Of a stretch of 64,000 bases of DNA, positions 1 to 64,000 are shown piece after piece (the stretch's first letter is position 1; every line of letters begins with the position of its first letter). The notes beneath the pieces were generated by a model that was not told the DNA's origin, did no database searches, and saw only the letters and a list, made by a program, of their open reading frames with translations. The DNA is from Candidatus Krumholzibacteriia bacterium (GTDB lineage: Bacteria > Krumholzibacteriota > Krumholzibacteriia > Krumholzibacteriales > Krumholzibacteriaceae). The stretch is from contig JAGLYV010000066.1 in assembly GCA_023131975.1 (NCBI GenBank), forward strand, positions 1-64,000. Direction: 5' to 3'. A program made the position numbers and the translations under genes.

Positions 1-364
1 CCCAGCTGACTTTCGTTGCCGGGCTGGACGACGAGGCCGGAAGGCTTGTCGATGGCCAGGATAGAATCGTCCTCATACAGCACCGGGATCTTTTTTCCTA
101 TTGAGCCGAATCTTTTCCGGATACCGGTGGAGTCAGGCATTCCGCTATCTCTACGTGTTTTTATGCTTTTTACTGATTCGGCCACACTGACGATATCGCC
201 TGTCGTCAGCTTGTCCGTGCCGGTGGCTTTTTTCCCGTTCAGGAGGATCTTCCGTTTCCTGATGAGTGCCTGGGCCGCGTGGAAAGGCATTCCCGGAAAA
301 ATTGAACGCACGAACCTGTCGAGCCTCGCGCCGTTCCATTCTCCATCAATCTTGTGGTCTGTCA
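1..364 (-). CDS. RluA-family 23S rRNA pseudouridine synthase (RluD/RluC-like). The N-terminal part lies in the window and the C-terminus runs off the window start.
   Basis: Reverse-complement translation from the ATG at 364 gives MTDHKIDGEWNGARLDRFVRSIFPGMPFHAAQALIRKRKILLNGKK...VLYEDDSILAIDKPSGLVVQPG. This is an S4-like RNA-binding N-terminus followed by the RluA catalytic-domain entry motif (ILYEDD..ID KPxG). The ORF is absent from the supplied track because it has no stop inside the window. Confidence 0.7.
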
Positions 365-500
365 TGTTCCTGCTCCCCGTATTTTTGCGATGGGATGATA
401 GTATGCAAACAGGGGGAGGATTACAAGATGGTAGTGAGCTGCATCCTGCGCCTGTCGCAGCAAAAAGAGTGAGTGAAGCAGGTGGAAATGGAGGGGCTTC

Positions 501-529
501 TTGAATCTCGCCGATATAATAGATATAAT
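501..529 (+). promoter_or_regulatory. Candidate sigma70-type promoter: TTGAAT, 17-nt spacer, TATAAT.
   Basis: TTGAAT at 501-506 and a perfect TATAAT at 524-529 with a 17-nt spacer, about 50 nt upstream of the BNR lipoprotein gene starting at 578. Confidence 0.35.
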
Positions 530-577
530 TAGCGAGTACTCTGGAGCAATCTTCATCCAGAACCCGGGGAAGCAGGA

Positions 578-2464
578 TTGAAAGTAAGTAACAAGAGAAT
601 AACGATCATGGTTCTGTCGATAACGGCAATCGCCGTGCTGGGCAGTTGCGCGAAAGATGTCCCGACTATTCCCGCTGAACTGGAACTCCCCTGGGTCGAA
701 GTAGAGAGCCCGCGCTATAAAGGAACGGTTAGATCGATGGCCATCGGAGATGATGGGACTGTCTATCTGGGAGCCCAGGTCAGGCAGGCGGGGGCCGATC
801 CTTCTATCATATTGATCTCGAACGACGGGGGGGAGACATGGAGAGAGAACCATATCGGTATGTTCTGGATACTAAGCCTCACGATTGACAGTAAAGGATA
901 TATTTTTGCCACAGGTTATGGGTGGAAGGTGTGGCGATCGAAGGACGGGGGAGAGACCTGGGAGTCTTTTGATCAGGGTTTTCCCGAACGTAACACAGAG
1001 GTGTATTCATTCATCGGGCCGGATGACGAGATAATCCTCTGGGGAGAGAGCGAAGGTATTTTCATGTCGACAGATGCCGGGGATACGTGGGAATCACTTG
1101 GCGACACTCTCATGTGGGACTGGACCAGATTTCTAGCCGGCACTCAAGATTTTCGGTTTTTTGCTTCGACCTATGATGGGCTCTTTTTCAGTGATGACAC
1201 ATGCGCCAGCTGGGAGGGACCGGTGGAAGGACCCTGGGAGGGTGACACGCCCAACAAGGTCCTTGTCCTGAGCGATGGCACGCTTATTCTTCACGCGCGT
1301 CGGGTGTGCCGGTCGCATGATAACGGCGAGACCTGGGAAACAATCATAGATGATCGCAATACGGCCGACCAGATCTGGAAGGATGATCTGGACAGGCTGT
1401 ACTATGTTGACAACGGAATATTGATGATGTCGGTAGACATGGGGACGACCTGGGTGTATCAGATGGAAGCGATCGAAAATTCCCATAGAGTACAGATCGG
1501 TTCGGGACCATCGGGCGAGATATTCGTCAGTACAGGGCGTAACGGGGCAGGATTCTGCCGGTCTGTCGACGGGGGGACGACCTGGGAGTATCTCGGCCTG
1601 GCCGAGGGCGACCCTGAAACGATTCACTGGGGCAGCGATGGTCGTTTATATGTGTGCATGCCGTGCAGCGGTATTTTCAGGACCGATGCCTCGGACATCT
1701 CATGGGAGTGTTTCAGCGACAAGAGGGATCTTCTCTTTACATACAGTCTTGCTGAAAGATTAAATGGCGAATTGCTGGCAGGGACATTTTTCGGAATATA
1801 TTCGTCTCAACCAGAGGAAATGTGCTGGGCGAGCCTTGGAAGTTATGATTTCAACTATGAAGGAATCACGGCCATGATCGAAGTGCCGGGGAGAGGGATA
1901 TTCGCCGGTTCATATGGTAGGGGTATCTACCATCTTCCGGATGGAGAGGATATGTGGCTGCGGTTCGGGCTTAATGATTACGATATTACCTCTCTCGTCA
2001 TGACCGACTCGCTTGGCTTCTACGCCTCATGCAGTTTCGGTGGGGTCTTTAGTTATGACGAGGAAACGTTCGTCTGGGACCAGACGAACGAAGGGCTGGG
2101 CGATCTCAATGTCGAGGCGCTCGTTCTGACACCTGACGGGAGGCTGGTGGCGGGAACGAAATACTCGGGACTTTATGTCATGAACCCCGCAGAGAGGATC
2201 TGGCGGAAGCTGGGATCTGAGGAACTGCACGTAGTCGCCATGGATATCTATAATGAGACTGTCGTCATCGGAACCGATTATGACGGGTTTTACTTTTTCA
2301 GGACCGGGATGGACGGGCCGGAACAGATTCCGGTCGGAGATGGTGGAGACATCGCGGGGTTCGGGAATTATCCATATCTGACGTCGATGAGTATCGGCCC
2401 CGAAGGGTACATCGCTTTTTTAAGCCGGGACAGGGTCTTCATGAGTCTCTGTCCGATAGATTAG
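578..2464 (+). CDS. BNR/Asp-box repeat lipoprotein (sialidase/Sortilin-Vps10-like beta-propeller).
   Basis: At least eight S-x-D-x-G-x-T-W Asp-box repeats (SNDGGETW, SKDGGETW, STDAGDTW, SHDNGETW, SVDGGTTW and others). N-terminal lipoprotein signal with a K/R-rich n-region and a lipobox (AVLGSC). Putative TTG start at 578; an ATG at 608 is the alternative. Confidence 0.75.
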   Translation: MKVSNKRITIMVLSITAIAVLGSCAKDVPTIPAELELPWVEVESPRYKGTVRSMAIGDDGTVYLGAQVRQAGADPSIILISNDGGETWRENHIGMFWILSLTIDSKGYIFATGYGWKVWRSKDGGETWESFDQGFPERNTEVYSFIGPDDEIILWGESEGIFMSTDAGDTWESLGDTLMWDWTRFLAGTQDFRFFASTYDGLFFSDDTCASWEGPVEGPWEGDTPNKVLVLSDGTLILHARRVCRSHDNGETWETIIDDRNTADQIWKDDLDRLYYVDNGILMMSVDMGTTWVYQMEAIENSHRVQIGSGPSGEIFVSTGRNGAGFCRSVDGGTTWEYLGLAEGDPETIHWGSDGRLYVCMPCSGIFRTDASDISWECFSDKRDLLFTYSLAERLNGELLAGTFFGIYSSQPEEMCWASLGSYDFNYEGITAMIEVPGRGIFAGSYGRGIYHLPDGEDMWLRFGLNDYDITSLVMTDSLGFYASCSFGGVFSYDEETFVWDQTNEGLGDLNVEALVLTPDGRLVAGTKYSGLYVMNPAERIWRKLGSEELHVVAMDIYNETVVIGTDYDGFYFFRTGMDGPEQIPVGDGGDIAGFGNYPYLTSMSIGPEGYIAFLSRDRVFMSLCPID

Positions 2465-2504
2465 ATCCTGTGACTGGTCGTCTTCAGGAGACGGTGACTG
2501 GAGT

Positions 2505-4385
2505 TTGATGCTGACGCTTTATCATAAAAGAATCAGATTTCTGGCAGTATCCCTGCTCATCCTGTCGTCTCTTTCCTGTGCGGAAGATGTAGTTTTTCCG
2601 GGGGAAGACAGGGGAGAATGGACAAATGTTCCATCGGTAAGAGAGGATATCAGATCAAGTATCAGTGCCATCGCGGAAGGTCCTGGTGGAGAGCTCTATC
2701 TCGAATCGTATTGGGACACAGCTGATGACGGGACGGGGCTTATACTGTTTACAGACGATGCCGGTCTCACATGGGACCGCAGGGGAAAGGGGATGAATCC
2801 GGAAGGATGGATAGTCGATCTGGAGGTTCTCAAAGACGGTACAGTCTTTGCCTGCAAGGATCGCAACGGGGTGTTTCGTTCCTGTGACAGGGGGATGACA
2901 TGGAAGCAGGTCAATAATCGTCTGACAGATCTTGATATGGTAAGTATTGTGACCATCCCCGACGGACGTCTCCTGGTGTCGACAGATTTCGGTGGGCTCT
3001 TTTTCTCATCTGACAGGGGTGATACCTGGGAACAGTGTCTGTCAGATTCCATTTTTAACTACCGGCCGATTCTCGAGACCGACCATAACGGAGGCATCGT
3101 GTATGTTGCCTATAGCGATAAGGTTTTCTATTCTGAGGACAATTGTGCGACATGGGATATGTTACCGGCCATGCCTGGCGATACCCACTATTATGTCTCT
3201 GATTTGTGGGTAGATGGCGAAGGCACACTTTATCTGCCTATGAACAGTAAATTGCTGAAGTATTCGGCTGATGAAGGATGGGTAGACATCACGCCTGAAT
3301 ACAGTGGTTACATCCTGGATGATTTCATGATCGATGATGAAGGTGGGCTGTATACTGTTCACCGGGATCAATATGTCATGTGGTCGGGTGATCAGGGAAA
3401 CAGCTGGCAGGTGAAAGACTGGTTTACGACCGGAATGTGCCTGAGCGAGATCTTTTCAAACAGGGGATGTCTTTTCCTGGCGACAGTAGGTCATAACTCG
3501 ATGCTGTACAGGTCGTGCGATGAGGGAAGTACATGGCAGTGCGCGGGGACGGATGACAGTTATATTCTGGACCTGCTTGTAGATTCGTCCGGAAGTATGA
3601 TCGGCAGGACCCAGTTATCTATGTACAGGATGAACGGGCTGTCCGATCTGTGGACTTTGTTCTGGTTATATGACGAAAACAGGTGCGGGCAGGGAAGTTA
3701 TCCTAACTTGGCGAGGACAGCCCTCTGCCCCGACGGTGATATTCTGTTTTCCATGTGCGGACTTACCAGGGTGCCTGGCGAAGGTGGTCCGGGGTTCCAT
3801 ATAATGGGAGAGGATACCCTGGTGGTCTCAATCGAGGTCGATCCGGCCGGGATGATATTTTTAGCCACGGTCAACGGAGTCATGAGGTCGCTGGATAATG
3901 GTGGATCCTGGGAGACAGTACTGCCTGAACAGACAAAGGTGCTGGAGCTGGAGGCGAATGTCGACAGCACCGTATATCTTGCCACGGAGAATGGGCTGAT
4001 GATTTCTGAGGATTACGGCAGTACCTGGGAGACACGGATCGATTCCCTTGTGATAACTGCGATTACGTCTGATTCTGACGGAATGATCTATGCCGGAGTC
4101 GAGGGCGGCATCATGTTTTCTGTGGACAGGGGCAGGAACTGGGAGATGATCTGGCTCGATGGTTATCTCGAGACTCCCAGAACTCTGGAGATGTCGTCCG
4201 GGGGGCGGGTCGTAGCATTGACCAGTCACAGGAAACTGTATCTGATCGAGAAGGGATGCGCCGACTATCGAGTGATCTTCTCCGAACTCCCGCAGGATAT
4301 CAGGATACTTATAGGTGAAGACGGATATCTCTATTATTTTGAGAGGCAGATATTCCGTTTTTCCGTGCCTGTCGACATGCTTTGA
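2505..4385 (+). CDS. BNR/Asp-box repeat lipoprotein, tandem paralog of the preceding gene.
   Basis: Asp-box repeats (DDAGLTWD, CDRGMTWK, SDRGDTWE, GDQGNSWQ, CDEGSTWQ, LDNGGSWE, EDYGSTWE, VDRGRNWE). Signal peptide with Cys (LSSLSCAED). Same length class and architecture as 578-2464. Confidence 0.75.
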   Translation: MMLTLYHKRIRFLAVSLLILSSLSCAEDVVFPGEDRGEWTNVPSVREDIRSSISAIAEGPGGELYLESYWDTADDGTGLILFTDDAGLTWDRRGKGMNPEGWIVDLEVLKDGTVFACKDRNGVFRSCDRGMTWKQVNNRLTDLDMVSIVTIPDGRLLVSTDFGGLFFSSDRGDTWEQCLSDSIFNYRPILETDHNGGIVYVAYSDKVFYSEDNCATWDMLPAMPGDTHYYVSDLWVDGEGTLYLPMNSKLLKYSADEGWVDITPEYSGYILDDFMIDDEGGLYTVHRDQYVMWSGDQGNSWQVKDWFTTGMCLSEIFSNRGCLFLATVGHNSMLYRSCDEGSTWQCAGTDDSYILDLLVDSSGSMIGRTQLSMYRMNGLSDLWTLFWLYDENRCGQGSYPNLARTALCPDGDILFSMCGLTRVPGEGGPGFHIMGEDTLVVSIEVDPAGMIFLATVNGVMRSLDNGGSWETVLPEQTKVLELEANVDSTVYLATENGLMISEDYGSTWETRIDSLVITAITSDSDGMIYAGVEGGIMFSVDRGRNWEMIWLDGYLETPRTLEMSSGGRVVALTSHRKLYLIEKGCADYRVIFSELPQDIRILIGEDGYLYYFERQIFRFSVPVDML

Positions 4386-4451
4386 CCAGCGTAGATATTG
4401 CCATTTCGAATGTTGCTATCGTGGCCCGGGCCGCGGGTTCTCTGGCGATCT

Positions 4452-5228
4452 TTATTCCTCTTCGTCCATCTTCTCCAGAATATCTATCCATGTTTTTACC
4501 GTCTCTTCATCGGGATCAGCGAGGATCACCTTCTGAACGTTTTCAGCCTCGTACGCCCGCAAGGCTTTCAGGATGGCCGAAGCGCAAGTTTCCCTGTCCA
4601 TGCCTGCCGTTTCGGGGAAGAATCCCGGGATAACCAGTGTCTCGCTGTCAAGCTCCTCGGCCAACCGGAGAGCCTCAGAGATGGACTCTGCCAGCCGTTC
4701 TTCAGTGAAAGTATCCTGCCCACTGGTAAGGACATGGATAATATTTTTCGATGTAAGGTTGCCTGCGGAAGTGGCGACCGCGCCCCGGTGCGCTTCTTTA
4801 ATATTTGCTTTGAGTTTTTCTTCTACTTCATCGCCCGCCTCTTCTCTGACGACGAGGGCTGTCCCTGTCGTCATCGAGCCGTCCCCCGGCACGGGGCAGA
4901 AGATCGCGTCCGAGAAGACGTCGGTGACCTTTGCCTGCCTGACAGAAATGCCTGTATCCCCGATAGCAGTGAGATATTTATTTTCATCCATCGCGATTCC
5001 AGCGAGGATCACGTCCGGCCTCTTTTTAAAGTCGGATATGATGGTTGTTCCTGTCTTTCCGGCATGCAGGGCAGTTCTGATCACTTCTTCGGGTGTTATC
5101 TCTCCCTGGTCCCAGGCGAGGAGCTTGTCGGATAGTGGGGAGAGGAGATCATGACATTTACGGATCTTGATATTCTCTATGAATTGTGTTTTTCTTTCGT
5201 CTCTTTCATTGTCAATATTCCAGAACAT
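4452..5228 (-). CDS. Macro-domain-like protein (ADP-ribose-binding or processing fold). The family assignment is tentative.
   Basis: Motifs resembling the macro domain core: GAVATSAGNLTSKNIIHVLTSGQD (G-A-x-T-x-AG-x-L-x-x-K-x-(V/I)-IH-x-V-G-P-like) and ETLVIPGFFPETAGMDRETCASAILKAL (FPAISTG-like). The overlapping plus-strand ORFs 4398-5135 and 4573-5154 look non-proteinaceous. Confidence 0.4.
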   Translation of the reverse strand: MFWNIDNERDERKTQFIENIKIRKCHDLLSPLSDKLLAWDQGEITPEEVIRTALHAGKTGTTIISDFKKRPDVILAGIAMDENKYLTAIGDTGISVRQAKVTDVFSDAIFCPVPGDGSMTTGTALVVREEAGDEVEEKLKANIKEAHRGAVATSAGNLTSKNIIHVLTSGQDTFTEERLAESISEALRLAEELDSETLVIPGFFPETAGMDRETCASAILKALRAYEAENVQKVILADPDEETVKTWIDILEKMDEEE

Positions 5229-5388
5229 TTTATTCCTCCCTTTTCTGTTGTTATGGTTATAGCGCAGTTTGACTCTATTGTCATATGGTTAAGTTCGGTC
5301 TTTATCTGACCTGGCGGTTGCTGTAGAATCACGGTTCCGGAGCCGGTCTTATGATTTTTTATCCACACCCAATGAAAGGAGCATTATC

Positions 5389-7515
5389 ATGCGAGGAATG
5401 ATCAGAAGCAACTGGCACGCTGCCCTGGTCCTTGTCGCGGTAGCCGCGCTTGTGATAGTGGTATCTACCGTCCCGGCTATGGCAGGGGGCGAAAGTCCAT
5501 GGACCCCGAAAGATATCTGGAAACTGAAGAGGGTCGGAGACAACCAGGTCTCGCCCGATGGGAAATGGATAGCCTATGTCGTGTCGGCCACCGACTACGA
5601 AGAGAACAGCGGGAACTCCGATATCTGGATAATATCATCGGAGGGCGGCGAAGCGAAGAGGCTCACTACGAGTCCCAAAAGTGACAATCATCCGAGGTGG
5701 TCGCCCTGCGGGACAAAGATTGCCTTTCTTTCGGGCAGAGAAGGTTCACGTCAGGTCCATATCATTCCCGTGAATGGCGGCGAGGCGATGATGGTGACCG
5801 ATTTCCCGGGCGGTGTGGGAGAACTGGAATGGCTTCCCGACGGGAGCGGATTCATATTTACCGGCCGGGTATATCCCGATTGTCCCGATCTCGACTGCGT
5901 AACGGAAAGAGATGAGGTTAAAGAAGAGAGAAAGGTCTCGGCCGTAGTCCACAGGACTCTGATGTATCGGCACTGGGACACATATGAAGATGGTAAGGCG
6001 CAGCATATATTCAGGGTCGGAGTTGAAGGTGGCGACCCTGTCGACCTCACTTCCGGTCTCGAGTTCGACGCGCTCACATACTGGCTCGCCTCTGCCGGCA
6101 GAGATTTCGATATCAGCCCGGACGGGAGCACGGTCTATTTTGCGGGAAAACAGGACAAGGACCAGGCGGTCTCCTACAATGAAGAGATCTGGGCCGTATC
6201 GACCGCGGGCGGCGAGATAAGGAAGATCACTTCGAACCCGGCAGCTGACAGCCATCCCCGTGTATCTCCTTCAGGCAAGTATCTCGCCTGGCGTGCGACA
6301 CGTCGACCCGGGTACGAGTCGGACCGTTACGAACTGATGGTAATGGCTCTTACGTCCGGCGAACCGGTCAGCCTGACGGCAGGTCTCGACAGAAGTGTAG
6401 GCACCTTCTTCTGGAGTCACGACGGGAAGAAGCTCTTTTTCCAGATCGAGGATACGAGCGATATCAATCTGATGAGTGTCTCCGCAAAGGGCGGAAAGAT
6501 ATCTACAGTGATAGGCCGTAAAAACTCCGGCAGGGGATATCATCTCGGTGTAGATCCCGGACCGAAAGACAGGTTCTTTACCTATCTTTATCGTACGATG
6601 GAGCACTACTACGAGATCTTCAGGTGCGATGGCAAGGGGAAAAAGGTCAAAAAACTCACCGGCGCGAACGATGACATCTACGCGGAATACCATTTTCCTA
6701 CCGCCGAAGAGATCTGGTTCGACGGTGCTGGCGGAACAAAAATACACGGATTTCTCATCAAGCCGATGAATTTCGACCATACGAAGAAATACCCGATGCT
6801 GGTCAGGATCCATGGAGGGCCCCAGCAGATGTTCGGGTTTGCCTACAGGACCGAATTTGCGATGTTCTCGGGAGCGGACTACGCGGTCTTTTTCTGTAAT
6901 CCACGTGGTTCGACAGGATATGGCCAGGAGATCTGCGACGGTATCAACTATGACTGGGGTGGCAAGGTCATTGAGGATATAAGAAACGGTGTACGCCATG
7001 TTCTCGAAAACAACGAATGGATAGATCCTGCCGCGGTCGGCGCCTGGGGAGGTTCTTTCGGTGGTTTTGTCTGCAACTGGTTCCAGGGTCACAATGAGGA
7101 CGGCATGTTCTCCGTGCTTGTTACTCACGCGGGAGAGGCCGACCAGTGGAGTTCATACGGCAGCACCGAGGAGTTGTGGTTCCCCGAATGGGAATTCGGC
7201 GGGACTCCCTGGGACACTCAGGAGATGACTGACGAGCTGTCGCCGATCCGTTACGCGAACAATTTTTCGACTCCTCACCTGATCATCCATGGCGAACTGG
7301 ACTACAGGGTGCCGATCACGGGTGGCGAACAGATGTTCACCGCTCTCCAGAGACTCGGGGTGCCGTCGAAGATGATAAGGTATCCGGACGAAAATCACTG
7401 GATAATGCAACCTCACAATGCCCGGTTCTGGTACGCGTCGATACTCGACTGGTTCGAACAGTGGCTGCGGCGAGACGGAGAGGAACGGCCGATAGAGGGA
7501 TTCGAGGATCTATAG
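5389..7515 (+). CDS. S9-family serine peptidase (prolyl oligopeptidase/acylaminoacyl peptidase-like): N-terminal TolB-like beta-propeller plus alpha/beta-hydrolase.
   Basis: Signal peptide. Propeller repeats (SPDGKWIAY, SPCGTKIAF, LPDGSGFIF). C-terminal catalytic region HGGPQ...GAWGGSFGGF (GxSxG nucleophile) ...HGELDYRVP...DENHWI (Asp/His). Confidence 0.85.
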   Translation: MRGMIRSNWHAALVLVAVAALVIVVSTVPAMAGGESPWTPKDIWKLKRVGDNQVSPDGKWIAYVVSATDYEENSGNSDIWIISSEGGEAKRLTTSPKSDNHPRWSPCGTKIAFLSGREGSRQVHIIPVNGGEAMMVTDFPGGVGELEWLPDGSGFIFTGRVYPDCPDLDCVTERDEVKEERKVSAVVHRTLMYRHWDTYEDGKAQHIFRVGVEGGDPVDLTSGLEFDALTYWLASAGRDFDISPDGSTVYFAGKQDKDQAVSYNEEIWAVSTAGGEIRKITSNPAADSHPRVSPSGKYLAWRATRRPGYESDRYELMVMALTSGEPVSLTAGLDRSVGTFFWSHDGKKLFFQIEDTSDINLMSVSAKGGKISTVIGRKNSGRGYHLGVDPGPKDRFFTYLYRTMEHYYEIFRCDGKGKKVKKLTGANDDIYAEYHFPTAEEIWFDGAGGTKIHGFLIKPMNFDHTKKYPMLVRIHGGPQQMFGFAYRTEFAMFSGADYAVFFCNPRGSTGYGQEICDGINYDWGGKVIEDIRNGVRHVLENNEWIDPAAVGAWGGSFGGFVCNWFQGHNEDGMFSVLVTHAGEADQWSSYGSTEELWFPEWEFGGTPWDTQEMTDELSPIRYANNFSTPHLIIHGELDYRVPITGGEQMFTALQRLGVPSKMIRYPDENHWIMQPHNARFWYASILDWFEQWLRRDGEERPIEGFEDL

Positions 7516-7561
7516 GTCTTTCAGTCGGAGCCGGGAATATTGATCGGAGCAAAAGGGGTCT

Positions 7562-9106
7562 CTACCTGGATCTGTCCATGGCGTCGAGGCCCATGCGAGC
7601 TCCCTTGTTCGAAGGGTCGAGCCGGAGGGCCTCGGTGAAAGCTTCGCGGGCCAGTTGTCGTTCGCCCTTGCCTGCGTACACGATGCCCAAGCGGGTGTGG
7701 TACCCTGCTTCACCCGCCGCGGTATCCTTCGCGACTATCGTGTTGACCAGGCGCACAATCAGAAAGAGGGTCGCGAACATAAGTGCCAGTTCCGTCCAGC
7801 GCCTGTCCCTGAGAAGTTTCAAAAGCCCGGTCACGGCCGCGGCCGCCAGGGGAATCAGAAATACGACGACCGGGAGACGGTATCTTGCCAGCACATAGAA
7901 CGCCAGGGCGGCAGCGAAATATGTGAGGGCCCCTCCGTAGAGCAGCCATAGTCTGCCAGCCCTTTCCCTCGAAAGAAAAATGCCGAGAAGCGCGAACGGC
8001 GCGACGAGCCCGAAAGTCAATAGAGGGAGGGACAGAATGCCCCCGAATCTTCGGTGAAACGTAAGGCTTTCGACACTTGCCCGTTCGTAGCGGTTCCAGA
8101 AGAAAAGTGTCTTCTGCCAGAGGAGGTGGAAGAAACTGCCCGGATTTTCAATGTCATGCCGTATACCTTCCCTCAACCAGAACGACGACACTTCACTTGC
8201 CGACAGTTTTTCCCCGGATTCCGATTCGGCTATAGTGCGCATCCTGGCCTGCTGGACCTCCGGTGTCCCGCCCAGCGATTGTCCCCGATACGCCGGGATC
8301 GAATAGAACCCGTTAGCTTTTGGATTGTTGCCGATATACAGGTTGATGCCGCCCCCGGTCGTCAGGGGGATGAACTCACCCGAGACGATCGAATTTCTGA
8401 TAGTGAGTGGGGCGACTGCCATGATGAGGCCAGCGAATATCAATCCGCTCCGGCCGACAAAAGAGCCCGTGCTGAATCGTGGGCGGGCCTTATTCATCCT
8501 GAGGGCAAGATGTACGAGGGCGAAAGGCAGAAGTAGAAGGGCGACAGGTTTGGCTATTACGGAGAGGCCAAGGACGAACCCTGCCAGCAGGAGCCTCGGT
8601 TTTACCGGATATCCCGACTCTGGCACGAGGAGGAAGACGAACAATGTATTCAGAAACAGTATCAGTGTCGCGGGAACCAGCACACCTTCGTAGAAGATCG
8701 CCGGCAGGTAAAGGGCCATGATGGCGCCCGCGAGGATGCCGGCTGTCGATGACCGGAAAAGCCGCCGGGTCGAGGTTATCATCAACGCGCAGGTCAGCGT
8801 TCCCAGTATGGCGTGGGCAACTCTGACAGCGGTGAGACCCGGCCCCGCTATACGGTAGATAACGGAGACAAACCATGGGAAGAGAGGCGCCTGCATCAGC
8901 CTCGTGGGGACATCTTCGCCGCCCCATACCAGAAACTTTGCCCACTGATCGTATATAGCCGCGTCCAGGGTAAGGTCTCCGGCAAGTGGATCGAGCTTCG
9001 CGGTAAAGATGACATGAAGGATCCTGACGACCAGGGCCAGGAATATGACTGCCGCGGCAAGGAAGGATTCGTTTACAAATATTTTATCCTGATATGTTTT
9101 TTTCAT
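7562..9106 (-). CDS. GT39/GT83 (ArnT/PMT-like) membrane glycosyltransferase with a C-terminal TPR domain.
   Basis: About 12 predicted TM helices with an ArnT/PMT-like N-terminal region (…LDPLAGD…YDQWAKF…). C-terminal soluble TPR-like segment (TRLGIVYAGKGERQLAREAFTEALRLDPSN). Confidence 0.65.
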   Translation of the reverse strand: MKKTYQDKIFVNESFLAAAVIFLALVVRILHVIFTAKLDPLAGDLTLDAAIYDQWAKFLVWGGEDVPTRLMQAPLFPWFVSVIYRIAGPGLTAVRVAHAILGTLTCALMITSTRRLFRSSTAGILAGAIMALYLPAIFYEGVLVPATLILFLNTLFVFLLVPESGYPVKPRLLLAGFVLGLSVIAKPVALLLLPFALVHLALRMNKARPRFSTGSFVGRSGLIFAGLIMAVAPLTIRNSIVSGEFIPLTTGGGINLYIGNNPKANGFYSIPAYRGQSLGGTPEVQQARMRTIAESESGEKLSASEVSSFWLREGIRHDIENPGSFFHLLWQKTLFFWNRYERASVESLTFHRRFGGILSLPLLTFGLVAPFALLGIFLSRERAGRLWLLYGGALTYFAAALAFYVLARYRLPVVVFLIPLAAAAVTGLLKLLRDRRWTELALMFATLFLIVRLVNTIVAKDTAAGEAGYHTRLGIVYAGKGERQLAREAFTEALRLDPSNKGARMGLDAMDRSR

Positions 9107-9149
9107 CGGTATCTTTATAACCGATTAGAGGAAAGGCTTCAAGCCTGGT

Positions 9150-9521
9150 CTATTCCGGAAAATCTTCTTCGATGATATTTTCTATCATCCGTTCATCCTC
9201 GTTCTGTTTGATAAGCGACAGGACATGGTCGAATTCTGTCTTCACATTATCTTCGAAACACTCGACCATATTCTTCGCCCGCTTGCCACTGTTGATCCTC
9301 GTGAATCTCAGCCGACGCAGAAGGGATTCATACGATTTATCGGAGGTGTAGGCCGACAGGGTGTACCTGGCGACAAACTCCCCGCACTCCGCACATTCGA
9401 TATAGACCCGGATCTTTTCGCCCTTGCAGAAATACATATTGTTTTTGGTCGACGTAGAGTCGCAGTTGGGGCAATGTTCCGTCCTGGCGCTTTCGCTCGA
9501 TGTGGTCCTGTCTTTTTCCAT
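9150..9521 (-). CDS. Small zinc-ribbon protein, function unknown.
   Basis: Two CxxC pairs (CPNCDS...CAECGEF). Sits directly upstream of and co-oriented with the GT39 gene. No recognisable family. Confidence 0.4.
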   Translation of the reverse strand: MEKDRTTSSESARTEHCPNCDSTSTKNNMYFCKGEKIRVYIECAECGEFVARYTLSAYTSDKSYESLLRRLRFTRINSGKRAKNMVECFEDNVKTEFDHVLSLIKQNEDERMIENIIEEDFPE

Positions 9522-9558
9522 TTCACCCCTTCTTCCGGTGAAAAACTGTCTCCTGTTG

Positions 9559-10929
9559 TTAGAACAGGAAGTAAATGAACAAGGTTATAAACACTGTCGA
9601 AATGGCGGTGATTATCGAGCCGCCCTTTATCATATCGCTCACCTTGACGTAGCCAGAACCGTAGGCGATAGCGTTTGGCGGCGTGCTTATGGGAAGTATC
9701 ATGGCAGCTGAGGCGGCAATGGCGACCGTGACCGCGCTCGTCTCCGGAGCTACGGCCGCGATCCCTGTCACTATCGGCATCAACAGGTTGGCTGTCGCGC
9801 TGTTGGAAATAAAAGTAGTCATCACCGCAGCCGCGGTAGCGAAGAGCAGCAGTATGAGGAATATCTCCATTCCCGCGAACGGGATCAGGCCGACGATCCA
9901 GTCGGCGAGGCCGCTTTGTTTCATGGCCACTCCGAGGCTCATTCCGCCCCCGATGATAAAGAGGATCCCCCAGCCCATTTCCTTCAGGTCGTCGTCGCCG
10001 AGAAGGCCCAGTCCGAAAAATACGACAAGGGGGATGATCGCTACGATCGACGAAGGTATTCCATGGATACCTCCGGTCAGCCAGAGGAGGACGACGACGG
10101 CAAAGACTACAAGGATGAATATCGATTTGTGGTCCAGTCTTTCCTCGTCCGCCGGGATCGACATATTAATATTCTTTACCCCTGCCGGGAAGAGCCTGCA
10201 GAGCAGGACCCAGCACGTGGCGAGAAGTACTATTACGACCGGGATTCCCCGGAGCATCCAGCCGGCGAAAGACATTCCCCGGCCCATCTGTTCGAGGATG
10301 CCCATGGCTATCGCGTTTGGCGGTGTGCCTATGGGTGTTCCGATCCCCCCGATATTCGCCGCGAAAGGTATACCGAGAATGATCGCTTTTCTGAACGGTT
10401 CTTCATGCGGAAAGGACTTGATGACGGGAATGGCCACCGCGATCATCAGCGCGGTCGTAGCCGTATTGGACATCCACATGGAAAGAAAGGCCGTTGTGAC
10501 CATCATACCGAGAAGGACGCGAGATGGCCTTGTCCCGACGTGGCGGAGGATGGATCTCGATATCCTTTCGTCCAGGCCGTACCTTTTGACGGCGCTAGCC
10601 ATCACAAAGCCTCCGAGGAAGAGCAGGACGACCGACCCGAAGAACGGGGTCAGAAATATAGTGTAGCCGCTTTTATCCAGCCCCAGGGGACCGCCGTTTC
10701 TGCCGAGAAAGACTACTTCCAGGAAGACGATGATGAAAGATGTGACATAAAGCGGAAAAGGTTCGATTATCCAGAGAAGGGCAGCCGTAGTGAAGATCCC
10801 GAAGGTTATACGTCCCGCGTCGCTCAATCCGTCCGGGTGAATCAGTGTGACGGCGTATCCGGCAGAAAGAGCGATCGCTAGTATAACGATTGTTTTGATG
10901 TTTTTCGGAGTCAGGATCTCAAGATTCAT
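9559..10929 (-). CDS. DASS/SLC13-family anion:sodium symporter (CitT/ArsB-type permease superfamily).
   Basis: Polytopic membrane protein with the signature WMSNTATTALM and a duplicated hairpin region (SNSATANLLMPI). Start moved to the internal ATG at 10929 (MNLEIL...) because the longer ORF would overlap the PAP2 gene by 55 nt. Confidence 0.75.
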   Translation of the reverse strand: MNLEILTPKNIKTIVILAIALSAGYAVTLIHPDGLSDAGRITFGIFTTAALLWIIEPFPLYVTSFIIVFLEVVFLGRNGGPLGLDKSGYTIFLTPFFGSVVLLFLGGFVMASAVKRYGLDERISRSILRHVGTRPSRVLLGMMVTTAFLSMWMSNTATTALMIAVAIPVIKSFPHEEPFRKAIILGIPFAANIGGIGTPIGTPPNAIAMGILEQMGRGMSFAGWMLRGIPVVIVLLATCWVLLCRLFPAGVKNINMSIPADEERLDHKSIFILVVFAVVVLLWLTGGIHGIPSSIVAIIPLVVFFGLGLLGDDDLKEMGWGILFIIGGGMSLGVAMKQSGLADWIVGLIPFAGMEIFLILLLFATAAAVMTTFISNSATANLLMPIVTGIAAVAPETSAVTVAIAASAAMILPISTPPNAIAYGSGYVKVSDMIKGGSIITAISTVFITLFIYFLF

Positions 10930-11624
10930 TACCTCTCTCCTGGAGTCTTCGCCTGTTTTTTCCGGGCGGGGTGGTAGATCCATTTGAACGCGGTCCAGGC
11001 CAGGAAGGCCAGTGTGGTACCGATAGCCATTCCCGCAAGGACGTCGAGAGGCCAGTGGACGCCGATGTAGATCCGGGAATAGGAAACGGCAAATGCTACT
11101 ATCAGCAGGTATATAAGACTTTTCCGGTAGACCAGTCCGAGAAATACCATGGCTCCTGTCATGTTGGCCGCGTGGTTGGAAGGAAATGAGAATGATGATT
11201 TATAGCTTCGAACGACCTCCGCGGGTGTGGTTATCCACCCTTCGACGCCGTGCCAGAAGTGGACGTTGCCCAGGACTTCGCATGGTCTCATTCTTCCCAC
11301 AAGTGGTTTTATGAGCGAAGCGCAAAGCTGGTCCGATGCCGCGACGAGTGGGATCATCATGAAGGCTGCCCACCGGCCTTTTGCCTTACCGAAGATCACC
11401 AGTGCCACCCACACGATGACAAGGACGATCCTCCACTTTCTGAAGTCGGTTACTATGGGCATCAGGAAATCGAAGAATGGGTTTGCCGCTTTTCCGTTGA
11501 GGAGCCGGAAAGCGCCCAGGTCGGGCGCGGTGATGTCGTCCGTTTCCGCGGCTGACGCGAAAATCGGAAAAAATGTCATCATGACAAGTACGGCCGGAAT
11601 AAATATCAGTATTCTGAAATTCAT
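10929..11624 (-). CDS. PAP2-family membrane phosphatase (phosphatidic acid/undecaprenyl-PP phosphatase-like).
   Basis: Three PAP2 motifs: KPLVGRMRP (KxxxxxxRP), FPSNHA (PSGH-like), SRIYIGVHWPLDV (SRxxxxxHxxxD). Stop codon overlaps the start of the downstream transporter. Confidence 0.8.
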   Translation of the reverse strand: MNFRILIFIPAVLVMMTFFPIFASAAETDDITAPDLGAFRLLNGKAANPFFDFLMPIVTDFRKWRIVLVIVWVALVIFGKAKGRWAAFMMIPLVAASDQLCASLIKPLVGRMRPCEVLGNVHFWHGVEGWITTPAEVVRSYKSSFSFPSNHAANMTGAMVFLGLVYRKSLIYLLIVAFAVSYSRIYIGVHWPLDVLAGMAIGTTLAFLAWTAFKWIYHPARKKQAKTPGER

Positions 11625-11684
11625 CGTTCGAATATCGCATCATTTTACGGAAAAAACAAGGTCGTTTCCCCGGGGGGGTGCCTG

Positions 11685-12374
11685 TCAGTACGATCTGTTT
11701 TTTTCTGCGTGGGGCAACTCGACAAGCCTGCTCGATATTTCGAATCCGCCTACGACCGAATAGAGGGCAGAACCCCTGATCTCAAACGGCAGTTCGACGA
11801 GTCTCGGGGGTGAAGTGGCATTGAGATGGACGTCTTTCAGAAAATCCCCACTTTCCTGAATCGATTCAGGCAGGGTGGCGATGAATATGAAGTCCATCAG
11901 CTGAACGGCCTCCTCGGGATGAAGGGCGCACATGACGGGCCGCCCCGGGTCTTCGGCCCGTACGAGACGGAACGGGGGCTGTTTTCTGGTGAGCAGTTTC
12001 CCTATCTTCAGATACGCGAAGGTGTTGGTCGCCTGGAAGGCTGGGACGAAGATGCTGTATCTGTCGTGGCTTTCGATCCTGTCGAGCAGATAGTTCAGTT
12101 CGCTTCCCGGTAGGACCTCCCGGGCCTGACTGATCCCGTGTCTGAGCAGGTGTGAGTCGATCGGGATGATCCAGAATGGCAGAAGCAGGGTCTCGGTTTC
12201 GGAATCACCGGGAGCGGGAGATCTGAATACCTGCAGGGGCTCGAGGCCGGAGCCGGTAATGATCCAGTACCGGAAACAGGTCTCGCACTGGAAAGTGATA
12301 TAACGTCCCATTACGGGAAGCTCAGTGCCACAATGTCCGCATCTTAAATGCCTGACTATGAATTCTCCACTCAT
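11685..12374 (-). CDS. Zinc-ribbon protein (paralog family with the two upstream genes). Last gene of the SPFH/Zn-ribbon operon.
   Basis: N-terminal CxxC...CxxC (CGHCGTELPVMGRYITFQCETC) followed by an LPFWIIPID motif shared with the IPFWRMNGR/IPFVMIE motif of upstream paralogs. 1-nt intergenic gap to the upstream gene. Confidence 0.5.
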   Translation of the reverse strand: MSGEFIVRHLRCGHCGTELPVMGRYITFQCETCFRYWIITGSGLEPLQVFRSPAPGDSETETLLLPFWIIPIDSHLLRHGISQAREVLPGSELNYLLDRIESHDRYSIFVPAFQATNTFAYLKIGKLLTRKQPPFRLVRAEDPGRPVMCALHPEEAVQLMDFIFIATLPESIQESGDFLKDVHLNATSPPRLVELPFEIRGSALYSVVGGFEISSRLVELPHAEKNRSY

Positions 12375-12375
12375 A

Positions 12376-13437
12376 TCACAACTCCCCTCCGAACCATGTT
12401 TCCAGCCTGCCCTTCATCCATCTCAGGGGGGGGATGAATGCCCCGGTGTGAAAGGTATCGAAAATGTACAGTGCCGCCAGGGAGATAGCGATAAGAGGCG
12501 CCCAGGTAAAGGCCATGATCGCTGCCGCCGCGGGGACATAGAACATGCTCCTGAAATCTACATGTTTTCGTTTCGGATAATTGCCTCTGATGACTTTTCC
12601 GTCGTTTCCATCTACTGTGATCGAATAGATGATTCCCCTGTGACGGTACCGCATCATGTATATCGGATAGTAGTACAGCGAGAAGTCATTGTCGAAGATC
12701 CTGAACCTGCTTGCCCGGACGATCGATCCGCTTGGAGTGGTAAGACTCGACAGGTATTTGAACCCGTTTTTTTCGGCGATCTTTCGGGGTTTCATCGGCA
12801 GGGCTATATTCACTTTCTTTTTCAGGTCGTGATCGAATTTGTCCCAGTCGAGGCTGCGGGCCCTGAGTGATATGCCCTGAAGGCCCAGGTGCCGCATCGA
12901 GCAGGCGGGAGTCGACCAGTCTACATGTTTGAATACGAGCCTGGAGAATGGGGTCCTCTCCTCCACTGTTTTATAGTTGGTTTTTACGCCATGCGCGGAC
13001 GGCGTGAGGACCTCGACCTGTCTTCTTGTAACCTTTTCACCGCAGACCCAGCCGACCAGTCTGCCGTTCATCCGCCAGAATGGAATGTTTATCAGTTGTA
13101 TGTCGAGTATAGAGGCATGTCTGGCTTTTACGCGGCCATTGGTCTTTTCGCCGAGGTAATGAAGTGCTTCAAGCCGGGCCTTTCCGGCCGAGATCTTCGG
13201 CGGGAGATAGAACCCGCGGACGCCCATGGGGCGCGTGATGTAAAGAGCCGATCCGCAATATTGACACTTTATACTCTTTTCACCTTCATGGACCCTGATC
13301 GATCCTCCGCATTCAGGGCAGGTGACTCCGAATGTCTCGCTGGAGTGTTGCTCGGGAGCATCTCCTGAGCCTTCGTCGTGTGATTCGTATGTTCCGGTCG
13401 ATTCAAGGGTGTCGACGGCCCCGATCCCATCATTCAT
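12376..13437 (-). CDS. Zinc-ribbon protein with a C-terminal transmembrane anchor (paralog family).
   Basis: Acidic N-terminal tail, then CPECGGSIRVHEGEKSIKCQYCGS zinc ribbon, then ARLEALHYLGEK...INIPFWRMNGR, then a C-terminal TM (VPAAAAIMAFTWAPLIAISLAALYIF). Overlaps the upstream gene by 8 nt. Confidence 0.5.
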   Translation of the reverse strand: MNDGIGAVDTLESTGTYESHDEGSGDAPEQHSSETFGVTCPECGGSIRVHEGEKSIKCQYCGSALYITRPMGVRGFYLPPKISAGKARLEALHYLGEKTNGRVKARHASILDIQLINIPFWRMNGRLVGWVCGEKVTRRQVEVLTPSAHGVKTNYKTVEERTPFSRLVFKHVDWSTPACSMRHLGLQGISLRARSLDWDKFDHDLKKKVNIALPMKPRKIAEKNGFKYLSSLTTPSGSIVRASRFRIFDNDFSLYYYPIYMMRYRHRGIIYSITVDGNDGKVIRGNYPKRKHVDFRSMFYVPAAAAIMAFTWAPLIAISLAALYIFDTFHTGAFIPPLRWMKGRLETWFGGEL

Positions 13438-14131
13438 TTCCCATCACTCTTTCGCGGATGCTGAATATGGCGTACGCGATGGTCGAAACGATGATGATCA
13501 ATCCGATGCGGCTGCTCCATCCGCTCATGAAGCGTCCAGCCATCAGGAGTCCGGTGAAAATGGATCCCGCGGCGATCATGTTGGGGATGCTCAGTGGCGC
13601 GGGCATCCCGTGCGGAAGTCCTTTTGCCAGAACGAGCAGGCTCCCACCTATGACGAGAGCCCTGAATTTCCTTCCTACCGCCCGGTAACTTATCCTGTAC
13701 ACAGGCAGATGAAGGGTTTTGTGAGCGTCGGCCGGAGTCTCTTTGACAGGGTGAAACTTTTCATCTGAGGTAAGGGCCTCGTCGAAGAAAGAATAGTTCC
13801 CTGCCGGGGGAAAGGGAATGGGCATTGCCCATGACGGGGCGCCAGGGGCAGGCATCGTCTGCATCTTTCCCCTGTCATTTTCAATCATCACGAATGGGAT
13901 ATATGAAAACTCTATTTTCATGTCCTTGGGACGCGCCAGTTTTTTTTCTGTAAGCAGCGATCTCAGTGCTTCTCCAGCAACCTTGTCGTTACGCTCGTGG
14001 GGCAGGATCAGATGCTCCGGCCCGTCCTGTTTTTCGACAGCAAGCGACGAACCGCAATACTCGCAGAAGAGCATCTCCTGACCGGGATGGATCTTGTTTT
14101 CACCACCACAGAGGCTGCACTGGACATTCAT
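13430..14131 (-). CDS. Zinc-ribbon protein with two C-terminal TM helices (paralog family).
   Basis: CSLCGGENKIHPGQEMLFCEYCGS zinc ribbon; AGEALRSLLTEKK...YIPFVMIEN region alignable with 12376-13437; two C-terminal TM segments. 3-nt gap from the SPFH gene. Confidence 0.5.
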   Translation of the reverse strand: MNVQCSLCGGENKIHPGQEMLFCEYCGSSLAVEKQDGPEHLILPHERNDKVAGEALRSLLTEKKLARPKDMKIEFSYIPFVMIENDRGKMQTMPAPGAPSWAMPIPFPPAGNYSFFDEALTSDEKFHPVKETPADAHKTLHLPVYRISYRAVGRKFRALVIGGSLLVLAKGLPHGMPAPLSIPNMIAAGSIFTGLLMAGRFMSGWSSRIGLIIIVSTIAYAIFSIRERVMGNE

Positions 14132-14134
14132 CTA

Positions 14135-15277
14135 CTATTCTTCCACCTTTTCTCCGCAGTTCGTGCAGAATTTCGTGCCGTGCGGCAGGGTGGTGTCGCA
14201 ATGAGGGCAGGACAGTTCCGCCCCGAGCTTGTGGCCGCAGCCGCTGCAGAATTGTGCTTCCGTGGGGAGTTCTATCCCGCAATCGGGGCACTTGTTCATC
14301 GTGACGAGCTGTGTTCCGCAGTTCTGGCAGAATCTGGAATCGGCCATTACCTCGTTATGACATTTGTGGCACTGCAGGACTTCGACTGCTGTCCCACCGC
14401 CGCGCTGCGGTGTCATGACAGTCTGGGCGAGCATTCCCGGTATCATCATTCCGAGGCCTGCTCCCACACCTACACCCATTCCACCAGCGGCTGCCGCTCC
14501 CGCGCCGCCTCCGCCGCCACCGCTTGACGCGGCGTCGCCCATGGCCTTTGCCGCTTTGAATTTGAAGAAATCGTCGAGATTGCCGACCGCCTGAAGGCCG
14601 CTTCTCTCATCGATCATCTTCTGGACCTCTGGAGGGGGGGTGATCGAATTGATGAAGAAATCGGTCAGTTCCATGCCGTATTTCGAGAAGTCGTTGACAA
14701 GGCGCTCCTGCAGTTCGACAGCCAGTTCGTCGTAGAACTGGGGGAGCTCGAAGATCGAATCGAGTTTTTCACCGAAGAGATCGTTCATGCGGGCAACGAC
14801 TACGTCTCGAAGGTAGTCCCCGATCATCTGGCTCGTGTAGACGCCCTGCGTTCCGACTACGGAATTTATAAATAGCATCGGTTCTTTTATCTTGAACGTA
14901 TACACACCGAAGGCGCGAAGCCTTACCAGTCCGAGCTTACTGTCCTTGAACGCAACGGGATCTTTCGTTCCCCATTTCTGGTTCAGGAAAGTCTTCATGT
15001 TGGCGAAATAGACCTCTGCCCTGAAGGGGCTCTTGAATCCCCAGGGAAGGGCGAGGATCTTGGTGAGTATCGGGAGGTTTTTCGTCGTCAGTGTGTGGCG
15101 ACCCGCTCCAAAGAGGTCGAGTCCTTTTCCGTCTTTGAAAAAGACGCAGGCCTGATTGTCTCTGACGATCAGTTGTGCCCCCATCTTGATCTCGGCCGAT
15201 CCTTCGGGTGGTAACCTATGGACGATCTCTTCGCCTGTCTCGTCGAACCACTCAAGTACTTCCATGAACTGCGACAT
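14135..15277 (-). CDS. SPFH/Band-7 family protein (Band_7_1, COG4260-like) with three C-terminal zinc ribbons and a Gly/Ala-rich linker.
   Basis: SPFH core ([33 protein letters not shown]...), a poly-Gly/Ala linker, then CHKCHN...CQNCG, CPDCG...CSGCG and CPHCD...CTNCG. Start set at ATG 15277 (MSQFMEV), preceded by GGAGGAGAG. The longer ORF to 15388 or a start at 15298 are alternatives. Confidence 0.7.
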
Positions 15278-15830
15278 CTCTCCTCCATTCGCTATCATGT
15301 CTCTCAGTAATTTTCGATAGTATGCCAGGCAATAGTTGCCACCAGTCATGCAGCAATCATGGTGCCAAAGAGAAACATTCACAGTCATTTATCCGTAATA
15401 CCATCTGACAGGAAAGACGATCTGGCTGGTATGGTGTAACTATAATAATTTCACGGGGTTTGCCCCTGTGGCCAGCGATTTCCCGGTGAGACTGCGGTAT
15501 GGGTATGCATTTTGCTTGTATCTGCCCCTGCATGATTGAAGTCCTTTCCGGGGTAGATAAGCGGCAAGTATTCGTACAGCCGCTCAGGTTTTTAGCCATC
15601 GTAAGGAAGGGCGGTAATGATATTTTTCTTGCCATGATCTTGAGCGTGGGCAAGAATGTTCAGAAGTGACAGACGACATACAACACGTGCTGAAGAGACA
15701 CGTAGCAGGATTTTGAAACAAAAAGGTAAAGGAGAGCAAAGGAGGTGGTCGATCGCCTGGGCCCTGGAGGCCGTAATTGGAACTGGAAAGTGAATCAGTT
15801 TTGTTATTCAGTTTTTCAAGGAGATATCTA

Positions 15831-16430
15831 ATGAAGCGTTTTATTATTGCTATGGCACTCGTAGTTTTCATGACCGGCGCCGTTTCGGCGGAAGGTATGA
15901 TGTTCGGTATAAAGGGTGGACTTAACATGGCGAATATCACCGGTGATCTTGAAGATACCAAGATGAAGATGGCGTTCGGCGGCGGCGTATGGGTGAACTT
16001 TGCTGTCACCGAGACTTTCAGTATTCAGCCGGAACTCTTCCTGATGAATAAAGGCGTAAAAGCTGATATCGATGAAGATGCAGGGATCAAGCTCAGCTAT
16101 ATCGATATTCCGATCCTTGGTAAATTTTCGGTTCCCACAGAAGGAAATTTTGGTTTCAATTTCTTCGGTGGCCCCTATATCGGATTCCTGATGTCAGCGG
16201 AAGCATACTACGAGGATGAAGAAGAGGACATAAAGGATTTCACGGAAAGCCTCGATTACGGTCTCGTTTTCGGAGCCGGTTTTGATTACATGCTCGAATC
16301 GGGCTGCATCACCTTCGACGCAAGGTATGCACTCGGACTTGCCAACCTTGCCAAGGATGATGAGGGTGATGATGAGTCCATCAAAAATGCAGGTATTCAG
16401 ATACTCGTCGGTTACGGCTTCGCTTTCTAG
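15831..16430 (+). CDS. Outer-membrane beta-barrel protein (OmpW/OMP_b-brl-type small porin-like).
   Basis: Signal peptide (MKRFIIAMALVVFMTGAVSA), alternating amphipathic beta-strands, C-terminal aromatic terminus ...VGYGFAF. GGAG Shine-Dalgarno 8 nt upstream of ATG 15831; the ORF track begins earlier at 15777. Confidence 0.7.
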   Translation: MKRFIIAMALVVFMTGAVSAEGMMFGIKGGLNMANITGDLEDTKMKMAFGGGVWVNFAVTETFSIQPELFLMNKGVKADIDEDAGIKLSYIDIPILGKFSVPTEGNFGFNFFGGPYIGFLMSAEAYYEDEEEDIKDFTESLDYGLVFGAGFDYMLESGCITFDARYALGLANLAKDDEGDDESIKNAGIQILVGYGFAF

Positions 16431-16495
16431 AAAGCTCTTCGAGTAGATGCGCGTTGGATGTATGACAGCATTCGATGACGCTTGAAAATGATAGA

Positions 16496-16524
16496 GGCAC
16501 GGTGCGAAAGCGCCGTGCCTTTTC
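16496..16524 (+). terminator. Rho-independent terminator after the OMP gene.
   Basis: GGCACGGUGCG-aaag-CGCCGUGCC stem (about 9 bp, one G-U pair) followed by UUUUCU. Confidence 0.6.
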
Positions 16525-16745
16525 TATGACAGGTGCCAGGCCGATCGGATCAGCGGGCGGGTACAGGCCAGCAGGTGGCCTGTCCGATATTCTTGCCTTG
16601 TAAACCTCCATGTAAATGACGATAATCTGTTATCTCAGGGTCGACGTGCCCGAAACTTGCATCGAGTCCCTTTCGGTCAGAAAGGATCGGATTGACTGGA
16701 GATAACAGCAGCGCTGGGAAAAACAGAAATGATGAAAGTTCAGGT

Positions 16746-17880
16746 ATGGACAAGAGGATCCGCGTCTGCGTGATGATGCCGAAATTCCACATCGGCGGCG
16801 CCGAGGTGCAGGTGATGGGTCTTCTCAGGAATATCGACAGGTCCAGATTTGCCGTTCATCTCTGCCTCTTCGGCCACGGAGTCAGTGAAATGGAAGAGGA
16901 AGCATCCAGCCTGGTAGAAGAGATATATTACCTTGATTTCAGGTGGAGATACCTGCCTGTCAGTTTCCTGAAGCTTGTAAAATATCTGCAGGACGGCAGA
17001 TTCGATGTGCTTCACGCCCACCTTGCCTTTGCCGACCTGATAGGAAGGATCGTGGCCTGGATGGCTGGAGTGCCGATCAGGATAACGACCGAGCATGGCA
17101 AGGGACTGTGGAAATCCGGATTCCAGGTGATGATCGAGCAGGCGATGAACAGGATCACCGACATGCGGATCTGCGTCAGCCGGGATATATTGAGGATCAG
17201 GAAAGAGCGTGAACATACGGACGGTTCGAAGCTGGCCTATATTCCGAACGCGGTGGATACATCTTCCTTTGGTGGGGCCCGCAGGAGTAAAGCAGATATC
17301 ATGAAGGAGTTCGGGTGGGATCCCGCCGCTCCTCTCGTACTCTCGGTAGGGAGAGTGGTAGAGGCCAAGAACTATCCTCTGCTGGTCCGGGCAGTCTCGG
17401 ATCTATCCAGAAAAATACCTGAAGTAAAATGCCTGATCGCCGGTGACGGAAGATGTCGCGGCGAGGTAGAGACAGCAATAACAGAGGACGGACTCGAAAA
17501 TACGGTCCGACTGGCCGGATCGAGAAACGACATCGCCGACCTGCTTGGGGCGGCCGATCTTTTTGTATTATCCTCCGACCGGGAGGGATTGCCGGTGACT
17601 CTTCTTGAGGCGATGGCTTCAGAGACACCGATAGTCTCGACCGACGTAGGAGGCATCTCCGAGGCGGTCAGCGACCGCGAGAGCGCGTTGCTGGTTCCGG
17701 GCCGGGGATATCAGCGCGTTGGCCGCAGCGATGGAAGATGTGCTTTCCGATCCCGATCTGGCTGCCCGGTTGACGGAAAAGGCACGCGAAATCGTAAAGG
17801 ACAGGTTCAGCATCCTGTCGACTTCGATGGAAGTCCAGGATATATACGAAAAACTGTACAGGGAGAAGCGGCAGATATGA
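16746..17880 (+). pseudogene. GT4 (group 1) glycosyltransferase with an apparent single-base frameshift near 17700-17715. The C-terminal 57 codons are in another frame; this may be an assembly error.
   Basis: Frame A reads a GT4 N-terminal domain (MDKRIRVCVMMPKFHIGGAEVQV...) and catalytic domain (EGLPVTLLEAMASETPIVSTDVGGISE...ALLVPGRG). The conserved continuation DISALAAAMEDVLSDPDLAARLTEKAREIVKDRFS...YREKRQI-stop is found in the +1 frame, ending at TGA 17878-17880. The shift falls in the run ccgggccgggg. The track ORF 16692-19085 reads through into the next gene. Confidence 0.55.
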
Positions 17881-19085
17881 CCAAGCCTGAAGCAGTCCCG
17901 GTCGTCATGTATCACGGAGTCGCGCCGGACAGGCCCGAATGGATCTGGAATCATCTTGTCACGCCTGTCGATGTGTTCGATGGGCAGATGAAAGCTCTGA
18001 AAGAAAACGGCTGGAACACGATCACGCTCAAACAGCTCTATTCACATATGAAAGATGGCGACCCACTGCCCAAAAAACCGGTCGTATTGACATTCGACGA
18101 CGGCTACCTGGACAACTGGGTATATGCATATCCTATCCTGAAGAAATATGGTCATCATGCCGTGATCTGGATGACTACCGATTTTATTGATCCATGCCCT
18201 GATCCCCGTCCCAGGATGGACGATGCCGGTATAGATGGTAGTCATGAAAAGGGCCTGGAGAGTCTGGGTTTTCTCTCGTTTGCCGAGATGAGGGTGATGG
18301 AGGAATCGGGCCATGCCGAGATCCAGAGCCATGCCTTGACACATACATGGTATTTCTCGGGAGAGAAGATACTCGATTATCACAGACCTGCCGGAAAAGA
18401 TGGATATGATCCGCTTCCCTGGCTTTCATGGAACGCGGTACCTGAGAAAAAATACGAGTATATGTCGAGAGATCTCAGCGGAGACCTGCCCTTCGGTTCT
18501 CCTGTATACAAGCACGAAAGAGCGTTGGTGGTGAGAAAGTATTTCGACGATGAAAATCTGGCGAGACGCCTTGCCGCGCATGTAGCCGCGCATGGAGGTG
18601 CCGGCTTTTTCGACATGCCCGTATGGAGGGGCGAGCTGGATGAACTGGTGACGAATTACGGATCTCCGGCAGGCAGGTACGAGACCGATGAGGAATATGA
18701 GGACAGGGTAAGACATGAACTTGCCGGATCCCGCAGTATCCTTTCCCGTGGACTCGGCCGTGATATAGATTTTCTCTGCTGGCCTGGAGGAGGGTTCAAC
18801 GATACGACCTTGAGGATCGCCTCGGAAGAGGGTTGCCTGGCTACCACCACAGACTATCATACGCCGGGAAGGAAGAATGTCCACGGAGAAAGGCCCGACA
18901 GGATAAACCGAATAGGATGCGCTTCGCCATGGATGTGGAGGGGTAATGTATCTATCAAAAATACCGACCCCGGTTTTTTCATCGCCTCGCTGGACGGATT
19001 CACGGGAAAAAAAAGGTCGATTTGGAAAATGCGCTGTTATAAGATTAAATACCTGATCAGATATTTTTTGACTGGAAACAAATAA
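17877..19085 (+). CDS. Polysaccharide deacetylase (CE4/NodB homology domain).
   Basis: ATG 17877 overlaps the GT4 stop (ATGA). NodB motifs TFDDGY, HAVIWMTTDF, SHALTH. About 400 aa, typical of CE4 proteins with extra domains. Confidence 0.75.
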   Translation: MTKPEAVPVVMYHGVAPDRPEWIWNHLVTPVDVFDGQMKALKENGWNTITLKQLYSHMKDGDPLPKKPVVLTFDDGYLDNWVYAYPILKKYGHHAVIWMTTDFIDPCPDPRPRMDDAGIDGSHEKGLESLGFLSFAEMRVMEESGHAEIQSHALTHTWYFSGEKILDYHRPAGKDGYDPLPWLSWNAVPEKKYEYMSRDLSGDLPFGSPVYKHERALVVRKYFDDENLARRLAAHVAAHGGAGFFDMPVWRGELDELVTNYGSPAGRYETDEEYEDRVRHELAGSRSILSRGLGRDIDFLCWPGGGFNDTTLRIASEEGCLATTTDYHTPGRKNVHGERPDRINRIGCASPWMWRGNVSIKNTDPGFFIASLDGFTGKKRSIWKMRCYKIKYLIRYFLTGNK

Positions 19086-19102
19086 GAAATGGAATCGTCC
19101 AC

Positions 19103-20824
19103 ATGGTATTGCCGCTTTCACCATCACTGGTAAGAAATGTCATACATCCCGTATACAGGGGGCTCAGAGGCGACAAGCTGCTCACGACCCTCAGCGAGCT
19201 TGAAAAGAACCAGTGGCTTTCGCCTGAGGAGATCGAGGATATCCAGTGGGGGCGCATGAAAGGTTTTCTCAAGGAGATATCGACGCACGTTCCATATTAC
19301 CGTGAGCTTTTCAATGAACTGGGCCTGAAGGCGGAAGACATCCAGAAGCCGACGGATTTCCTGGAGCTTCCCCTGCTGGACAAGCACTTGATCAGGCAGG
19401 AAGCGAAGAGGTTGATCACCGAGGATCCGATGAGACGGGGATACAGGTCAAGTACCGGAGGATCTACCGGCGAGCCCCTTTATTTTTCTGTCGATCTGTC
19501 CGCGGGGCCCGTCCGGAGGGCCAACACGGCGCGTAGTTACCGGATGGCAGGGATCGATATCGGCGACAAACAGGCTTTCGTCTGGGGTTTTCCCTTTGAC
19601 ATTCCCCTGAAGGAAAGAATGGCCAGCGCGATAAAGAACTATTTCAACAACATCACATATCTTTCATCCTTCAATATGTCCGAAAACGCGATGCTCGATT
19701 ATGCCAACAAGTTGAAAAGGTACAAGCCCGACCTCGTCATAGGCTATCCCTCCGCGGTGACGCTGTTCGCGGAATTCATCAAGAGCAAGAATATAAGCGG
19801 TATCAAGCCAAAGTCGGTAATCTCCAGTGGTGAGAAGATCTATCCCCAGCAGAGGGAGTTGCTCGAGGAAGTCTTCGGGTGCAGGGTGTTCGACCGCTAT
19901 GGAAGCAACGAGTTTGCAAATGTCGCCCATGAATGTGACCAGCACAAGGGGCTGCATCTCTTCACCGATCTACTCTATTTTGAGATCTTGCGTGAGAACG
20001 GCAGGCCTGCCGCGCCGGGCGAAGTCGGAGAGATCGTGATCACCGATTTTCTGAATCTCTACATGCCATTCGTTCGTTACAGAACGGGAGATATGGCGAT
20101 TCCCACGGACAGAGTCTGTGAATGTGGCCGTGGGCTTCCTCTCATAGAGAGGATCGAGGGGCGGACTTTTGACAATATCCTCACACCTGACGGGCGTTCG
20201 ATCGGCGGGTATTTCTGGACCTATCTCTCCAGGGTCGTTCCAGGTATAAAGCAGTTCCAGGTCGAACAGAAACAGAGAAGCAACATCACTTTCCGGATAG
20301 TCCGCGGCCCCGACTGGAACGATGGAAATGAAGCCCGGCTCATCAGCGAGATCCGCGAGAACATGGGCGAGGCTGTCAATATCAAGATCGACAAGGTGGA
20401 TGAGATTCCTCTGTCGCCGGCCGGAAAGTTCAGGTTCATCGTTTCGAAGGTGGAGGAACGGATGGTCGTCAAATCGAAGGTGCACAAGGCCAATGTGACG
20501 GCAGCCGATCCTTCCAGGGTCGATTGTATAATCGTGGACGAGGATATCCTGGAGCTGAGTAACATCATCCCCGGCGAGCATGTCCTGATCGTGGACAATA
20601 CGAACGGCGCGAGGATCGAGACGTTCGTCATCAAGGGAGAGAAGGGCAGCGGAGAACTCATCTCCTGTGGCGCGGTCGCGCAGCATATCCACGATGGCGA
20701 TGAGATCATTATCATGGCCTTTACCTGGTCCGAGGAGACTCACGGACAGTTCAGCAATATTCTGATAGATGAGAATAACAAGTTCGTCCGCTATCTTACC
20801 GAGAAGGCGGGAGACAAGATATGA
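19103..20824 (+). CDS. CapK/PaaK/F390-synthetase-like adenylate-forming enzyme fused to a C-terminal PanD-like (aspartate decarboxylase fold) domain that appears catalytically degenerate.
   Basis: Residues 1-450 have CapK/PaaK features (NQWLSPEEIEDIQWGRMK, SSTGGSTGEP AMP-binding motif, YGSNE, RYRTGD). Residues 454-573 (nt 20462-20824) align to PanD (KSKVHKANVT..D..IVDEDILE...NGARIETFVIKGEKGSGE..CGAVAQHIHDGDEIIIMAF) but lack the Gly-Ser self-cleavage site (RVDCII instead of GSITI) and carry Phe in place of the catalytic Tyr (ETFVI versus ETYVI). Confidence 0.75.
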   Translation: MVLPLSPSLVRNVIHPVYRGLRGDKLLTTLSELEKNQWLSPEEIEDIQWGRMKGFLKEISTHVPYYRELFNELGLKAEDIQKPTDFLELPLLDKHLIRQEAKRLITEDPMRRGYRSSTGGSTGEPLYFSVDLSAGPVRRANTARSYRMAGIDIGDKQAFVWGFPFDIPLKERMASAIKNYFNNITYLSSFNMSENAMLDYANKLKRYKPDLVIGYPSAVTLFAEFIKSKNISGIKPKSVISSGEKIYPQQRELLEEVFGCRVFDRYGSNEFANVAHECDQHKGLHLFTDLLYFEILRENGRPAAPGEVGEIVITDFLNLYMPFVRYRTGDMAIPTDRVCECGRGLPLIERIEGRTFDNILTPDGRSIGGYFWTYLSRVVPGIKQFQVEQKQRSNITFRIVRGPDWNDGNEARLISEIRENMGEAVNIKIDKVDEIPLSPAGKFRFIVSKVEERMVVKSKVHKANVTAADPSRVDCIIVDEDILELSNIIPGEHVLIVDNTNGARIETFVIKGEKGSGELISCGAVAQHIHDGDEIIIMAFTWSEETHGQFSNILIDENNKFVRYLTEKAGDKI

Positions 20825-20914
20825 TGTTAGGGTATGGTAATACAGCCCGGTTTATGATATAATGTCCACCTATGGCACAGGGTAATGTTGCCACACGCAT
20901 CAGGAGGAGAGGGA

Positions 20915-21280
20915 ATGAAACGTCTGCTGCTTAAATCGATGATCCTCAAGGCAAGAATCACCCAGGCTGATCTTCGGTATGTCGGAAGCATAACGATAGA
21001 CGAGGACCTTATCGACCGCGCAAATCTCAGTGAGCATGAGAACGTCCATGTCATCGACAGGACCAATGGAAAAAGGCTTGAGACATATGTGATAAAGGGA
21101 GATCGGGGCAGTGGAGTGATCTGCATGAACGGGGCTGCCGCCCACCTGATCAACAAGGACGATGAAGTGGATATCATGGCCTTTTCCTGGTCTACCGGCG
21201 AGGCAGACCCGGTCTTTATCGAAGTTGACGGCGACAATCATTATACAAAAGTCGTGCGAATGGACGAATTCAGGGGTTAG
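20915..21280 (+). CDS. panD: Aspartate 1-decarboxylase (PanD), canonical pyruvoyl-dependent type.
   Basis: MKRLLLKSMILKARITQADLRYVGSITIDEDL with Gly24-Ser25 cleavage site, KRLETYVI (Arg54/Tyr58 equivalents), GAAAHL. Strong SD AGGAGGAGAGGGA before ATG 20915. The track ORF starts upstream at 20885. Confidence 0.8.
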   Translation: MKRLLLKSMILKARITQADLRYVGSITIDEDLIDRANLSEHENVHVIDRTNGKRLETYVIKGDRGSGVICMNGAAAHLINKDDEVDIMAFSWSTGEADPVFIEVDGDNHYTKVVRMDEFRG

Positions 21281-21319
21281 AGCTGATATGGGGGCTGATC
21301 GATGCGGGGCGGATTCCAG

Positions 21320-22447
21320 ATGTTCAACAGGGGATTCCACCTGTTCGATCTCTATGGCATCCCCGTTGAACTGAACATCAGCTGGGTCTTTATTCTGGCA
21401 CTTGTTACCTGGTCTTTTGCTACCGGTTATATCCCCGATACTTATGGAGATTCCTTTGGCGTGGCCACAACATGGCTGCTGGCCTTCAGTGTGGCGATAC
21501 TCCTTTTTCTGTCGATCCTGTTTCACGAGTTGAGTCACTCGATTGTGGCGGTCCGTAACGGTCTCCCCATAAAAAGGATCACTCTTTTCATGTTCGGCGG
21601 TGTCGCCCAGATGAGCCGGGAAGTAGATTCCGCCGGGCTCGAATTCCGGATGGCCGCGGCCGGGCCGCTTTTCACTCTGGTCCTGGCCCTGACGCTTTAT
21701 GGATCAGCTTATCTGTTGAGTGGGTGGCTTTTCGGCCAGGCCCTTCTTCGAATGCTCGCTAACATCAATCTCGGCGTCTTTTTTTTCAACATGATTCCGG
21801 GGTTCCCGCTTGACGGCGGTCGGATACTTCGGGCCGCGATATGGGCGAGGAACAGGAATATCCGGAAGGCGACATTGGTAGCGAGCAATATAGGCAAGGG
21901 GTTCGCCTGGTTGTTGATCATATTCGGAGCCTTCACTTTCCTCGCGTTCGGCGGCTCGATCGGTGGCCTGTGGATGATCTTTATAGGCATGTTTCTGAAA
22001 AAAGCCGCGACGGACAGTTACAGGAATGTAGTGTACAGGGAGGTTCTGGGCGAGATCAGGATATCGGATATCATGCGGGAAGAAGTGATTACCGTGGATG
22101 CCTCGATGGACCTGATGACCCTGGTGGACGAATATTTCCTGAAATACCATTTCGGTGCTTTTCCCGTAGTGGCTGACGGGATCCTGCAGGGAATGGTCTC
22201 CCTGGACGCCGTGAGAAAACGTCCCAGGGAAGAATGGCAAAGATTGACAGTCTCGGATGTAATGGGACGTGACGCCATGTCATGTGTCGTATTCGAAAAT
22301 GAACATGCCGACCGTCTTTTTTTTCTGATAATACAGAAGGGATACAGTCTGGTGCCTGTGGCCAGAGTGGACGGCAGGATCATCGGTATGGTGACCCGGC
22401 GTGATTTCTCCGATGCCGTCAAGGTAATGACATCACTTCTCAAGTAG
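21320..22447 (+). CDS. M50-family site-2 protease (zinc metalloprotease) with tandem CBS domains.
   Basis: HELSH zinc-binding motif, FNMIPGFPLDGGRIL (LDG motif), multiple TM helices, then two CBS-like segments (ISDIMREEVITVD..., VSDVMGRDAMSC...). Confidence 0.8.
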   Translation: MFNRGFHLFDLYGIPVELNISWVFILALVTWSFATGYIPDTYGDSFGVATTWLLAFSVAILLFLSILFHELSHSIVAVRNGLPIKRITLFMFGGVAQMSREVDSAGLEFRMAAAGPLFTLVLALTLYGSAYLLSGWLFGQALLRMLANINLGVFFFNMIPGFPLDGGRILRAAIWARNRNIRKATLVASNIGKGFAWLLIIFGAFTFLAFGGSIGGLWMIFIGMFLKKAATDSYRNVVYREVLGEIRISDIMREEVITVDASMDLMTLVDEYFLKYHFGAFPVVADGILQGMVSLDAVRKRPREEWQRLTVSDVMGRDAMSCVVFENEHADRLFFLIIQKGYSLVPVARVDGRIIGMVTRRDFSDAVKVMTSLLK

Positions 22448-22679
22448 CGGGTTCATTGTCCCGGGCGTAATCTTCCTCGAGTTCATCAATTTCTTCTTCC
22501 AGGAGAACGGTGACCGCTCCATACTTGTCCACCCTCCTGGCTCTCTTGCTTTCCTGTTTTCTGGTATGGTGTTCGCCCATGTCTCCGGATGAATTATTTC
22601 TGGGCTTGTGGTGCTTGATCGTGCGCTTCAAGTCGTCCGCTCCTTTTTTCGATCTTTTGCCCCCCTGGCTTCGTGGCAA
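22440..22679 (-). CDS. Small basic/acidic hypothetical protein (79 aa), weakly supported.
   Basis: Lys/Arg-rich N-terminal half and acidic C-terminus (LLEEEIDELEEDYARD), co-oriented downstream of the lipoprotein gene. No family recognised; could be spurious. Confidence 0.25.
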   Translation of the reverse strand: MPRSQGGKRSKKGADDLKRTIKHHKPRNNSSGDMGEHHTRKQESKRARRVDKYGAVTVLLEEEIDELEEDYARDNEPAT

Positions 22680-22885
22680 TCAGGATAATGCAAGAAATAT
22701 GACAAATCGGTTTGCAGATGAAGATTCGGGGGAAAAGAACGTCATATGGACGAAATGACAGGGAACCTCTGGAAGGCTGCCGCGGAAGTGGCGGAAGAGT
22801 TCAAAAGACGGTTCTGCCGTACCCTTTCAGCCTTACAGTGGGTCTTACATGTTTTCCTGGTCGTAATACGACCTCTGGCTATCTC

Positions 22886-23653
22886 CTATCCGGACGGCCT
22901 GTTTTTTTCGAATATCGCGGGATCGATCTCGACATCGAAACTGATCTCATCCCACTTGTATTCACTGGACAGCGTACCATTCTCATAAAGCCTGATGTGG
23001 AACGGTACTTTCATGCCGGAGACCTTTCTGTAATCATCCATCAGCAGATGTGTTTCACCGCCCTGGCCTGACTCGATCTTCCTGGCCAACAGATGCGAGA
23101 TGTTCAGGAAGTCCAGAAGTGTCGTGTCTTCTCCAGCGATACAGGCTACCCTTGTGAGGTCTGACCCCGAATAAAGAGAATCGTCGGGTACGCCGGGAAC
23201 GAGGTAGAACGAGTCACAACTGGTAAGGAAATACGTGATCCCGTCTACTTCCCGCATCCTTTTCTTCAGCATGTCGGTGGTTCTCTGATTCTGTCTGATC
23301 CCAAGATTTATTTCCGCCCATGCCTGCTCTCCGTTCAACGTGTAAACGAAATAGAAGGGGTGGTCGTTGGCGCTGTAATCCTGGTCGAGCAGGAGTTTGT
23401 CGGGTTTATTCGTATAGTGTGTACACTCCGCCGTCAATCTGCCCCATCCGGCCCATATCGATATCAGTGTTCCTTTTTCGATCCTGGTGGTCCAGCCCGT
23501 CAGTTTTGATTCTCCCCCTATCGCTTTCACAGCGTCATTGAGGACCCTTTTTGCCGGATCCTTTTCCGTTGGAGAACAGGCGGCAATTAACATGGATATG
23601 ACCAGTACGGCGAGCAACACCGTAGTTCGTCTTTCAATACGAAACAGATTCAT
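22886..23653 (-). CDS. Lipoprotein of unknown function (possibly LolA-like fold).
   Basis: Signal peptide plus lipobox LIAACS. About 250 aa soluble domain with no catalytic motifs recognised. Confidence 0.5.
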   Translation of the reverse strand: MNLFRIERRTTVLLAVLVISMLIAACSPTEKDPAKRVLNDAVKAIGGESKLTGWTTRIEKGTLISIWAGWGRLTAECTHYTNKPDKLLLDQDYSANDHPFYFVYTLNGEQAWAEINLGIRQNQRTTDMLKKRMREVDGITYFLTSCDSFYLVPGVPDDSLYSGSDLTRVACIAGEDTTLLDFLNISHLLARKIESGQGGETHLLMDDYRKVSGMKVPFHIRLYENGTLSSEYKWDEISFDVEIDPAIFEKNRPSG

Positions 23654-23670
23654 TTTCTTCCTCCGTATGG

Positions 23671-24885
23671 CTACACTGTGAGCTCGTTATGCGCCAGAGA
23701 CAGTTTAGTCTTTATTTCCAGCCCGAACGGGCAGGACCCCACGCAATCTCCCACGCAATCCACGCATCTGGAGGCCTTTTTTTCTTCGGGCAGTGACGAG
23801 TACAGGCCCATCGCGTACTTTTCCCTGCCGTAATTGTTGAAGTAGAGCCTGTAACGAAGTATATCGTGTATCGGCACGCCGTGGGGGCAGGCATCCAGAC
23901 ATCCGTCGCAACCGGGCCTGCAATAATCCTTATCCAGCAGGGACGCGTATCCTGTCAGAAGATTTTCTTCTCTCGAACTGAGTTTGGGATCACCGGATAC
24001 GGCAAGATACTCATCTATATCGTCGAATGTCCTCATCGACAGGGAGATCGTGTCTATGTTCGGCTGGGCGAGCATCCACTTGATCAGACCCTGTCTGGCG
24101 GTCCTTCCCTCTTTCATATATTTCGAATAATCGATCTTTTTCGCCGCTGAAAGAGTTTTCATGGCCACTACCGCAACGTTCAGGCTTCTGGCCTTAACGA
24201 GGACCGGGTCCAGTCCCCTGGTGAGAATGTTCATTCCCGGCATGATCATGTCGATGTCGGTGTTGTCGAGTAGCCACTGAAAGTCCTCCAGCATCTTCGG
24301 CCCATGTGAGCTGGCGCCCCAGAACCTGATCTTCCCGGCTTTTTTGGCTTTGGTGAAAGCCTTGACGATAGCGGGGTTCTGTATCCTCTCCGGTCCACCG
24401 AGATTCGGATCGCCGACCGAATGGATAAGGCAGCAGTCGATATGATCGGTGTTCAATCTCTTGAGGCTCTCCTCGATAGCGGTCTGGATCTGTTCCTCGG
24501 TCGTCGAGGGTGTGAACAGTTCCGGCTCAAGTTTGGTCGTTACAAACAGTTTGTCCCGCTTTTGCGGAAAGATCTGACCGATCACTTTTTCCATATCATA
24601 GTATTGCCGTGCGGTGTCGACGTAATTGATGCCCCTGTCCATGGCATATTCCAGCAGTGAGCAATCCTGCATCCCCGCGTTTCCGAAGGCTATGTCAGAC
24701 ACCTTATACCCTGTGCGTCCAAGAGTGCGATACCCCTTGATTTTCGGTTTTTGTGCGTCATCGGTAGCTTCGTCATGTCCCGCCGCGGCGCCTGAGGCCG
24801 CGAGCCCGAGCCCTGTTCCAAGGATCCCGGCGGCTGAACGGCCGAGGAAAGATCTTCTCGAAATGCTTTTTCCCTTCTTTTCCAT
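23671..24885 (-). CDS. Tat-exported aldo/keto reductase-family oxidoreductase with a C-terminal Cys-rich (Fe-S-like) domain (COG1453-like).
   Basis: Twin-arginine signal (SRRSFLGRSAAG). AKR core (GINYVDTARQY..., DHIDCCLIHSV). C-terminal CRPGCDGCLDACP...CVDCVGDCVGSCP cysteine cluster. Confidence 0.7.
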   Translation of the reverse strand: MEKKGKSISRRSFLGRSAAGILGTGLGLAASGAAAGHDEATDDAQKPKIKGYRTLGRTGYKVSDIAFGNAGMQDCSLLEYAMDRGINYVDTARQYYDMEKVIGQIFPQKRDKLFVTTKLEPELFTPSTTEEQIQTAIEESLKRLNTDHIDCCLIHSVGDPNLGGPERIQNPAIVKAFTKAKKAGKIRFWGASSHGPKMLEDFQWLLDNTDIDMIMPGMNILTRGLDPVLVKARSLNVAVVAMKTLSAAKKIDYSKYMKEGRTARQGLIKWMLAQPNIDTISLSMRTFDDIDEYLAVSGDPKLSSREENLLTGYASLLDKDYCRPGCDGCLDACPHGVPIHDILRYRLYFNNYGREKYAMGLYSSLPEEKKASRCVDCVGDCVGSCPFGLEIKTKLSLAHNELTV

Positions 24886-24918
24886 GATTCGCCTTACTTT
24901 CCTTTCATGATTCCGTGC

Positions 24919-27018
24919 CTATTCAAGCTCCAGCCCATATGACTCATCGATCATCAGAGGGGGCATCGGTCCATCGATCGGATGCATGTCCCTGACATAC
25001 CAGTCGTACCACTGAAGGTGTCTGTAAAGGACATCGATCCTGCCAGGCTGTTTTCTGTTGCCATGCCCTTCTCCCGGGTACTGCACCAGCCTGACTGCCG
25101 GGTGATCGTTCATCTTCAACCTGCGGTAGAATTCCATGCTCTGTGATGGATGTACCCGTGTGTCCGCCGCGCCGCCGATGATCAGGACGGCTGTCCGGCT
25201 TTTTTTCGCGTGATAGATCGGGCTTCTTTCCATGGCGAATAACCACTGGTCCTTGTCGGCATCGAGTTTCTTTCCTGAATGTACGTAGAGTTCTTCGTAC
25301 GGGATATCTGTCGTGCCCCTTTTGCTTATGAGATCGCTTATGCCGACGAACATGCATACGGCCCTGACATATTTCGTGTAGTACGAAGCGAACCAGGCTG
25401 ACGCGTATCCACCGTATGAGCCCCCGCCCATTCCTACCCTGTCAGGGTCCGCGATTCCTTTTGAGACAAGATGCTCGATACCGTCGGCCAGGTCGTCGAA
25501 TTCTTTTCCGGCAGCATCCATGTATCCCTCGAGGGCGAACTCTGTCCCATATCCGGTACTTGCCCTGTAGTTGGGGAAGAATACGAGGTAGCCTCTGCCT
25601 GCCAGGACCTGGGCCGGATTGAAATAGCTTCCGGTCCACCTGTTACTGTAATGCGCCTCGGGCCCGCCATGCACACCTACTATGAGGGGGTATTTCTGTC
25701 CTTCCCGGTAATCGATCGGATAGATCAGGATACCTTCGATCTCCAGGCCATCGCGGGCCTTGAATCTGATCACATCCTGACGGCCCAGGTTTCTTTCGGT
25801 GATCCACGGGTTCTCTTCTGTGAGTCTTTTCATCCCGCTTTTTCCGTATTTCCAGTAGAAGACATCTCCTGGAATATCGATGGAGTTGCCAATGAACGCG
25901 AAGTGTTTGAAATCGGGTGTGCCGGATGGGAAGTTAAACACGATGCCGGTCTTTGAGCCGTCCAGGATGACCTTTCTTTTTCCCCCCTTCGCGTCAACGG
26001 TGTTCAGGGTGTTCCAGACACCTTCGGAAGCCGAGTATACGATGGTCTTGTCGTTTTTCCACCCGATTCGGCTTACATGGCCCCTGAATCCCGGCTCTGT
26101 GAGATTCAGTGCCTGTCCGCCATCGATATCGATGACAAAGGCCTGACTGACAGCGTGATCTTTTCTGTCAAGTGAGGCCGTGTAAGCAAGTTTTTTCCCG
26201 TTGGGGCTGATCGCGAAATTTCCCAGCTTCCCCTCGTTTTTACTGATGGGAGTGAGTTTTCCGGAGGCCAGGTCCATAATATGTATTTTCTGAAACATGT
26301 AGACATGGTCGATGAGGTTTGAGGGAGTTATGGATACGGCCATCCGGTCACCCGATGGGGCGAATTCGAACCTGACCACATTGACGTTCTCTGTCAGCCT
26401 GGTCGCCTCACCCGTTCCGCCGTCTCTGTCGACGCCGATCATGTGGACATCATTGTTTCGAAGGTCTTCCTCGAAATAGATGAATCCATATCCCTTGTCG
26501 GTGAGTTTTTTTATTTTCGCGTCCTTTGCCTCGATCGCCGTGTAGGCGATCCGGTCTCCGGAAGGATGCCATCTGAAGGAGCCGACGGAAGTCTCGGAAC
26601 TTGTCACCTGCGCGGCTTCACCACCACCGACAGGGATCATCCAGACCTGCTTCTTTGCCTTTTTGCCCCGTGTCGTGAGGAAGGCGAGGAGCGACCCGTC
26701 CGGGCTGAAGCGTGGAGAGGAAATATTGACTTTACCCGTAATAAAGGGCCGGATCTCTCCGGTCTTTGCCGAGACGAGATAGAGTTCTGACCACGCGCCA
26801 CCCGGTTTTTCGTCCACGGTCCTCGGGACGGAGACGAGGTAGGCGATCCAATCGTCGCAGGGGCAGATGACCGCGCCCCGGCAATTTCTGACACCGAGCA
26901 TATCTTCGGGGGATACAGGTTCCTGAGCATCGGCCTCCGGGGCCAGAATAAACAGTGTCGAGAAAAAGAGCAGTATCCCCAGTGTACTCAATGATCTGAC
27001 AAAGATTTGTTTTCTCAT
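24919..27018 (-). CDS. S9-family serine peptidase (beta-propeller plus alpha/beta-hydrolase), second paralog.
   Basis: Signal peptide. Propeller repeats (SPDGSLLAF, HPSGDRIAY, APSGDRMAV, SPNGKKLAY). HGGPEAH...GMGGGSYGGY (GxSxG)...GGAADTRV...GEGHG. Confidence 0.85.
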   Translation of the reverse strand: MRKQIFVRSLSTLGILLFFSTLFILAPEADAQEPVSPEDMLGVRNCRGAVICPCDDWIAYLVSVPRTVDEKPGGAWSELYLVSAKTGEIRPFITGKVNISSPRFSPDGSLLAFLTTRGKKAKKQVWMIPVGGGEAAQVTSSETSVGSFRWHPSGDRIAYTAIEAKDAKIKKLTDKGYGFIYFEEDLRNNDVHMIGVDRDGGTGEATRLTENVNVVRFEFAPSGDRMAVSITPSNLIDHVYMFQKIHIMDLASGKLTPISKNEGKLGNFAISPNGKKLAYTASLDRKDHAVSQAFVIDIDGGQALNLTEPGFRGHVSRIGWKNDKTIVYSASEGVWNTLNTVDAKGGKRKVILDGSKTGIVFNFPSGTPDFKHFAFIGNSIDIPGDVFYWKYGKSGMKRLTEENPWITERNLGRQDVIRFKARDGLEIEGILIYPIDYREGQKYPLIVGVHGGPEAHYSNRWTGSYFNPAQVLAGRGYLVFFPNYRASTGYGTEFALEGYMDAAGKEFDDLADGIEHLVSKGIADPDRVGMGGGSYGGYASAWFASYYTKYVRAVCMFVGISDLISKRGTTDIPYEELYVHSGKKLDADKDQWLFAMERSPIYHAKKSRTAVLIIGGAADTRVHPSQSMEFYRRLKMNDHPAVRLVQYPGEGHGNRKQPGRIDVLYRHLQWYDWYVRDMHPIDGPMPPLMIDESYGLELE

Positions 27019-27234
27019 TTTCTATAGTTCCTTTCGATGTGGGAACGCATGATACGTCTACTACGATTATTAGCTGAAATATCCAGGAATGGTCAAGGCA
27101 TGAAAAAATCCGGTATCCCCGTTTCATCCCTTTTAGGTTGGAAGCTCGGGTTCCTGGTGGTAGACTGCGTGGAATCATGCGTGGGGCGCGAGGCATCGCT
27201 CCTGTTTGTTGGATCCTTCGGGAAAGGACGTCTG

Positions 27235-29187
27235 ATGACGAAGACCACGACAAAACTTTCACCTGAAGCATACAGACAGCTCCAGGAGGGCGAGAGCTAT
27301 CATCCAATAATACCCGCCGGGAGTCCGACGCTGGAAGTGACTCTCAGGTCGGTAGGTGTCGGCCTGGTCATGGCGATGATCTTTTCTCTCGCTTCGGCGT
27401 ATCTCGCGTTGAAAACGGGACAGGGGATGGAAGCGGCCATTCCGATAGCGATCCTCGCGATAGGCCTGGCGAATCTCTTCGCGCGAAAAAGCACTATTCT
27501 CGAGAATGTGATCATCCAGTCGATCGGGGCGGCCTCAAGCGCCGTCGTGGCCGGAGCGGTATTCACGATACCGGCTCTCTACATGCTGGATATTGAAGTA
27601 TCCTTCTGGCATATATTCTTCACCGCTTTCTTCGGTGGCTGTCTGGGAGTGCTTTTTCTGATCCCGCTCCGTGATTATCTGATCGTAAAAGAACATGGAA
27701 AACTTCCTTTCCCGGAAGCTATGGCCACGACAGAGATACTTGTCGCGGGAGAGAGCGCCGGCCAACAGGCCCGGACGCTTGTTTTCAGCGCGGTGATAGC
27801 CTTCTTCTACGATCTGTTCATTTTGACCTTCGGTTTCTGGAAAGAGATCATTTCCTTTCACTCGATAGGTATCGGAAGATGGATGGAGGAACGTTTCTCC
27901 ATGGCGATAAGGATCGATGGACTTTCCGCGATCGTCGGGCTGGGATATATAGTCGGGGTCAAGTACGCGTCGATAATCGCGGCAGGCAGCTTCCTTTCTT
28001 ATCTCGTATTCATTCCTCTGGTCTCATATATAGGATCCCATCTGACCGGGATCATTCCTCCAGGAGACGTTCCGATCATGCAGATGTCGACAGACGATAT
28101 CTTTGTGAACTATGTCCGGTTGATGGGTATCGGTGGTATAGCCGGAGCAGGGGTCATGGGTATAATAAAGAGTATCCCGTCGATCGGCAAATCGTTCAAG
28201 CTCGGGATCCAGGGTATCGCTGCTTCGAGAGCGGAGGGACATGATAACATAAGGACCGAGAAGGACATGAACCTGCGCGACGTATTCATAGGTATTGCGG
28301 CGATAGGGATATGCCTCTGGTTCTTCTTCAGAGGTGGCATGGCTGACTCGCTTGTGAGCGCCGTCGGCGTTCTTCTCGCGCTGGGGATATCCTTTCTCTT
28401 TACGATGGTGGCGGCCCGCGCGATCGGTCTTATCGGGACCAATCCTGTGTCGGGTATGACACTTGCGACATTGATCATAACCAGTGTCATCCTTACCAAA
28501 ATGGGCCTTTCGGGCAAACCGGGTATGTTCGTGGCTCTGATCATAGGGGGTGTCGTCTGTACCGCTCTGGCCGTGGCTGGAGCCTTTGCCACCGACCTGA
28601 AGATCGGTTACTGGCTCGGCGCGACTCCCCGGAATCAGCAGCTGTACAAATTTCTCGGCATCATAGTCTCGGCGGCCTTCTGTGGGCTGGCTATGATGCT
28701 CCTGGCTAATACGTACACGCTGGGATCACTCGAGATGCCCGCTCCACAGGCATCGGCGATGAAGGAGATCATCTTCGGGTTGATGGGTCCCGAAGCGGGA
28801 GTGCAGTGGATACTCTTCTCGTTCGGAGTGATCATATCGGTCATCCTGGCGATGGCCGGCGTACCGGCCCTCGCGTTTGCTCTGGGCATGTATCTTCCGA
28901 TCCAGCTCAATACCGCGGTATTGCTAGGTGGTTTTATCGCGTGGATGGTCGGCAGAAGCAGCAGGAACGAGAAAATGGTAAAGGAGCGTAAAGAAAAAGG
29001 GATCCTGGTAGCGAGTGGATTCATAGCCGGCGGGTCTATCGCCGGTGTAGTCGCCGCGGTTATCGCGGCTCTCGGGTGGGACTCGATAGTCATGATCAGC
29101 TATCCCGATACCGCCAGCGAACTGGTCGCGATCGGGATGCTCGCGTTGTTGTCCGTGTTCATGTACCAGTATTCGAAGAAAGCCTAG
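27235..29187 (+). CDS. OPT-family oligopeptide transporter.
   Basis: About 650 aa polytopic membrane protein with characteristic OPT organisation (…LALKTGQGMEAAIPIAILAIGL…, Gly-rich TM segments throughout). Start placed at ATG 27235; the track ORF begins at 27037 with a non-membrane N-extension. Confidence 0.75.
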   Translation: MTKTTTKLSPEAYRQLQEGESYHPIIPAGSPTLEVTLRSVGVGLVMAMIFSLASAYLALKTGQGMEAAIPIAILAIGLANLFARKSTILENVIIQSIGAASSAVVAGAVFTIPALYMLDIEVSFWHIFFTAFFGGCLGVLFLIPLRDYLIVKEHGKLPFPEAMATTEILVAGESAGQQARTLVFSAVIAFFYDLFILTFGFWKEIISFHSIGIGRWMEERFSMAIRIDGLSAIVGLGYIVGVKYASIIAAGSFLSYLVFIPLVSYIGSHLTGIIPPGDVPIMQMSTDDIFVNYVRLMGIGGIAGAGVMGIIKSIPSIGKSFKLGIQGIAASRAEGHDNIRTEKDMNLRDVFIGIAAIGICLWFFFRGGMADSLVSAVGVLLALGISFLFTMVAARAIGLIGTNPVSGMTLATLIITSVILTKMGLSGKPGMFVALIIGGVVCTALAVAGAFATDLKIGYWLGATPRNQQLYKFLGIIVSAAFCGLAMMLLANTYTLGSLEMPAPQASAMKEIIFGLMGPEAGVQWILFSFGVIISVILAMAGVPALAFALGMYLPIQLNTAVLLGGFIAWMVGRSSRNEKMVKERKEKGILVASGFIAGGSIAGVVAAVIAALGWDSIVMISYPDTASELVAIGMLALLSVFMYQYSKKA

Positions 29188-29208
29188 AGTCGGACGGGCA
29201 AGGTTGAC

Positions 29209-29976
29209 ATGGTCGATGAGAAGCAGAAAAAAAATCATTCTATGGACAGGGACCGCGACAATCTGACGTATATCCATACTACGGACAGCCTGTGGTCGCC
29301 GGAGGGAAGACGTTTCCAGAGGGAGAAGTATCTTCCCAGGGTCGAGCTCGTCAGGGAACGCTTCGGCGACAGCTTCGACACGATCAGGGTCCTCGATGTC
29401 GGTGTCGGGTACGGGGTTTTTCTGAATCTTCTCGAAAACGAGTTCGGTCTAAAGAATATCTTCGGGATGGACCCGTTTCCCGCCTCGATCGAGATAGCAA
29501 AGAAATATACTTCCGCGGAGATCGTTTCGGGTGATATCAACGATGAACGATGGCCTGTCCCGGAAAGATCATTCGATCTGATCACTTCATTCGATGTAGT
29601 CGAACACCTGGCACAGCCCGCCGTCTTCTTCGACAGGGCAAAGGATTATCTGCGTCCGGGCGGGTTCATCATCGTCACCACTCCGAACAGACAGTTACCC
29701 TATCTTATGCGTGCTATCCCCTGGTTTGGCATCCCCGACACCAACACGACCCATATAAACGTGAAGAGGCCCGGATACTGGAAGAGGACAGCTCGCGAAG
29801 CCGGGTATGATATCGTGAAAGCATGGAGGGGAGAGCACCTGACCCACACCAGGATCTTTCCGAAACTTTTCAGGAATATATGCGCCGCGCTGGGCGCCGA
29901 TCACAGAAAGATCCCCATCGTCAACTCCTTCGAACAGTCGTTCTGCATGCTCCTGCAGCATCGCCAGGACCTATAA
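29209..29976 (+). CDS. Class I SAM-dependent methyltransferase.
   Basis: Motif I VLDVGVGYGVF, motif II/III region DLITSFDVVEHL, post-motif PGGFIIVTTPN. Confidence 0.7.
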   Translation: MVDEKQKKNHSMDRDRDNLTYIHTTDSLWSPEGRRFQREKYLPRVELVRERFGDSFDTIRVLDVGVGYGVFLNLLENEFGLKNIFGMDPFPASIEIAKKYTSAEIVSGDINDERWPVPERSFDLITSFDVVEHLAQPAVFFDRAKDYLRPGGFIIVTTPNRQLPYLMRAIPWFGIPDTNTTHINVKRPGYWKRTAREAGYDIVKAWRGEHLTHTRIFPKLFRNICAALGADHRKIPIVNSFEQSFCMLLQHRQDL

Positions 29977-30111
29977 GATAGACCGAATCTTCAAAAGAAA
30001 AACATTGTTCAGTAATATAATAAGGGCGACATGTTTCTAGTCTCCTGCTCAACCTCGCACAGCGAAGCGCCGTACTGCGGAATCTCGCGACGAGACTGAA
30101 AACACGTTGCC

Positions 30112-30738
30112 CTACCGAAATAAATGATCGATCTGTTCGAGCTGTTTCCTGGATAGAGGATGAGTGTCACCGAGGATCTCGGTGATGAAAGAGAGCCTGG
30201 CCGTCATCTCGAGCAGTTCCATCCTGCTGAACGCTTTTTGAAGAGAGCTTCCTGTCGTGACCGCTCCGTGATTTGCCAGTATCAGTGTCTTCGAGTCTTT
30301 TGCCGCTTTTGCGACTGAAGTCGCCAGAGTCTCACTTCCCATGAGAGCGTAGGGAACGATGGCGGGTCTGCCAAGCAGAGCCCGCGATTCACCGGTGAGA
30401 TCCAGTCTGATCTCACGGCCGGTCACGGAATAGGCTGAGGCAAAAAGAGGGTGCGCGTGAATGATGGCAGTGACCCCTGGACACTCTTCGTAGATTCCGG
30501 AGTGCATCCCTGTCTCCATGCTCGGCTCGGCGCCAGCAGGATCCGCGGGTTTTCCGCTGGAGATAAGGATGATATCCGACCCGGTCAGATTATTTTTGTC
30601 TTTTCCGGAAGGCGTGATCAGAAAACTGTCCTTATCAACGCGGAGGCTGGCGTTTCCTCCCGTCGATGTGGTCAGGTCTTTCGCGCAGAGACGGCCCATG
30701 ATCTCCGCCAGATCTTTTCCTTCTTTCAGATATTCCAT
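30112..30738 (-). CDS. Class II aldolase/adducin-family protein (FucA/MtnB-like).
   Basis: GGNASLR, ITPSGK, metal-binding AIIHAHP and ANHGAVT motifs typical of class II aldolases. Confidence 0.75.
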   Translation of the reverse strand: MEYLKEGKDLAEIMGRLCAKDLTTSTGGNASLRVDKDSFLITPSGKDKNNLTGSDIILISSGKPADPAGAEPSMETGMHSGIYEECPGVTAIIHAHPLFASAYSVTGREIRLDLTGESRALLGRPAIVPYALMGSETLATSVAKAAKDSKTLILANHGAVTTGSSLQKAFSRMELLEMTARLSFITEILGDTHPLSRKQLEQIDHLFR

Positions 30739-30778
30739 TCGGCGTTGCCTTTCAGTCGGAGTGGTGAGGCTGAGGACT

Positions 30779-31978
30779 TCACCTTTCTTGTAGCCTGCCC
30801 TTACGGATGATTATCATGGTGTAGGATATTACCAGAAGCGTCAGGCCTCCCAGAAGGATAAAAGGAGCCTGTATCCCGAACGAATCGGATATATGGCCTG
30901 AAAGGTAAGCGAATATCGAGTTGCCGATAATATAGATATTCGCCGTCAGGGCGAACCCGGCGGTGCGGTTTTTTGGGTCCATGGCAACTGAGATTATAGA
31001 CAGCATCGAGGGATAGGTGGCGAACAGGGCGAGTCCAAAGAGGACGAAAGCGGTTACAATAAGAGGGAGACTATGGGCGAGGCCAAGGACAAGCGCTCCC
31101 GCCGTCATTGTTATATATGCTGTGATCAGGGTCCATTTTCTAGTCAGGGCAGAAGCTATCTTTCCGTACATCAGCGCCGAGATCGTACCCGCGCACATCC
31201 AGCCCCCGAGGATCATGCCGGTCTTCGACATCGACATTCCGAGCCTGTGGTTGAGGAGGCTGGGAGAGTAGTTCAGCATTATACCCCACGCGAGTCCTCC
31301 AAGCAGTATCATCGGAACGAATACACCGATATCGCGGAAGGCCTGTGGCCATGATGCCGGTTTCTTTTCGGCTTCTTTATGCTGGACGATCTCTTCACTG
31401 CTGATCGTGCCTGCCGACATCGCGAGGCCGATGATCACGGCCAGGAGATTGATCGTTCCCCATGTGTACAGAGGCATTTTCCAGCCGTAAGCATCGACCA
31501 GGAATCCAGTCGACGTGAAGGCGAGCAGGACACCGATGTTTCCGAAGGCGCTCTGGATGCCCATCGCCTTGTCGAGTGAGTTTCCCTTGAAAGAGTGTGA
31601 TACCCAGGAAATGCCTACAGGGTGATAGATGCTGGTGCCGAGCCGTATTCCCGCGTAAAACAGGACCAGCATCATGTAATTCCGGGAAAGTGTGAGGAGA
31701 AGGAGGGATATCCCGACCAGGAGCGCGTCGAGCGCGAGATAATATCTCGTGTGTCTCGTTTTGGCGAAATGTCCGATAAGAGCCTGGGCGACGATCGCGA
31801 TGACGAGCCCGAACATCATCATGGTACCGATGTCGGAGTATTCCTTTATCAGCGACTGCTCTGTAAAGAGGACGGGAATGATAGCCGGGAGCGTGACGAC
31901 CGAGCCATCGTTACACGCATGATGAAGCGCGACGGCGGCCAGCATTTTCCTTTTTCTCTTTTCGATAGTCAACGTCAT
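30779..31978 (-). CDS. MFS transporter.
   Basis: 12 TM topology with MFS-like loop motifs (…GIRLGTSIYHP…, …GKIASALTRKW…). About 400 aa. Confidence 0.75.
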   Translation of the reverse strand: MTLTIEKRKRKMLAAVALHHACNDGSVVTLPAIIPVLFTEQSLIKEYSDIGTMMMFGLVIAIVAQALIGHFAKTRHTRYYLALDALLVGISLLLLTLSRNYMMLVLFYAGIRLGTSIYHPVGISWVSHSFKGNSLDKAMGIQSAFGNIGVLLAFTSTGFLVDAYGWKMPLYTWGTINLLAVIIGLAMSAGTISSEEIVQHKEAEKKPASWPQAFRDIGVFVPMILLGGLAWGIMLNYSPSLLNHRLGMSMSKTGMILGGWMCAGTISALMYGKIASALTRKWTLITAYITMTAGALVLGLAHSLPLIVTAFVLFGLALFATYPSMLSIISVAMDPKNRTAGFALTANIYIIGNSIFAYLSGHISDSFGIQAPFILLGGLTLLVISYTMIIIRKGRLQER

Positions 31979-32125
31979 TCTCCCCGGCTCGATATCTCTG
32001 ATGCTGGATGAATATATGAGGCCACCCTGAAAATGTCAGCAGGTTTGTTCGATCCGGAAGACCCTGCTCGGATTTCTCGTTTCGTTATGCTATGCTCGAT
32101 GCATAGAGAAAAGGGAGGTAAAGAG

Positions 32126-33259
32126 GTGAAAGCATGGCTGCGTTCGATCGTTGTTCCAACCATTATGACTGTGATCATGACGTTGACGGCAGGTATGGCA
32201 AGTGGAGAGGATGGTGGGCATGTCAGGGTCCCTGTCGATTCCATCGGGTACGCTCTTGACCCGTCGCAGGTGGAGGCCGTCGTGTCGGTTTCGATGGAGA
32301 GACTCGATGGCCAGATCGAACCGGGATCAGACTTTTCCGATTCTCCCATGATAGGTGGGATCTGTCCTCATGATGACTATGTCTATGCCGGGCCCGCCTA
32401 TGTAAAATTGATGAAAAATGTCAATGCGCCCCTGGCCATCCTGATAGGAGTCTCTCATCGGGCCAGACGTGTCGGTATTCAGGGCGGACTTGTGTTTGAG
32501 ACATTTTCGGCATGGAAAGGGCCATACGGCAATGTTCCTGTGTCGGAGATAAGGGAAGATATCATAGCCGCTCTTCCACCCGGGATGGTGATGATAAACG
32601 ATTCGCTGCACGCGGGAGAACATTCGCTTGAGGGGTTGATCCCCTTTCTTCAATATCCATGGGACAACGCTGCCGGAAAAGACATCGTAGTCCCCAGGAA
32701 GATCGAGATCCTTCCCGTGCTGGTAACAAGGCTTGCAGGAGAGAAATTCCAGGCTACGGCGGAAACTTTCGCGGAAGTCCTGCATGGGGAACTGGCCAGG
32801 CGCGGTTTGAGACCGGGATTCGATTACACTATCATCATCTCTGCCGATTGTGTGCATTACGGAGACGAGGGATGGGGTGGCAGGAACTATTCACCCCACG
32901 GTACGGACAGGGAAGGGTATGAGAATGCGGTTGCCGAAGACAGGGATATCATCAACACAGTATTGACAGGTCCGATAAACAGGGAAAAGATAAAGGGGTT
33001 CAGGGACCGCGTGGATAGCTACGAGTTTGAATGGCCATACAAGATCCCCTGGTGTGGAGTCTATTCGATACCGTTTGGCCTGGAGGTGCTTTCGCGTCTG
33101 TGTGAGTTGGAGGGGCGGCAACCGCCATCCGGGATAATGCTCGATTACGGCACGAGCCTGGAACCCGGGATCAATGGGTTGGATGCCGGAGACCTGGGAG
33201 CCACCAATATTGCTACGTTGCGGCATTGGGTAGGGTTTACTTCGATCGGTTACTGGTAG
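32126..33259 (+). CDS. MEMO1-family protein (AmmeMemoRadiSam system protein B-like) with an N-terminal signal peptide.
   Basis: GGICPHDDYVYAGPAYV (Memo PHAGY-like motif), ILIGVSHRA, DCVHYGDEGWGG. GTG start at 32126 preceded by GGGAGG at 32113-32118; the track ORF begins at 32033. Confidence 0.6.
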   Translation: MKAWLRSIVVPTIMTVIMTLTAGMASGEDGGHVRVPVDSIGYALDPSQVEAVVSVSMERLDGQIEPGSDFSDSPMIGGICPHDDYVYAGPAYVKLMKNVNAPLAILIGVSHRARRVGIQGGLVFETFSAWKGPYGNVPVSEIREDIIAALPPGMVMINDSLHAGEHSLEGLIPFLQYPWDNAAGKDIVVPRKIEILPVLVTRLAGEKFQATAETFAEVLHGELARRGLRPGFDYTIIISADCVHYGDEGWGGRNYSPHGTDREGYENAVAEDRDIINTVLTGPINREKIKGFRDRVDSYEFEWPYKIPWCGVYSIPFGLEVLSRLCELEGRQPPSGIMLDYGTSLEPGINGLDAGDLGATNIATLRHWVGFTSIGYW

Positions 33260-33267
33260 CCAGGATT

Positions 33268-33615
33268 TCAATCCATATCGAATTCTATCAAGTCACCGAC
33301 ACTGGTCCCTGATTTTTCCAGAGTGTCAATGGGCAGTTCCAGCGCGCTTACCGCAGTCGCCGCGGAATCGGCGAAACAGTCTGGAGGAAATCGCCTGAAG
33401 AGATTTACGACTTTGCCGTCCCTGTCGAGAAAGGCAATATCGACTGCCTTTTTCAACCCGACCGTATAGATACCGCGACATGGACTTATCCACAAGACGC
33501 AGTCATTGGGGATTCCGCCGCCGTTCAGGTAGCCCAATGTCCTGCGAAAATGGGTGTTCAGAGTGAGGAGTATTTCTCCCAGCGATGTGCAGCGGGTCCG
33601 GTTACGAACAGACAT
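33268..33615 (-). CDS. DUF192-family protein.
   Basis: DIAFLDRDGKVV motif and overall length typical of DUF192 (COG1430). Start moved to the internal ATG at 33615 to avoid a 41-nt overlap with the upstream gene. Confidence 0.45.
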   Translation of the reverse strand: MSVRNRTRCTSLGEILLTLNTHFRRTLGYLNGGGIPNDCVLWISPCRGIYTVGLKKAVDIAFLDRDGKVVNLFRRFPPDCFADSAATAVSALELPIDTLEKSGTSVGDLIEFDMD

Positions 33616-33628
33616 GACGGGGCTCCCT

Positions 33629-34267
33629 TTACACCAGAGTTCCAATGAACATGACGGACAATGTGGCAAGAGCGATCTTGGCGCTCCAGGGGAAAGTCAG
33701 ATTTTCGATGCTGAAGCCGGGGGGGATCCCGAGCGCTTCAATCGGGTTTGTGGTGGTTCTGCCAGGTCTTGTGGCTATCCCCGAACCGATTTTAGCAAGC
33801 GGTGATTTGTATTCTTCCACGGGGTAGAGCATCGAAGGCTCGACAAGGGATGTAGCGTGACGTTCCAGCATACTTGTCGTTCCGGCGTGCATGACCCGCT
33901 CAAAGACACTCAGAAGAAAGACGATCGTGAACAATATAAAAGCGCCCACCGGGCCGGTAAGGCCACCGACCGCCATAGAGGTGATGAAATCCTCAAGTTT
34001 GATCCTGCCTGACCTGTAACGCGAGACCGAACAGAGAGCTCCGACGATGATTCCCAGGAGGACTATCGCCAGCCCTCCATATCCAGAGTAGAGTACCCGG
34101 GCTATGCAGGCCCAGACGATGATCATCGAAGCGGATACGATCGTGACTATGGTTCTTTCCCGGTTCATGAATATGTTATAAAAAACGGCAAGGACAGCGA
34201 GAACCTTAAGCAGGCTGATTATTATGCTTGTCGGTCCCAATTGTTGCCTTTCGATAGAGTATTCCAA
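33629..34267 (-). CDS. Integral membrane protein, unknown function.
   Basis: Five to six hydrophobic helices; no motif recognised. Confidence 0.4.
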   Translation of the reverse strand: MEYSIERQQLGPTSIIISLLKVLAVLAVFYNIFMNRERTIVTIVSASMIIVWACIARVLYSGYGGLAIVLLGIIVGALCSVSRYRSGRIKLEDFITSMAVGGLTGPVGAFILFTIVFLLSVFERVMHAGTTSMLERHATSLVEPSMLYPVEEYKSPLAKIGSGIATRPGRTTTNPIEALGIPPGFSIENLTFPWSAKIALATLSVMFIGTLV

Positions 34268-34694
34268 TTTCTACAGGTTGTAATACAAGATATATTCCAC
34301 AGTCGAGATCTGGTTGATTTGTGTGCGGCATCGATCGGGGGTCAGAATGGTTGAGCTTGTAACTCGCAGTGACTATGCCTGTTATGTGGGCTTGTCTGCC
34401 TCGGGGGCAGGGCGGTCCGGAGTGTCGGGTATTTTGAATCGGGAAAACAGATCCTCAGCTCTGGGTAATAATACCCAATTAGCAGGGGTCGATATCAACG
34501 TTGTGGGGGAGATTCCTGATGATCGCAATAATAGCGGTTTTATGATTTCCGATGATGGAGAACGATTGACGTTTGTTTCCTGTCGTTCCCGGAGGGGTGT
34601 ACGGATTTATGGACATCGTGACTGCGGGGTGGTGTGCTGCGGTCGATATCAGCCGATTACCGGGCAAGTCGTAATGGTGGACATATATCCCTGT

Positions 34695-35762
34695 TTACCT
34701 GGTTCTCAGGAGATCTTCGAAAGCGCCTTCGAGCCTTCTCATGTTTTCATCCCAGGACCCTTTTTCCCTGATAATATCGAAATTCGTGTTCCTGATCTCC
34801 AGCGTTTTTTCCCGGTCGTCCGCGGCCTCAAGAAGTGTCCTGGCCAGTTCTTCAGGCGAGTCGACAGGCACGAGAAATCCGTTGGTCCCCGGTTTGATCC
34901 ATTCCCGGTTTGCCGGTATATCGGTTACAACGGGGATATTGCCGCAGGCCATCGCTTCGAGAAGGGATACAGATGTCGAATCGGAACGGCTGGTAGATAC
35001 GTAGATGTCTGAATCTCGAAGTCTTTCGGCGATATCTTCCGGAGCCAGACGACCCGCAAAATCGAAATAGTCTAAGATCCCGAGATCGGACACTTTCCGG
35101 GACAACTTTTCTTTTTCAGGTCCGTCCCCGCAGATCGTGAACCTGGCGGCAGTGGCTGACAGGACCGTTTTTGCGGCATCGACAAGAAGGTCGATGTTAT
35201 AAATATCGTAAAGATTTCTTGTGCTGATGATATTCAGCCCACCGGTCCGGGAGGGTATTCGAGATTCGGAAGGGAAGAAAACGGATTTATCGATTCCGAA
35301 GATTATCTTGATCGTATCTTCCCTGGCGCCTCCCGCGGCTATGACAGCTTCGGTAAGGTTGTCCGCGTCGGTCGTTATCAGATCGGCCGCCCCTATCGCT
35401 CTTCTGATCTGTGCCCGGTGGATCCTGCTGGACGGATAATCCACAAGCATATCCGATCCAAGCGCGGACACGACAAAAGGTCGCCGGTTCATCAGACTTC
35501 CTATCAATCCATACCCGGTGACATAGAGCGAGTTGACAATGTCTGGACGGAACTCATCGATCCGTTTTCTGACGATAGGAAGCGAGGCCAGATATCCGGC
35601 CAGTTTTGTGGGCAGGTGCCTGGGTATCCGGACAGCAGGAAATGTACAGCCTTCGATGTCTTCAAACGACAGCAGGAGTACTTCGTGCTTCCTGTCGTGA
35701 AAGTACCCGACCCAGCGCCGGATGTGGCCAAGCGACCCGTCTCCTGTGAACGCTATTCTCAA
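34695..35762 (-). CDS. GT4 (group 1) glycosyltransferase.
   Basis: GT-B fold signatures: N-terminal MRIAFTGDGSLGH, C-terminal SRSDSTSVSLLEAMACGNIPVVTD (EX7E-like) and GFLVPVDSPEELA. Confidence 0.75.
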   Translation of the reverse strand: MRIAFTGDGSLGHIRRWVGYFHDRKHEVLLLSFEDIEGCTFPAVRIPRHLPTKLAGYLASLPIVRKRIDEFRPDIVNSLYVTGYGLIGSLMNRRPFVVSALGSDMLVDYPSSRIHRAQIRRAIGAADLITTDADNLTEAVIAAGGAREDTIKIIFGIDKSVFFPSESRIPSRTGGLNIISTRNLYDIYNIDLLVDAAKTVLSATAARFTICGDGPEKEKLSRKVSDLGILDYFDFAGRLAPEDIAERLRDSDIYVSTSRSDSTSVSLLEAMACGNIPVVTDIPANREWIKPGTNGFLVPVDSPEELARTLLEAADDREKTLEIRNTNFDIIREKGSWDENMRRLEGAFEDLLRTR

Positions 35763-35865
35763 CTGCTTCCTTTCGAGATCGGACAGTCTCTGATGGCGGA
35801 CAGTCTAAATCGAACTGTCGCTTTTGTATAGTATTTATCGACATGCCCGTAATGCGCATCGAAGC

Positions 35866-37404
35866 TCAGGGCAGGTGTATCGGGGCGCCGGGACCGGTAG
35901 GAAGCCCCGCGAGCATCCATATGGCGAGTAGCACGATCCAGAAAAAGCCGAAGACTATCGAATAGGGAAGCATTGTAGCCGTGATAGTGCCTATCCCGTA
36001 CTTCTCATCATATTTCTGGGCGAATGCCACGATGAGAGCAAAATAGCTCATCATCGGTGTGATGATATTGGTTACCGAGTCGCCGATCCTGAAAGCCGCC
36101 TGCGTGATGCCGGGGTGGTATCCGAGAAGCATGAACATAGGGACGAATACAGGAGCCATGATCGCCCATTTTGCCGAGGCGCTGCCCATGAAGAGGTTGA
36201 TGATAGCGGAAAGGACGACGAAGAAGATCAGCAGCCACACTCCGGTCAGCCCCACGTTCTGCAGGACCTCAGCACCCTTGATGGCGAGCAGGACTCCGAT
36301 GTTGCTCTCCTTGAAATAGTAGACGAACTGTCCGGCGAAGAAAACAAGGACTATATATCCGGAGAGCCCCTTCATCGAAGAGGTCATGTGCTTTACGATG
36401 TCCTTGTCGCTTCTGATCGAGCCGGTCGCTATTCCGAAGACTACTCCCGGGACAAGAAAGAAGATCATGATAGCCGTAATAAGTCCCGACATGAATGGGG
36501 ACCGGAGGACAGCGCCCGTTTCCGGGTCGCGAAGAATGCCGTTTTCGGGGATAACGAGGATCGCCACTATGACCAGCACCAACAGAGCCATCGCCCCGGC
36601 CCAGGCCAGCCCCTTTTTCTCATTAGTCGATACTTTCTCGAACGCTTCGTGGGCGCCCTTGTATTCACCGAGCCGCGGTTCGACGAATTTCTCGGTTACC
36701 CAGGTACCGAGTATCACGAGCATGAACGCCGACGCGACCATGAAGTAGAAGTTCACGGCCGGGTTGATCTGCATTCCGGGCTCTACAAGTCCGGCCGCGG
36801 ATTCGGTAAGGCCCGCGAGGATCGGGTCGATCGATCCTATGAGAAAATTAGCGCCGAACCCTCCGGAGACTCCGCAAAAAGCGGCGGCGATACCGGCGAT
36901 CGGATGTCGTTTGAACGCCGCGAATATCATGGCGCCGAGGGGGATCAGTATGACATAACCCGCGCTTGAGGCTAGATGGGAGAGGATCCCGGCCGCGATG
37001 ACGGCGGCTGTTACAAGGCGCTTGGGAGCCGATGTGACCATGTGTCTCAGAAGCGCCGAGATCAAACCCGATCCTTCAGCCACACCGATTCCGATCATAG
37101 CTACGAGGACTATTCCGAGAGGTGGAAAGTGTACGAAATTATTGGTCATATTGGAGTACATGAATCTCAACCCGGCCGGGTTCAGCATGCTGACAGCTTC
37201 GATCACCTTTCCTGTTCCCGGGTGTATGGCGGTGATCCCGGCCCTGTAGATAATATCTGAAAGGATCGCTACGAGGAGCGCGAAGACCGCGAAGAGAGTA
37301 GCAGGATGTGGAAGCCTGTTGCCCATCTTCTCGATCCTGTCCAGGAGGCGGAGGGCAAGTGAACGTTTCTGTCCATCCATAACGGTGCTGTTATCCTGAT
37401 TCAT
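35866..37404 (-). CDS. AbgT-family transporter (p-aminobenzoyl-glutamate/antimetabolite transporter family).
   Basis: About 510 aa; N-terminal cytoplasmic segment (LALRLLDRIEKMGNRLPHPATLF) typical of AbgT/MtrF, followed by polytopic membrane domains. Confidence 0.75.
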   Translation of the reverse strand: MNQDNSTVMDGQKRSLALRLLDRIEKMGNRLPHPATLFAVFALLVAILSDIIYRAGITAIHPGTGKVIEAVSMLNPAGLRFMYSNMTNNFVHFPPLGIVLVAMIGIGVAEGSGLISALLRHMVTSAPKRLVTAAVIAAGILSHLASSAGYVILIPLGAMIFAAFKRHPIAGIAAAFCGVSGGFGANFLIGSIDPILAGLTESAAGLVEPGMQINPAVNFYFMVASAFMLVILGTWVTEKFVEPRLGEYKGAHEAFEKVSTNEKKGLAWAGAMALLVLVIVAILVIPENGILRDPETGAVLRSPFMSGLITAIMIFFLVPGVVFGIATGSIRSDKDIVKHMTSSMKGLSGYIVLVFFAGQFVYYFKESNIGVLLAIKGAEVLQNVGLTGVWLLIFFVVLSAIINLFMGSASAKWAIMAPVFVPMFMLLGYHPGITQAAFRIGDSVTNIITPMMSYFALIVAFAQKYDEKYGIGTITATMLPYSIVFGFFWIVLLAIWMLAGLPTGPGAPIHLP

Positions 37405-37555
37405 TTACATCTCCTCGAAATACGCCCCCGGAGGCGATGAAGGTAGAAGACCGACTTCCACTAACTTAAGCCCACTGGCTATGACAGTCAATCTTTTTAC
37501 CCTTGAGTCTTTCGGTGCGGACGTCCTAGAATGTCACTCTGTAAGAAAGGGATAG

Positions 37556-38254
37556 ATGATGGATGATGACGATCCGGGCAAGGTTTCAAGTTCCCCGTTT
37601 TTCAGGATATTCGAACTGCTTCTCTCGAGATTCGGGCCGGGAGGCTGGTGGCCGGTCACGCCGGATGCCGGTGATGTCCCCTGCTATTCGGGCGGGCCGG
37701 TGAATGAACAGCAGCGGTTCGAAGTCGTTGTGGGAGCCGTCCTCACCCAGAACACGGCCTGGAAGAACGCGGAAAAGGCGATTATGAACCTGACCGCGAA
37801 TTCTGCTCTTGCCCCGGAACGGATAATCGGTATGGAGGAGGAAAAGCTTGCCGCGATGATCAGATCGTCAGGGTATTTCAACCAGAAGGCCGCGAGGCTC
37901 CGGAGACTCGCGCGCCACATCCTTGCCACCGGGAGACCGACGAGAGAATCGCTTCTGGAGATCAATGGAATCGGGCCGGAGACCGCGGATTCGATAATGC
38001 TCTATGCTTACGACGAACTTCACTTCGTTGTCGATGCATATACGAGACGGATATTTTCAAGGATCGGTCTGATCGAGCCGGGCGACTCGTATGAGGAAAT
38101 AAAAGAGAGATTCGAGACTGCCGTTCCGGCTGACGCCAGAGTCTATCAGGAATATCATGCCCTCATAGTAGAGCTTGCCAAACGTTTCTGCCAAAAGACC
38201 CCCACCTGCGCCAGCTGCCCGGTGAGGACCGTCTGTTTTCGCCGGATTACCTGA
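37556..38254 (+). CDS. Endonuclease III-family HhH-GPD DNA glycosylase with a C-terminal 4Fe-4S cluster.
   Basis: HhH motif LLEINGIGPETADSIMLYAY, catalytic Asp context (VVDAYTRRIFSR), C-terminal CQKTPTCASCPVRTVC (Cx6Cx2C...C). Confidence 0.75.
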   Translation: MMDDDDPGKVSSSPFFRIFELLLSRFGPGGWWPVTPDAGDVPCYSGGPVNEQQRFEVVVGAVLTQNTAWKNAEKAIMNLTANSALAPERIIGMEEEKLAAMIRSSGYFNQKAARLRRLARHILATGRPTRESLLEINGIGPETADSIMLYAYDELHFVVDAYTRRIFSRIGLIEPGDSYEEIKERFETAVPADARVYQEYHALIVELAKRFCQKTPTCASCPVRTVCFRRIT

Positions 38255-38504
38255 CGGCGCCCCCTTTTGAGAATAGTTCTTGCACATATCAGTCTGACAG
38301 ACGGTTTTCGGCAAAATGAGAGTGTGCCGCAACTTGTGTTAAACACAGGAGTTATGCGACGCGCTTCGGCTTACTCGCCATGAGCGTCGACGAAACCCGT
38401 TAAAAGACAAGCAGATAGAAAAAGGCTGGGGAACGGATGGTATCGACGGAAATTGTCGGAAAAACATCCGCCTGTGGATAAAAAGCATACGGAGTAGTCG
38501 ATCG

Positions 38505-39608
38505 ATGAACCTTTACTCTTTCGATACTGAAGAACGCCGACTGGTGATCGGGCTGGCTGAAGACGACGGCCGGGGTCTCGCGGGGAGGCTTGCCAGCCTC
38601 GCCATGGTTGCCAGTGATTGTGGGATAAATGTAATCGAGTGTCTCGATTCAGGAAGAAATGACCGATCGGAGAGATCCGCCGCGGACGAATTCATAAGGG
38701 TCAACGATCTGTTCATCGATGCTGGTGAGATCTCAGCGGATGACCTCTCTGGCGAGTCGGGATATTATCTTATCAGCCGCGAATCGGACATCCTGTGCCT
38801 GGGCGACTTGGAATCACCATCATTATATTCGCTGTTTGTGTCACCTGATCCCGGGAGCGTCGGGAAGGCATCGGTCTTTGCCTACCTGATATCCAGCATC
38901 ATGGGGTTCTCAAGTTTTGTGTCTTTCGAAGTCAGGTTCAGTGTCTATGAGCTTCTCAATAGAATAGTCGAACGTGTGGATAAATCGAGCCCGGAAAAAT
39001 GGATAAATCTTGTGATTGAAGAAAAAGAGGGCGATCTCTCGGTTTTCATCGCGGACAGAGGTGTAGAATTCGATCCCACAGATACGGATGAGTCGTATCT
39101 TGGCCGACTGTTCGGGGCCGGGATATTCAGGGGGCTGGGGTTGTCCACGACGAAAAAGATCACAGATACGCTCACCTGGGAACATAAAAGCGGATTGAAC
39201 CGCACGCTGCTGTACAAGGCAGAGAGTGGAAAGGACAATGCTGTGGAAGATGGAGGGAAAAAAATGGAAAGGTTCAAGATCAGCGCAGGCGATCCTTCCG
39301 GAGACGGAACCCGGAAGTTGCTTCTTGACGGCAGTCTGGACAGTGTAGCGTCCCTGATGCTGGAGAACACGATGTTCGAATACCTTGGAAAGGGAGAACT
39401 CTCGGTCGAACTGGATTTCGAAAAGGTCCCGTTCGTGTCGAGCGCCGGAGTCGGCGTCCTCCTGGGCATAGTCTCGACTTTTCGCGAAGGTGGCGGAAAG
39501 GTCTCTTTCGACAGAGTATCGGCGAAGATACTCTCCGTTTTCAGGTTGCTGAACCTCGATACGTATTTTGTTTTCTCCGGGACGACCGAGACGGAAAAGG
39601 CCTACTGA
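38505..39608 (+). CDS. Partner-switching-type regulator: GHKL (RsbW-like anti-sigma kinase) domain fused to a C-terminal STAS (anti-sigma-antagonist) domain.
   Basis: Middle region with GHKL-like boxes (IADRGVEFDP; GAGIFRGLGLSTTKKITD). C-terminal STAS (ELDFEKVPFVSSAGVGVLLGIVSTFREGGGKVSFDRVSAKILSVFRLLNLDTYF). Confidence 0.5.
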   Translation: MNLYSFDTEERRLVIGLAEDDGRGLAGRLASLAMVASDCGINVIECLDSGRNDRSERSAADEFIRVNDLFIDAGEISADDLSGESGYYLISRESDILCLGDLESPSLYSLFVSPDPGSVGKASVFAYLISSIMGFSSFVSFEVRFSVYELLNRIVERVDKSSPEKWINLVIEEKEGDLSVFIADRGVEFDPTDTDESYLGRLFGAGIFRGLGLSTTKKITDTLTWEHKSGLNRTLLYKAESGKDNAVEDGGKKMERFKISAGDPSGDGTRKLLLDGSLDSVASLMLENTMFEYLGKGELSVELDFEKVPFVSSAGVGVLLGIVSTFREGGGKVSFDRVSAKILSVFRLLNLDTYFVFSGTTETEKAY

Positions 39609-39630
39609 CAAAAAATAGAGAGAGTTCCCC

Positions 39631-41106
39631 ATGAGACAGGAAAGAAAAGAGATCGATCTGGCCGATGAGGCTTCCAGCGATGTCAGGCAGGGGCAACGCG
39701 AGGAAAGGGCGCTGAATCCGGGAAAAAGCCTGGAGCGGAAGGCCCATATCTTCGAAGCTCCGTTCCGGTTGTACGAGCGGCTCGGGTCGACTTTCGATAT
39801 CGACCGGATATCCAGACTCCTGCTTATGACTCTTTCGGAACAACTGGACCTGAAGACGGTATCGATATATCTGTGTGCTCCCGACAGGACCGAATTCGGG
39901 TTGGTACACTCCCTCGGTACCGGCAGTGACGCCCTGCCGGCTTCGATCAGCGCTGCGTCTGGTTTTGCCCGCTGGCTGAAAGCTGAAGACGGATTGATGT
40001 TTATCGACAGGTATTATACGTCGGGTGGGGAACCGGGTGTGGACGAGGTAGCGGTCCTGACGTCTCTCGAGAAAATCGGATTTTCCTACGCGAGCTTCCT
40101 CGAAAACGATGGCGAAGACCTGGGTATCCTCTTTTTCAGTTCCAGAACAGGAAGCAGATCCTTCGATGAGTTTGACAGGGAGTGTCTCCGGATGCTTGTG
40201 CGGGTAGGAGCGATCACCATAAAGAACGCGCTGAGATTTCATCAGCTGAAAAGATACCGGGAGAGCAGCGAACAGTTCGCGAGGGTCAAGAGCGAGTATA
40301 TGGGGGAAAATTCCGTACATCTTAAAACCGCTCTTTCTGTCCTGAAGAGTTCACTCTGGTCGATTGAAAGTGATGGCCCGGGCAACGCGATAATGGTGGA
40401 TATGGCGCGAGACGCGACAGTCAGGATGGAATCCAGTCTGAGCAGTTTTCTGGCGCTTGTAGATGCCGGGATGGAAGATACCCCTCTGGATCTTGAGAGG
40501 ACAGATCTTTCGGTAGTTCTCGAGGATTGTTTGAGAGAGTATATCCCTGAACTCGAGGAAAAGAGTGTTACGGTGAGGATGAAAGACGGCCTCGCCGGCA
40601 GAGAGGTCTTTCTGGATCCCTCCAGGATCATGGTCGTGGTCCGGAATATTGTGGACAACGCGCTTCAGGCGGTCGGCCGGGGTGGACAGCTGGTCGTGGA
40701 TACCAGGGTAGCCGCATCGATGCCTTCGCTCGAAGATGGGATCCAGCTTCAGGACTGGAATCTCTGTGAAGGTGAAATGGCCGAAGAGAAGTCCGCGCTG
40801 AGGGACCGGGATGAACACAGGCGATTTGAATCGATTTCAGAGGAGATTTCCTTTCAGAGAAGTATTGAGCAGTCGTACGCTGTCATTTCGATAGAGGATA
40901 ACGGCATCGGTATCCCGGAATCGGAAATAAGGACCATCTCCCAGCCATTCAGGAAGATCCATTGTCCCCTCGAAGGTGATTCGGGGCGGCCCGGTATCGG
41001 ACTCTCTGTAGCCCAGAATATCGTGGCGTGTCACGGAGGGATGATATTCTGCCGAAGCGAGGTCGGAAAGGGAAGTTCCTTTTCCATCTGGCTCCCGCTC
41101 GATTGA
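39631..41106 (+). CDS. Sensor histidine kinase with an N-terminal GAF domain.
   Basis: GAF-like region (residues about 60-200). HisKA-like helix region. HATPase_c (VVRNIVDNALQAV, IEDNGIGIPE, GRPGIGLSVAQNIVACHGG). A glutamate-rich insert sits between the N and G1 boxes. Confidence 0.75.
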   Translation: MRQERKEIDLADEASSDVRQGQREERALNPGKSLERKAHIFEAPFRLYERLGSTFDIDRISRLLLMTLSEQLDLKTVSIYLCAPDRTEFGLVHSLGTGSDALPASISAASGFARWLKAEDGLMFIDRYYTSGGEPGVDEVAVLTSLEKIGFSYASFLENDGEDLGILFFSSRTGSRSFDEFDRECLRMLVRVGAITIKNALRFHQLKRYRESSEQFARVKSEYMGENSVHLKTALSVLKSSLWSIESDGPGNAIMVDMARDATVRMESSLSSFLALVDAGMEDTPLDLERTDLSVVLEDCLREYIPELEEKSVTVRMKDGLAGREVFLDPSRIMVVVRNIVDNALQAVGRGGQLVVDTRVAASMPSLEDGIQLQDWNLCEGEMAEEKSALRDRDEHRRFESISEEISFQRSIEQSYAVISIEDNGIGIPESEIRTISQPFRKIHCPLEGDSGRPGIGLSVAQNIVACHGGMIFCRSEVGKGSSFSIWLPLD

Positions 41107-41111
41107 AAAAA

Positions 41112-41136
41112 GCCGACCCGAAGACACCGGGCCGGC
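41112..41136. terminator. Bidirectional rho-independent terminator between the convergent histidine kinase and cyclophilin genes.
   Basis: GCCGACCCG-aagacac-CGGGCCGGC hairpin flanked by an A-run on the left (a U-run for the minus-strand transcript) and a U-rich tract on the right. Confidence 0.55.
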
Positions 41137-41198
41137 CATTATTCATTTTATCGATTTTTTGAACTCGGGGTCCATCGATTCCGGGCTGAATGTCCGGT

Positions 41199-41834
41199 TT
41201 ATTCCTCTTCCGGAAGTATGCGCGTAATCGATTTGATGATAATCGGTTTTACCGGAACATCTTCGTAGGCACCTTTTGTCGTAGTCTTGACGAGCTTGAT
41301 CTTGTCGATCACGTCCATCCCCTCGGTCACCTTGCCGAATACGCAGTAGCCGAACATTTTTCGGGTCGCTTCCTTGTCGTTGAGGTGGGTCATGTCCTGG
41401 TGGTCGAGAAAGGAACTGTTGGCGACATTTATAAAGAACTGGTTTGTGGCACTGTCGATGGCGCCCGTTCTGGCCATGGCTACCGTATATTCGAGGTTCT
41501 TCACTCCGTTGGTGGCTTCGTTCTTAATCGGTGCGCCGGACGGTTTCTGGATCATTTCCTTCGTAAATCCGCCGCCCTGGACCATAAACGAACTGATGAC
41601 TCTGTGGAATATCGTGCCGTTATAGAATTTTTTGTCGACATAGTTCAGGAAGTTTTCCACCGTGATCGGGGCCTTGTCGTCGAAAAGCTCTATTGTAAAA
41701 TTACCCATTGTAGTTTTCACATAGACCATCGAGTGTTCCTGCTCTCCTTTTTTTCCGGCCGCCGAGATCGGCAGGGCGGAAAGGGTGATAATAGCGGTGA
41801 TCATGATCAGGCATAGTATGCTTCTGGTCTTCAT
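41199..41834 (-). CDS. ppiB: Secreted cyclophilin-type peptidyl-prolyl cis-trans isomerase.
   Basis: Signal peptide, then FHRVISSFMVQGGGF and GYCVFGKV cyclophilin motifs. GGAGGG SD 9 nt before ATG 41834; the track ORF extends to 41885. Confidence 0.85.
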   Translation of the reverse strand: MKTRSILCLIMITAIITLSALPISAAGKKGEQEHSMVYVKTTMGNFTIELFDDKAPITVENFLNYVDKKFYNGTIFHRVISSFMVQGGGFTKEMIQKPSGAPIKNEATNGVKNLEYTVAMARTGAIDSATNQFFINVANSSFLDHQDMTHLNDKEATRKMFGYCVFGKVTEGMDVIDKIKLVKTTTKGAYEDVPVKPIIIKSITRILPEEE

Positions 41835-42088
41835 GCTGTAGATCCCTCCTTCTGGAAAAGCTGCGATTTCACTCCATCTCCCCACAATATACCGGCCGGG
41901 GCTGGATAATTAAAGTAAAAATGGCTTTCCGGGGATGAGACTGCCCGTAACATACCAGAAAACAATGTTTTAAGGTTTCCTTTGTCTGTAATGTGGAAAG
42001 CAAATATTTTTCTTTCCACAATAGATGACATTCTGATACGATGCCCGAAAGCGGTCTTGAGATTCACCTGTTTGTCAAGGGACGGGAT

Positions 42089-42976
42089 ATGAGCCGAAAG
42101 CTAGTCTACGAGCATGTCGATGTTTTCACTACGAAGCCATTCGGGGGGAACCAGCTTGCCGTATTTGAAAAGCCGGGCAAGCTTAAAAAGGCCCAGATGC
42201 AGCTGATCGCGCGGGAGATCAATTTCTCCGAGACGACATTCATCTTTCCACCCAAAGACAAGGAAGCAGACGCAAAAGTCAGGATCTTTACTCCTGCCGA
42301 GGAGATTCCGTTTGCCGGCCATCCGGTTCTGGGTACCGCTTTTGTGATCCTCTCGAATAAAAAGGGAAAGAAGCCGCCGGGTCTTGAACTGGAGTTGGAT
42401 TCAGGCAGGATCTCGGTAGAGGTGATCAAGTCGAACAAGACGGAGACCAGGCTTTCCATGACCCAGCCGGTGCCGAAGTTCGGGAGCGCTCTTATGAATA
42501 GAGGGCAGGCGGCCAAGGCTGTAGGAATCAAGAACTTTGATCTCCTTGGCGGAGGAGTGATCTCGAGCGGACTCGATTTTCTGATAATGGAGGCCAGGGA
42601 TACCGAGATCGTCGGCCAGGCCAACCTGAACATAGAAGAGGCCGTCAATGTGATGGCCCGACACAAAGTCATAGGCATATATCTTTTTGCCAGGACAGAA
42701 AATCCAAAGGTCAATATACATGCCCGGTTCTTTGCGCCGACGCTCTCTGTGGTGGAGGACCCCGCTACGGGATCGGCTGCCGGGGCCCTGGGAGGCTATC
42801 TCGCCAGAATACTTAAGTTCCCGGCCGAGCTCAAACTCATAATCAGCCAGGGAAAAGAGATGGGCCGACCCAGTCTTCTTCAGGTAGATGTCCATTGCGA
42901 CCGCGGTATGGTGCAGAAAGTAAAGGTCACTGGTTCGATAGTGAGGGTGGGAGAAGGCACAATATTAATGCCTTGA
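42089..42976 (+). CDS. PhzF-family isomerase (phenazine biosynthesis-like protein).
   Basis: YEHVDVFTTKPFGGNQLAVF, ARE(I/M)NFSETTFI and tandem DAP-epimerase-like fold length (about 295 aa). Start at ATG 42089. Confidence 0.75.
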   Translation: MSRKLVYEHVDVFTTKPFGGNQLAVFEKPGKLKKAQMQLIAREINFSETTFIFPPKDKEADAKVRIFTPAEEIPFAGHPVLGTAFVILSNKKGKKPPGLELELDSGRISVEVIKSNKTETRLSMTQPVPKFGSALMNRGQAAKAVGIKNFDLLGGGVISSGLDFLIMEARDTEIVGQANLNIEEAVNVMARHKVIGIYLFARTENPKVNIHARFFAPTLSVVEDPATGSAAGALGGYLARILKFPAELKLIISQGKEMGRPSLLQVDVHCDRGMVQKVKVTGSIVRVGEGTILMP

Positions 42977-43081
42977 ATGATTTAATTATTATTTTGCTAC
43001 AGAATGTGATATAATGACAACGGTTGAGGGGTCGGGCACGTGAAAACATCGACCAGCTCTGAATAAAACCGACAATATTTA

Positions 43082-43147
43082 CCGGAAAAGGTTCTGAGGA
43101 GGTGGCCCGCGTGACCCTTTCATTGGATCTCTTTTCCGGTTTTTTTA
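43082..43147 (+). terminator. Long hairpin followed by T7A: likely terminator after the PhzF gene.
   Basis: CCGGAAAAG (43082-43090) and CTTTTCCGG (43131-43139) inverted repeat enclosing about 40 nt, followed by TTTTTTTA. Confidence 0.4.
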
Positions 43148-43168
43148 TGCGTCCATTCTGATGGACGG

Positions 43169-45241
43169 CTACTCCCTGAGATACTCTTCGAACCAGTCAT
43201 ATAGTGTGTTCCACCAGAGCTCGGCGTTCTGGGGCTTCCTTACGAAATGATCCTCATCGGGGAAGAAGAGGAGTTTCGAGGGGACTCCCTGCCGCTGCAG
43301 CGCGGTAAAGAACTCGAGACCCTGGGTATACGGGACCCTGTAGTCATGTTCTCCATGGACTACGAGACAGGGTGTTTTGAATTCCGCGACGAACCTGTGT
43401 GGCGAAAACTTTTCGTAAGTTTCCCTGCTTGTCCATGGCATGCCGCCAAATTCCCATTCCGGGAACCATAACTCCTCGGTGGCTCCGTACATCGATTCGA
43501 GATTGTAGACTCCCGCGTGGGAGACGAGGCATTTGAACCTGTCGTTATGGCCCTCGATCCAGTCGACCATATATCCCCCGTACGATGCTCCGGCCGCGCC
43601 GATCCTGGCCGGATCGATATAGTCAAAGTTTTCTATGATATAGTCCAGTCCGTTCATGATGTCGATGTACGGGGCGCCTCCCCAGTCGCCGCTTATCGCG
43701 TCGGTGAATGCCTGCCCGTATCCGGTGCTGCCGGTAAAGTTGAATGTGGCTACGACATATCCCGGTGACGCGAACATCTGGACGTTCCAGCGGTAGTGGA
43801 AGTTGTCCCCGAACGCTCCCTGCGGGCCGCCGTGTATCAGTACGATGACCGGATATTTTTTGCCTTCTTCGAAGAAGGGAGGTTTGACGATCATTCCGTG
43901 TATTTTCGTCGCTGCTCCATCGAACCAGAATTCTTCCAGCGGGTTCATCGACAGGTGGGCGAGCAGATGGGCGTTTATGTCGGTGAGCCTCGTTATCTTT
44001 TTTCCCTTGATCGTGGATGTGTAGAGGTCGGTCGGTCGATCGACACTCTGTCTGGCGAATACTATCTTCCTGCCGTCAGCAGAGATCCTCAGGTTGTTAT
44101 CATATCCGCCGGTAATCACTTTTTCGGGCGTGGTCCCACGTATGCTTACCCTGCAGATCGAGTAACGTCCCCGATCCTGGGTAGAGAAGAAGATCGAACG
44201 GCTGTCCGGGCTCCAGTCGAAGTTGCCGATACCGTAATCAAAATCTTCCGTAAGATTGAGTGTCTTTTTCTCGCGGCGGTCGTACAGCATCAGGCGATAG
44301 CGGTCAGCCTCGAAGCCGGGTTTCATCTGGGCCCTGTAGGCGATATACCTTCCGTCGGGTGAATAACGGGGATTGTTATCGTTGGACGGGTTTTCCGAAG
44401 TGATCGATGTCGTCGTACCGTCCGTGACCGACCTGATGTAGATGTCGTTGTTTGTAGAAATGGCCACCATCGGATCGGGATTCATGGAATAGCATATCTC
44501 GTTTCCGTCAGGTGAGAAATCGTAATCACGTTCTCCCCCGAGCGATATAGGGGGGACATCCGTCATTCCCCTGTTTATCTCCACGAGTGAAGAACTGTCG
44601 ATATTGGTCAGGAAGAGGTGGTTCCATCGCCCCTCTCTCCAGCTGTTCCAGTGCCGGAACATCAGATGATCGATCAATCGGGCCCTGACCTTGCTGTTTT
44701 TCCATTCATCCAGTTTTTCGGCGTTACAATCCATGTCCTCGCAGTCGGGATATACGCGAGAGGTGAATGCCAGGGTCCTGCCGTCGGGCGACCACAGGGG
44801 ATCGGATACTCCGGTCGGAATGTCTGTGACCCTGCGTGCTTCTCCTCCGCCTGTCGGGATCAACCATATCTGTGAACTGCCTTCGCGGTCGGAAACGAAG
44901 GCCAGCTCTTTCCCGTCGGGCGACCAGCACGGAGCATAGTCGCTTCCCCCGCTCCTGACAAAGTTCCACGGTTGTCCACCATCGGTTCTGACCATGTAGA
45001 TGTCGGTGTTCGACGAATTACTTTCCCTGTCGAACCAGGTCACCGTAAAGGCGACCAGCTTTGCGTCGGGGGATATCTCGAAACTGCCGATCCTTCCAAG
45101 TGAGATCAGGTCATCGAAAGTCAACGCGTGAGGGTCGCCGTTGATCTCTCCATCGTGGGCGCCGGCCGGCATGACCACGGCCACGGCATACAGCGAAAGA
45201 AGGAGCAGCATGACGGGGATTCTCGAGAATAGATATCTCAT
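43169..45241 (-). CDS. S9-family serine peptidase, third paralog (closest to 5389-7515).
   Basis: Signal peptide from ATG 45241 (MRYLFSRIPVMLLLLSLYAVAVVMPAGA) with GGAGG SD. Propeller repeats (SPDAKLVAF, SPDGKELAF, SPDGRTLAF, SPDGRYIAY). Shared motif RVYPDCEDMDC (compare RVYPDCPDLDC in 5389-7515). HGGPQGAF...GASYGGYM (GxSxG)...HGEHDYRVP...DEDHFV. Confidence 0.85.
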   Translation of the reverse strand: MRYLFSRIPVMLLLLSLYAVAVVMPAGAHDGEINGDPHALTFDDLISLGRIGSFEISPDAKLVAFTVTWFDRESNSSNTDIYMVRTDGGQPWNFVRSGGSDYAPCWSPDGKELAFVSDREGSSQIWLIPTGGGEARRVTDIPTGVSDPLWSPDGRTLAFTSRVYPDCEDMDCNAEKLDEWKNSKVRARLIDHLMFRHWNSWREGRWNHLFLTNIDSSSLVEINRGMTDVPPISLGGERDYDFSPDGNEICYSMNPDPMVAISTNNDIYIRSVTDGTTTSITSENPSNDNNPRYSPDGRYIAYRAQMKPGFEADRYRLMLYDRREKKTLNLTEDFDYGIGNFDWSPDSRSIFFSTQDRGRYSICRVSIRGTTPEKVITGGYDNNLRISADGRKIVFARQSVDRPTDLYTSTIKGKKITRLTDINAHLLAHLSMNPLEEFWFDGAATKIHGMIVKPPFFEEGKKYPVIVLIHGGPQGAFGDNFHYRWNVQMFASPGYVVATFNFTGSTGYGQAFTDAISGDWGGAPYIDIMNGLDYIIENFDYIDPARIGAAGASYGGYMVDWIEGHNDRFKCLVSHAGVYNLESMYGATEELWFPEWEFGGMPWTSRETYEKFSPHRFVAEFKTPCLVVHGEHDYRVPYTQGLEFFTALQRQGVPSKLLFFPDEDHFVRKPQNAELWWNTLYDWFEEYLRE

Positions 45242-45452
45242 ATCAGCCTCCTGCGGGTTGGGGTCAGACACTCAGGTCATTGTCAGATGTTTTACAGGGG
45301 TCCATTCTAGGAAAAAGAACCCTTTGTGGCAACTTTAATAAAAAACTGTCGTATATAAACTTGATTCTACAGGATAATTCTGCAAGTCTGAATGACGATC
45401 GTTCAGCCGGCGCGACGCGCCACGCACCATCTGCTTCCCATGGAGGAAGATC

Positions 45453-46370
45453 ATGATAGAAGTCAGTGAGATAAGAAAACAGTTTGGAGAAGTCAGGGCC
45501 GTTGACGGCCTCAGTTTTAAGGTGGCCGAAGGTGAGATCTTTGGTCTTCTCGGCCCGAATGGCGCGGGAAAGACGACTACGATATCGATGCTTTCGGGTC
45601 TTCTCGCGCCGGATTCAGGGACGATAACGGTCGCGGGCATGGATGCCTCCAGAGGCGACCGCAGGGTGAGGGCGCTGATGGGCGTGATTCCGCAGGAGAT
45701 CGCTCTCTACGAGGAACTTTCAGGCCGCGAGAATCTGCATTTCTGGGGTGGACTTTACGGCCTGACAGGCGCGGCTCTTAAAAGAGAGACCGACAGGGTA
45801 CTCGATATGGTCGATCTGACCGACAGGGCAGACGACCAGGTAGGAAAATACTCTGGAGGGATGAAAAGGAGGATCAATCTCTGTGCCGGTCTCATTCACA
45901 GTCCGAAGATCATTCTGCTCGACGAACCGACGCTGGGAATAGATCCCCAGGCGAGGATCAAGATACTCGACATCGTGAAAAAAGAAGCGGAATCCGGAAC
46001 GACGATCATCTATACCACCCACTATCTCGAGGAGGCGGAAGAGCTCTGTGACAGGATCGCGATCATAGATAAGGGCGCCATCCATGCTGAAGGGAGCCTT
46101 GCCGAACTTGTCGACCTTGTGGGAGAAGAAGATATGATCACCGTTACCGGCGATTTCAAATCGTGGAAAGGCGACAACCTGCCCGAAGGTGTGAGGCTCG
46201 ACCATATGGAGGAGGGCAGCCTGAGGTTCTATATCTCCAGGAAGGACTCTCTGGGGTCTCTTCTCAATTCCTTTTTCGGCGCGGGGATCAGTGTGGAAAG
46301 TGTCTCGATCAGGGAGCCGGGGCTCCAGGGCGTATTCCTCAAGCTGACCGGCCGGGAACTGAGGGATTGA
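45453..46370 (+). CDS. ABC transporter ATP-binding protein (ABC-2/DrrA-like exporter ATPase).
   Basis: Walker A GLLGPNGAGKTTT, signature YSGGMKRR, Walker B ILLDEPT, H-loop. Confidence 0.85.
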   Translation: MIEVSEIRKQFGEVRAVDGLSFKVAEGEIFGLLGPNGAGKTTTISMLSGLLAPDSGTITVAGMDASRGDRRVRALMGVIPQEIALYEELSGRENLHFWGGLYGLTGAALKRETDRVLDMVDLTDRADDQVGKYSGGMKRRINLCAGLIHSPKIILLDEPTLGIDPQARIKILDIVKKEAESGTTIIYTTHYLEEAEELCDRIAIIDKGAIHAEGSLAELVDLVGEEDMITVTGDFKSWKGDNLPEGVRLDHMEEGSLRFYISRKDSLGSLLNSFFGAGISVESVSIREPGLQGVFLKLTGRELRD

Positions 46371-46372
46371 AC

Positions 46373-47641
46373 ATGAATACGATACTCAGGATATTTATCC
46401 TCGATCTCAAGAGAAGGATGAAAAGCCCTCTCGCTATCGTTCTCACGATGTGTATCCCCCTGGTAATGACATTAATAATCGGGTCGGTCTTCGGTCGCGA
46501 TGGAGATGTGAAGCTGCCAAGGATAAAGATGCTTTTCGTTGATTATGACGAGGGCCTCGCGGCGCAGTTTCTCAGGCGGGGACTGGAGCTGGGTCAGCTC
46601 GCGGAGATGGTAGAGGTGATCCCTGTCGTCGAAGAAGAGGGAGAACGCCTGATGGCCGAAGGTGAGGCGTCGGCCATGGTCGTGATCCCGGACAGTTTCA
46701 CTACGAAGATAGTCGATGGTGTGCCGGTCACTATACGGGTCGTGAAAAACCCGTCGGAATCGTTTCTGCCGATAATCGTGGAAGAGATCATATCGACATT
46801 CGGAGTGATCCTCGACTGCGGGACGAATACTTTCAGAGAGCCGATCAGAAAGTCGAAAGAGATCCTGACTGACGAGGGATGGCCCTCGCTGAATGAGTTG
46901 CAGACGCTTATGGACGAGGCGAAGGCGATATTCGCTCTTGCCGGCGGGTACATGGTGGATACACTGCTCACTGTCGAAGAATCTACAGTCTCCGAAGCCG
47001 GGGACGAGGGGAACGGAAAGTCCTCGGGATTCAATGTCTTCTCATATGTCATGGCGGGAAGCATGCTGATAGGCTTGCTCTTTACCAGTAACATCATGCT
47101 CAGGGATATCGTGAGGGAAAGGGCATCGGGCACACTGACCAGGACTCTCGCCGCTCCGCTGAGCATCTGGCACGTAGTAGCCGGAAAACTGCTGGCCGCC
47201 TACATGGTCACGATGGTGGCCAGTATCGCGCTGCTGATCATAGGACGATTCGTTTTCGGCATGGACCTGGGTGGTCCCGTCGTTCTCGCTGTACACCTCT
47301 CGGCTACGATTTTCATGATCACCGGGTTGATGACATTCTGTTTCGGTCTGATCAAGAGTGAACGGGCGGCCGAAGCGATCGTGTCGGTCCTTATCATCGT
47401 GATATCCCTCCTCGGTGGAGGTATGATACCGATCAGTCAGATGGGTGAGGCGTTCAGGGTGATCGCGCGGTTCTCTCCGGTCTACTGGGCCAGCGACGGG
47501 TTCATGAAAATATTCCTCAACCAGGCCGGCCTGATCGATATCGTTCAGAATATCGTCATACTGACAGGGATAGGGCTGGTGACTCTTCTGCCAGGCACCT
47601 GGCTGCTTGGAAGAAACCTCAGGAAAGGAGGATCAAAATGA
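46373..47641 (+). CDS. ABC-2-type transporter permease.
   Basis: N-terminal TM helix, large periplasmic loop, then 5 C-terminal TM helices typical of ABC-2 permeases. Start at ATG 46373, 2 nt after the ATPase stop; the track ORF begins at 46163 inside the ATPase gene. Confidence 0.7.
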   Translation: MNTILRIFILDLKRRMKSPLAIVLTMCIPLVMTLIIGSVFGRDGDVKLPRIKMLFVDYDEGLAAQFLRRGLELGQLAEMVEVIPVVEEEGERLMAEGEASAMVVIPDSFTTKIVDGVPVTIRVVKNPSESFLPIIVEEIISTFGVILDCGTNTFREPIRKSKEILTDEGWPSLNELQTLMDEAKAIFALAGGYMVDTLLTVEESTVSEAGDEGNGKSSGFNVFSYVMAGSMLIGLLFTSNIMLRDIVRERASGTLTRTLAAPLSIWHVVAGKLLAAYMVTMVASIALLIIGRFVFGMDLGGPVVLAVHLSATIFMITGLMTFCFGLIKSERAAEAIVSVLIIVISLLGGGMIPISQMGEAFRVIARFSPVYWASDGFMKIFLNQAGLIDIVQNIVILTGIGLVTLLPGTWLLGRNLRKGGSK

Positions 47642-48873
47642 AACGGATCGATCCTCTGAGACTGACCTGGCTCATCGCCCGTACCGACCTTGCCCTGACC
47701 TTCAAGGACCGCAGTACCGTCGTATGGGCCTTCATCATGCCCTTTGTCTTTATCTTTGTTTTCGGGCAGTTCGGAAACAGTTCGGGGCCATCGGGAGCAA
47801 GTGCTACGATAACGGTCGAAAATAATGACAGGGGACCACTCGGTGACGACCTGATCAATACACTGAGACGTGAGAATATCGCTCTGGTGGACAGCCTTGC
47901 CGCGGGAGCTGACGCGGTGAGAACTCTGGTCATTCCGGACGATTTTTCCGAAAAGGTCTTTTCCAGAGAAAGGACCGCCGTCTATCTCCGCAAGAACGAG
48001 GGTTCGAACGCCCAGGCAGGGGAGACGGCTGCCATCGCCATAGCCAGGGGGCTGATCAAGGTCGTATCGGCACTTCTGGAGATCGAGAACGGGATGATCG
48101 GGGCGGGCAGCCCATACCTTTCGGTATCGGGCGACTCTCTCAACGGAAACCTGCAGATGGTGATCGATAACATGCCTGCGGGAGGCGTGATGCTGGAATC
48201 CCGGATCGATTCTCTGATGGCGAGGGATCCCGGCGTATTGATCGATAGTGAGCTGGCCGGACGAGGGGTGGAACCGCCGGGAGGTTTCCAGGGATCGGTC
48301 CCGGGCAACCTGGTGATGTTCGTACTCATGATGATGGCTTTCGGAGGGGTCACGTTAGTGATCGAGAGAAAGAGCAGGGTGTTGATGCGGATAGGTGTCT
48401 CTCCGGCAGGCCGCCGTGAAATAGTCGCGGGAAAACTGCTTGGCAGGATGATGCTCGGATCCCTTCAGATCCTCGTCCTTCTGGTCGCCGGAAGGTACAT
48501 CTTTGGAATAAACCTTGGTAACGCCATCCCCGCGCTGGTCGTTCTTATGCTTTCCTTCGCGTTCTGTGCCGGTGGATTCTCTATTCTCTTCGGGTCGCTG
48601 TTCAGTAATCCCGATCAGGTATCGGGATTCGCTGTCATAACGACGCTCGCGATGTCGGCTCTCGGGGGATGCTGGTGGCCGCTGGAAATCGTGTCGGAAC
48701 CGTTCCGGATCGTGGCCTTCCTCCTTCCGACAGGTTGGGCGATGGATGGGATCCACAAGCTTATCTCATTCGGGTACGGGTTTTCATCGGTCGTTACCCA
48801 TATAGTGGTCCTGTTGCTCTTCGGCCTCGTATTCATGGCGATAGCCGCGAAAAGACTTAAGTTGCATGACTAA
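47638..48873 (+). CDS. ABC-2-type transporter permease (second subunit).
   Basis: Same architecture as 46373-47641. Start overlaps the upstream stop (ATGA). Confidence 0.7.
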   Translation: MKRIDPLRLTWLIARTDLALTFKDRSTVVWAFIMPFVFIFVFGQFGNSSGPSGASATITVENNDRGPLGDDLINTLRRENIALVDSLAAGADAVRTLVIPDDFSEKVFSRERTAVYLRKNEGSNAQAGETAAIAIARGLIKVVSALLEIENGMIGAGSPYLSVSGDSLNGNLQMVIDNMPAGGVMLESRIDSLMARDPGVLIDSELAGRGVEPPGGFQGSVPGNLVMFVLMMMAFGGVTLVIERKSRVLMRIGVSPAGRREIVAGKLLGRMMLGSLQILVLLVAGRYIFGINLGNAIPALVVLMLSFAFCAGGFSILFGSLFSNPDQVSGFAVITTLAMSALGGCWWPLEIVSEPFRIVAFLLPTGWAMDGIHKLISFGYGFSSVVTHIVVLLLFGLVFMAIAAKRLKLHD

Positions 48874-48902
48874 ACCCGAGCCTTCGGTACAGGTGTCAGA
48901 GA

Positions 48903-50681
48903 TCAATCCATGCTGTAATGGATAATGGCTCCGTTCGATCCAACGGCATTTATATCAAAGGGCCCGTTTCCCCAGACCGATCTGAGTGTCCCCCCGACGG
49001 GGCTGCTCTGGGGATTCCAGTCCGTACCGTCGAAATGCAGGATGATCCCTTCCTGTCCGACCGCGAAGACGTCGCCAGGGCCGCTTCCCCAGACTCCGTA
49101 AAGCTGTCGGGTCGTGCCACTGTCCATCTTCACCCATTCGACTCCATCGTAATGCAATATGGCCCCCTGGTATCCGACAGCGTAAATATCGTTCCATGCG
49201 GTTCCCCAGATGCCCACGAGGAGGAATGCCGATGGTGCCGCGACCTCATCCCATTCGGTCCCGTTATAATGGATGATGGTCCCCAGGCCCCCGACCGCCC
49301 ATACGTCATCCGGAGCAGCTGCCCACACACCGTGAAGAGACAGTGTCGTGTTGCTTACCATCTCCTCCCAGTCGACTCCGTCATAACGCATGATCCGGCC
49401 TTCCCATCCGACGGCGAAGATCACGTCGCCGCCCGCTCCGGAAAAGGCGTTCAGGTCGATATCGTACGGTATCGTCTCCCTCTGCCACTCCGAACCGGTG
49501 TACTTGAAAAGAGTGCCGTATTCTCCGGATAAAAACACGTTGTTTTCCGCCGTCCCATGGACCGAGTTGAGGTGAAGGCTGGTCGGCCCCGGCCATGTGT
49601 CCCACCCGAACCCGTTGAAATGAATTATGGCTCCGTTTCTGCCGACTGCCCAGGCATCGGTTTCTGAACTGCTCCAGACTCCCGTCAGGTGTTGTGACCT
49701 CGCGTCCGGGATCCCGGTCCAGCTGCTGCCGTTATATTCGATTATCACTCCAAGATACCCGGCCGCGTAGCAGAGGCTGGTGTTGATGGCCGTGATCCCG
49801 TGGAGCCTGTACTCGGTCGCCTGGTTCATCAGGGACCAGGAATCGCCGTCGTAGAAAAGAGTCCTGCCGTGGTCGCAGGACGCGAATACCATATCACTCG
49901 AAAGTCCGCTGATCCCGGTAATATCCTCTGTGAAGAACATTCCCTCATCGATCGAAACGATCATGGGCGACCAGAACGTCCCGTCGTAATGGAGGATGTT
50001 TCCGCTGAGTCCGCCCATGAAGATGTCATCTGCTGAACTTCCCCATATCGTGCGGAACCCCGTGACATTTATCCATTCGATCTCCGTCCAGGACGAGCCG
50101 TCGTAATGGAGGGTCGCGCCGTAGTCTCCGGCGGCGTAGATGTTCGATGACGACGAACCCCAGATCGCGTAGAGATCGTCGGTGACAGATGTGACCACCG
50201 GACTCCAGTCTGTTCCATCATAATGGATCATTGTACCGTAGTAGCCAACGGCATAGACATCGCTGCCGGAGGACCCCCATACGCCGTTCAGGTCCGTCTG
50301 CACCCCCGAATCCATCATGGTCCAGGCGGTCCCGTCATAATGCAGGATCACGCCTGATTCGCACGCCGCGAAGATGTCAGAGCCGGAAAGACCCCAGATC
50401 GAATTGACCTGAAGCTCCGTGCCGGAATCCATGGTGTTCCATGAGGACCCATCGAAATGGATGATGGTGCCATCAGATCCTCCCACGAAAACATCGTTTT
50501 CGGAAGCATGCCATATTGTTCTCAGATTCCTCGAGCTGGAAACCAGGTGCCATGACCCCGTCTGTTCCCCGGGTTGCTCCGGCGCGACCGACGAGTCGCT
50601 TCCGCACGATGTGATGATGAAGGAAAAGGTCATGACTGCCATCAGGGGCAGGATGGATGTCAGATGTCTGCGTTTGAACAT
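48903..50681 (-). CDS. Lipoprotein composed of about 14 tandem ~40-aa repeats (consensus ...G.I(L/I)HYDG..W......(S/T)..L.G(V/I)WGSS..D(V/I)(F/Y)AVG..G...), predicted beta-propeller.
   Basis: Signal peptide plus lipobox (IITSCGS). Repeats visible by eye: TIIHFDGSSW...IWGLSGSDIFAAC, VILHYDGTAW...VWGSSGSDVYAVG, TMIHYDGTDW...IWGSSSSNIYAAG, ATLHYDGSSW, NILHYDGTFW, AILHYDGVEW, IILHFDGTDW and others. Confidence 0.65.
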   Translation of the reverse strand: MFKRRHLTSILPLMAVMTFSFIITSCGSDSSVAPEQPGEQTGSWHLVSSSRNLRTIWHASENDVFVGGSDGTIIHFDGSSWNTMDSGTELQVNSIWGLSGSDIFAACESGVILHYDGTAWTMMDSGVQTDLNGVWGSSGSDVYAVGYYGTMIHYDGTDWSPVVTSVTDDLYAIWGSSSSNIYAAGDYGATLHYDGSSWTEIEWINVTGFRTIWGSSADDIFMGGLSGNILHYDGTFWSPMIVSIDEGMFFTEDITGISGLSSDMVFASCDHGRTLFYDGDSWSLMNQATEYRLHGITAINTSLCYAAGYLGVIIEYNGSSWTGIPDARSQHLTGVWSSSETDAWAVGRNGAIIHFNGFGWDTWPGPTSLHLNSVHGTAENNVFLSGEYGTLFKYTGSEWQRETIPYDIDLNAFSGAGGDVIFAVGWEGRIMRYDGVDWEEMVSNTTLSLHGVWAAAPDDVWAVGGLGTIIHYNGTEWDEVAAPSAFLLVGIWGTAWNDIYAVGYQGAILHYDGVEWVKMDSGTTRQLYGVWGSGPGDVFAVGQEGIILHFDGTDWNPQSSPVGGTLRSVWGNGPFDINAVGSNGAIIHYSMD

Positions 50682-50776
50682 GCTTTGTCCTTTGAAAGAA
50701 CCGTAGTGCGCCTGTTTCTTTAATCTATAACAATTTTTGTCGGGAAGAAAATGTTTTGACGGTGAGGAAGCCGTGT

Positions 50777-51712
50777 TCAGCGGCTGGCGCGGTTACTGGC
50801 GATATACCAGGTCATGCCTTCTTTCGATTCTGTGATGACTTTTTCCGAGGCGATCATCGAATCCATAAGCTTTATGGTCTGCGGGACACTCAGCCCCAGC
50901 GCGGCGCTGATGTCAGCGGCTGTGCAGGGGCGACGCTCTATCATCGACAGGATATTCTCCGAGGCTGCTCCGTCCTCATATTTCGTCTTGCTCGACACGT
51001 CTGCCACGATCTCACATCTGTCGCCGAACATCGCGCGGATCTCCTCCAGGCGTTCGCGTGAAAGGGCACGTGTGTCACCGGTCGTGCCGGGCCTGACTGC
51101 CGTGTTGAGCTGTATCGATGCGATATCAAGGCCGGATACTATGGTCTTCAGCCCCTCCAGGTTTTCCGTGTCAGTGTTATATCCATCCACGAGGAGGATC
51201 TCGAGGCGCACTTCTCCCCGGTATCCTTCGATAAATCTGGTCAGTCCACCGATGACGTTTTTCAGCCTGATCGAGGGGTGAGGCCTGTTTATCTTTTCGA
51301 AACAGGTCTGTATGGCCGCGTCCAGAGAGGGGACCACGATATCTGCCAGTGACAGTTCGTCGCGGACGTCTTCCATCGAGATCAGGGAGCTGTTCGTGAT
51401 GACCGCGACAGGGATTCCCGAGAGGTCCTTCATGCCGCTGATCAGTTCTCCCATCCCGCTGTAGAGAGTCGGCTCGCCGGCTCCCGAAAGGGTGAGTATG
51501 TCCGGGCTTTCCTTTATCTGACCAAGTCGGGTCTTGAGCTCTTCGAGGATGTCGCCGACAGGATAGAAGTTTTTTCTTTCGACCGAGAGATCTGTAGTTC
51601 CTCCGCACTCACAATAAACACAATCGAAGGAGCATGTCTTGTAAGGTATGACGTCCACACCGAGAGACCTGCCCAGTCTCCTCGATGCTACCGGCCCGAA
51701 TATTCTGCCCAT
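50777..51712 (-). CDS. Radical SAM protein with a C-terminal winged-helix-like domain.
   Basis: CSFDCVYCE (Cx3Cx2C) preceded by the conserved GPVASRRLGRSLGVD motif. Glycine-rich SAM motif LTLSGAGEPTL. C-terminal 60 aa helix-turn-helix-like (CTAADISAALGLSVPQTIKLMDSM). Confidence 0.7.
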   Translation of the reverse strand: MGRIFGPVASRRLGRSLGVDVIPYKTCSFDCVYCECGGTTDLSVERKNFYPVGDILEELKTRLGQIKESPDILTLSGAGEPTLYSGMGELISGMKDLSGIPVAVITNSSLISMEDVRDELSLADIVVPSLDAAIQTCFEKINRPHPSIRLKNVIGGLTRFIEGYRGEVRLEILLVDGYNTDTENLEGLKTIVSGLDIASIQLNTAVRPGTTGDTRALSRERLEEIRAMFGDRCEIVADVSSKTKYEDGAASENILSMIERRPCTAADISAALGLSVPQTIKLMDSMIASEKVITESKEGMTWYIASNRASR

Positions 51713-51849
51713 CTCGTACCTTCCGTTTATGGTCTTCTGTCAATGAATCTAATCGAATCATTGCGCCCCTTCCAGAAAAAGTTGTGTGTGTGAGGGTGCA
51801 GGGATGATTTTTTCCGGATATCCTTGAAGATTCTCCGCGAAAGTAACAT

Positions 51850-51869
51850 TATCATCCGGGAGGATGATA
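51850..51869 (+). promoter_or_regulatory. Perfect 8-bp hairpin whose loop is GGGA, lying in the leader of the CoA-transferase gene. It overlaps a 12-codon uORF (51864-51902) that ends 3 nt before the main start at 51905.
   Basis: TATCATCC-GGGA-GGATGATA palindrome at 51850-51869. The uORF reads ATG ATA GTC GGT GAC TTT CAT TTG GGA TCC GGG GGT TGA. Confidence 0.25.
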
Positions 51870-51904
51870 GTCGGTGACTTTCATTTGGGATCCGGGGGTT
51901 GATC

Positions 51905-53767
51905 ATGGAAGAAAGCGCTCTGTATAAGAGCAAAAAGAGGGATATCGATGATATAGTCAGGCTCATCAAGCCTGGCAGCAGAATATTTATCGGATCGGGT
52001 GCGGCCGAGCCCCAGGCCCTGATCAAGATGCTTATTGAGAAGGGCAGGCAGATCGCGGATCACGAGACGATCAACGTGATCGAACTGGGCACTTCTCCAT
52101 ACGCGGAAGCGGTGATGAGCAGGCCTTTCAAGCAGAACGCTTTTTTCATCGGGGCGAATGTAAGGGACGCCGTCAACGAGGGGAGGGCGGAATACACGCC
52201 CATCTTTCTCTCCGAGCTTCCCGACCATATCCGTTCCGGATCGCTCAAGATCGATGTGGCGTTCATACAGGTAGCGCCTCCGGACAGGTATGGCTACTGT
52301 TCTCTTGGAGTATCGGTCGATGTCGTAATGGCAGGAGCGGAAGTGGCTTCTCTGGTCATCGCCGAGATCAACAAGCAGATGCCGAGGACTCTCGGCGACA
52401 GCTTTATTCACATCAAGGATATAGACTATGTGATCGAGAGCGACCTGCCTCTTTTGATGCTCGACCCTCCGGAATCTGACAAAGTCGCGAACAAAATAGG
52501 ACAGAATGTGGCCCGGCTGATCCATGACGGGGCCACCCTGCAGACTGGTATCGGGATGATTCCGAACGCGATCCTGTCCTTTCTCAAGGAAAAGAACGAT
52601 CTCGGGATACACACCGAGATGTTTTCGGACGGGATCATCGACCTGGTCGAGTCGGGAGTGATCACGAACAGGAAGAAGACGATCCACAACGGCAAGATCA
52701 TAGCGACCTTCTGCATGGGTACACAACGCCTGTACGATTTCGTCAACGACAACCCGCTTATCGAATTTCATCCCTGCGATTATACTAACGATCCGTTCGT
52801 TATCGCGCAGAACGAAAAAATGATATCGGTGAACGCGGCCATACAGGTCGATCTCACAGGGCAGGTCTGCGCCGACTCGATAGGCGAGTACTTCTACTCC
52901 GGTATCGGAGGACAGGTCGATTTTGTGAGGGGCGCGGCAAGGTCGAAGGGGGGCAAACCGGTCATCGTGCTTCCGTCGACGGCTCTTGGAGGCGATCGAT
53001 CGAGGATCGTGCCTTATCTCGACCAGGGAGCCGGTGTCGTGACGTCGAGAGGGGACGTCCACTATGTTGCCACAGAATTCGGCATTGTCAACCTTCATGG
53101 CAGGAACCTGAGGGAACGTGCGCTTGCCCTTATCAGTATCGCCCACCCCGATTTTCGCGACGACCTTGTCGATTACGCCAAGAAGCGCCACCTTGTGCAT
53201 CTCGATCAGATGCCTCTTGTCATCCAGGGTAAATATTATCCGGAACAATACGAAGAAGCGGTGGAGTTCGATGGCACACAGATATTTTTCCGGCCGGTCA
53301 AACCGACCGACGAATCGATGCAGAGGGAGTTCTTCTATTCGCTGAGTGACGAATCGGTCTACTATCGGTTCTTCAACAAGATCAAGGCGATGCCGCATGA
53401 GAAGATACAGCCGATGGTAAACATCGACTACCGCGAGGAGATGGCTATCGTAGGGCTTGTCGGTGAAGCGGGAGATGAGGAGATGGTCGCCATCGGGATG
53501 TTCAAGATCGATCCATCTGTCAACGACGCGGAGGTGGCTTTCCTTGTCCGTGACGACTGGCAGAAGAAAGGGATCGGAACCTTCCTGATAAAAAAACTCA
53601 TTGATATCGCTTTGGAAATGGGACTGAAAGGCTTTACTGCCGAAGTCCTTTTACAGAACAAGAAGATGATGTACGTATTCCATAAATGCGGGTTTCCGGT
53701 CAGGACAAAGCTCGAAGACGGAATTTATGTCCTCAGGATAGATTTCAGGGAGGATTCTTCCCTTTGA
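51905..53767 (+). CDS. Acetyl-CoA hydrolase/transferase-family CoA-transferase (Cat/ASCT-like) fused to a C-terminal GNAT acetyltransferase domain.
   Basis: N-terminal about 440 aa with a CoA-transferase family signature (IFIGSGAAEPQALI..., catalytic region GIGGQVDFVRGA with Glu context). C-terminal about 160 aa GNAT (FFRPVKPTDE...VGEAGDEEMVAIGMF..., Q/RxxGxG/A-like KKGIGTFLIKKLIDIA). ATG at 51905 with GGGGG SD; the track lists a TTG at 51899. Confidence 0.75.
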   Translation: MEESALYKSKKRDIDDIVRLIKPGSRIFIGSGAAEPQALIKMLIEKGRQIADHETINVIELGTSPYAEAVMSRPFKQNAFFIGANVRDAVNEGRAEYTPIFLSELPDHIRSGSLKIDVAFIQVAPPDRYGYCSLGVSVDVVMAGAEVASLVIAEINKQMPRTLGDSFIHIKDIDYVIESDLPLLMLDPPESDKVANKIGQNVARLIHDGATLQTGIGMIPNAILSFLKEKNDLGIHTEMFSDGIIDLVESGVITNRKKTIHNGKIIATFCMGTQRLYDFVNDNPLIEFHPCDYTNDPFVIAQNEKMISVNAAIQVDLTGQVCADSIGEYFYSGIGGQVDFVRGAARSKGGKPVIVLPSTALGGDRSRIVPYLDQGAGVVTSRGDVHYVATEFGIVNLHGRNLRERALALISIAHPDFRDDLVDYAKKRHLVHLDQMPLVIQGKYYPEQYEEAVEFDGTQIFFRPVKPTDESMQREFFYSLSDESVYYRFFNKIKAMPHEKIQPMVNIDYREEMAIVGLVGEAGDEEMVAIGMFKIDPSVNDAEVAFLVRDDWQKKGIGTFLIKKLIDIALEMGLKGFTAEVLLQNKKMMYVFHKCGFPVRTKLEDGIYVLRIDFREDSSL

Positions 53768-53806
53768 TAATGGACGGTAGCCGGGATACTGAAAGCTGGA
53801 AAGTAA

Positions 53807-54997
53807 TTGAAAGATGATAAAGATATGAAAAGCATCTCCCCGGCAAGGGACGGTGCCGTGTTCATCAATTCCGATCGATTGGGAGGCTATTCCTTTTCAC
53901 CGGAACATCCTTTCAGGCCCGAGAGAGTGAAGATGGTCCATGAGATGTGTGAAAGGCGGGGGCTGTTTTCGGGCAATAGTGTCAGAGTGGAACAGGTGGA
54001 GGAGATCGAGGATGGCCTGCTGGAAAGATTTCACACGAAAGAGTATATCGATCTGCTCCGCGACGCGGGGAGTGGTGGCGACATTGGTGTCGAGATGCTC
54101 TATCACGGTCTCGGGACGATGGAGAATCCGATATTCAGGGATGTCTATGATTTTGCGGCCCTGTCAGTGACAGCCAGTGTGAGAGGCGCAAGGATCGTGG
54201 CGGAGGAGGGCAGGTGCGCGTTCAATCCGTGCGGTGGATTTCATCATGCCCATCGAGACAGGGCCTCCGGTTTTTGCTATGTAAATGATATTGTGATCGC
54301 CATAGATGAATTGCTCCGCCTCGGCGCCAGAGTCGCTTATCTCGATGTTGATGCTCATCACGGAGACGGGGTCCAGGAAGCTTTTTACGACGACCCCGGA
54401 GTGATGATAGTTTCGCTCCACGAATCGGGCAAGACCCTCTTCCCCTGGGGAGGGTTCGAAAAGGAGTCGGGTGGCCAGGGGGCGGAGGGGTTTAATATAA
54501 ATATCCCCATGCTTTCCGATACGGACGATGAGACATTTCTTTTTCTATTCCGTTCGATCGTCCTGCCGGCATTGAATCTGTTCAGCCCCGATATCGTCGT
54601 TCTCCAGGCTGGTACGGACACATTCGCCACCGACCCGCTCACTCATCTCAAAATGACAAACAACGGCTATATAGAAGCGATCGGATCTCTTCACGCCGCA
54701 TTTCCCCGAATACTCGCGCTGGGTGGGGGAGGCTACAATATGGCCGATGTCGTCAGGGGATGGACATTGCTCTGGGCCGAACTTGCCGGGGTCGAGCTCG
54801 ATAGCGGTTATGGTGGAGCTCTGGGAGGGGTCCTGCTGGGAGACGCTTCTATCGATGGATCCGACCTGAGAGATATGCAGCTGTATACTACCGGGCCCGC
54901 GAAAGAAGCATTGAGGAAACACTCGGAATCACTTGTCGCCAGATTCGAAAAGGAAATCAAGCCACTACTGAGAAAGTCCGGATCCGCCGGTCGCTGA
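53807..54997 (+). CDS. Histone deacetylase-family protein (AcuC/acetoin utilisation-type class I HDAC homolog).
   Basis: GFCYVNDIV, DVDAHHGDGVQEAF, catalytic His pair context (HHAH) and Tyr-containing GGGGYN motif. Confidence 0.8.
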   Translation: MKDDKDMKSISPARDGAVFINSDRLGGYSFSPEHPFRPERVKMVHEMCERRGLFSGNSVRVEQVEEIEDGLLERFHTKEYIDLLRDAGSGGDIGVEMLYHGLGTMENPIFRDVYDFAALSVTASVRGARIVAEEGRCAFNPCGGFHHAHRDRASGFCYVNDIVIAIDELLRLGARVAYLDVDAHHGDGVQEAFYDDPGVMIVSLHESGKTLFPWGGFEKESGGQGAEGFNINIPMLSDTDDETFLFLFRSIVLPALNLFSPDIVVLQAGTDTFATDPLTHLKMTNNGYIEAIGSLHAAFPRILALGGGGYNMADVVRGWTLLWAELAGVELDSGYGGALGGVLLGDASIDGSDLRDMQLYTTGPAKEALRKHSESLVARFEKEIKPLLRKSGSAGR

Positions 54998-55019
54998 AAG
55001 AAAAGGATTGTAACAACTT

Positions 55020-57458
55020 ATGGAAAAGCAGCTGAATATCGTTGAAGCTCAGATCAATTCACTTGTCGGTGCTGTCAGGAAGACGGGGATCGCCAGGAAT
55101 ATCGAGAAGGAACTTCTCGGTGTCCAGAAAAAGCTTCACTATGGAAATATCGAAGATCAGCAGCAGCTTTTCGATCTGCTCTGTCACGTTGTGGGGGTCT
55201 CGAAGCCTCCGTATCTGATAGAAGACTGGGAAGAAGCGTGGGGAAATGTCTTTTCATACCTGGTCCAGATGATCCTCTCCTCCCCGGAGAGGTCGGAGAA
55301 GATCATTTCGCTTCTCTATGGTCCTGAAAATATTCCGGCAATTGTTTCGGAGGAGAATATACTCTGCATCAATCCCGGTTCAACATCGACCAAACTTGGA
55401 CTTTTCTCCGGATTGAAACTGATCGCGGAAGAGGAAGTTCACCTTCCTCCGGATTTTGAGGATACGATCGAGACGAGATCCGATGCCATTATCAAATGGA
55501 TGGAATCACAGGGTGTGGAGAAGGGACAGCTCACCGGCATAGCCTGCCGCGGTGGATTCGTCAGGTCCGTGCCGACCGGCACATACAGGGTCTGTCCCGA
55601 GATGCTGAAGGATCTCGAAAATCCGCGGATCGTTCATGCCTCCAATATGGCGATACCGATCGGACAGAAGATCGTGGAACGATACGCGGGCGACACTGAG
55701 ATCTTCGTCACTACCACCGATCCGGTCGCTTCAGACGAGATGAAGACTTCGGCCAGGCTGACCGGTATCAGGAAGCTTCTCAGGGACGGTTCGGGCGCGC
55801 ACTACCTCAATCATAACGCTGTCCACGGCCTGGTCTGCGCTATTCTGGGTGTTTCGAGGGAGGAGATGACGACGGTCGGCGCGCATATGGGTGGCGGAAT
55901 GTCCGTGGTCAGGCACGAGGGGGGGCAGGCGGGAGACCTGGTCAATGCTTTTTCCGGACTGCCGAGCGCCAACAGGTCGGGTAATATACCTCTCGATGTA
56001 CTCGTCGATGCTCATGACAGGGGCGAGATGAGTATCCCCGAACTCAAGAAATACCTCTTCGGCAGTGGGGGCCTGATCGACCTTGCCGGAACGAATGATT
56101 TCAAGGCGCTCATGCATTTCATGGACTCCGGCGCGGTCGACGTGCAGCACGAGAAGATAGAACTGATCCTCGATTTCATGACGAGCGGGATAGCCGGCGA
56201 GATAATGAAGTTGTCGGCGGTCGAGGGAACCATCGACGTGGTGATGCTGACAGGGGGGCTGGCGAGAAGCACCGAGTTCACAGGTATGATCAGGCGAAAA
56301 CTCCTGCCTTACTTCCCCGTAGTCACTATCCCGGGTTCGATCGAACACGAGGCCATGGTGGCGGGGTTGTTCGGGGCGAAATATAAACCGGCCACACTGA
56401 AGGATTACCCCGGAGAACGCGACAGGCTGAAGAAATTCAGGGCGATGGAGAAAGATCTTATCGATACGGAGATATTCTCTCACCCTCACCTCAGGCGCAA
56501 GGAAAACGCTCCGGTCGGCAGTCTCGACGAACTTATCTATGTCACGAGAGCTATGGTGGCCAGGTACAGGGCTCCCAGAATAGCTATCGTGGGCGCTGAG
56601 AACGAGGACGCCATGGCAGCTGCCAAGCAGGCGAACGAAGAAGGCCTCTATCCTGTGGCCAGGTTCGTCCTCGTCGGTGATTACTACAAGGTCAACCAGA
56701 TCGCATGGGACTACGATGTGAAGGTCGACGGAGACAACTATACGATAGTCGATGCTGACGATCCGGTAGAAAAGGCCCTCTCTCTTCTCGATTCCGGCGC
56801 GGTCGATCTTCTGATGAAGGGTGGAGTGAAGACGTCCGAGATCATGGGCGGCACTCTCCGGTACCTCAAGAAAAACGGGAAGCTGAAAAAAGGTTCCATA
56901 TACAGTCATGTCGGTGTCTTTGAGATACCGAGTTATCCAAAGCTTCTCATGGTGACCGACGCGGCCCTCATACCTGCCCCCAGCCAGAAGATAAAAAAGA
57001 AGATCCTGGAGAACGCCTTGCAGATAGCTTCCTATCTGAATATCGACAAACCTAAAGTGGCTGTCATCTCGGCAGTGGAAATAGCCAGCCCGAGCGTCGA
57101 GTCCTCCATGCTGGCGGCCGAACTCGCGGCAGAATACACCGACAGGGAAGACTGTATCGTCGAGGGGCCCCTTTCACTCGATGTGGCCATGTCCCCCCAG
57201 TCGGCTGCGGAAAAAAACTATAGAGGGCAGATCAGGGGTAACGCGGACATTCTTCTGATGCCCGATATCGAGGCTGGTAATGTCGTATACAAATCGCTGA
57301 CGGTATCGTCCGGGGCATTTCTGGCGGGCGCGATAGTCGGCGGAGGCGTTCCCATCGTCCTTACTTCCAGAGGCGATTCGGCCAGGTCCAAGCTGGCTTC
57401 GATCTGCCTTGCTTCGCTGGTAGCCATGAAACAGGGTGACGTTTCGATGAGTGATTGA
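55020..57458 (+). CDS. Butyrate kinase (Buk) fused to phosphate butyryl/acetyltransferase (Ptb/Pta), with an about 110-aa N-terminal extension.
   Basis: Residues about 112-470 are an ASKHA acyl-kinase (ILCINPGSTSTKLGLF; NHNAVHG; VMLTGGLARS). Residues about 500-812 are a phosphotransacylase (LLMKGGVKTSEIMGG; PDIEAGNVVYK; SRGDSARS). 812 aa single ORF. Confidence 0.75.
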   Translation: MEKQLNIVEAQINSLVGAVRKTGIARNIEKELLGVQKKLHYGNIEDQQQLFDLLCHVVGVSKPPYLIEDWEEAWGNVFSYLVQMILSSPERSEKIISLLYGPENIPAIVSEENILCINPGSTSTKLGLFSGLKLIAEEEVHLPPDFEDTIETRSDAIIKWMESQGVEKGQLTGIACRGGFVRSVPTGTYRVCPEMLKDLENPRIVHASNMAIPIGQKIVERYAGDTEIFVTTTDPVASDEMKTSARLTGIRKLLRDGSGAHYLNHNAVHGLVCAILGVSREEMTTVGAHMGGGMSVVRHEGGQAGDLVNAFSGLPSANRSGNIPLDVLVDAHDRGEMSIPELKKYLFGSGGLIDLAGTNDFKALMHFMDSGAVDVQHEKIELILDFMTSGIAGEIMKLSAVEGTIDVVMLTGGLARSTEFTGMIRRKLLPYFPVVTIPGSIEHEAMVAGLFGAKYKPATLKDYPGERDRLKKFRAMEKDLIDTEIFSHPHLRRKENAPVGSLDELIYVTRAMVARYRAPRIAIVGAENEDAMAAAKQANEEGLYPVARFVLVGDYYKVNQIAWDYDVKVDGDNYTIVDADDPVEKALSLLDSGAVDLLMKGGVKTSEIMGGTLRYLKKNGKLKKGSIYSHVGVFEIPSYPKLLMVTDAALIPAPSQKIKKKILENALQIASYLNIDKPKVAVISAVEIASPSVESSMLAAELAAEYTDREDCIVEGPLSLDVAMSPQSAAEKNYRGQIRGNADILLMPDIEAGNVVYKSLTVSSGAFLAGAIVGGGVPIVLTSRGDSARSKLASICLASLVAMKQGDVSMSD

Positions 57459-57594
57459 TCCCGGGCTATCTGATTTCCCCGTTTTTGTCACACTTTTTGC
57501 CAGTACGTATAGTTTGCACTACGGACACGCCGGCCTGCGCGTGCGTACGGGCTGTGATTACGGTTCCGTCGACTTCGGGCAAGTCTATAATCGG

Positions 57595-57623
57595 TTGCAA
57601 AATATTCGGATATGTGATAAAAT
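57595..57623 (+). promoter_or_regulatory. Candidate sigma70-type promoter (TTGCAA, 17-nt spacer, TAAAAT) about 200 nt upstream of the C1 protease gene.
   Basis: -35 TTGCAA at 57595-57600, 17-nt spacer, -10 TAAAAT at 57618-57623, inside a 360-bp intergenic region. Confidence 0.35.
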
Positions 57624-57817
57624 GCCGCAGAATACGGCACATGGTCTTGTACCCTGCTGTCAGCGTCGCGGATGCTGCCGGTGGGAATTAGCGGATTTGG
57701 ATAATAACAACGACATCATAACCGGGAGGTGAAAGGAAAACTGGCAGTTTGTTTCACTGGAAAGAGAATTTGGGATAAGGGATCGTCTTTTATCATTGTT
57801 TCAAGGAGAGATCGAGA

Positions 57818-60034
57818 ATGAAATCGAAATTACTGCTGCTTGTACTCATTATCTTCACTGCCTCGGCGCTCTTCTCGGGAGCGGCCGACGCGCAGGTACC
57901 GACCAAGGGACCAAAGAATCCCAAGTCGGTTCCGGGCACTGCTTCTGAATTCGGATATATACCGCCACCGGTCGACCTTTCACATATCGTTGTGACACCC
58001 GGCAGGCTGATGGCACCGGCGGCTTCATGGGACTGGCGTTCGACAAGCCAGGTTACCTCGGTGAAGAACCAGAATCCCTACGGGACATGCTGGGCATTCG
58101 GCACCCTGGGTTCCTTCGAGGCTTTTATACTCATCAACGAGTCGATAGCGTATGATTATTCCGAGCATAACATCCAGGGTTGCAATGTCGTTTCGACAGA
58201 CTGCAACGCGGGTGGTAACGCGTGGATGTCGGTGAACTATCTTGCCCTCTCAGGCACGATAGACGAATCATGCGACACCTACCCCGGTACCTGCCCCGCG
58301 GCGACATGCAGCAACCCTGCCTGTTCGTTCGACAAACAGGTAACCGAGTGGAGAGTCATTCCGAATGACGTTACGGCGATCAAGAATGCCGTACAGACCT
58401 ATGGCCCTCTCTATGTATCGATGTACGCCAGTTTCCCCGGTTTCAGTTCCTATGACGGAACGACATGTCTCGTCTATGCCGGAACGGAAGATCCGAATCA
58501 TGCCGTAGTCATCGTCGGATGGGACGACGACATGTGCGGTGGCAACGGTGCCTGGATCGTCAAGAACTCCTGGGGCACGGCCTGGGGTGACAACGGTTAT
58601 TTCTACATCGAGTATGGAAGCGCGAGGATCGGTTCGAACGCGAACGTCATCACCGATTACAAGAATTACGATCCCAACGAGACTATCTACTACTTTGACG
58701 AATATGGCTGGTGGAGCTCCGTCGGATACGGAGACGGCAACGACTGGGGTATGGTCGCCGTCACCCCGACGACCAGTAACGAATATCTCTATAGTGTCGA
58801 TTTCTGGGCCACAGCGGCGAATTGTTCGTACAGCATCTACGTGTACGACACATTCTCCGGCGGCGTTCTTTCGGATGTTCTCGCGGGTCCGATCAGCGGC
58901 ACTGTCAGCGATGCTGGTTACTATTCCATAGATCTTCCGACTCCTCTGCAGGTAACGTCCGGTGACGTGATCTACCTTGCCGCCGACCTGACGACGCCTG
59001 GATACAACTATCCCGTTCCATACGACGACACGGGCCCAATGGAGACGAACAAATGTTTTGTCAGCAATGATGGGACATCCTGGAGCGCCCTCGATAATGG
59101 CAACTATGCGATGGGCGACACAGGTATACGCGGTCGTATAGGACCCGAGATCGTGGCAGGCGAATGTTCGATGGAAGGGGACCCCGCGTTTTTCGTAGGA
59201 TTCCCGGGTGGCACGATCAATGTCATCAAGGGTGAGACATGGTGCTCCGATATCGCCAACACGAACTTCGGCTTCGTTTCCACCATCTGTACCGAAATGG
59301 ACACCTTCTGTATGCACTACGGAGACCTGCTCGGCTGGACGATCAGCTCTGCTGATTTCCCCGAAGGTGCATGTTTCACGGTCAACCCCGGTTCTTACTA
59401 CTGGAACGAAGTCTGTATCTCAGTTCCCTGTGATGCTGTCATCGGAGCGACGAACACGCTGACAGCCTTCATGGCTTTCTGTGATCTGAACGGTGTCTGC
59501 GCACCCGACTGCGGCGATTGTGAAGATCCGAACTGGTACGGGGGCGACCCGTATTATCAGACGACCACACAGGACTTCGAGGTGGTCGAATCTCCACCCG
59601 CACTCTACATCCTGCAGGATACGCTGTACTATGTGGAGCAGGGACAGACAGCCGCTTACATACCGTTCTCGATATGTAACGGAGATCCGTGTGCCGCGGC
59701 CACCGACTATGGTTACAGCATTGTCAGCCTTGGAGTAGTCGGCGCCGCGATCAATCAGAACGGTACTGCTGTCGGTGTCGTGGGAGGCAGCTGCCAGGAC
59801 GTCTACGGTATAATCGATGCCGGTCTTTCCGACGTCTGCGATTATGACACATTGACTATAATCGCCTGGGATGCTGCTACTGGATCGGTCTACGACACAT
59901 GCATTCAGGTCATTCATATTGTCGAGCCGGTTCCGGTACCTCTCTTCAGTACGCCGGTTATCGTGCTACTGGTAATAGCGATGTTCCTTACAGCCGCCAT
60001 CATCATGAAGCGGCGGGCTGCTGAAAGCGCCTGA
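57818..60034 (+). CDS. Secreted papain-like cysteine peptidase (C1 family) with a large C-terminal extension and a C-terminal hydrophobic anchor plus basic tail.
   Basis: Signal peptide. QNPYGTCWAFG (catalytic Cys), NHAVVIVGWDD (His), KNSWGTAWGDNGYF (Asn/Trp). C-terminus ...VEPVPVPLFSTPVIVLLVIAMFLTAAIIMKRRAAESA. GGAG SD before ATG 57818. Confidence 0.8.
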   Translation: MKSKLLLLVLIIFTASALFSGAADAQVPTKGPKNPKSVPGTASEFGYIPPPVDLSHIVVTPGRLMAPAASWDWRSTSQVTSVKNQNPYGTCWAFGTLGSFEAFILINESIAYDYSEHNIQGCNVVSTDCNAGGNAWMSVNYLALSGTIDESCDTYPGTCPAATCSNPACSFDKQVTEWRVIPNDVTAIKNAVQTYGPLYVSMYASFPGFSSYDGTTCLVYAGTEDPNHAVVIVGWDDDMCGGNGAWIVKNSWGTAWGDNGYFYIEYGSARIGSNANVITDYKNYDPNETIYYFDEYGWWSSVGYGDGNDWGMVAVTPTTSNEYLYSVDFWATAANCSYSIYVYDTFSGGVLSDVLAGPISGTVSDAGYYSIDLPTPLQVTSGDVIYLAADLTTPGYNYPVPYDDTGPMETNKCFVSNDGTSWSALDNGNYAMGDTGIRGRIGPEIVAGECSMEGDPAFFVGFPGGTINVIKGETWCSDIANTNFGFVSTICTEMDTFCMHYGDLLGWTISSADFPEGACFTVNPGSYYWNEVCISVPCDAVIGATNTLTAFMAFCDLNGVCAPDCGDCEDPNWYGGDPYYQTTTQDFEVVESPPALYILQDTLYYVEQGQTAAYIPFSICNGDPCAAATDYGYSIVSLGVVGAAINQNGTAVGVVGGSCQDVYGIIDAGLSDVCDYDTLTIIAWDAATGSVYDTCIQVIHIVEPVPVPLFSTPVIVLLVIAMFLTAAIIMKRRAAESA

Positions 60035-60138
60035 GACGCGTGACAGGCAAAGATAGACTGGACGGGCGCGCGGAGCTTAGCTTTGCGCGCCCGTGCTTTA
60101 ATGTGGACCTGCCGGCATATTATGACTAATATCACCGC

Positions 60139-63100
60139 ATGAGTATCAGGGTTTTCACCGCATATGATTTTCGTCCTCTCGAAGATGAGTTGATCCGGAG
60201 GATCGACGCTGTCAAGGCCTCGGATCCTCTGGCTCCCGTGTATATACTTGCCGGATCAAATCTGGCCGGGAGATATCTGAACGATCTTCTGTCTCACAGA
60301 ATGGGTGGGGTCTTTAATGTCGGGATAATGACATTTCCCGACCTCGTCTCACTGGTGGCTGAATCGGCGGGAATCGAATGTCCTCTGACCCTTCCCCCTT
60401 TCTCGGGACGGATAGTCATTGAAGGGATGCGGCGAAGGGGCGAGATACCACGGTATTTCGAGTCGATATCGATGACCGACGGTTTTCCGGAAGCTGTGCT
60501 GGGAACGCTGACCGATATCGATGAGGCCGGATTCGATGCTGCTATCGCGAAAAACCTTTCCGGGAAGCGGGACGCACGGGCCGGGACAAGAGACCTTCTT
60601 GATATATATATGGGCTACAGAGACAGGATCGCGCGGATCGGTGGTGACATCCACTCGTTCTTCAGGGATGTGACGGCCGCTGCTGGCAGCCTGGATACAG
60701 GACCTTCCATATTCGTCTACGGATTCTACGATATGAATGAATTGCAGTATCGGTTTCTTTCCTCGATTTCGGGGTGGGGTGGAATAGATATCTTCATTCC
60801 GGTAGACGGGGAGGAAGAGAGCCTGTCGGGACGATTCGTCAGCCGCCTGAAAGATTCCGGTTTCGATCATACGCATCTCGATAGAGAAAAAGAGCGTCCG
60901 GGTGGGAAAAAAGCTTGTCTGGACGGCAAAAAAACGAATAGGCTTACTGGCCCCGCGAGGGAGGTCTTCAGCGCTCACGATCCGGAATCGGAGATCCGCG
61001 AAATAGCCTCCAGGGTACTCGATCTGGCCGGACGCTCGATCCGGTTCGGGGAGATGGCCCTTCTGATCCCACCCGGATATGACGAGAGTCTGGTGGGAGA
61101 GATATTCGATGAGGCCCTGATCCCCTGTTACATGTCCGGGCATCCGTTTCTCGAACTCTCCGCTCACGCGAGGACCCTTCTTTCACTGGCGGGCCTGATG
61201 GTCGGAGTTCCCTCGAGGTCCCGGCTTGTCGATCTTCTCGCTTCCATTCCTCTGAATGCGAATGGGGACACAAATGGGCATCCGGACCCGTTTTCCGTAT
61301 GGATCCGCGTGAGTGCCGAATCTGGCATGACGGGCGAAAATGGTTGGGTTGAAGAGAATGTCGAACTGATCGACAGACTTGAAAGAAAGATGGATGAAAA
61401 AGACGGAGACAGAGATCTGGTAGATGCGGTAAGACGTTCGGGAGAGGTCATCGAGAATATCATGGCCCTTTCAAAGGTGGATCGGACAGCTTCCTGGAGC
61501 GACAGGGTCGAAGCCCTCTCCGGTGTGGCTGCCTGGCTTCTGGGAAAGGACGAAGAGTCCCGTGCCGTACTTCATAAGATCTCCGGGCTGGTCGAGCTTG
61601 ATCGTATAGACCGGGAATGTCCGGCGAGGGTCTTCTGTTCCGTGCTGAAGGACCTGTTGTCGCGACCTGCCGGAGCGGCGGGCAGATTCGGTGGGGAGGG
61701 AGTCAACATACTGCCATTGTCGGCGGCTCGGGGACTCAGGTTCAGGGCTGTCTTCATCCCCGGACTGACAGAAGATGCCTTGCCCGGCAGGACCGGCAGA
61801 GACCCTTTTCTTTCCGACGAGGGGAGAGAAACACTGGAGAGACTGTCGGGTTCCGGGGTGAGGTTTTCGAGAAGACAGGACAGGCCTGGAGAACTCAGAC
61901 ATATCTTCGACCTGGCCTGCCGATCAGCGGGCGAGTACCTTTTTCACAGTTTTCCGAGAAATGGAGAGGGGACAGACAGGGAAAAGATCCCTTCTTCTTT
62001 TCTTGATCCTGAAAGCGGAGAGGATGCCGTCCAGGGTGGCAGTGGGGACATTGCTGCTGAGGGCCGGGTACCTGTGACCAGAGTGCCCTGTGGTCCGGTT
62101 CATGCGTGGTCCAGGGAGCCCATAAGTGAAGAGGAGTTCAGTCTGCTATCCGTGTTCAGGTGCGGCGAAAAGGCAGGCGAACTTTTTGAGAATATGTTTT
62201 TTGCGAAAGGCCTGCGGCTGTCATCTTCGAGGTGGAAGAAAAGTAGATTGTCCGCGTATGACGGGATCATAGGTTCGAAAGAGGGGTTGAGCGCGCTTCG
62301 TTCGATGCTCGATTCCAGGACTCGTGTGTTTTCACCGACTTCGCTGGAGAGATGGGCGGGGTGCCCGTTTGTATACTTCCTTAACGATATTCTCGGAGTG
62401 GAATCGGTCGAGGAGCCTGAAGAAATGATCTCCATCGATCCTCTTCGGAGGGGGATCGTCGTTCATTCGATCATGGAGGTCCTCTATGGCGAATTAAATA
62501 GAAAGAAACTTCTTCCCCTGACCGCGGAAAATCGTGGGGTGGTGCTTGAAGCCGTGGCCAGGGTCAGCGGCGACACACTCGAACGTTTCGCCTCCAGAGA
62601 GCCTGTCGGACTGAAGATGTTCTGGGAAGTGGAAAAGAGGATGATCATCCAGTCGGTCATCGGATATATCGAATCGGAGATACGGGAACAGGACGGTATG
62701 ATCCCCATCGAGTACGAGAGCGCGTTTGGTTTCGGGCCTGACGGGGTTGATGTGGTATTGGACACGGGAAAGAGATCGATACATTTCAGGGGCAGGATAG
62801 ATCGGATAGACCGGGACCCCTCGAGCAGGTTCCGGGTCATTGACTACAAGACTGGAAAACTTGACGGCAGGAAGGACAACGACCTTGGCGGCGGAGTCTA
62901 TCTTCAGCTGCCGGTCTATCTGCTCGCCGCGGCGCGGATGCTGGGTCTTGATATCGGTGATGGTGTCGCCCAGTACAGGAAAGTCGCGCCGGGTGGCGGC
63001 AGGAGAGTCGTTACCTTTTCAGGAGAGGACTGGGAGGAGATGTCCAGGCAGCTTGGAGATGTGGTCGATGTCATCACTTCCGGCATGGAGGGCGGACTGT

Positions 63101-63258
63101 TCTTTATCTCCCCCGATAAGCAGGGGTGCAGATTCTGTGGTCTTTCGTCGGCCTGTCCTTCGATGAGGGGTTATATCCTGGAAGAGAAGGTAATGAAGGA
63201 CGACAGGTGCCGGGCGTATATATCGATGAGAAGAGGGGAGGCAGAAGGTGAAGGGTGA
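60139..63258 (+). CDS. addB: AddB/RexB-type helicase-nuclease subunit (PD-(D/E)XK nuclease with Fe-S cluster).
   Basis: 1039 aa. Degenerate N-terminal helicase-like domain. C-terminal nuclease domain with CRFCGLSSAC (CxxCxxxxC) Fe-S cysteines. Followed immediately by an AddA-like gene. Confidence 0.65.
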   Translation: MSIRVFTAYDFRPLEDELIRRIDAVKASDPLAPVYILAGSNLAGRYLNDLLSHRMGGVFNVGIMTFPDLVSLVAESAGIECPLTLPPFSGRIVIEGMRRRGEIPRYFESISMTDGFPEAVLGTLTDIDEAGFDAAIAKNLSGKRDARAGTRDLLDIYMGYRDRIARIGGDIHSFFRDVTAAAGSLDTGPSIFVYGFYDMNELQYRFLSSISGWGGIDIFIPVDGEEESLSGRFVSRLKDSGFDHTHLDREKERPGGKKACLDGKKTNRLTGPAREVFSAHDPESEIREIASRVLDLAGRSIRFGEMALLIPPGYDESLVGEIFDEALIPCYMSGHPFLELSAHARTLLSLAGLMVGVPSRSRLVDLLASIPLNANGDTNGHPDPFSVWIRVSAESGMTGENGWVEENVELIDRLERKMDEKDGDRDLVDAVRRSGEVIENIMALSKVDRTASWSDRVEALSGVAAWLLGKDEESRAVLHKISGLVELDRIDRECPARVFCSVLKDLLSRPAGAAGRFGGEGVNILPLSAARGLRFRAVFIPGLTEDALPGRTGRDPFLSDEGRETLERLSGSGVRFSRRQDRPGELRHIFDLACRSAGEYLFHSFPRNGEGTDREKIPSSFLDPESGEDAVQGGSGDIAAEGRVPVTRVPCGPVHAWSREPISEEEFSLLSVFRCGEKAGELFENMFFAKGLRLSSSRWKKSRLSAYDGIIGSKEGLSALRSMLDSRTRVFSPTSLERWAGCPFVYFLNDILGVESVEEPEEMISIDPLRRGIVVHSIMEVLYGELNRKKLLPLTAENRGVVLEAVARVSGDTLERFASREPVGLKMFWEVEKRMIIQSVIGYIESEIREQDGMIPIEYESAFGFGPDGVDVVLDTGKRSIHFRGRIDRIDRDPSSRFRVIDYKTGKLDGRKDNDLGGGVYLQLPVYLLAAARMLGLDIGDGVAQYRKVAPGGGRRVVTFSGEDWEEMSRQLGDVVDVITSGMEGGLFFISPDKQGCRFCGLSSACPSMRGYILEEKVMKDDRCRAYISMRRGEAEGEG

Positions 63259-64000
63259 ACGGGCTACCAGGCCGGTCGATTTCGAGGCCAGGCTGAGAGC
63301 AGTATCGGATCTGGATTCCTCGCTCTGCCTGGAAGCTGGCGCCGGAACGGGAAAGACTACTCTTCTTGTCGATAGATATCTTTCCATTATAGGTCAGGGT
63401 AGAGCCCTGCCGGGCCAGATAGTAGCCATTACATTTACCGAGAAGGCTGCCGCCGAGATGAAATCACGTCTCAGAAGAGAGATCGATTCCCGGATCGCAT
63501 CCCTCGGCAGGGATGATGTTTCCAGTGAAAGATTCAGGGAGGCCAGGAGCCATCTCGAGAGCGCGCATATATCGACTATTCACGCCTTTGCTTCTTCTCT
63601 TCTGCGCGAGAACCCTGTCGAGGCGGGGATCGATCCGGGTTTCGGGCTTCTCGATGATATCGAGGGCGAGATGCTTCTCGACGAATGCTGGAACACTTTT
63701 CTCTCGCGTCCGCACGAGGGGGCGGAAGATATCATTCGTTCCTGGTACATGGCCGGAGGCAGGGTCGACAATCTTCGAGATCTGGCGATGCATTTTTACT
63801 ATGGGCGTGGAAACGAAGCTCTATCCGGAATATTTGAAGACGCGGCGGGAAATATCTCTGAACATGTGCCGGTAGACACAAGTGTCTCTGAACAGACGAA
63901 GGTAGACACAGTCGTCTTGCCTGAAAGTCTGGCCGATCTTGTCGAAGAATCAATTTCGAGGCTGAAGCTGCTTCTGGAATCCTCCTGTGATGACAGGGAC
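63248..64000 (+). CDS. addA: AddA/RecB-type UvrD-family helicase-nuclease, N-terminal part; continues beyond the window end.
   Basis: GTG 63248 (overlaps the addB stop). LEAGAGTGKTTLLVDRYL (Walker A), ITFTEKAAAEM (motif Ia), STIHAFASSLLRE (motif II region). No stop before position 64000. Confidence 0.7.
   Translation, partial: MKGERATRPVDFEARLRAVSDLDSSLCLEAGAGTGKTTLLVDRYLSIIGQGRALPGQIVAITFTEKAAAEMKSRLRREIDSRIASLGRDDVSSERFREARSHLESAHISTIHAFASSLLRENPVEAGIDPGFGLLDDIEGEMLLDECWNTFLSRPHEGAEDIIRSWYMAGGRVDNLRDLAMHFYYGRGNEALSGIFEDAAGNISEHVPVDTSVSEQTKVDTVVLPESLADLVEESISRLKLLLESSCDDRD

Follow-up and report, generated by a model that had tools for sequence, protein, structure and literature searches.

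The window analysed here, a 64,000-nucleotide (64-kb) stretch of DNA, contains three co-directional genes on the + strand, with ORFs at 51899/51905-53767, 53807/53825-54997 and 55020-57458. The gaps between them are 57 bp (genes 1 and 2) and 22 bp (genes 2 and 3), with the start of gene 2 taken as ATG 53825 (390 aa), as placed by the gene callers, rather than TTG 53807. Upstream, positions 51713..51904 separate gene 1 from a divergently oriented radical-SAM gene on the - strand (50777-51712). About 8 nt 5' of ATG 51905 is a G-rich stretch, GGGGG, that resembles a Shine-Dalgarno sequence. Since a consensus scan of 51713..51904 detected no sigma-70-like site, the operon promoter is a presumed one. 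An earlier note on this DNA had described three co-directional genes with the domains given below, and every structural detail of that description holds according to the ORF map, Pfam and NCBIfam.

51713..51904, + strand: upstream intergenic region, presumed to hold the operon's promoter and 5' UTR
51905..53194, + strand: gene 1, CoA-transferase domain, residues 1-430 (Pfam, PDB phmmer)
53231..53767, + strand: gene 1, Pat/PatZ-type GNAT, residues ~443-620 and stop (Pfam, NCBIfam, PDB)
53825..54997, + strand: gene 2, Zn-dependent class-I-like HDAC, an AcuC-HDLP-type lysine deacylase (Pfam, PDB)
55020..55349, + strand: gene 3, private N-terminal five-helix bundle, residues 1-110
55353..56384, + strand: gene 3, butyrate kinase (ASKHA) domain, residues 112-455 (NCBIfam, PDB, motifs)
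56385..56558, + strand: gene 3, fusion-specific linker, residues 456-513 (conservation profile, AF2 model)
56559..57458, + strand: gene 3, phosphate butyryltransferase (PTA_PTB), residues 514-812 and stop (Pfam, NCBIfam, PDB)

The window also encodes many peptidases and peptide transporters. This richness fits a fermentation in which the conversion of acyl-CoA to acid yields ATP.

Domains and active-site residues

By sequence, the N-terminal half of gene 1 is a family-I CoA-transferase (CoAT) that resembles AbfT/4-hydroxybutyrate CoA-transferase. Pfam placed AcetylCoA_hydro at residues 19-180 (3.6e-30) and AcetylCoA_hyd_C at 272-425 (1.7e-66), and a phmmer search of the PDB matched residues 5-431 to 9vag (2.2e-147), 3eh7 (2e-134) and 3gk7 (4e-116). 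Of 184 CoAT-GNAT fusions from at least six phyla, 183 retain the catalytic Glu238 (in HTEM), and G-x-G-G-Q varies little or not at all across this set. The NCBIfam profile TIGR03948 (butyryl-CoA:acetate CoA-transferase) scored 318 bits, under its cut-off of 675.

The C-terminal half of gene 1 matched Pfam Acetyltransf_1/3/4 at about residues 460-607 (9e-11) and the NCBIfam profile for the acetyltransferase Pat (7.7e-22). In the PDB it matched E. coli PatZ 9it0 (residues 709-880; 2.8e-26), the S. lividans PatA GNAT 4nxy (3e-20) and mycobacterial Pat 4ava/4orf. These matches confirm the GNAT domain that the earlier note had placed here. They do not bear out its parallel with AcuA, as the domain falls in the Pat/PatZ subfamily by NCBIfam and PDB. 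At the position aligned to E809, the catalytic Glu of PatZ, all 184 CoAT-GNAT fusions have E or D, the QxxGxG CoA-binding motif is kept among them, and the Pat-specific N-terminal YYRFF segment is present in gene 1. The apt comparison is thus with a Pat whose large regulatory domain has been swapped for a CoA-transferase. The regulatory domain of Pat is ADP-forming acyl-CoA-synthetase-like and has been described as inactive (PMC8556138); in PatZ, acetyl-CoA binds this domain and gates the GNAT allosterically (PMC12184503; PMC8556138). The CoA-transferase plus GNAT architecture is absent from the five-type acetyltransferase classification. We propose that gene 1 encodes a putative bacterial lysine acyltransferase of a type not classified before, in which a Pat/PatZ-type GNAT is joined to a catalytically intact, AbfT-like partner.

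The deacetylase of AcuC/HDAC type expected for gene 2 was borne out by a Hist_deacetyl match in Pfam (3e-78) and by PDB matches to HDAC2 (6.5e-58) and Aquifex HDLP (1.2e-57). When aligned to HDAC2, the protein has the His-His pair (GGFHHA), the catalytic Tyr (GGGGY) and the Zn ligands D-x-H (DVDAHHGDG) and D (AGTD).

Gene 3 carries a butyrate kinase (Buk) and a phosphate butyryltransferase (Ptb) with their catalytic motifs, and NCBIfam and Pfam agree with the reported order of kinase then transacylase in an 812-aa protein with an N-terminal extension of about 110 aa. Pfam detected Acetate_kinase (3.4e-10) and PTA_PTB (1.7e-35). The kinase domain scored 239 bits with NF002834 (butyrate kinase, residues 112-452), over the cut-off of 222, and matched TIGR02707 (2e-61) and Thermotoga Buk2 1saz (1e-42); the Buk motifs NPGSTSTK, AHxGGGxS, NRSG, LTGG and PGSIEHE are kept among relatives. 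The transacylase domain (residues 514-802) matched TIGR02706, phosphate butyryltransferase, with 6.4e-74 (249 bits, under the equivalog cut-off of 410), Ptb 7vg9 with 1.5e-51 and the branched-chain phosphotransacylase 1yco with 5.6e-46, and LTSRGDSxRSK at its C-terminus is invariant. The ~110 N-terminal residues had no NCBIfam match. Residues 452-513, which include the linker, are conserved and ungapped among homologues. In the AF2 model a long helix (463-485) is followed by a conserved, low-confidence loop, LRRKExAPxxSLDE, where pLDDT falls below 50 at residues 489-492 and K494 is nearly invariant.

Authenticity of the fusions and linkage of the genes

Neither the CoAT-GNAT nor the Buk-Ptb fusion is an assembly artefact. 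The earlier note had allowed for a missed stop or frameshift near residues 470-500 of gene 3, and this was excluded. The 812-aa protein is identical on an NCBI MAG contig and on a Logan assembly. Among the 120 clusters listed, out of 263 matches at E<=1e-10, all are Buk-Ptb homologues and 112 are 790-845 aa long with both domains. Buk and Ptb also share a single frame without a stop on 15 further metagenome contigs (L087-L099, L102, L103), with at least 44% identity to the query in the best segment. The identical ORF in separate assemblies, the homologue lengths, the ungapped linker and these 15 contigs argue that the 812-aa ORF is not the product of a missed stop. The non-fused relatives in the metagenome scan were always separate genes, arranged as ptb>buk, buk>ptb or buk>ptb>buk. 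The CoA-transferase-GNAT fusion proved equally genuine, as the two domains form a single ORF in 73/74 related loci. We found no description of either fusion in the literature searched; the earlier note had likewise remarked that it knew of no description of such a unit.

The neighbourhoods of 74 CoAT-GNAT loci were surveyed. The commonest neighbours are Buk-Ptb (23 loci) and HDAC (20 loci), and the linkage is kept with shuffled gene order in Krumholzibacteriota/Latescibacterota and in Myxococcota-like MAGs. The order is CoAT-GNAT>HDAC>BukPtb in Krumholzibacteriota, BukPtb>CoAT-GNAT>HDAC in Myxococcota-like MAGs and ACS>BukPtb>CoAT-GNAT in loci outside these two groups; the triad recurs on the metagenome contigs L087 (where the contig cuts the CoAT end), L088 and L090. 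In further lineages, acetyl-CoA synthetases, either ADP-forming (ACD) or AMP-forming (ACS), stand in for Buk-Ptb as the partner. An ACD with the SHTG His motif adjoins CoAT-GNAT in 7 loci, including one arranged as ACD>HDAC>CoAT-GNAT (L071) and one in which the ACD is flanked by two CoAT-GNAT paralogues (L060). An AMP-forming ACS lies directly upstream of the fused Buk-Ptb in 11/13 non-Krumholzi loci, and in L006 and L004 the two genes overlap or are separated by 4 nt. All of these ACS proteins contain the motif P[KR]Txx[ST]GK, and a PxxxxGK-type site is where Pat acetylates Acs, at K609 (PMC12184503). No ACS gene was found in the 64-kb window, which leaves the operon without the canonical Pat target; among the neighbours, ACS alone has a recognised Pat target motif.

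The earlier note had viewed the genes as a self-contained unit; their linkage stands, but CoAT-GNAT and Buk-Ptb often occur separately. CoAT-GNAT is far more widespread than Buk-Ptb and is common in Planctomycetota without it, where most loci lack all of these partners within 10 kb. On one contig of Krumholzi type (L018) the HDAC is present, but the 1.9 kb downstream contains no Buk-Ptb. The link is frequent rather than obligate, since L095-L099 and L102 have the fused Buk-Ptb but no CoAT-GNAT; in these loci Buk-Ptb stands either with only an AMP-forming ACS (L095, L097, L098, L102) or alone (L096, L099). These loci are phylogenetically non-independent and represent about three or four arrangements, so the counts overstate the number of independent events.

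Proposed role and alternatives

We consider it probable that the operon couples a lysine-acylation writer and eraser to enzymes that interconvert acyl-CoA and acid + ATP. It would act where short-chain acyl-CoAs and acids are interconverted, in a peptide-degrading anaerobe of the Krumholzibacteriota. Gene 3 is predicted to catalyse acyl-CoA + Pi + ADP <=> acid + CoA + ATP, probably with butyryl, branched-chain or acetyl substrates, and the labile acyl-phosphate may pass between the fused Buk and Ptb active sites; we infer this direction, substrate range and channelling. By analogy with PatZ, the CoA-transferase half of gene 1 may have a double role, equilibrating CoA among short-chain acids and signalling the acyl-CoA state to the fused GNAT, in the way that acetyl-CoA bound to the regulatory domain of PatZ gates the GNAT there. 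With gene 2 as an NAD-independent, AcuC/HDLP-type zinc eraser, the pair would tune the enzymes that make and spend acyl-CoA through reversible lysine acylation. The predicted target is the PxxxxGK lysine of AMP-forming ACS where a cluster has one, and Buk-Ptb or ACD may themselves be acylated. The linkage of the three genes across phyla suggests that they include a bacterial protein acetyltransferase of a class not yet described, coupled to short-chain acid metabolism that yields ATP.

Alternatively, the CoA-transferase half could be an acyl-CoA sensor only, as in a type-III-like Pat, and carry no metabolic flux. Gene 1 would then amount to a Pat paralogue with another kind of sensor, an ACS-directed regulator located near an ordinary Ptb-Buk pathway. 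In every characterised bacterial GNAT acetyltransferase with more than one domain, the additional domain is regulatory. The ACD-like domain of Pat has reportedly lost its catalytic activity (PMC8556138), allostery is described for PatZ (PMC12184503), and the score of 318 versus 675 bits is under the equivalog cut-off. However, a pure ligand sensor is expected to lose its catalytic residues, as reported for Pat. Here Glu238 is kept in 183/184 fusions and G-x-G-G-Q is (nearly) invariant across at least six phyla, with a full-length match to solved 4-hydroxybutyrate CoA-transferases (E = 2e-147). We regard the sensor-only account as unlikely.

Less likely still, the CoA-transferase may make acyl-CoA from acetyl-CoA and an acid such as butyrate, 4-hydroxybutyrate, propionate, lactate or similar, for the GNAT to install as a non-acetyl acylation that the HDAC removes. 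Pat-type GNATs characterised so far use mainly acetyl-CoA or propionyl-CoA, which argues against this pathway. In its favour, both active sites of gene 1 are intact by sequence and permanently fused, and the module associates with butyrate-type, not acetate-type, enzymes. GNATs can also use other acyl-CoAs: YiaC reportedly transfers lactyl groups to lysine, and lactoyl-CoA is known to be formed by CoA-transferases (PMC12146230). If so, the module would mark proteins according to which short-chain acids the environment supplies.

It is improbable that the GNAT and HDAC instead (de)acylate a polyamine or amino compound in a purely metabolic operon. Many GNATs and some bacterial HDAC-family acetylpolyamine amidohydrolases do act on small amines, and the GNAT has weak NCBIfam matches to PaiA and ArsN1 (E ~1e-3). 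Against this, 9/10 PDB matches of the GNAT are protein lysine acetyltransferases (PatZ, PatA, mycobacterial Pat, Sulfolobus Pat) or their GNAT domains, and the tenth, phosphinothricin-acetyltransferase-like, is the weakest (E = 4e-4). The GNAT also bears the Pat-specific YYRFF, the HDAC is nearest class-I HDAC2 and HDLP, and ACS genes whose products carry the Pat target motif recur in the neighbourhood. Mis-assembled fusions, or genes that are merely neighbours in one lineage, are effectively refuted: every sequence stems from a MAG or a metagenome contig and one phylum supplies many of the related loci, but independent assemblies yield the same ORFs, the fusions are kept in hundreds of homologues, and the linkage survives changes of gene order between phyla and the swapping of a partner for analogous enzymes.

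Comparison with known systems

The 4-hydroxybutyrate CoA-transferase AbfT/Cat2 family (3gk7, 3eh7, 9vag) shares full-length homology, the catalytic Glu in HTEM and GxGG with gene 1, which differs in its C-terminal Pat-type GNAT and its sub-cut-off TIGR03948 score. The clostridial ptb-buk operon encodes the same two enzyme families, presumably with the same acyl-CoA <-> acyl-phosphate <-> acid + ATP chemistry, but as two genes, whereas gene 3 is one polypeptide, kinase then transacylase, with an N-terminal bundle and a conserved linker of ~60 aa. ACD resembles fused Ptb-Buk in its net reaction (acyl-CoA + ADP + Pi <-> acid + ATP + CoA) and takes its position beside CoAT-GNAT, with or without HDAC, in 7 loci; it is non-homologous to Buk-Ptb and absent from this window.

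Like this operon, Bacillus subtilis AcuABC/AcsA places genes for an acetyltransferase and an AcuC-type HDAC together in an operon beside acyl-CoA-forming metabolism, and AcuC, like gene 2 as predicted from its sequence, is a zinc-dependent, NAD-independent eraser (PMC8556138). Its GNAT is AcuA-type, whereas that of gene 1 is Pat-type. In this window acsA is not adjacent and Buk-Ptb is the partner; no AcuB (CBS/ACT) gene was found here with Pfam and NCBIfam profiles.

The type I enzyme Pat/PatZ (YfiQ) of Salmonella enterica/E. coli shares its GNAT subfamily with gene 1 (E809-equivalent Glu, QxxGxG, YYRFF). In both, a large domain derived from an enzyme that interconverts acyl-CoA and acid precedes the C-terminal GNAT, and in loci related to this operon an AMP-forming ACS with PxxxxGK lies nearby. 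The partner domain in Pat is NDP-forming acyl-CoA-synthetase-like and ~700 aa long, whereas in gene 1 it is a family-I CoA-transferase of ~430 aa. The CoA-transferase half of gene 1 retains its catalytic residues, whereas the partner domain of Pat has been described as lacking activity (PMC8556138).

Organization of the operon and its protein domains

The three genes form a co-directional cluster with intergenic gaps of 57 bp between genes 1 and 2 and 22 bp between genes 2 and 3. Their positions in the ORF map are as follows.

51905-53767, + strand: gene 1, CoAT-GNAT, a CoA-transferase joined to a GNAT domain (620 aa)
53825-54997, + strand: gene 2, an HDAC/AcuC-type deacetylase (390 aa)
55020-57458, + strand: gene 3, Buk-Ptb, butyrate kinase followed by phosphotransbutyrylase (812 aa)

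Upstream of the cluster lies a divergent radical-SAM gene; downstream, a 359-bp gap separates it from a C1 peptidase gene. Scanning the operon for consensus promoters and terminators gave match counts not above those in shuffled sequence. The downstream gap (57459-57817) contains two sigma-70-like matches, which presumably serve the C1-peptidase/lectin gene. An ORF of 93 aa (57451-57732, + strand) overlaps the end of gene 3; it has no family match, is not called by gene callers and is probably spurious. Upstream of the operon, a 592-aa ORF (48903-50681, - strand) matches nothing significantly in Pfam or NCBIfam, and a homologue of about 590 aa occupies the same position in four Krumholzibacteriota loci (L007, L008, L021 and L023). 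Every domain named in the earlier note was recovered in these genes by Pfam and NCBIfam.

The N-terminal half of gene 1 is a CoA-transferase. The Pfam domains AcetylCoA_hydro and AcetylCoA_hyd_C are both present and span this entire half, and residues 5-431 match solved 4-hydroxybutyrate CoA-transferases over the whole length of the latter (E = 2e-147 to 4e-115). In an alignment of CoAT-GNAT fusion proteins, the catalytic Glu238 (HTEM) is retained in 183 of 184 sequences and the G-x-G-G-Q motif shows little or no variation, with G333, G335 and G336 found in all 184. The score against TIGR03948, the model for butyryl-CoA:acetate CoA-transferase, is 317.9 bits against a cut-off of 674.8, so the protein is not assigned at the equivalog level. 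An NCBI entry attributed to Ca. Krumholzibacteria is 100% identical to the 620-aa protein.

The earlier note assigned the C-terminal half to the GNAT acetyltransferases. Pfam, NCBIfam and PDB matches rule out the possibility that it is anything other than a GNAT. The NCBIfam and PDB matches also led us to drop the suggestion that it is equivalent to AcuA, as the closest families are the catalytic domains of Pat, PatZ and PatA. Residues about 443-614 match E. coli PatZ (9it0, 2.8e-26) and Streptomyces PatA (4nxy, 3.3e-20) in a phmmer search of the PDB, with further matches to mycobacterial Pat (4ava/4orf, about 1e-11) and Sulfolobus Pat. Of the NCBIfam GNAT models, acetyltransferase Pat fits best (7.7e-22), with a score below the full-length cut-off because the match is restricted to the GNAT part. 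E543 aligns to E809 of PatZ, the catalytic glutamate of that enzyme (PMC12184503), and all 184 fusions have E or D at this position; Q553, G556 and G558 of the QxxGxG CoA-binding motif are kept in 180-184 of the 184. Since the key residues of both halves are conserved across these fusions, the CoA-transferase and the GNAT both look catalytically competent. [quoted passage not shown]

Gene 2 is nearest to HDAC2 and Aquifex HDLP (about 1e-57; 1.2e-57 for HDLP). Alignment to HDAC2 located the His-His pair, the D-H-D zinc ligands and the catalytic Tyr, supporting its assignment as an AcuC-type deacetylase.

In gene 3, residues 112-452 constitute the butyrate kinase, which scores 239.3 bits against NF002834 (cut-off 222) in NCBIfam and matches Buk2 (1saz) at 1e-42. 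Its substrate specificity is uncertain because the equivalog model TIGR02707 gives 207.7 bits, under the cut-off of 289.1. The butyrate kinase motifs NPGSTSTK, AHxGGGxS and LTGG are conserved. Residues 514-802 form a probable phosphate butyryltransferase. They score above the cut-off for Pfam PTA_PTB (123 bits; cut-off 24) and have Ptb 7vg9 as their best PDB match (1.5e-51), but with TIGR02706 (6e-74) they reach 248.7 bits, under the equivalog cut-off of 410.5. The ASKHA and Pta/Ptb motifs are invariant over 58-112 Buk-Ptb homologues. In the AF2 model (pLDDT 87), the N-terminal 100 residues fold confidently into a five-helix bundle and residues 463-485 into a long, confident linker helix. We considered a bromodomain for the N-terminal bundle and rejected it, as there is no significant similarity to the left-handed four-helix fold with ZA/BC loops. 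The loop between the two enzymes (56460-56531, residues about 481-504) carries a conserved motif, LRRKExAPxxSLDE, although it is modeled with low confidence and predicted as disordered (pLDDT<50 at 489-492). K494 within this loop is nearly invariant in 58 fusions, and the loop is a candidate for a fusion-specific regulatory or acylation site.

We explored the possibility that the Buk-Ptb fusion was produced by assembly, for instance through a missed stop or a frameshift. No such error was found. The identical 812-aa protein is encoded on DAOVNZ010000008 (GCA_030629965.1) and in the Logan assembly of run SRR13892599. Among the matches listed, all 120 clusters (of 263 at E<=1e-10) are homologous and 112 of the 120 have both domains and a length of 790-845 aa, the named sources being Krumholzibacteriota, Latescibacterota and Myxococcota. 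These independent assemblies and near full-length homologues, together with the conserved linker and the confident AF2 helix, rule out an artifact. In a metagenome scan, both domains of the gene 3 clade were fused in 15/15 loci where they occurred, with at least 44% identity of the best segment to the query; in more distant relatives they were always separate genes, in the order ptb>buk, buk>ptb or buk>ptb>buk. The last arrangement (L104-L109, L113, L115, L116, L128, L130, L132, L137 and other loci) places two butyrate kinase paralogues around ptb, unlike the classical ptb>buk operon. The CoA-transferase and GNAT likewise share a single ORF in 73 of 74 loci; in L075, where they do not, the frame changes inside the CoA-transferase domain. 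Both fusions are therefore genuine.

Distribution and neighborhood of CoAT-GNAT

One genome per GTDB species was scanned with a GNAT-tail alignment of six sequences, and 80 loci were obtained; the CoAT-GNAT tally also takes in a few loci fetched by exact-protein look-up. The fusion occurs in Krumholzibacteriota, Latescibacterota, many Planctomycetota (Phycisphaerae) and MAGs labeled Myxococcota, Bdellovibrio or 'Deltaproteobacteria', as well as in Acidobacteriota (Pyrinomonadaceae), Chloroflexota (Dehalococcoidia), Calditrichaceae, Syntrophorhabdaceae and the methanogenic archaea Methanoliparum and Methanotrichaceae. Against 1.84 billion cluster representatives, the GNAT-tail profile found 944 at E<=1e-30, covering every architecture of Pat-type GNAT; among the best 150, about 45 share the size and layout of CoAT-GNAT (600-660 aa), and the others are mostly fragments. 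Scan loci L080-L086 encode classical ACD-like+GNAT Pat proteins rather than CoAT-GNAT. These proteins, from Saprospiraceae, Cyclobacteriaceae, Afipia and Gottesmanbacteria MAGs, still have SHTG[ST]L, the histidine motif found in active ADP-forming acyl-CoA synthetases; reviews describe the Pat regulatory domain as being without the catalytic His.

Clustering of all ORFs within 5 kb identified two dominant neighbors of CoAT-GNAT, namely the Buk-Ptb fusion, seen in 23 loci, and the HDAC, seen in 20. In Krumholzibacteriota and Latescibacterota the order is CoAT-GNAT>HDAC>BukPtb, with 16 full triads and two more cut by contig ends; one locus (L018) is an exception without Buk-Ptb. The order is BukPtb>CoAT-GNAT>HDAC in L025-L028 and ACS>BukPtb>CoAT-GNAT in L004, L006, L092 and L103. 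The cluster in L025-L028, from the Myxococcota-, Bdellovibrio- or 'Deltaproteobacteria'-labeled MAGs, is preceded by genes for a Roadblock/LC7 protein and an Arf-like small GTPase, an MglB/MglA-like pair.

Some loci have different or additional partners. The net reaction of ACD, the ADP-forming acetyl-CoA synthetase, equals that of Ptb plus Buk. A gene for ACD with the SHTG histidine motif, revealed by alignment as the catalytic SHTGSL, adjoins CoAT-GNAT in seven loci. One of these, from an uncultured-bacterium MAG, has the order ACD>HDAC>CoAT-GNAT (L071:389-5705), which is the triad of the window with a non-homologous partner in place of Buk-Ptb. In another, from a Phycisphaerae MAG, the ACD gene lies between two CoAT-GNAT paralogues (L060:8711-14695). 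Also in Phycisphaerae MAGs, CoAT-GNAT adjoins a 1008-aa protein (L035:5443-8469, also L042 and L055) in which a pyruvate:ferredoxin oxidoreductase gamma-type domain (PF01558) is fused to ACD (ATP-grasp_5 + CoA_binding_2 + Succ_CoA_lig). A gene for ACS, the AMP-forming synthetase, is directly upstream of fused Buk-Ptb in 11/13 non-Krumholzi loci, overlapping it by 8 nt in L006 and lying 4 nt away in L004. Every ACS so placed has the motif P[KR]Txx[ST]GK, the site that Pat-type enzymes acetylate (PMC12184503). Through this association in related loci, CoAT-GNAT is a candidate for acetylating a protein lysine such as that of ACS. Neither a CBS/ACT protein nor an ACS was found among the window neighbors scanned.

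The association of CoAT-GNAT with these partners is frequent, not obligate. Most Planctomycetota loci with CoAT-GNAT have none of these partners within 10 kb. CoAT-GNAT is in turn missing from some loci with fused Buk-Ptb. The proposal in the earlier note of an undescribed, self-contained and acetylation-regulated unit survives in part: the genes do form a module, and the literature searched describes neither fusion, whereas the GNAT is Pat-type and not AcuA-like, the module is not self-contained, and its regulation by acetylation stays a prediction.

Possible function of the module

Because the linkage is kept through rearrangement and one partner is swapped for analogous enzymes, we argue that CoAT-GNAT, often with an HDAC as eraser, has a functional tie to the enzymes of ATP-linked interconversion between short-chain acyl-CoA and acid. 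On the analogy of Pat/PatZ and ACS, the most economical mechanism would be that these enzymes are reversibly acylated on lysine as the acyl-CoA pool changes. The CoA-transferase half would then act as catalyst and sensor at once. Buk-Ptb, as a fusion, would have ACD-like net chemistry, possibly with channeling of the acyl-phosphate.

A more specific proposal is that CoAT-GNAT is a sixth, self-feeding class of prokaryotic lysine acyltransferase. The CoA-transferase would make one particular short-chain acyl-CoA (C3-C4, hydroxy-acyl) from ambient acids and pass it to the fused GNAT, such that the identity and abundance of fermentation acids would be written on Buk-Ptb, ACD and ACS, the enzymes gaining ATP from acyl-CoA, and erased by the HDAC. 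Fusing Buk to Ptb would in addition sequester acyl-phosphate, a non-enzymatic acyl donor. We regard this self-feeding scheme as unlikely.

The window has an unusual wealth of genes for protein degradation and peptide uptake, with S9 and C1 peptidases together with OPT peptide and AbgT transporters.

5389-7515, 24919-27018, 43169-45271, 57818-60034, 27037-29187 and 35866-37404: protein degradation and peptide uptake genes (three PD40+S9 peptidases, a C1 peptidase with a lectin-like domain, an OPT oligopeptide transporter and an AbgT transporter)

Such a gene content fits an organism that lives by fermenting peptides and would cash in (branched) short-chain acyl-CoAs for ATP. Also in the window, a 573-aa ORF (19103-20824, + strand) has an unusual combination of a weak AMP-binding-enzyme match (residues 201-313, 2.3e-5) and a C-terminal PanD (aspartate 1-decarboxylase) domain (residues 453-560, 1.7e-26).

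Relation to known systems

By its domain architecture, CoAT-GNAT is a new class of Pat-like acyltransferase, and here it occurs together with a natural fusion of Buk and Ptb. The literature searched describes neither fusion and has nothing relevant on a Krumholzibacteriota butyrate kinase or on CoA-transferase-GNAT architectures; public annotations of these proteins go no further than 'GNAT family N-acetyltransferase', 'acyl-CoA hydrolase/GNAT' or 'butyrate kinase'. The locus is an instance of a widespread sixth acetyltransferase architecture, one in which the sensor domain is apparently a working enzyme. Its recurrent partners Buk-Ptb, ACD and ACS represent the three known routes of acyl-CoA/acid/ATP interconversion, and this leads to a concrete and testable prediction on the steps under reversible-acylation control in anaerobic fermenters and syntrophs. 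Metabolic engineers working with Ptb-Buk as a module that cleaves thioesters and yields ATP may find the natural Buk-Ptb fusion of interest as well.

Bacterial lysine acetyltransferases are grouped into five architectural types, I-V, none with a CoA-transferase, according to a 2021 review of these types (PMC8556138) and a 2025 paper on the structure of PatZ (PMC12184503). CoAT-GNAT shares its GNAT subfamily and its logic with Pat/PatZ and differs in the N-terminal domain: the large domain of Pat is described as binding acetyl-CoA but inactive (PMC8556138), while that of gene 1 is apparently active. The gene 1 domain has the full-length Pfam assignment, catalytic Glu and GxGG oxyanion motif of a family I CoA-transferase of the AbfT/Cat2 kind. 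With Bacillus AcuABC the window has in common the type of eraser and the operon logic; however, AcuABC comprises a stand-alone AcuA-type GNAT, an AcuB with CBS and ACT domains and an adjoining acsA, whereas the GNAT of the window is fused and Pat-type and AcuB is absent. The clostridial ptb-buk operon encodes the same enzymes as gene 3, but as unfused proteins and usually in the opposite order.
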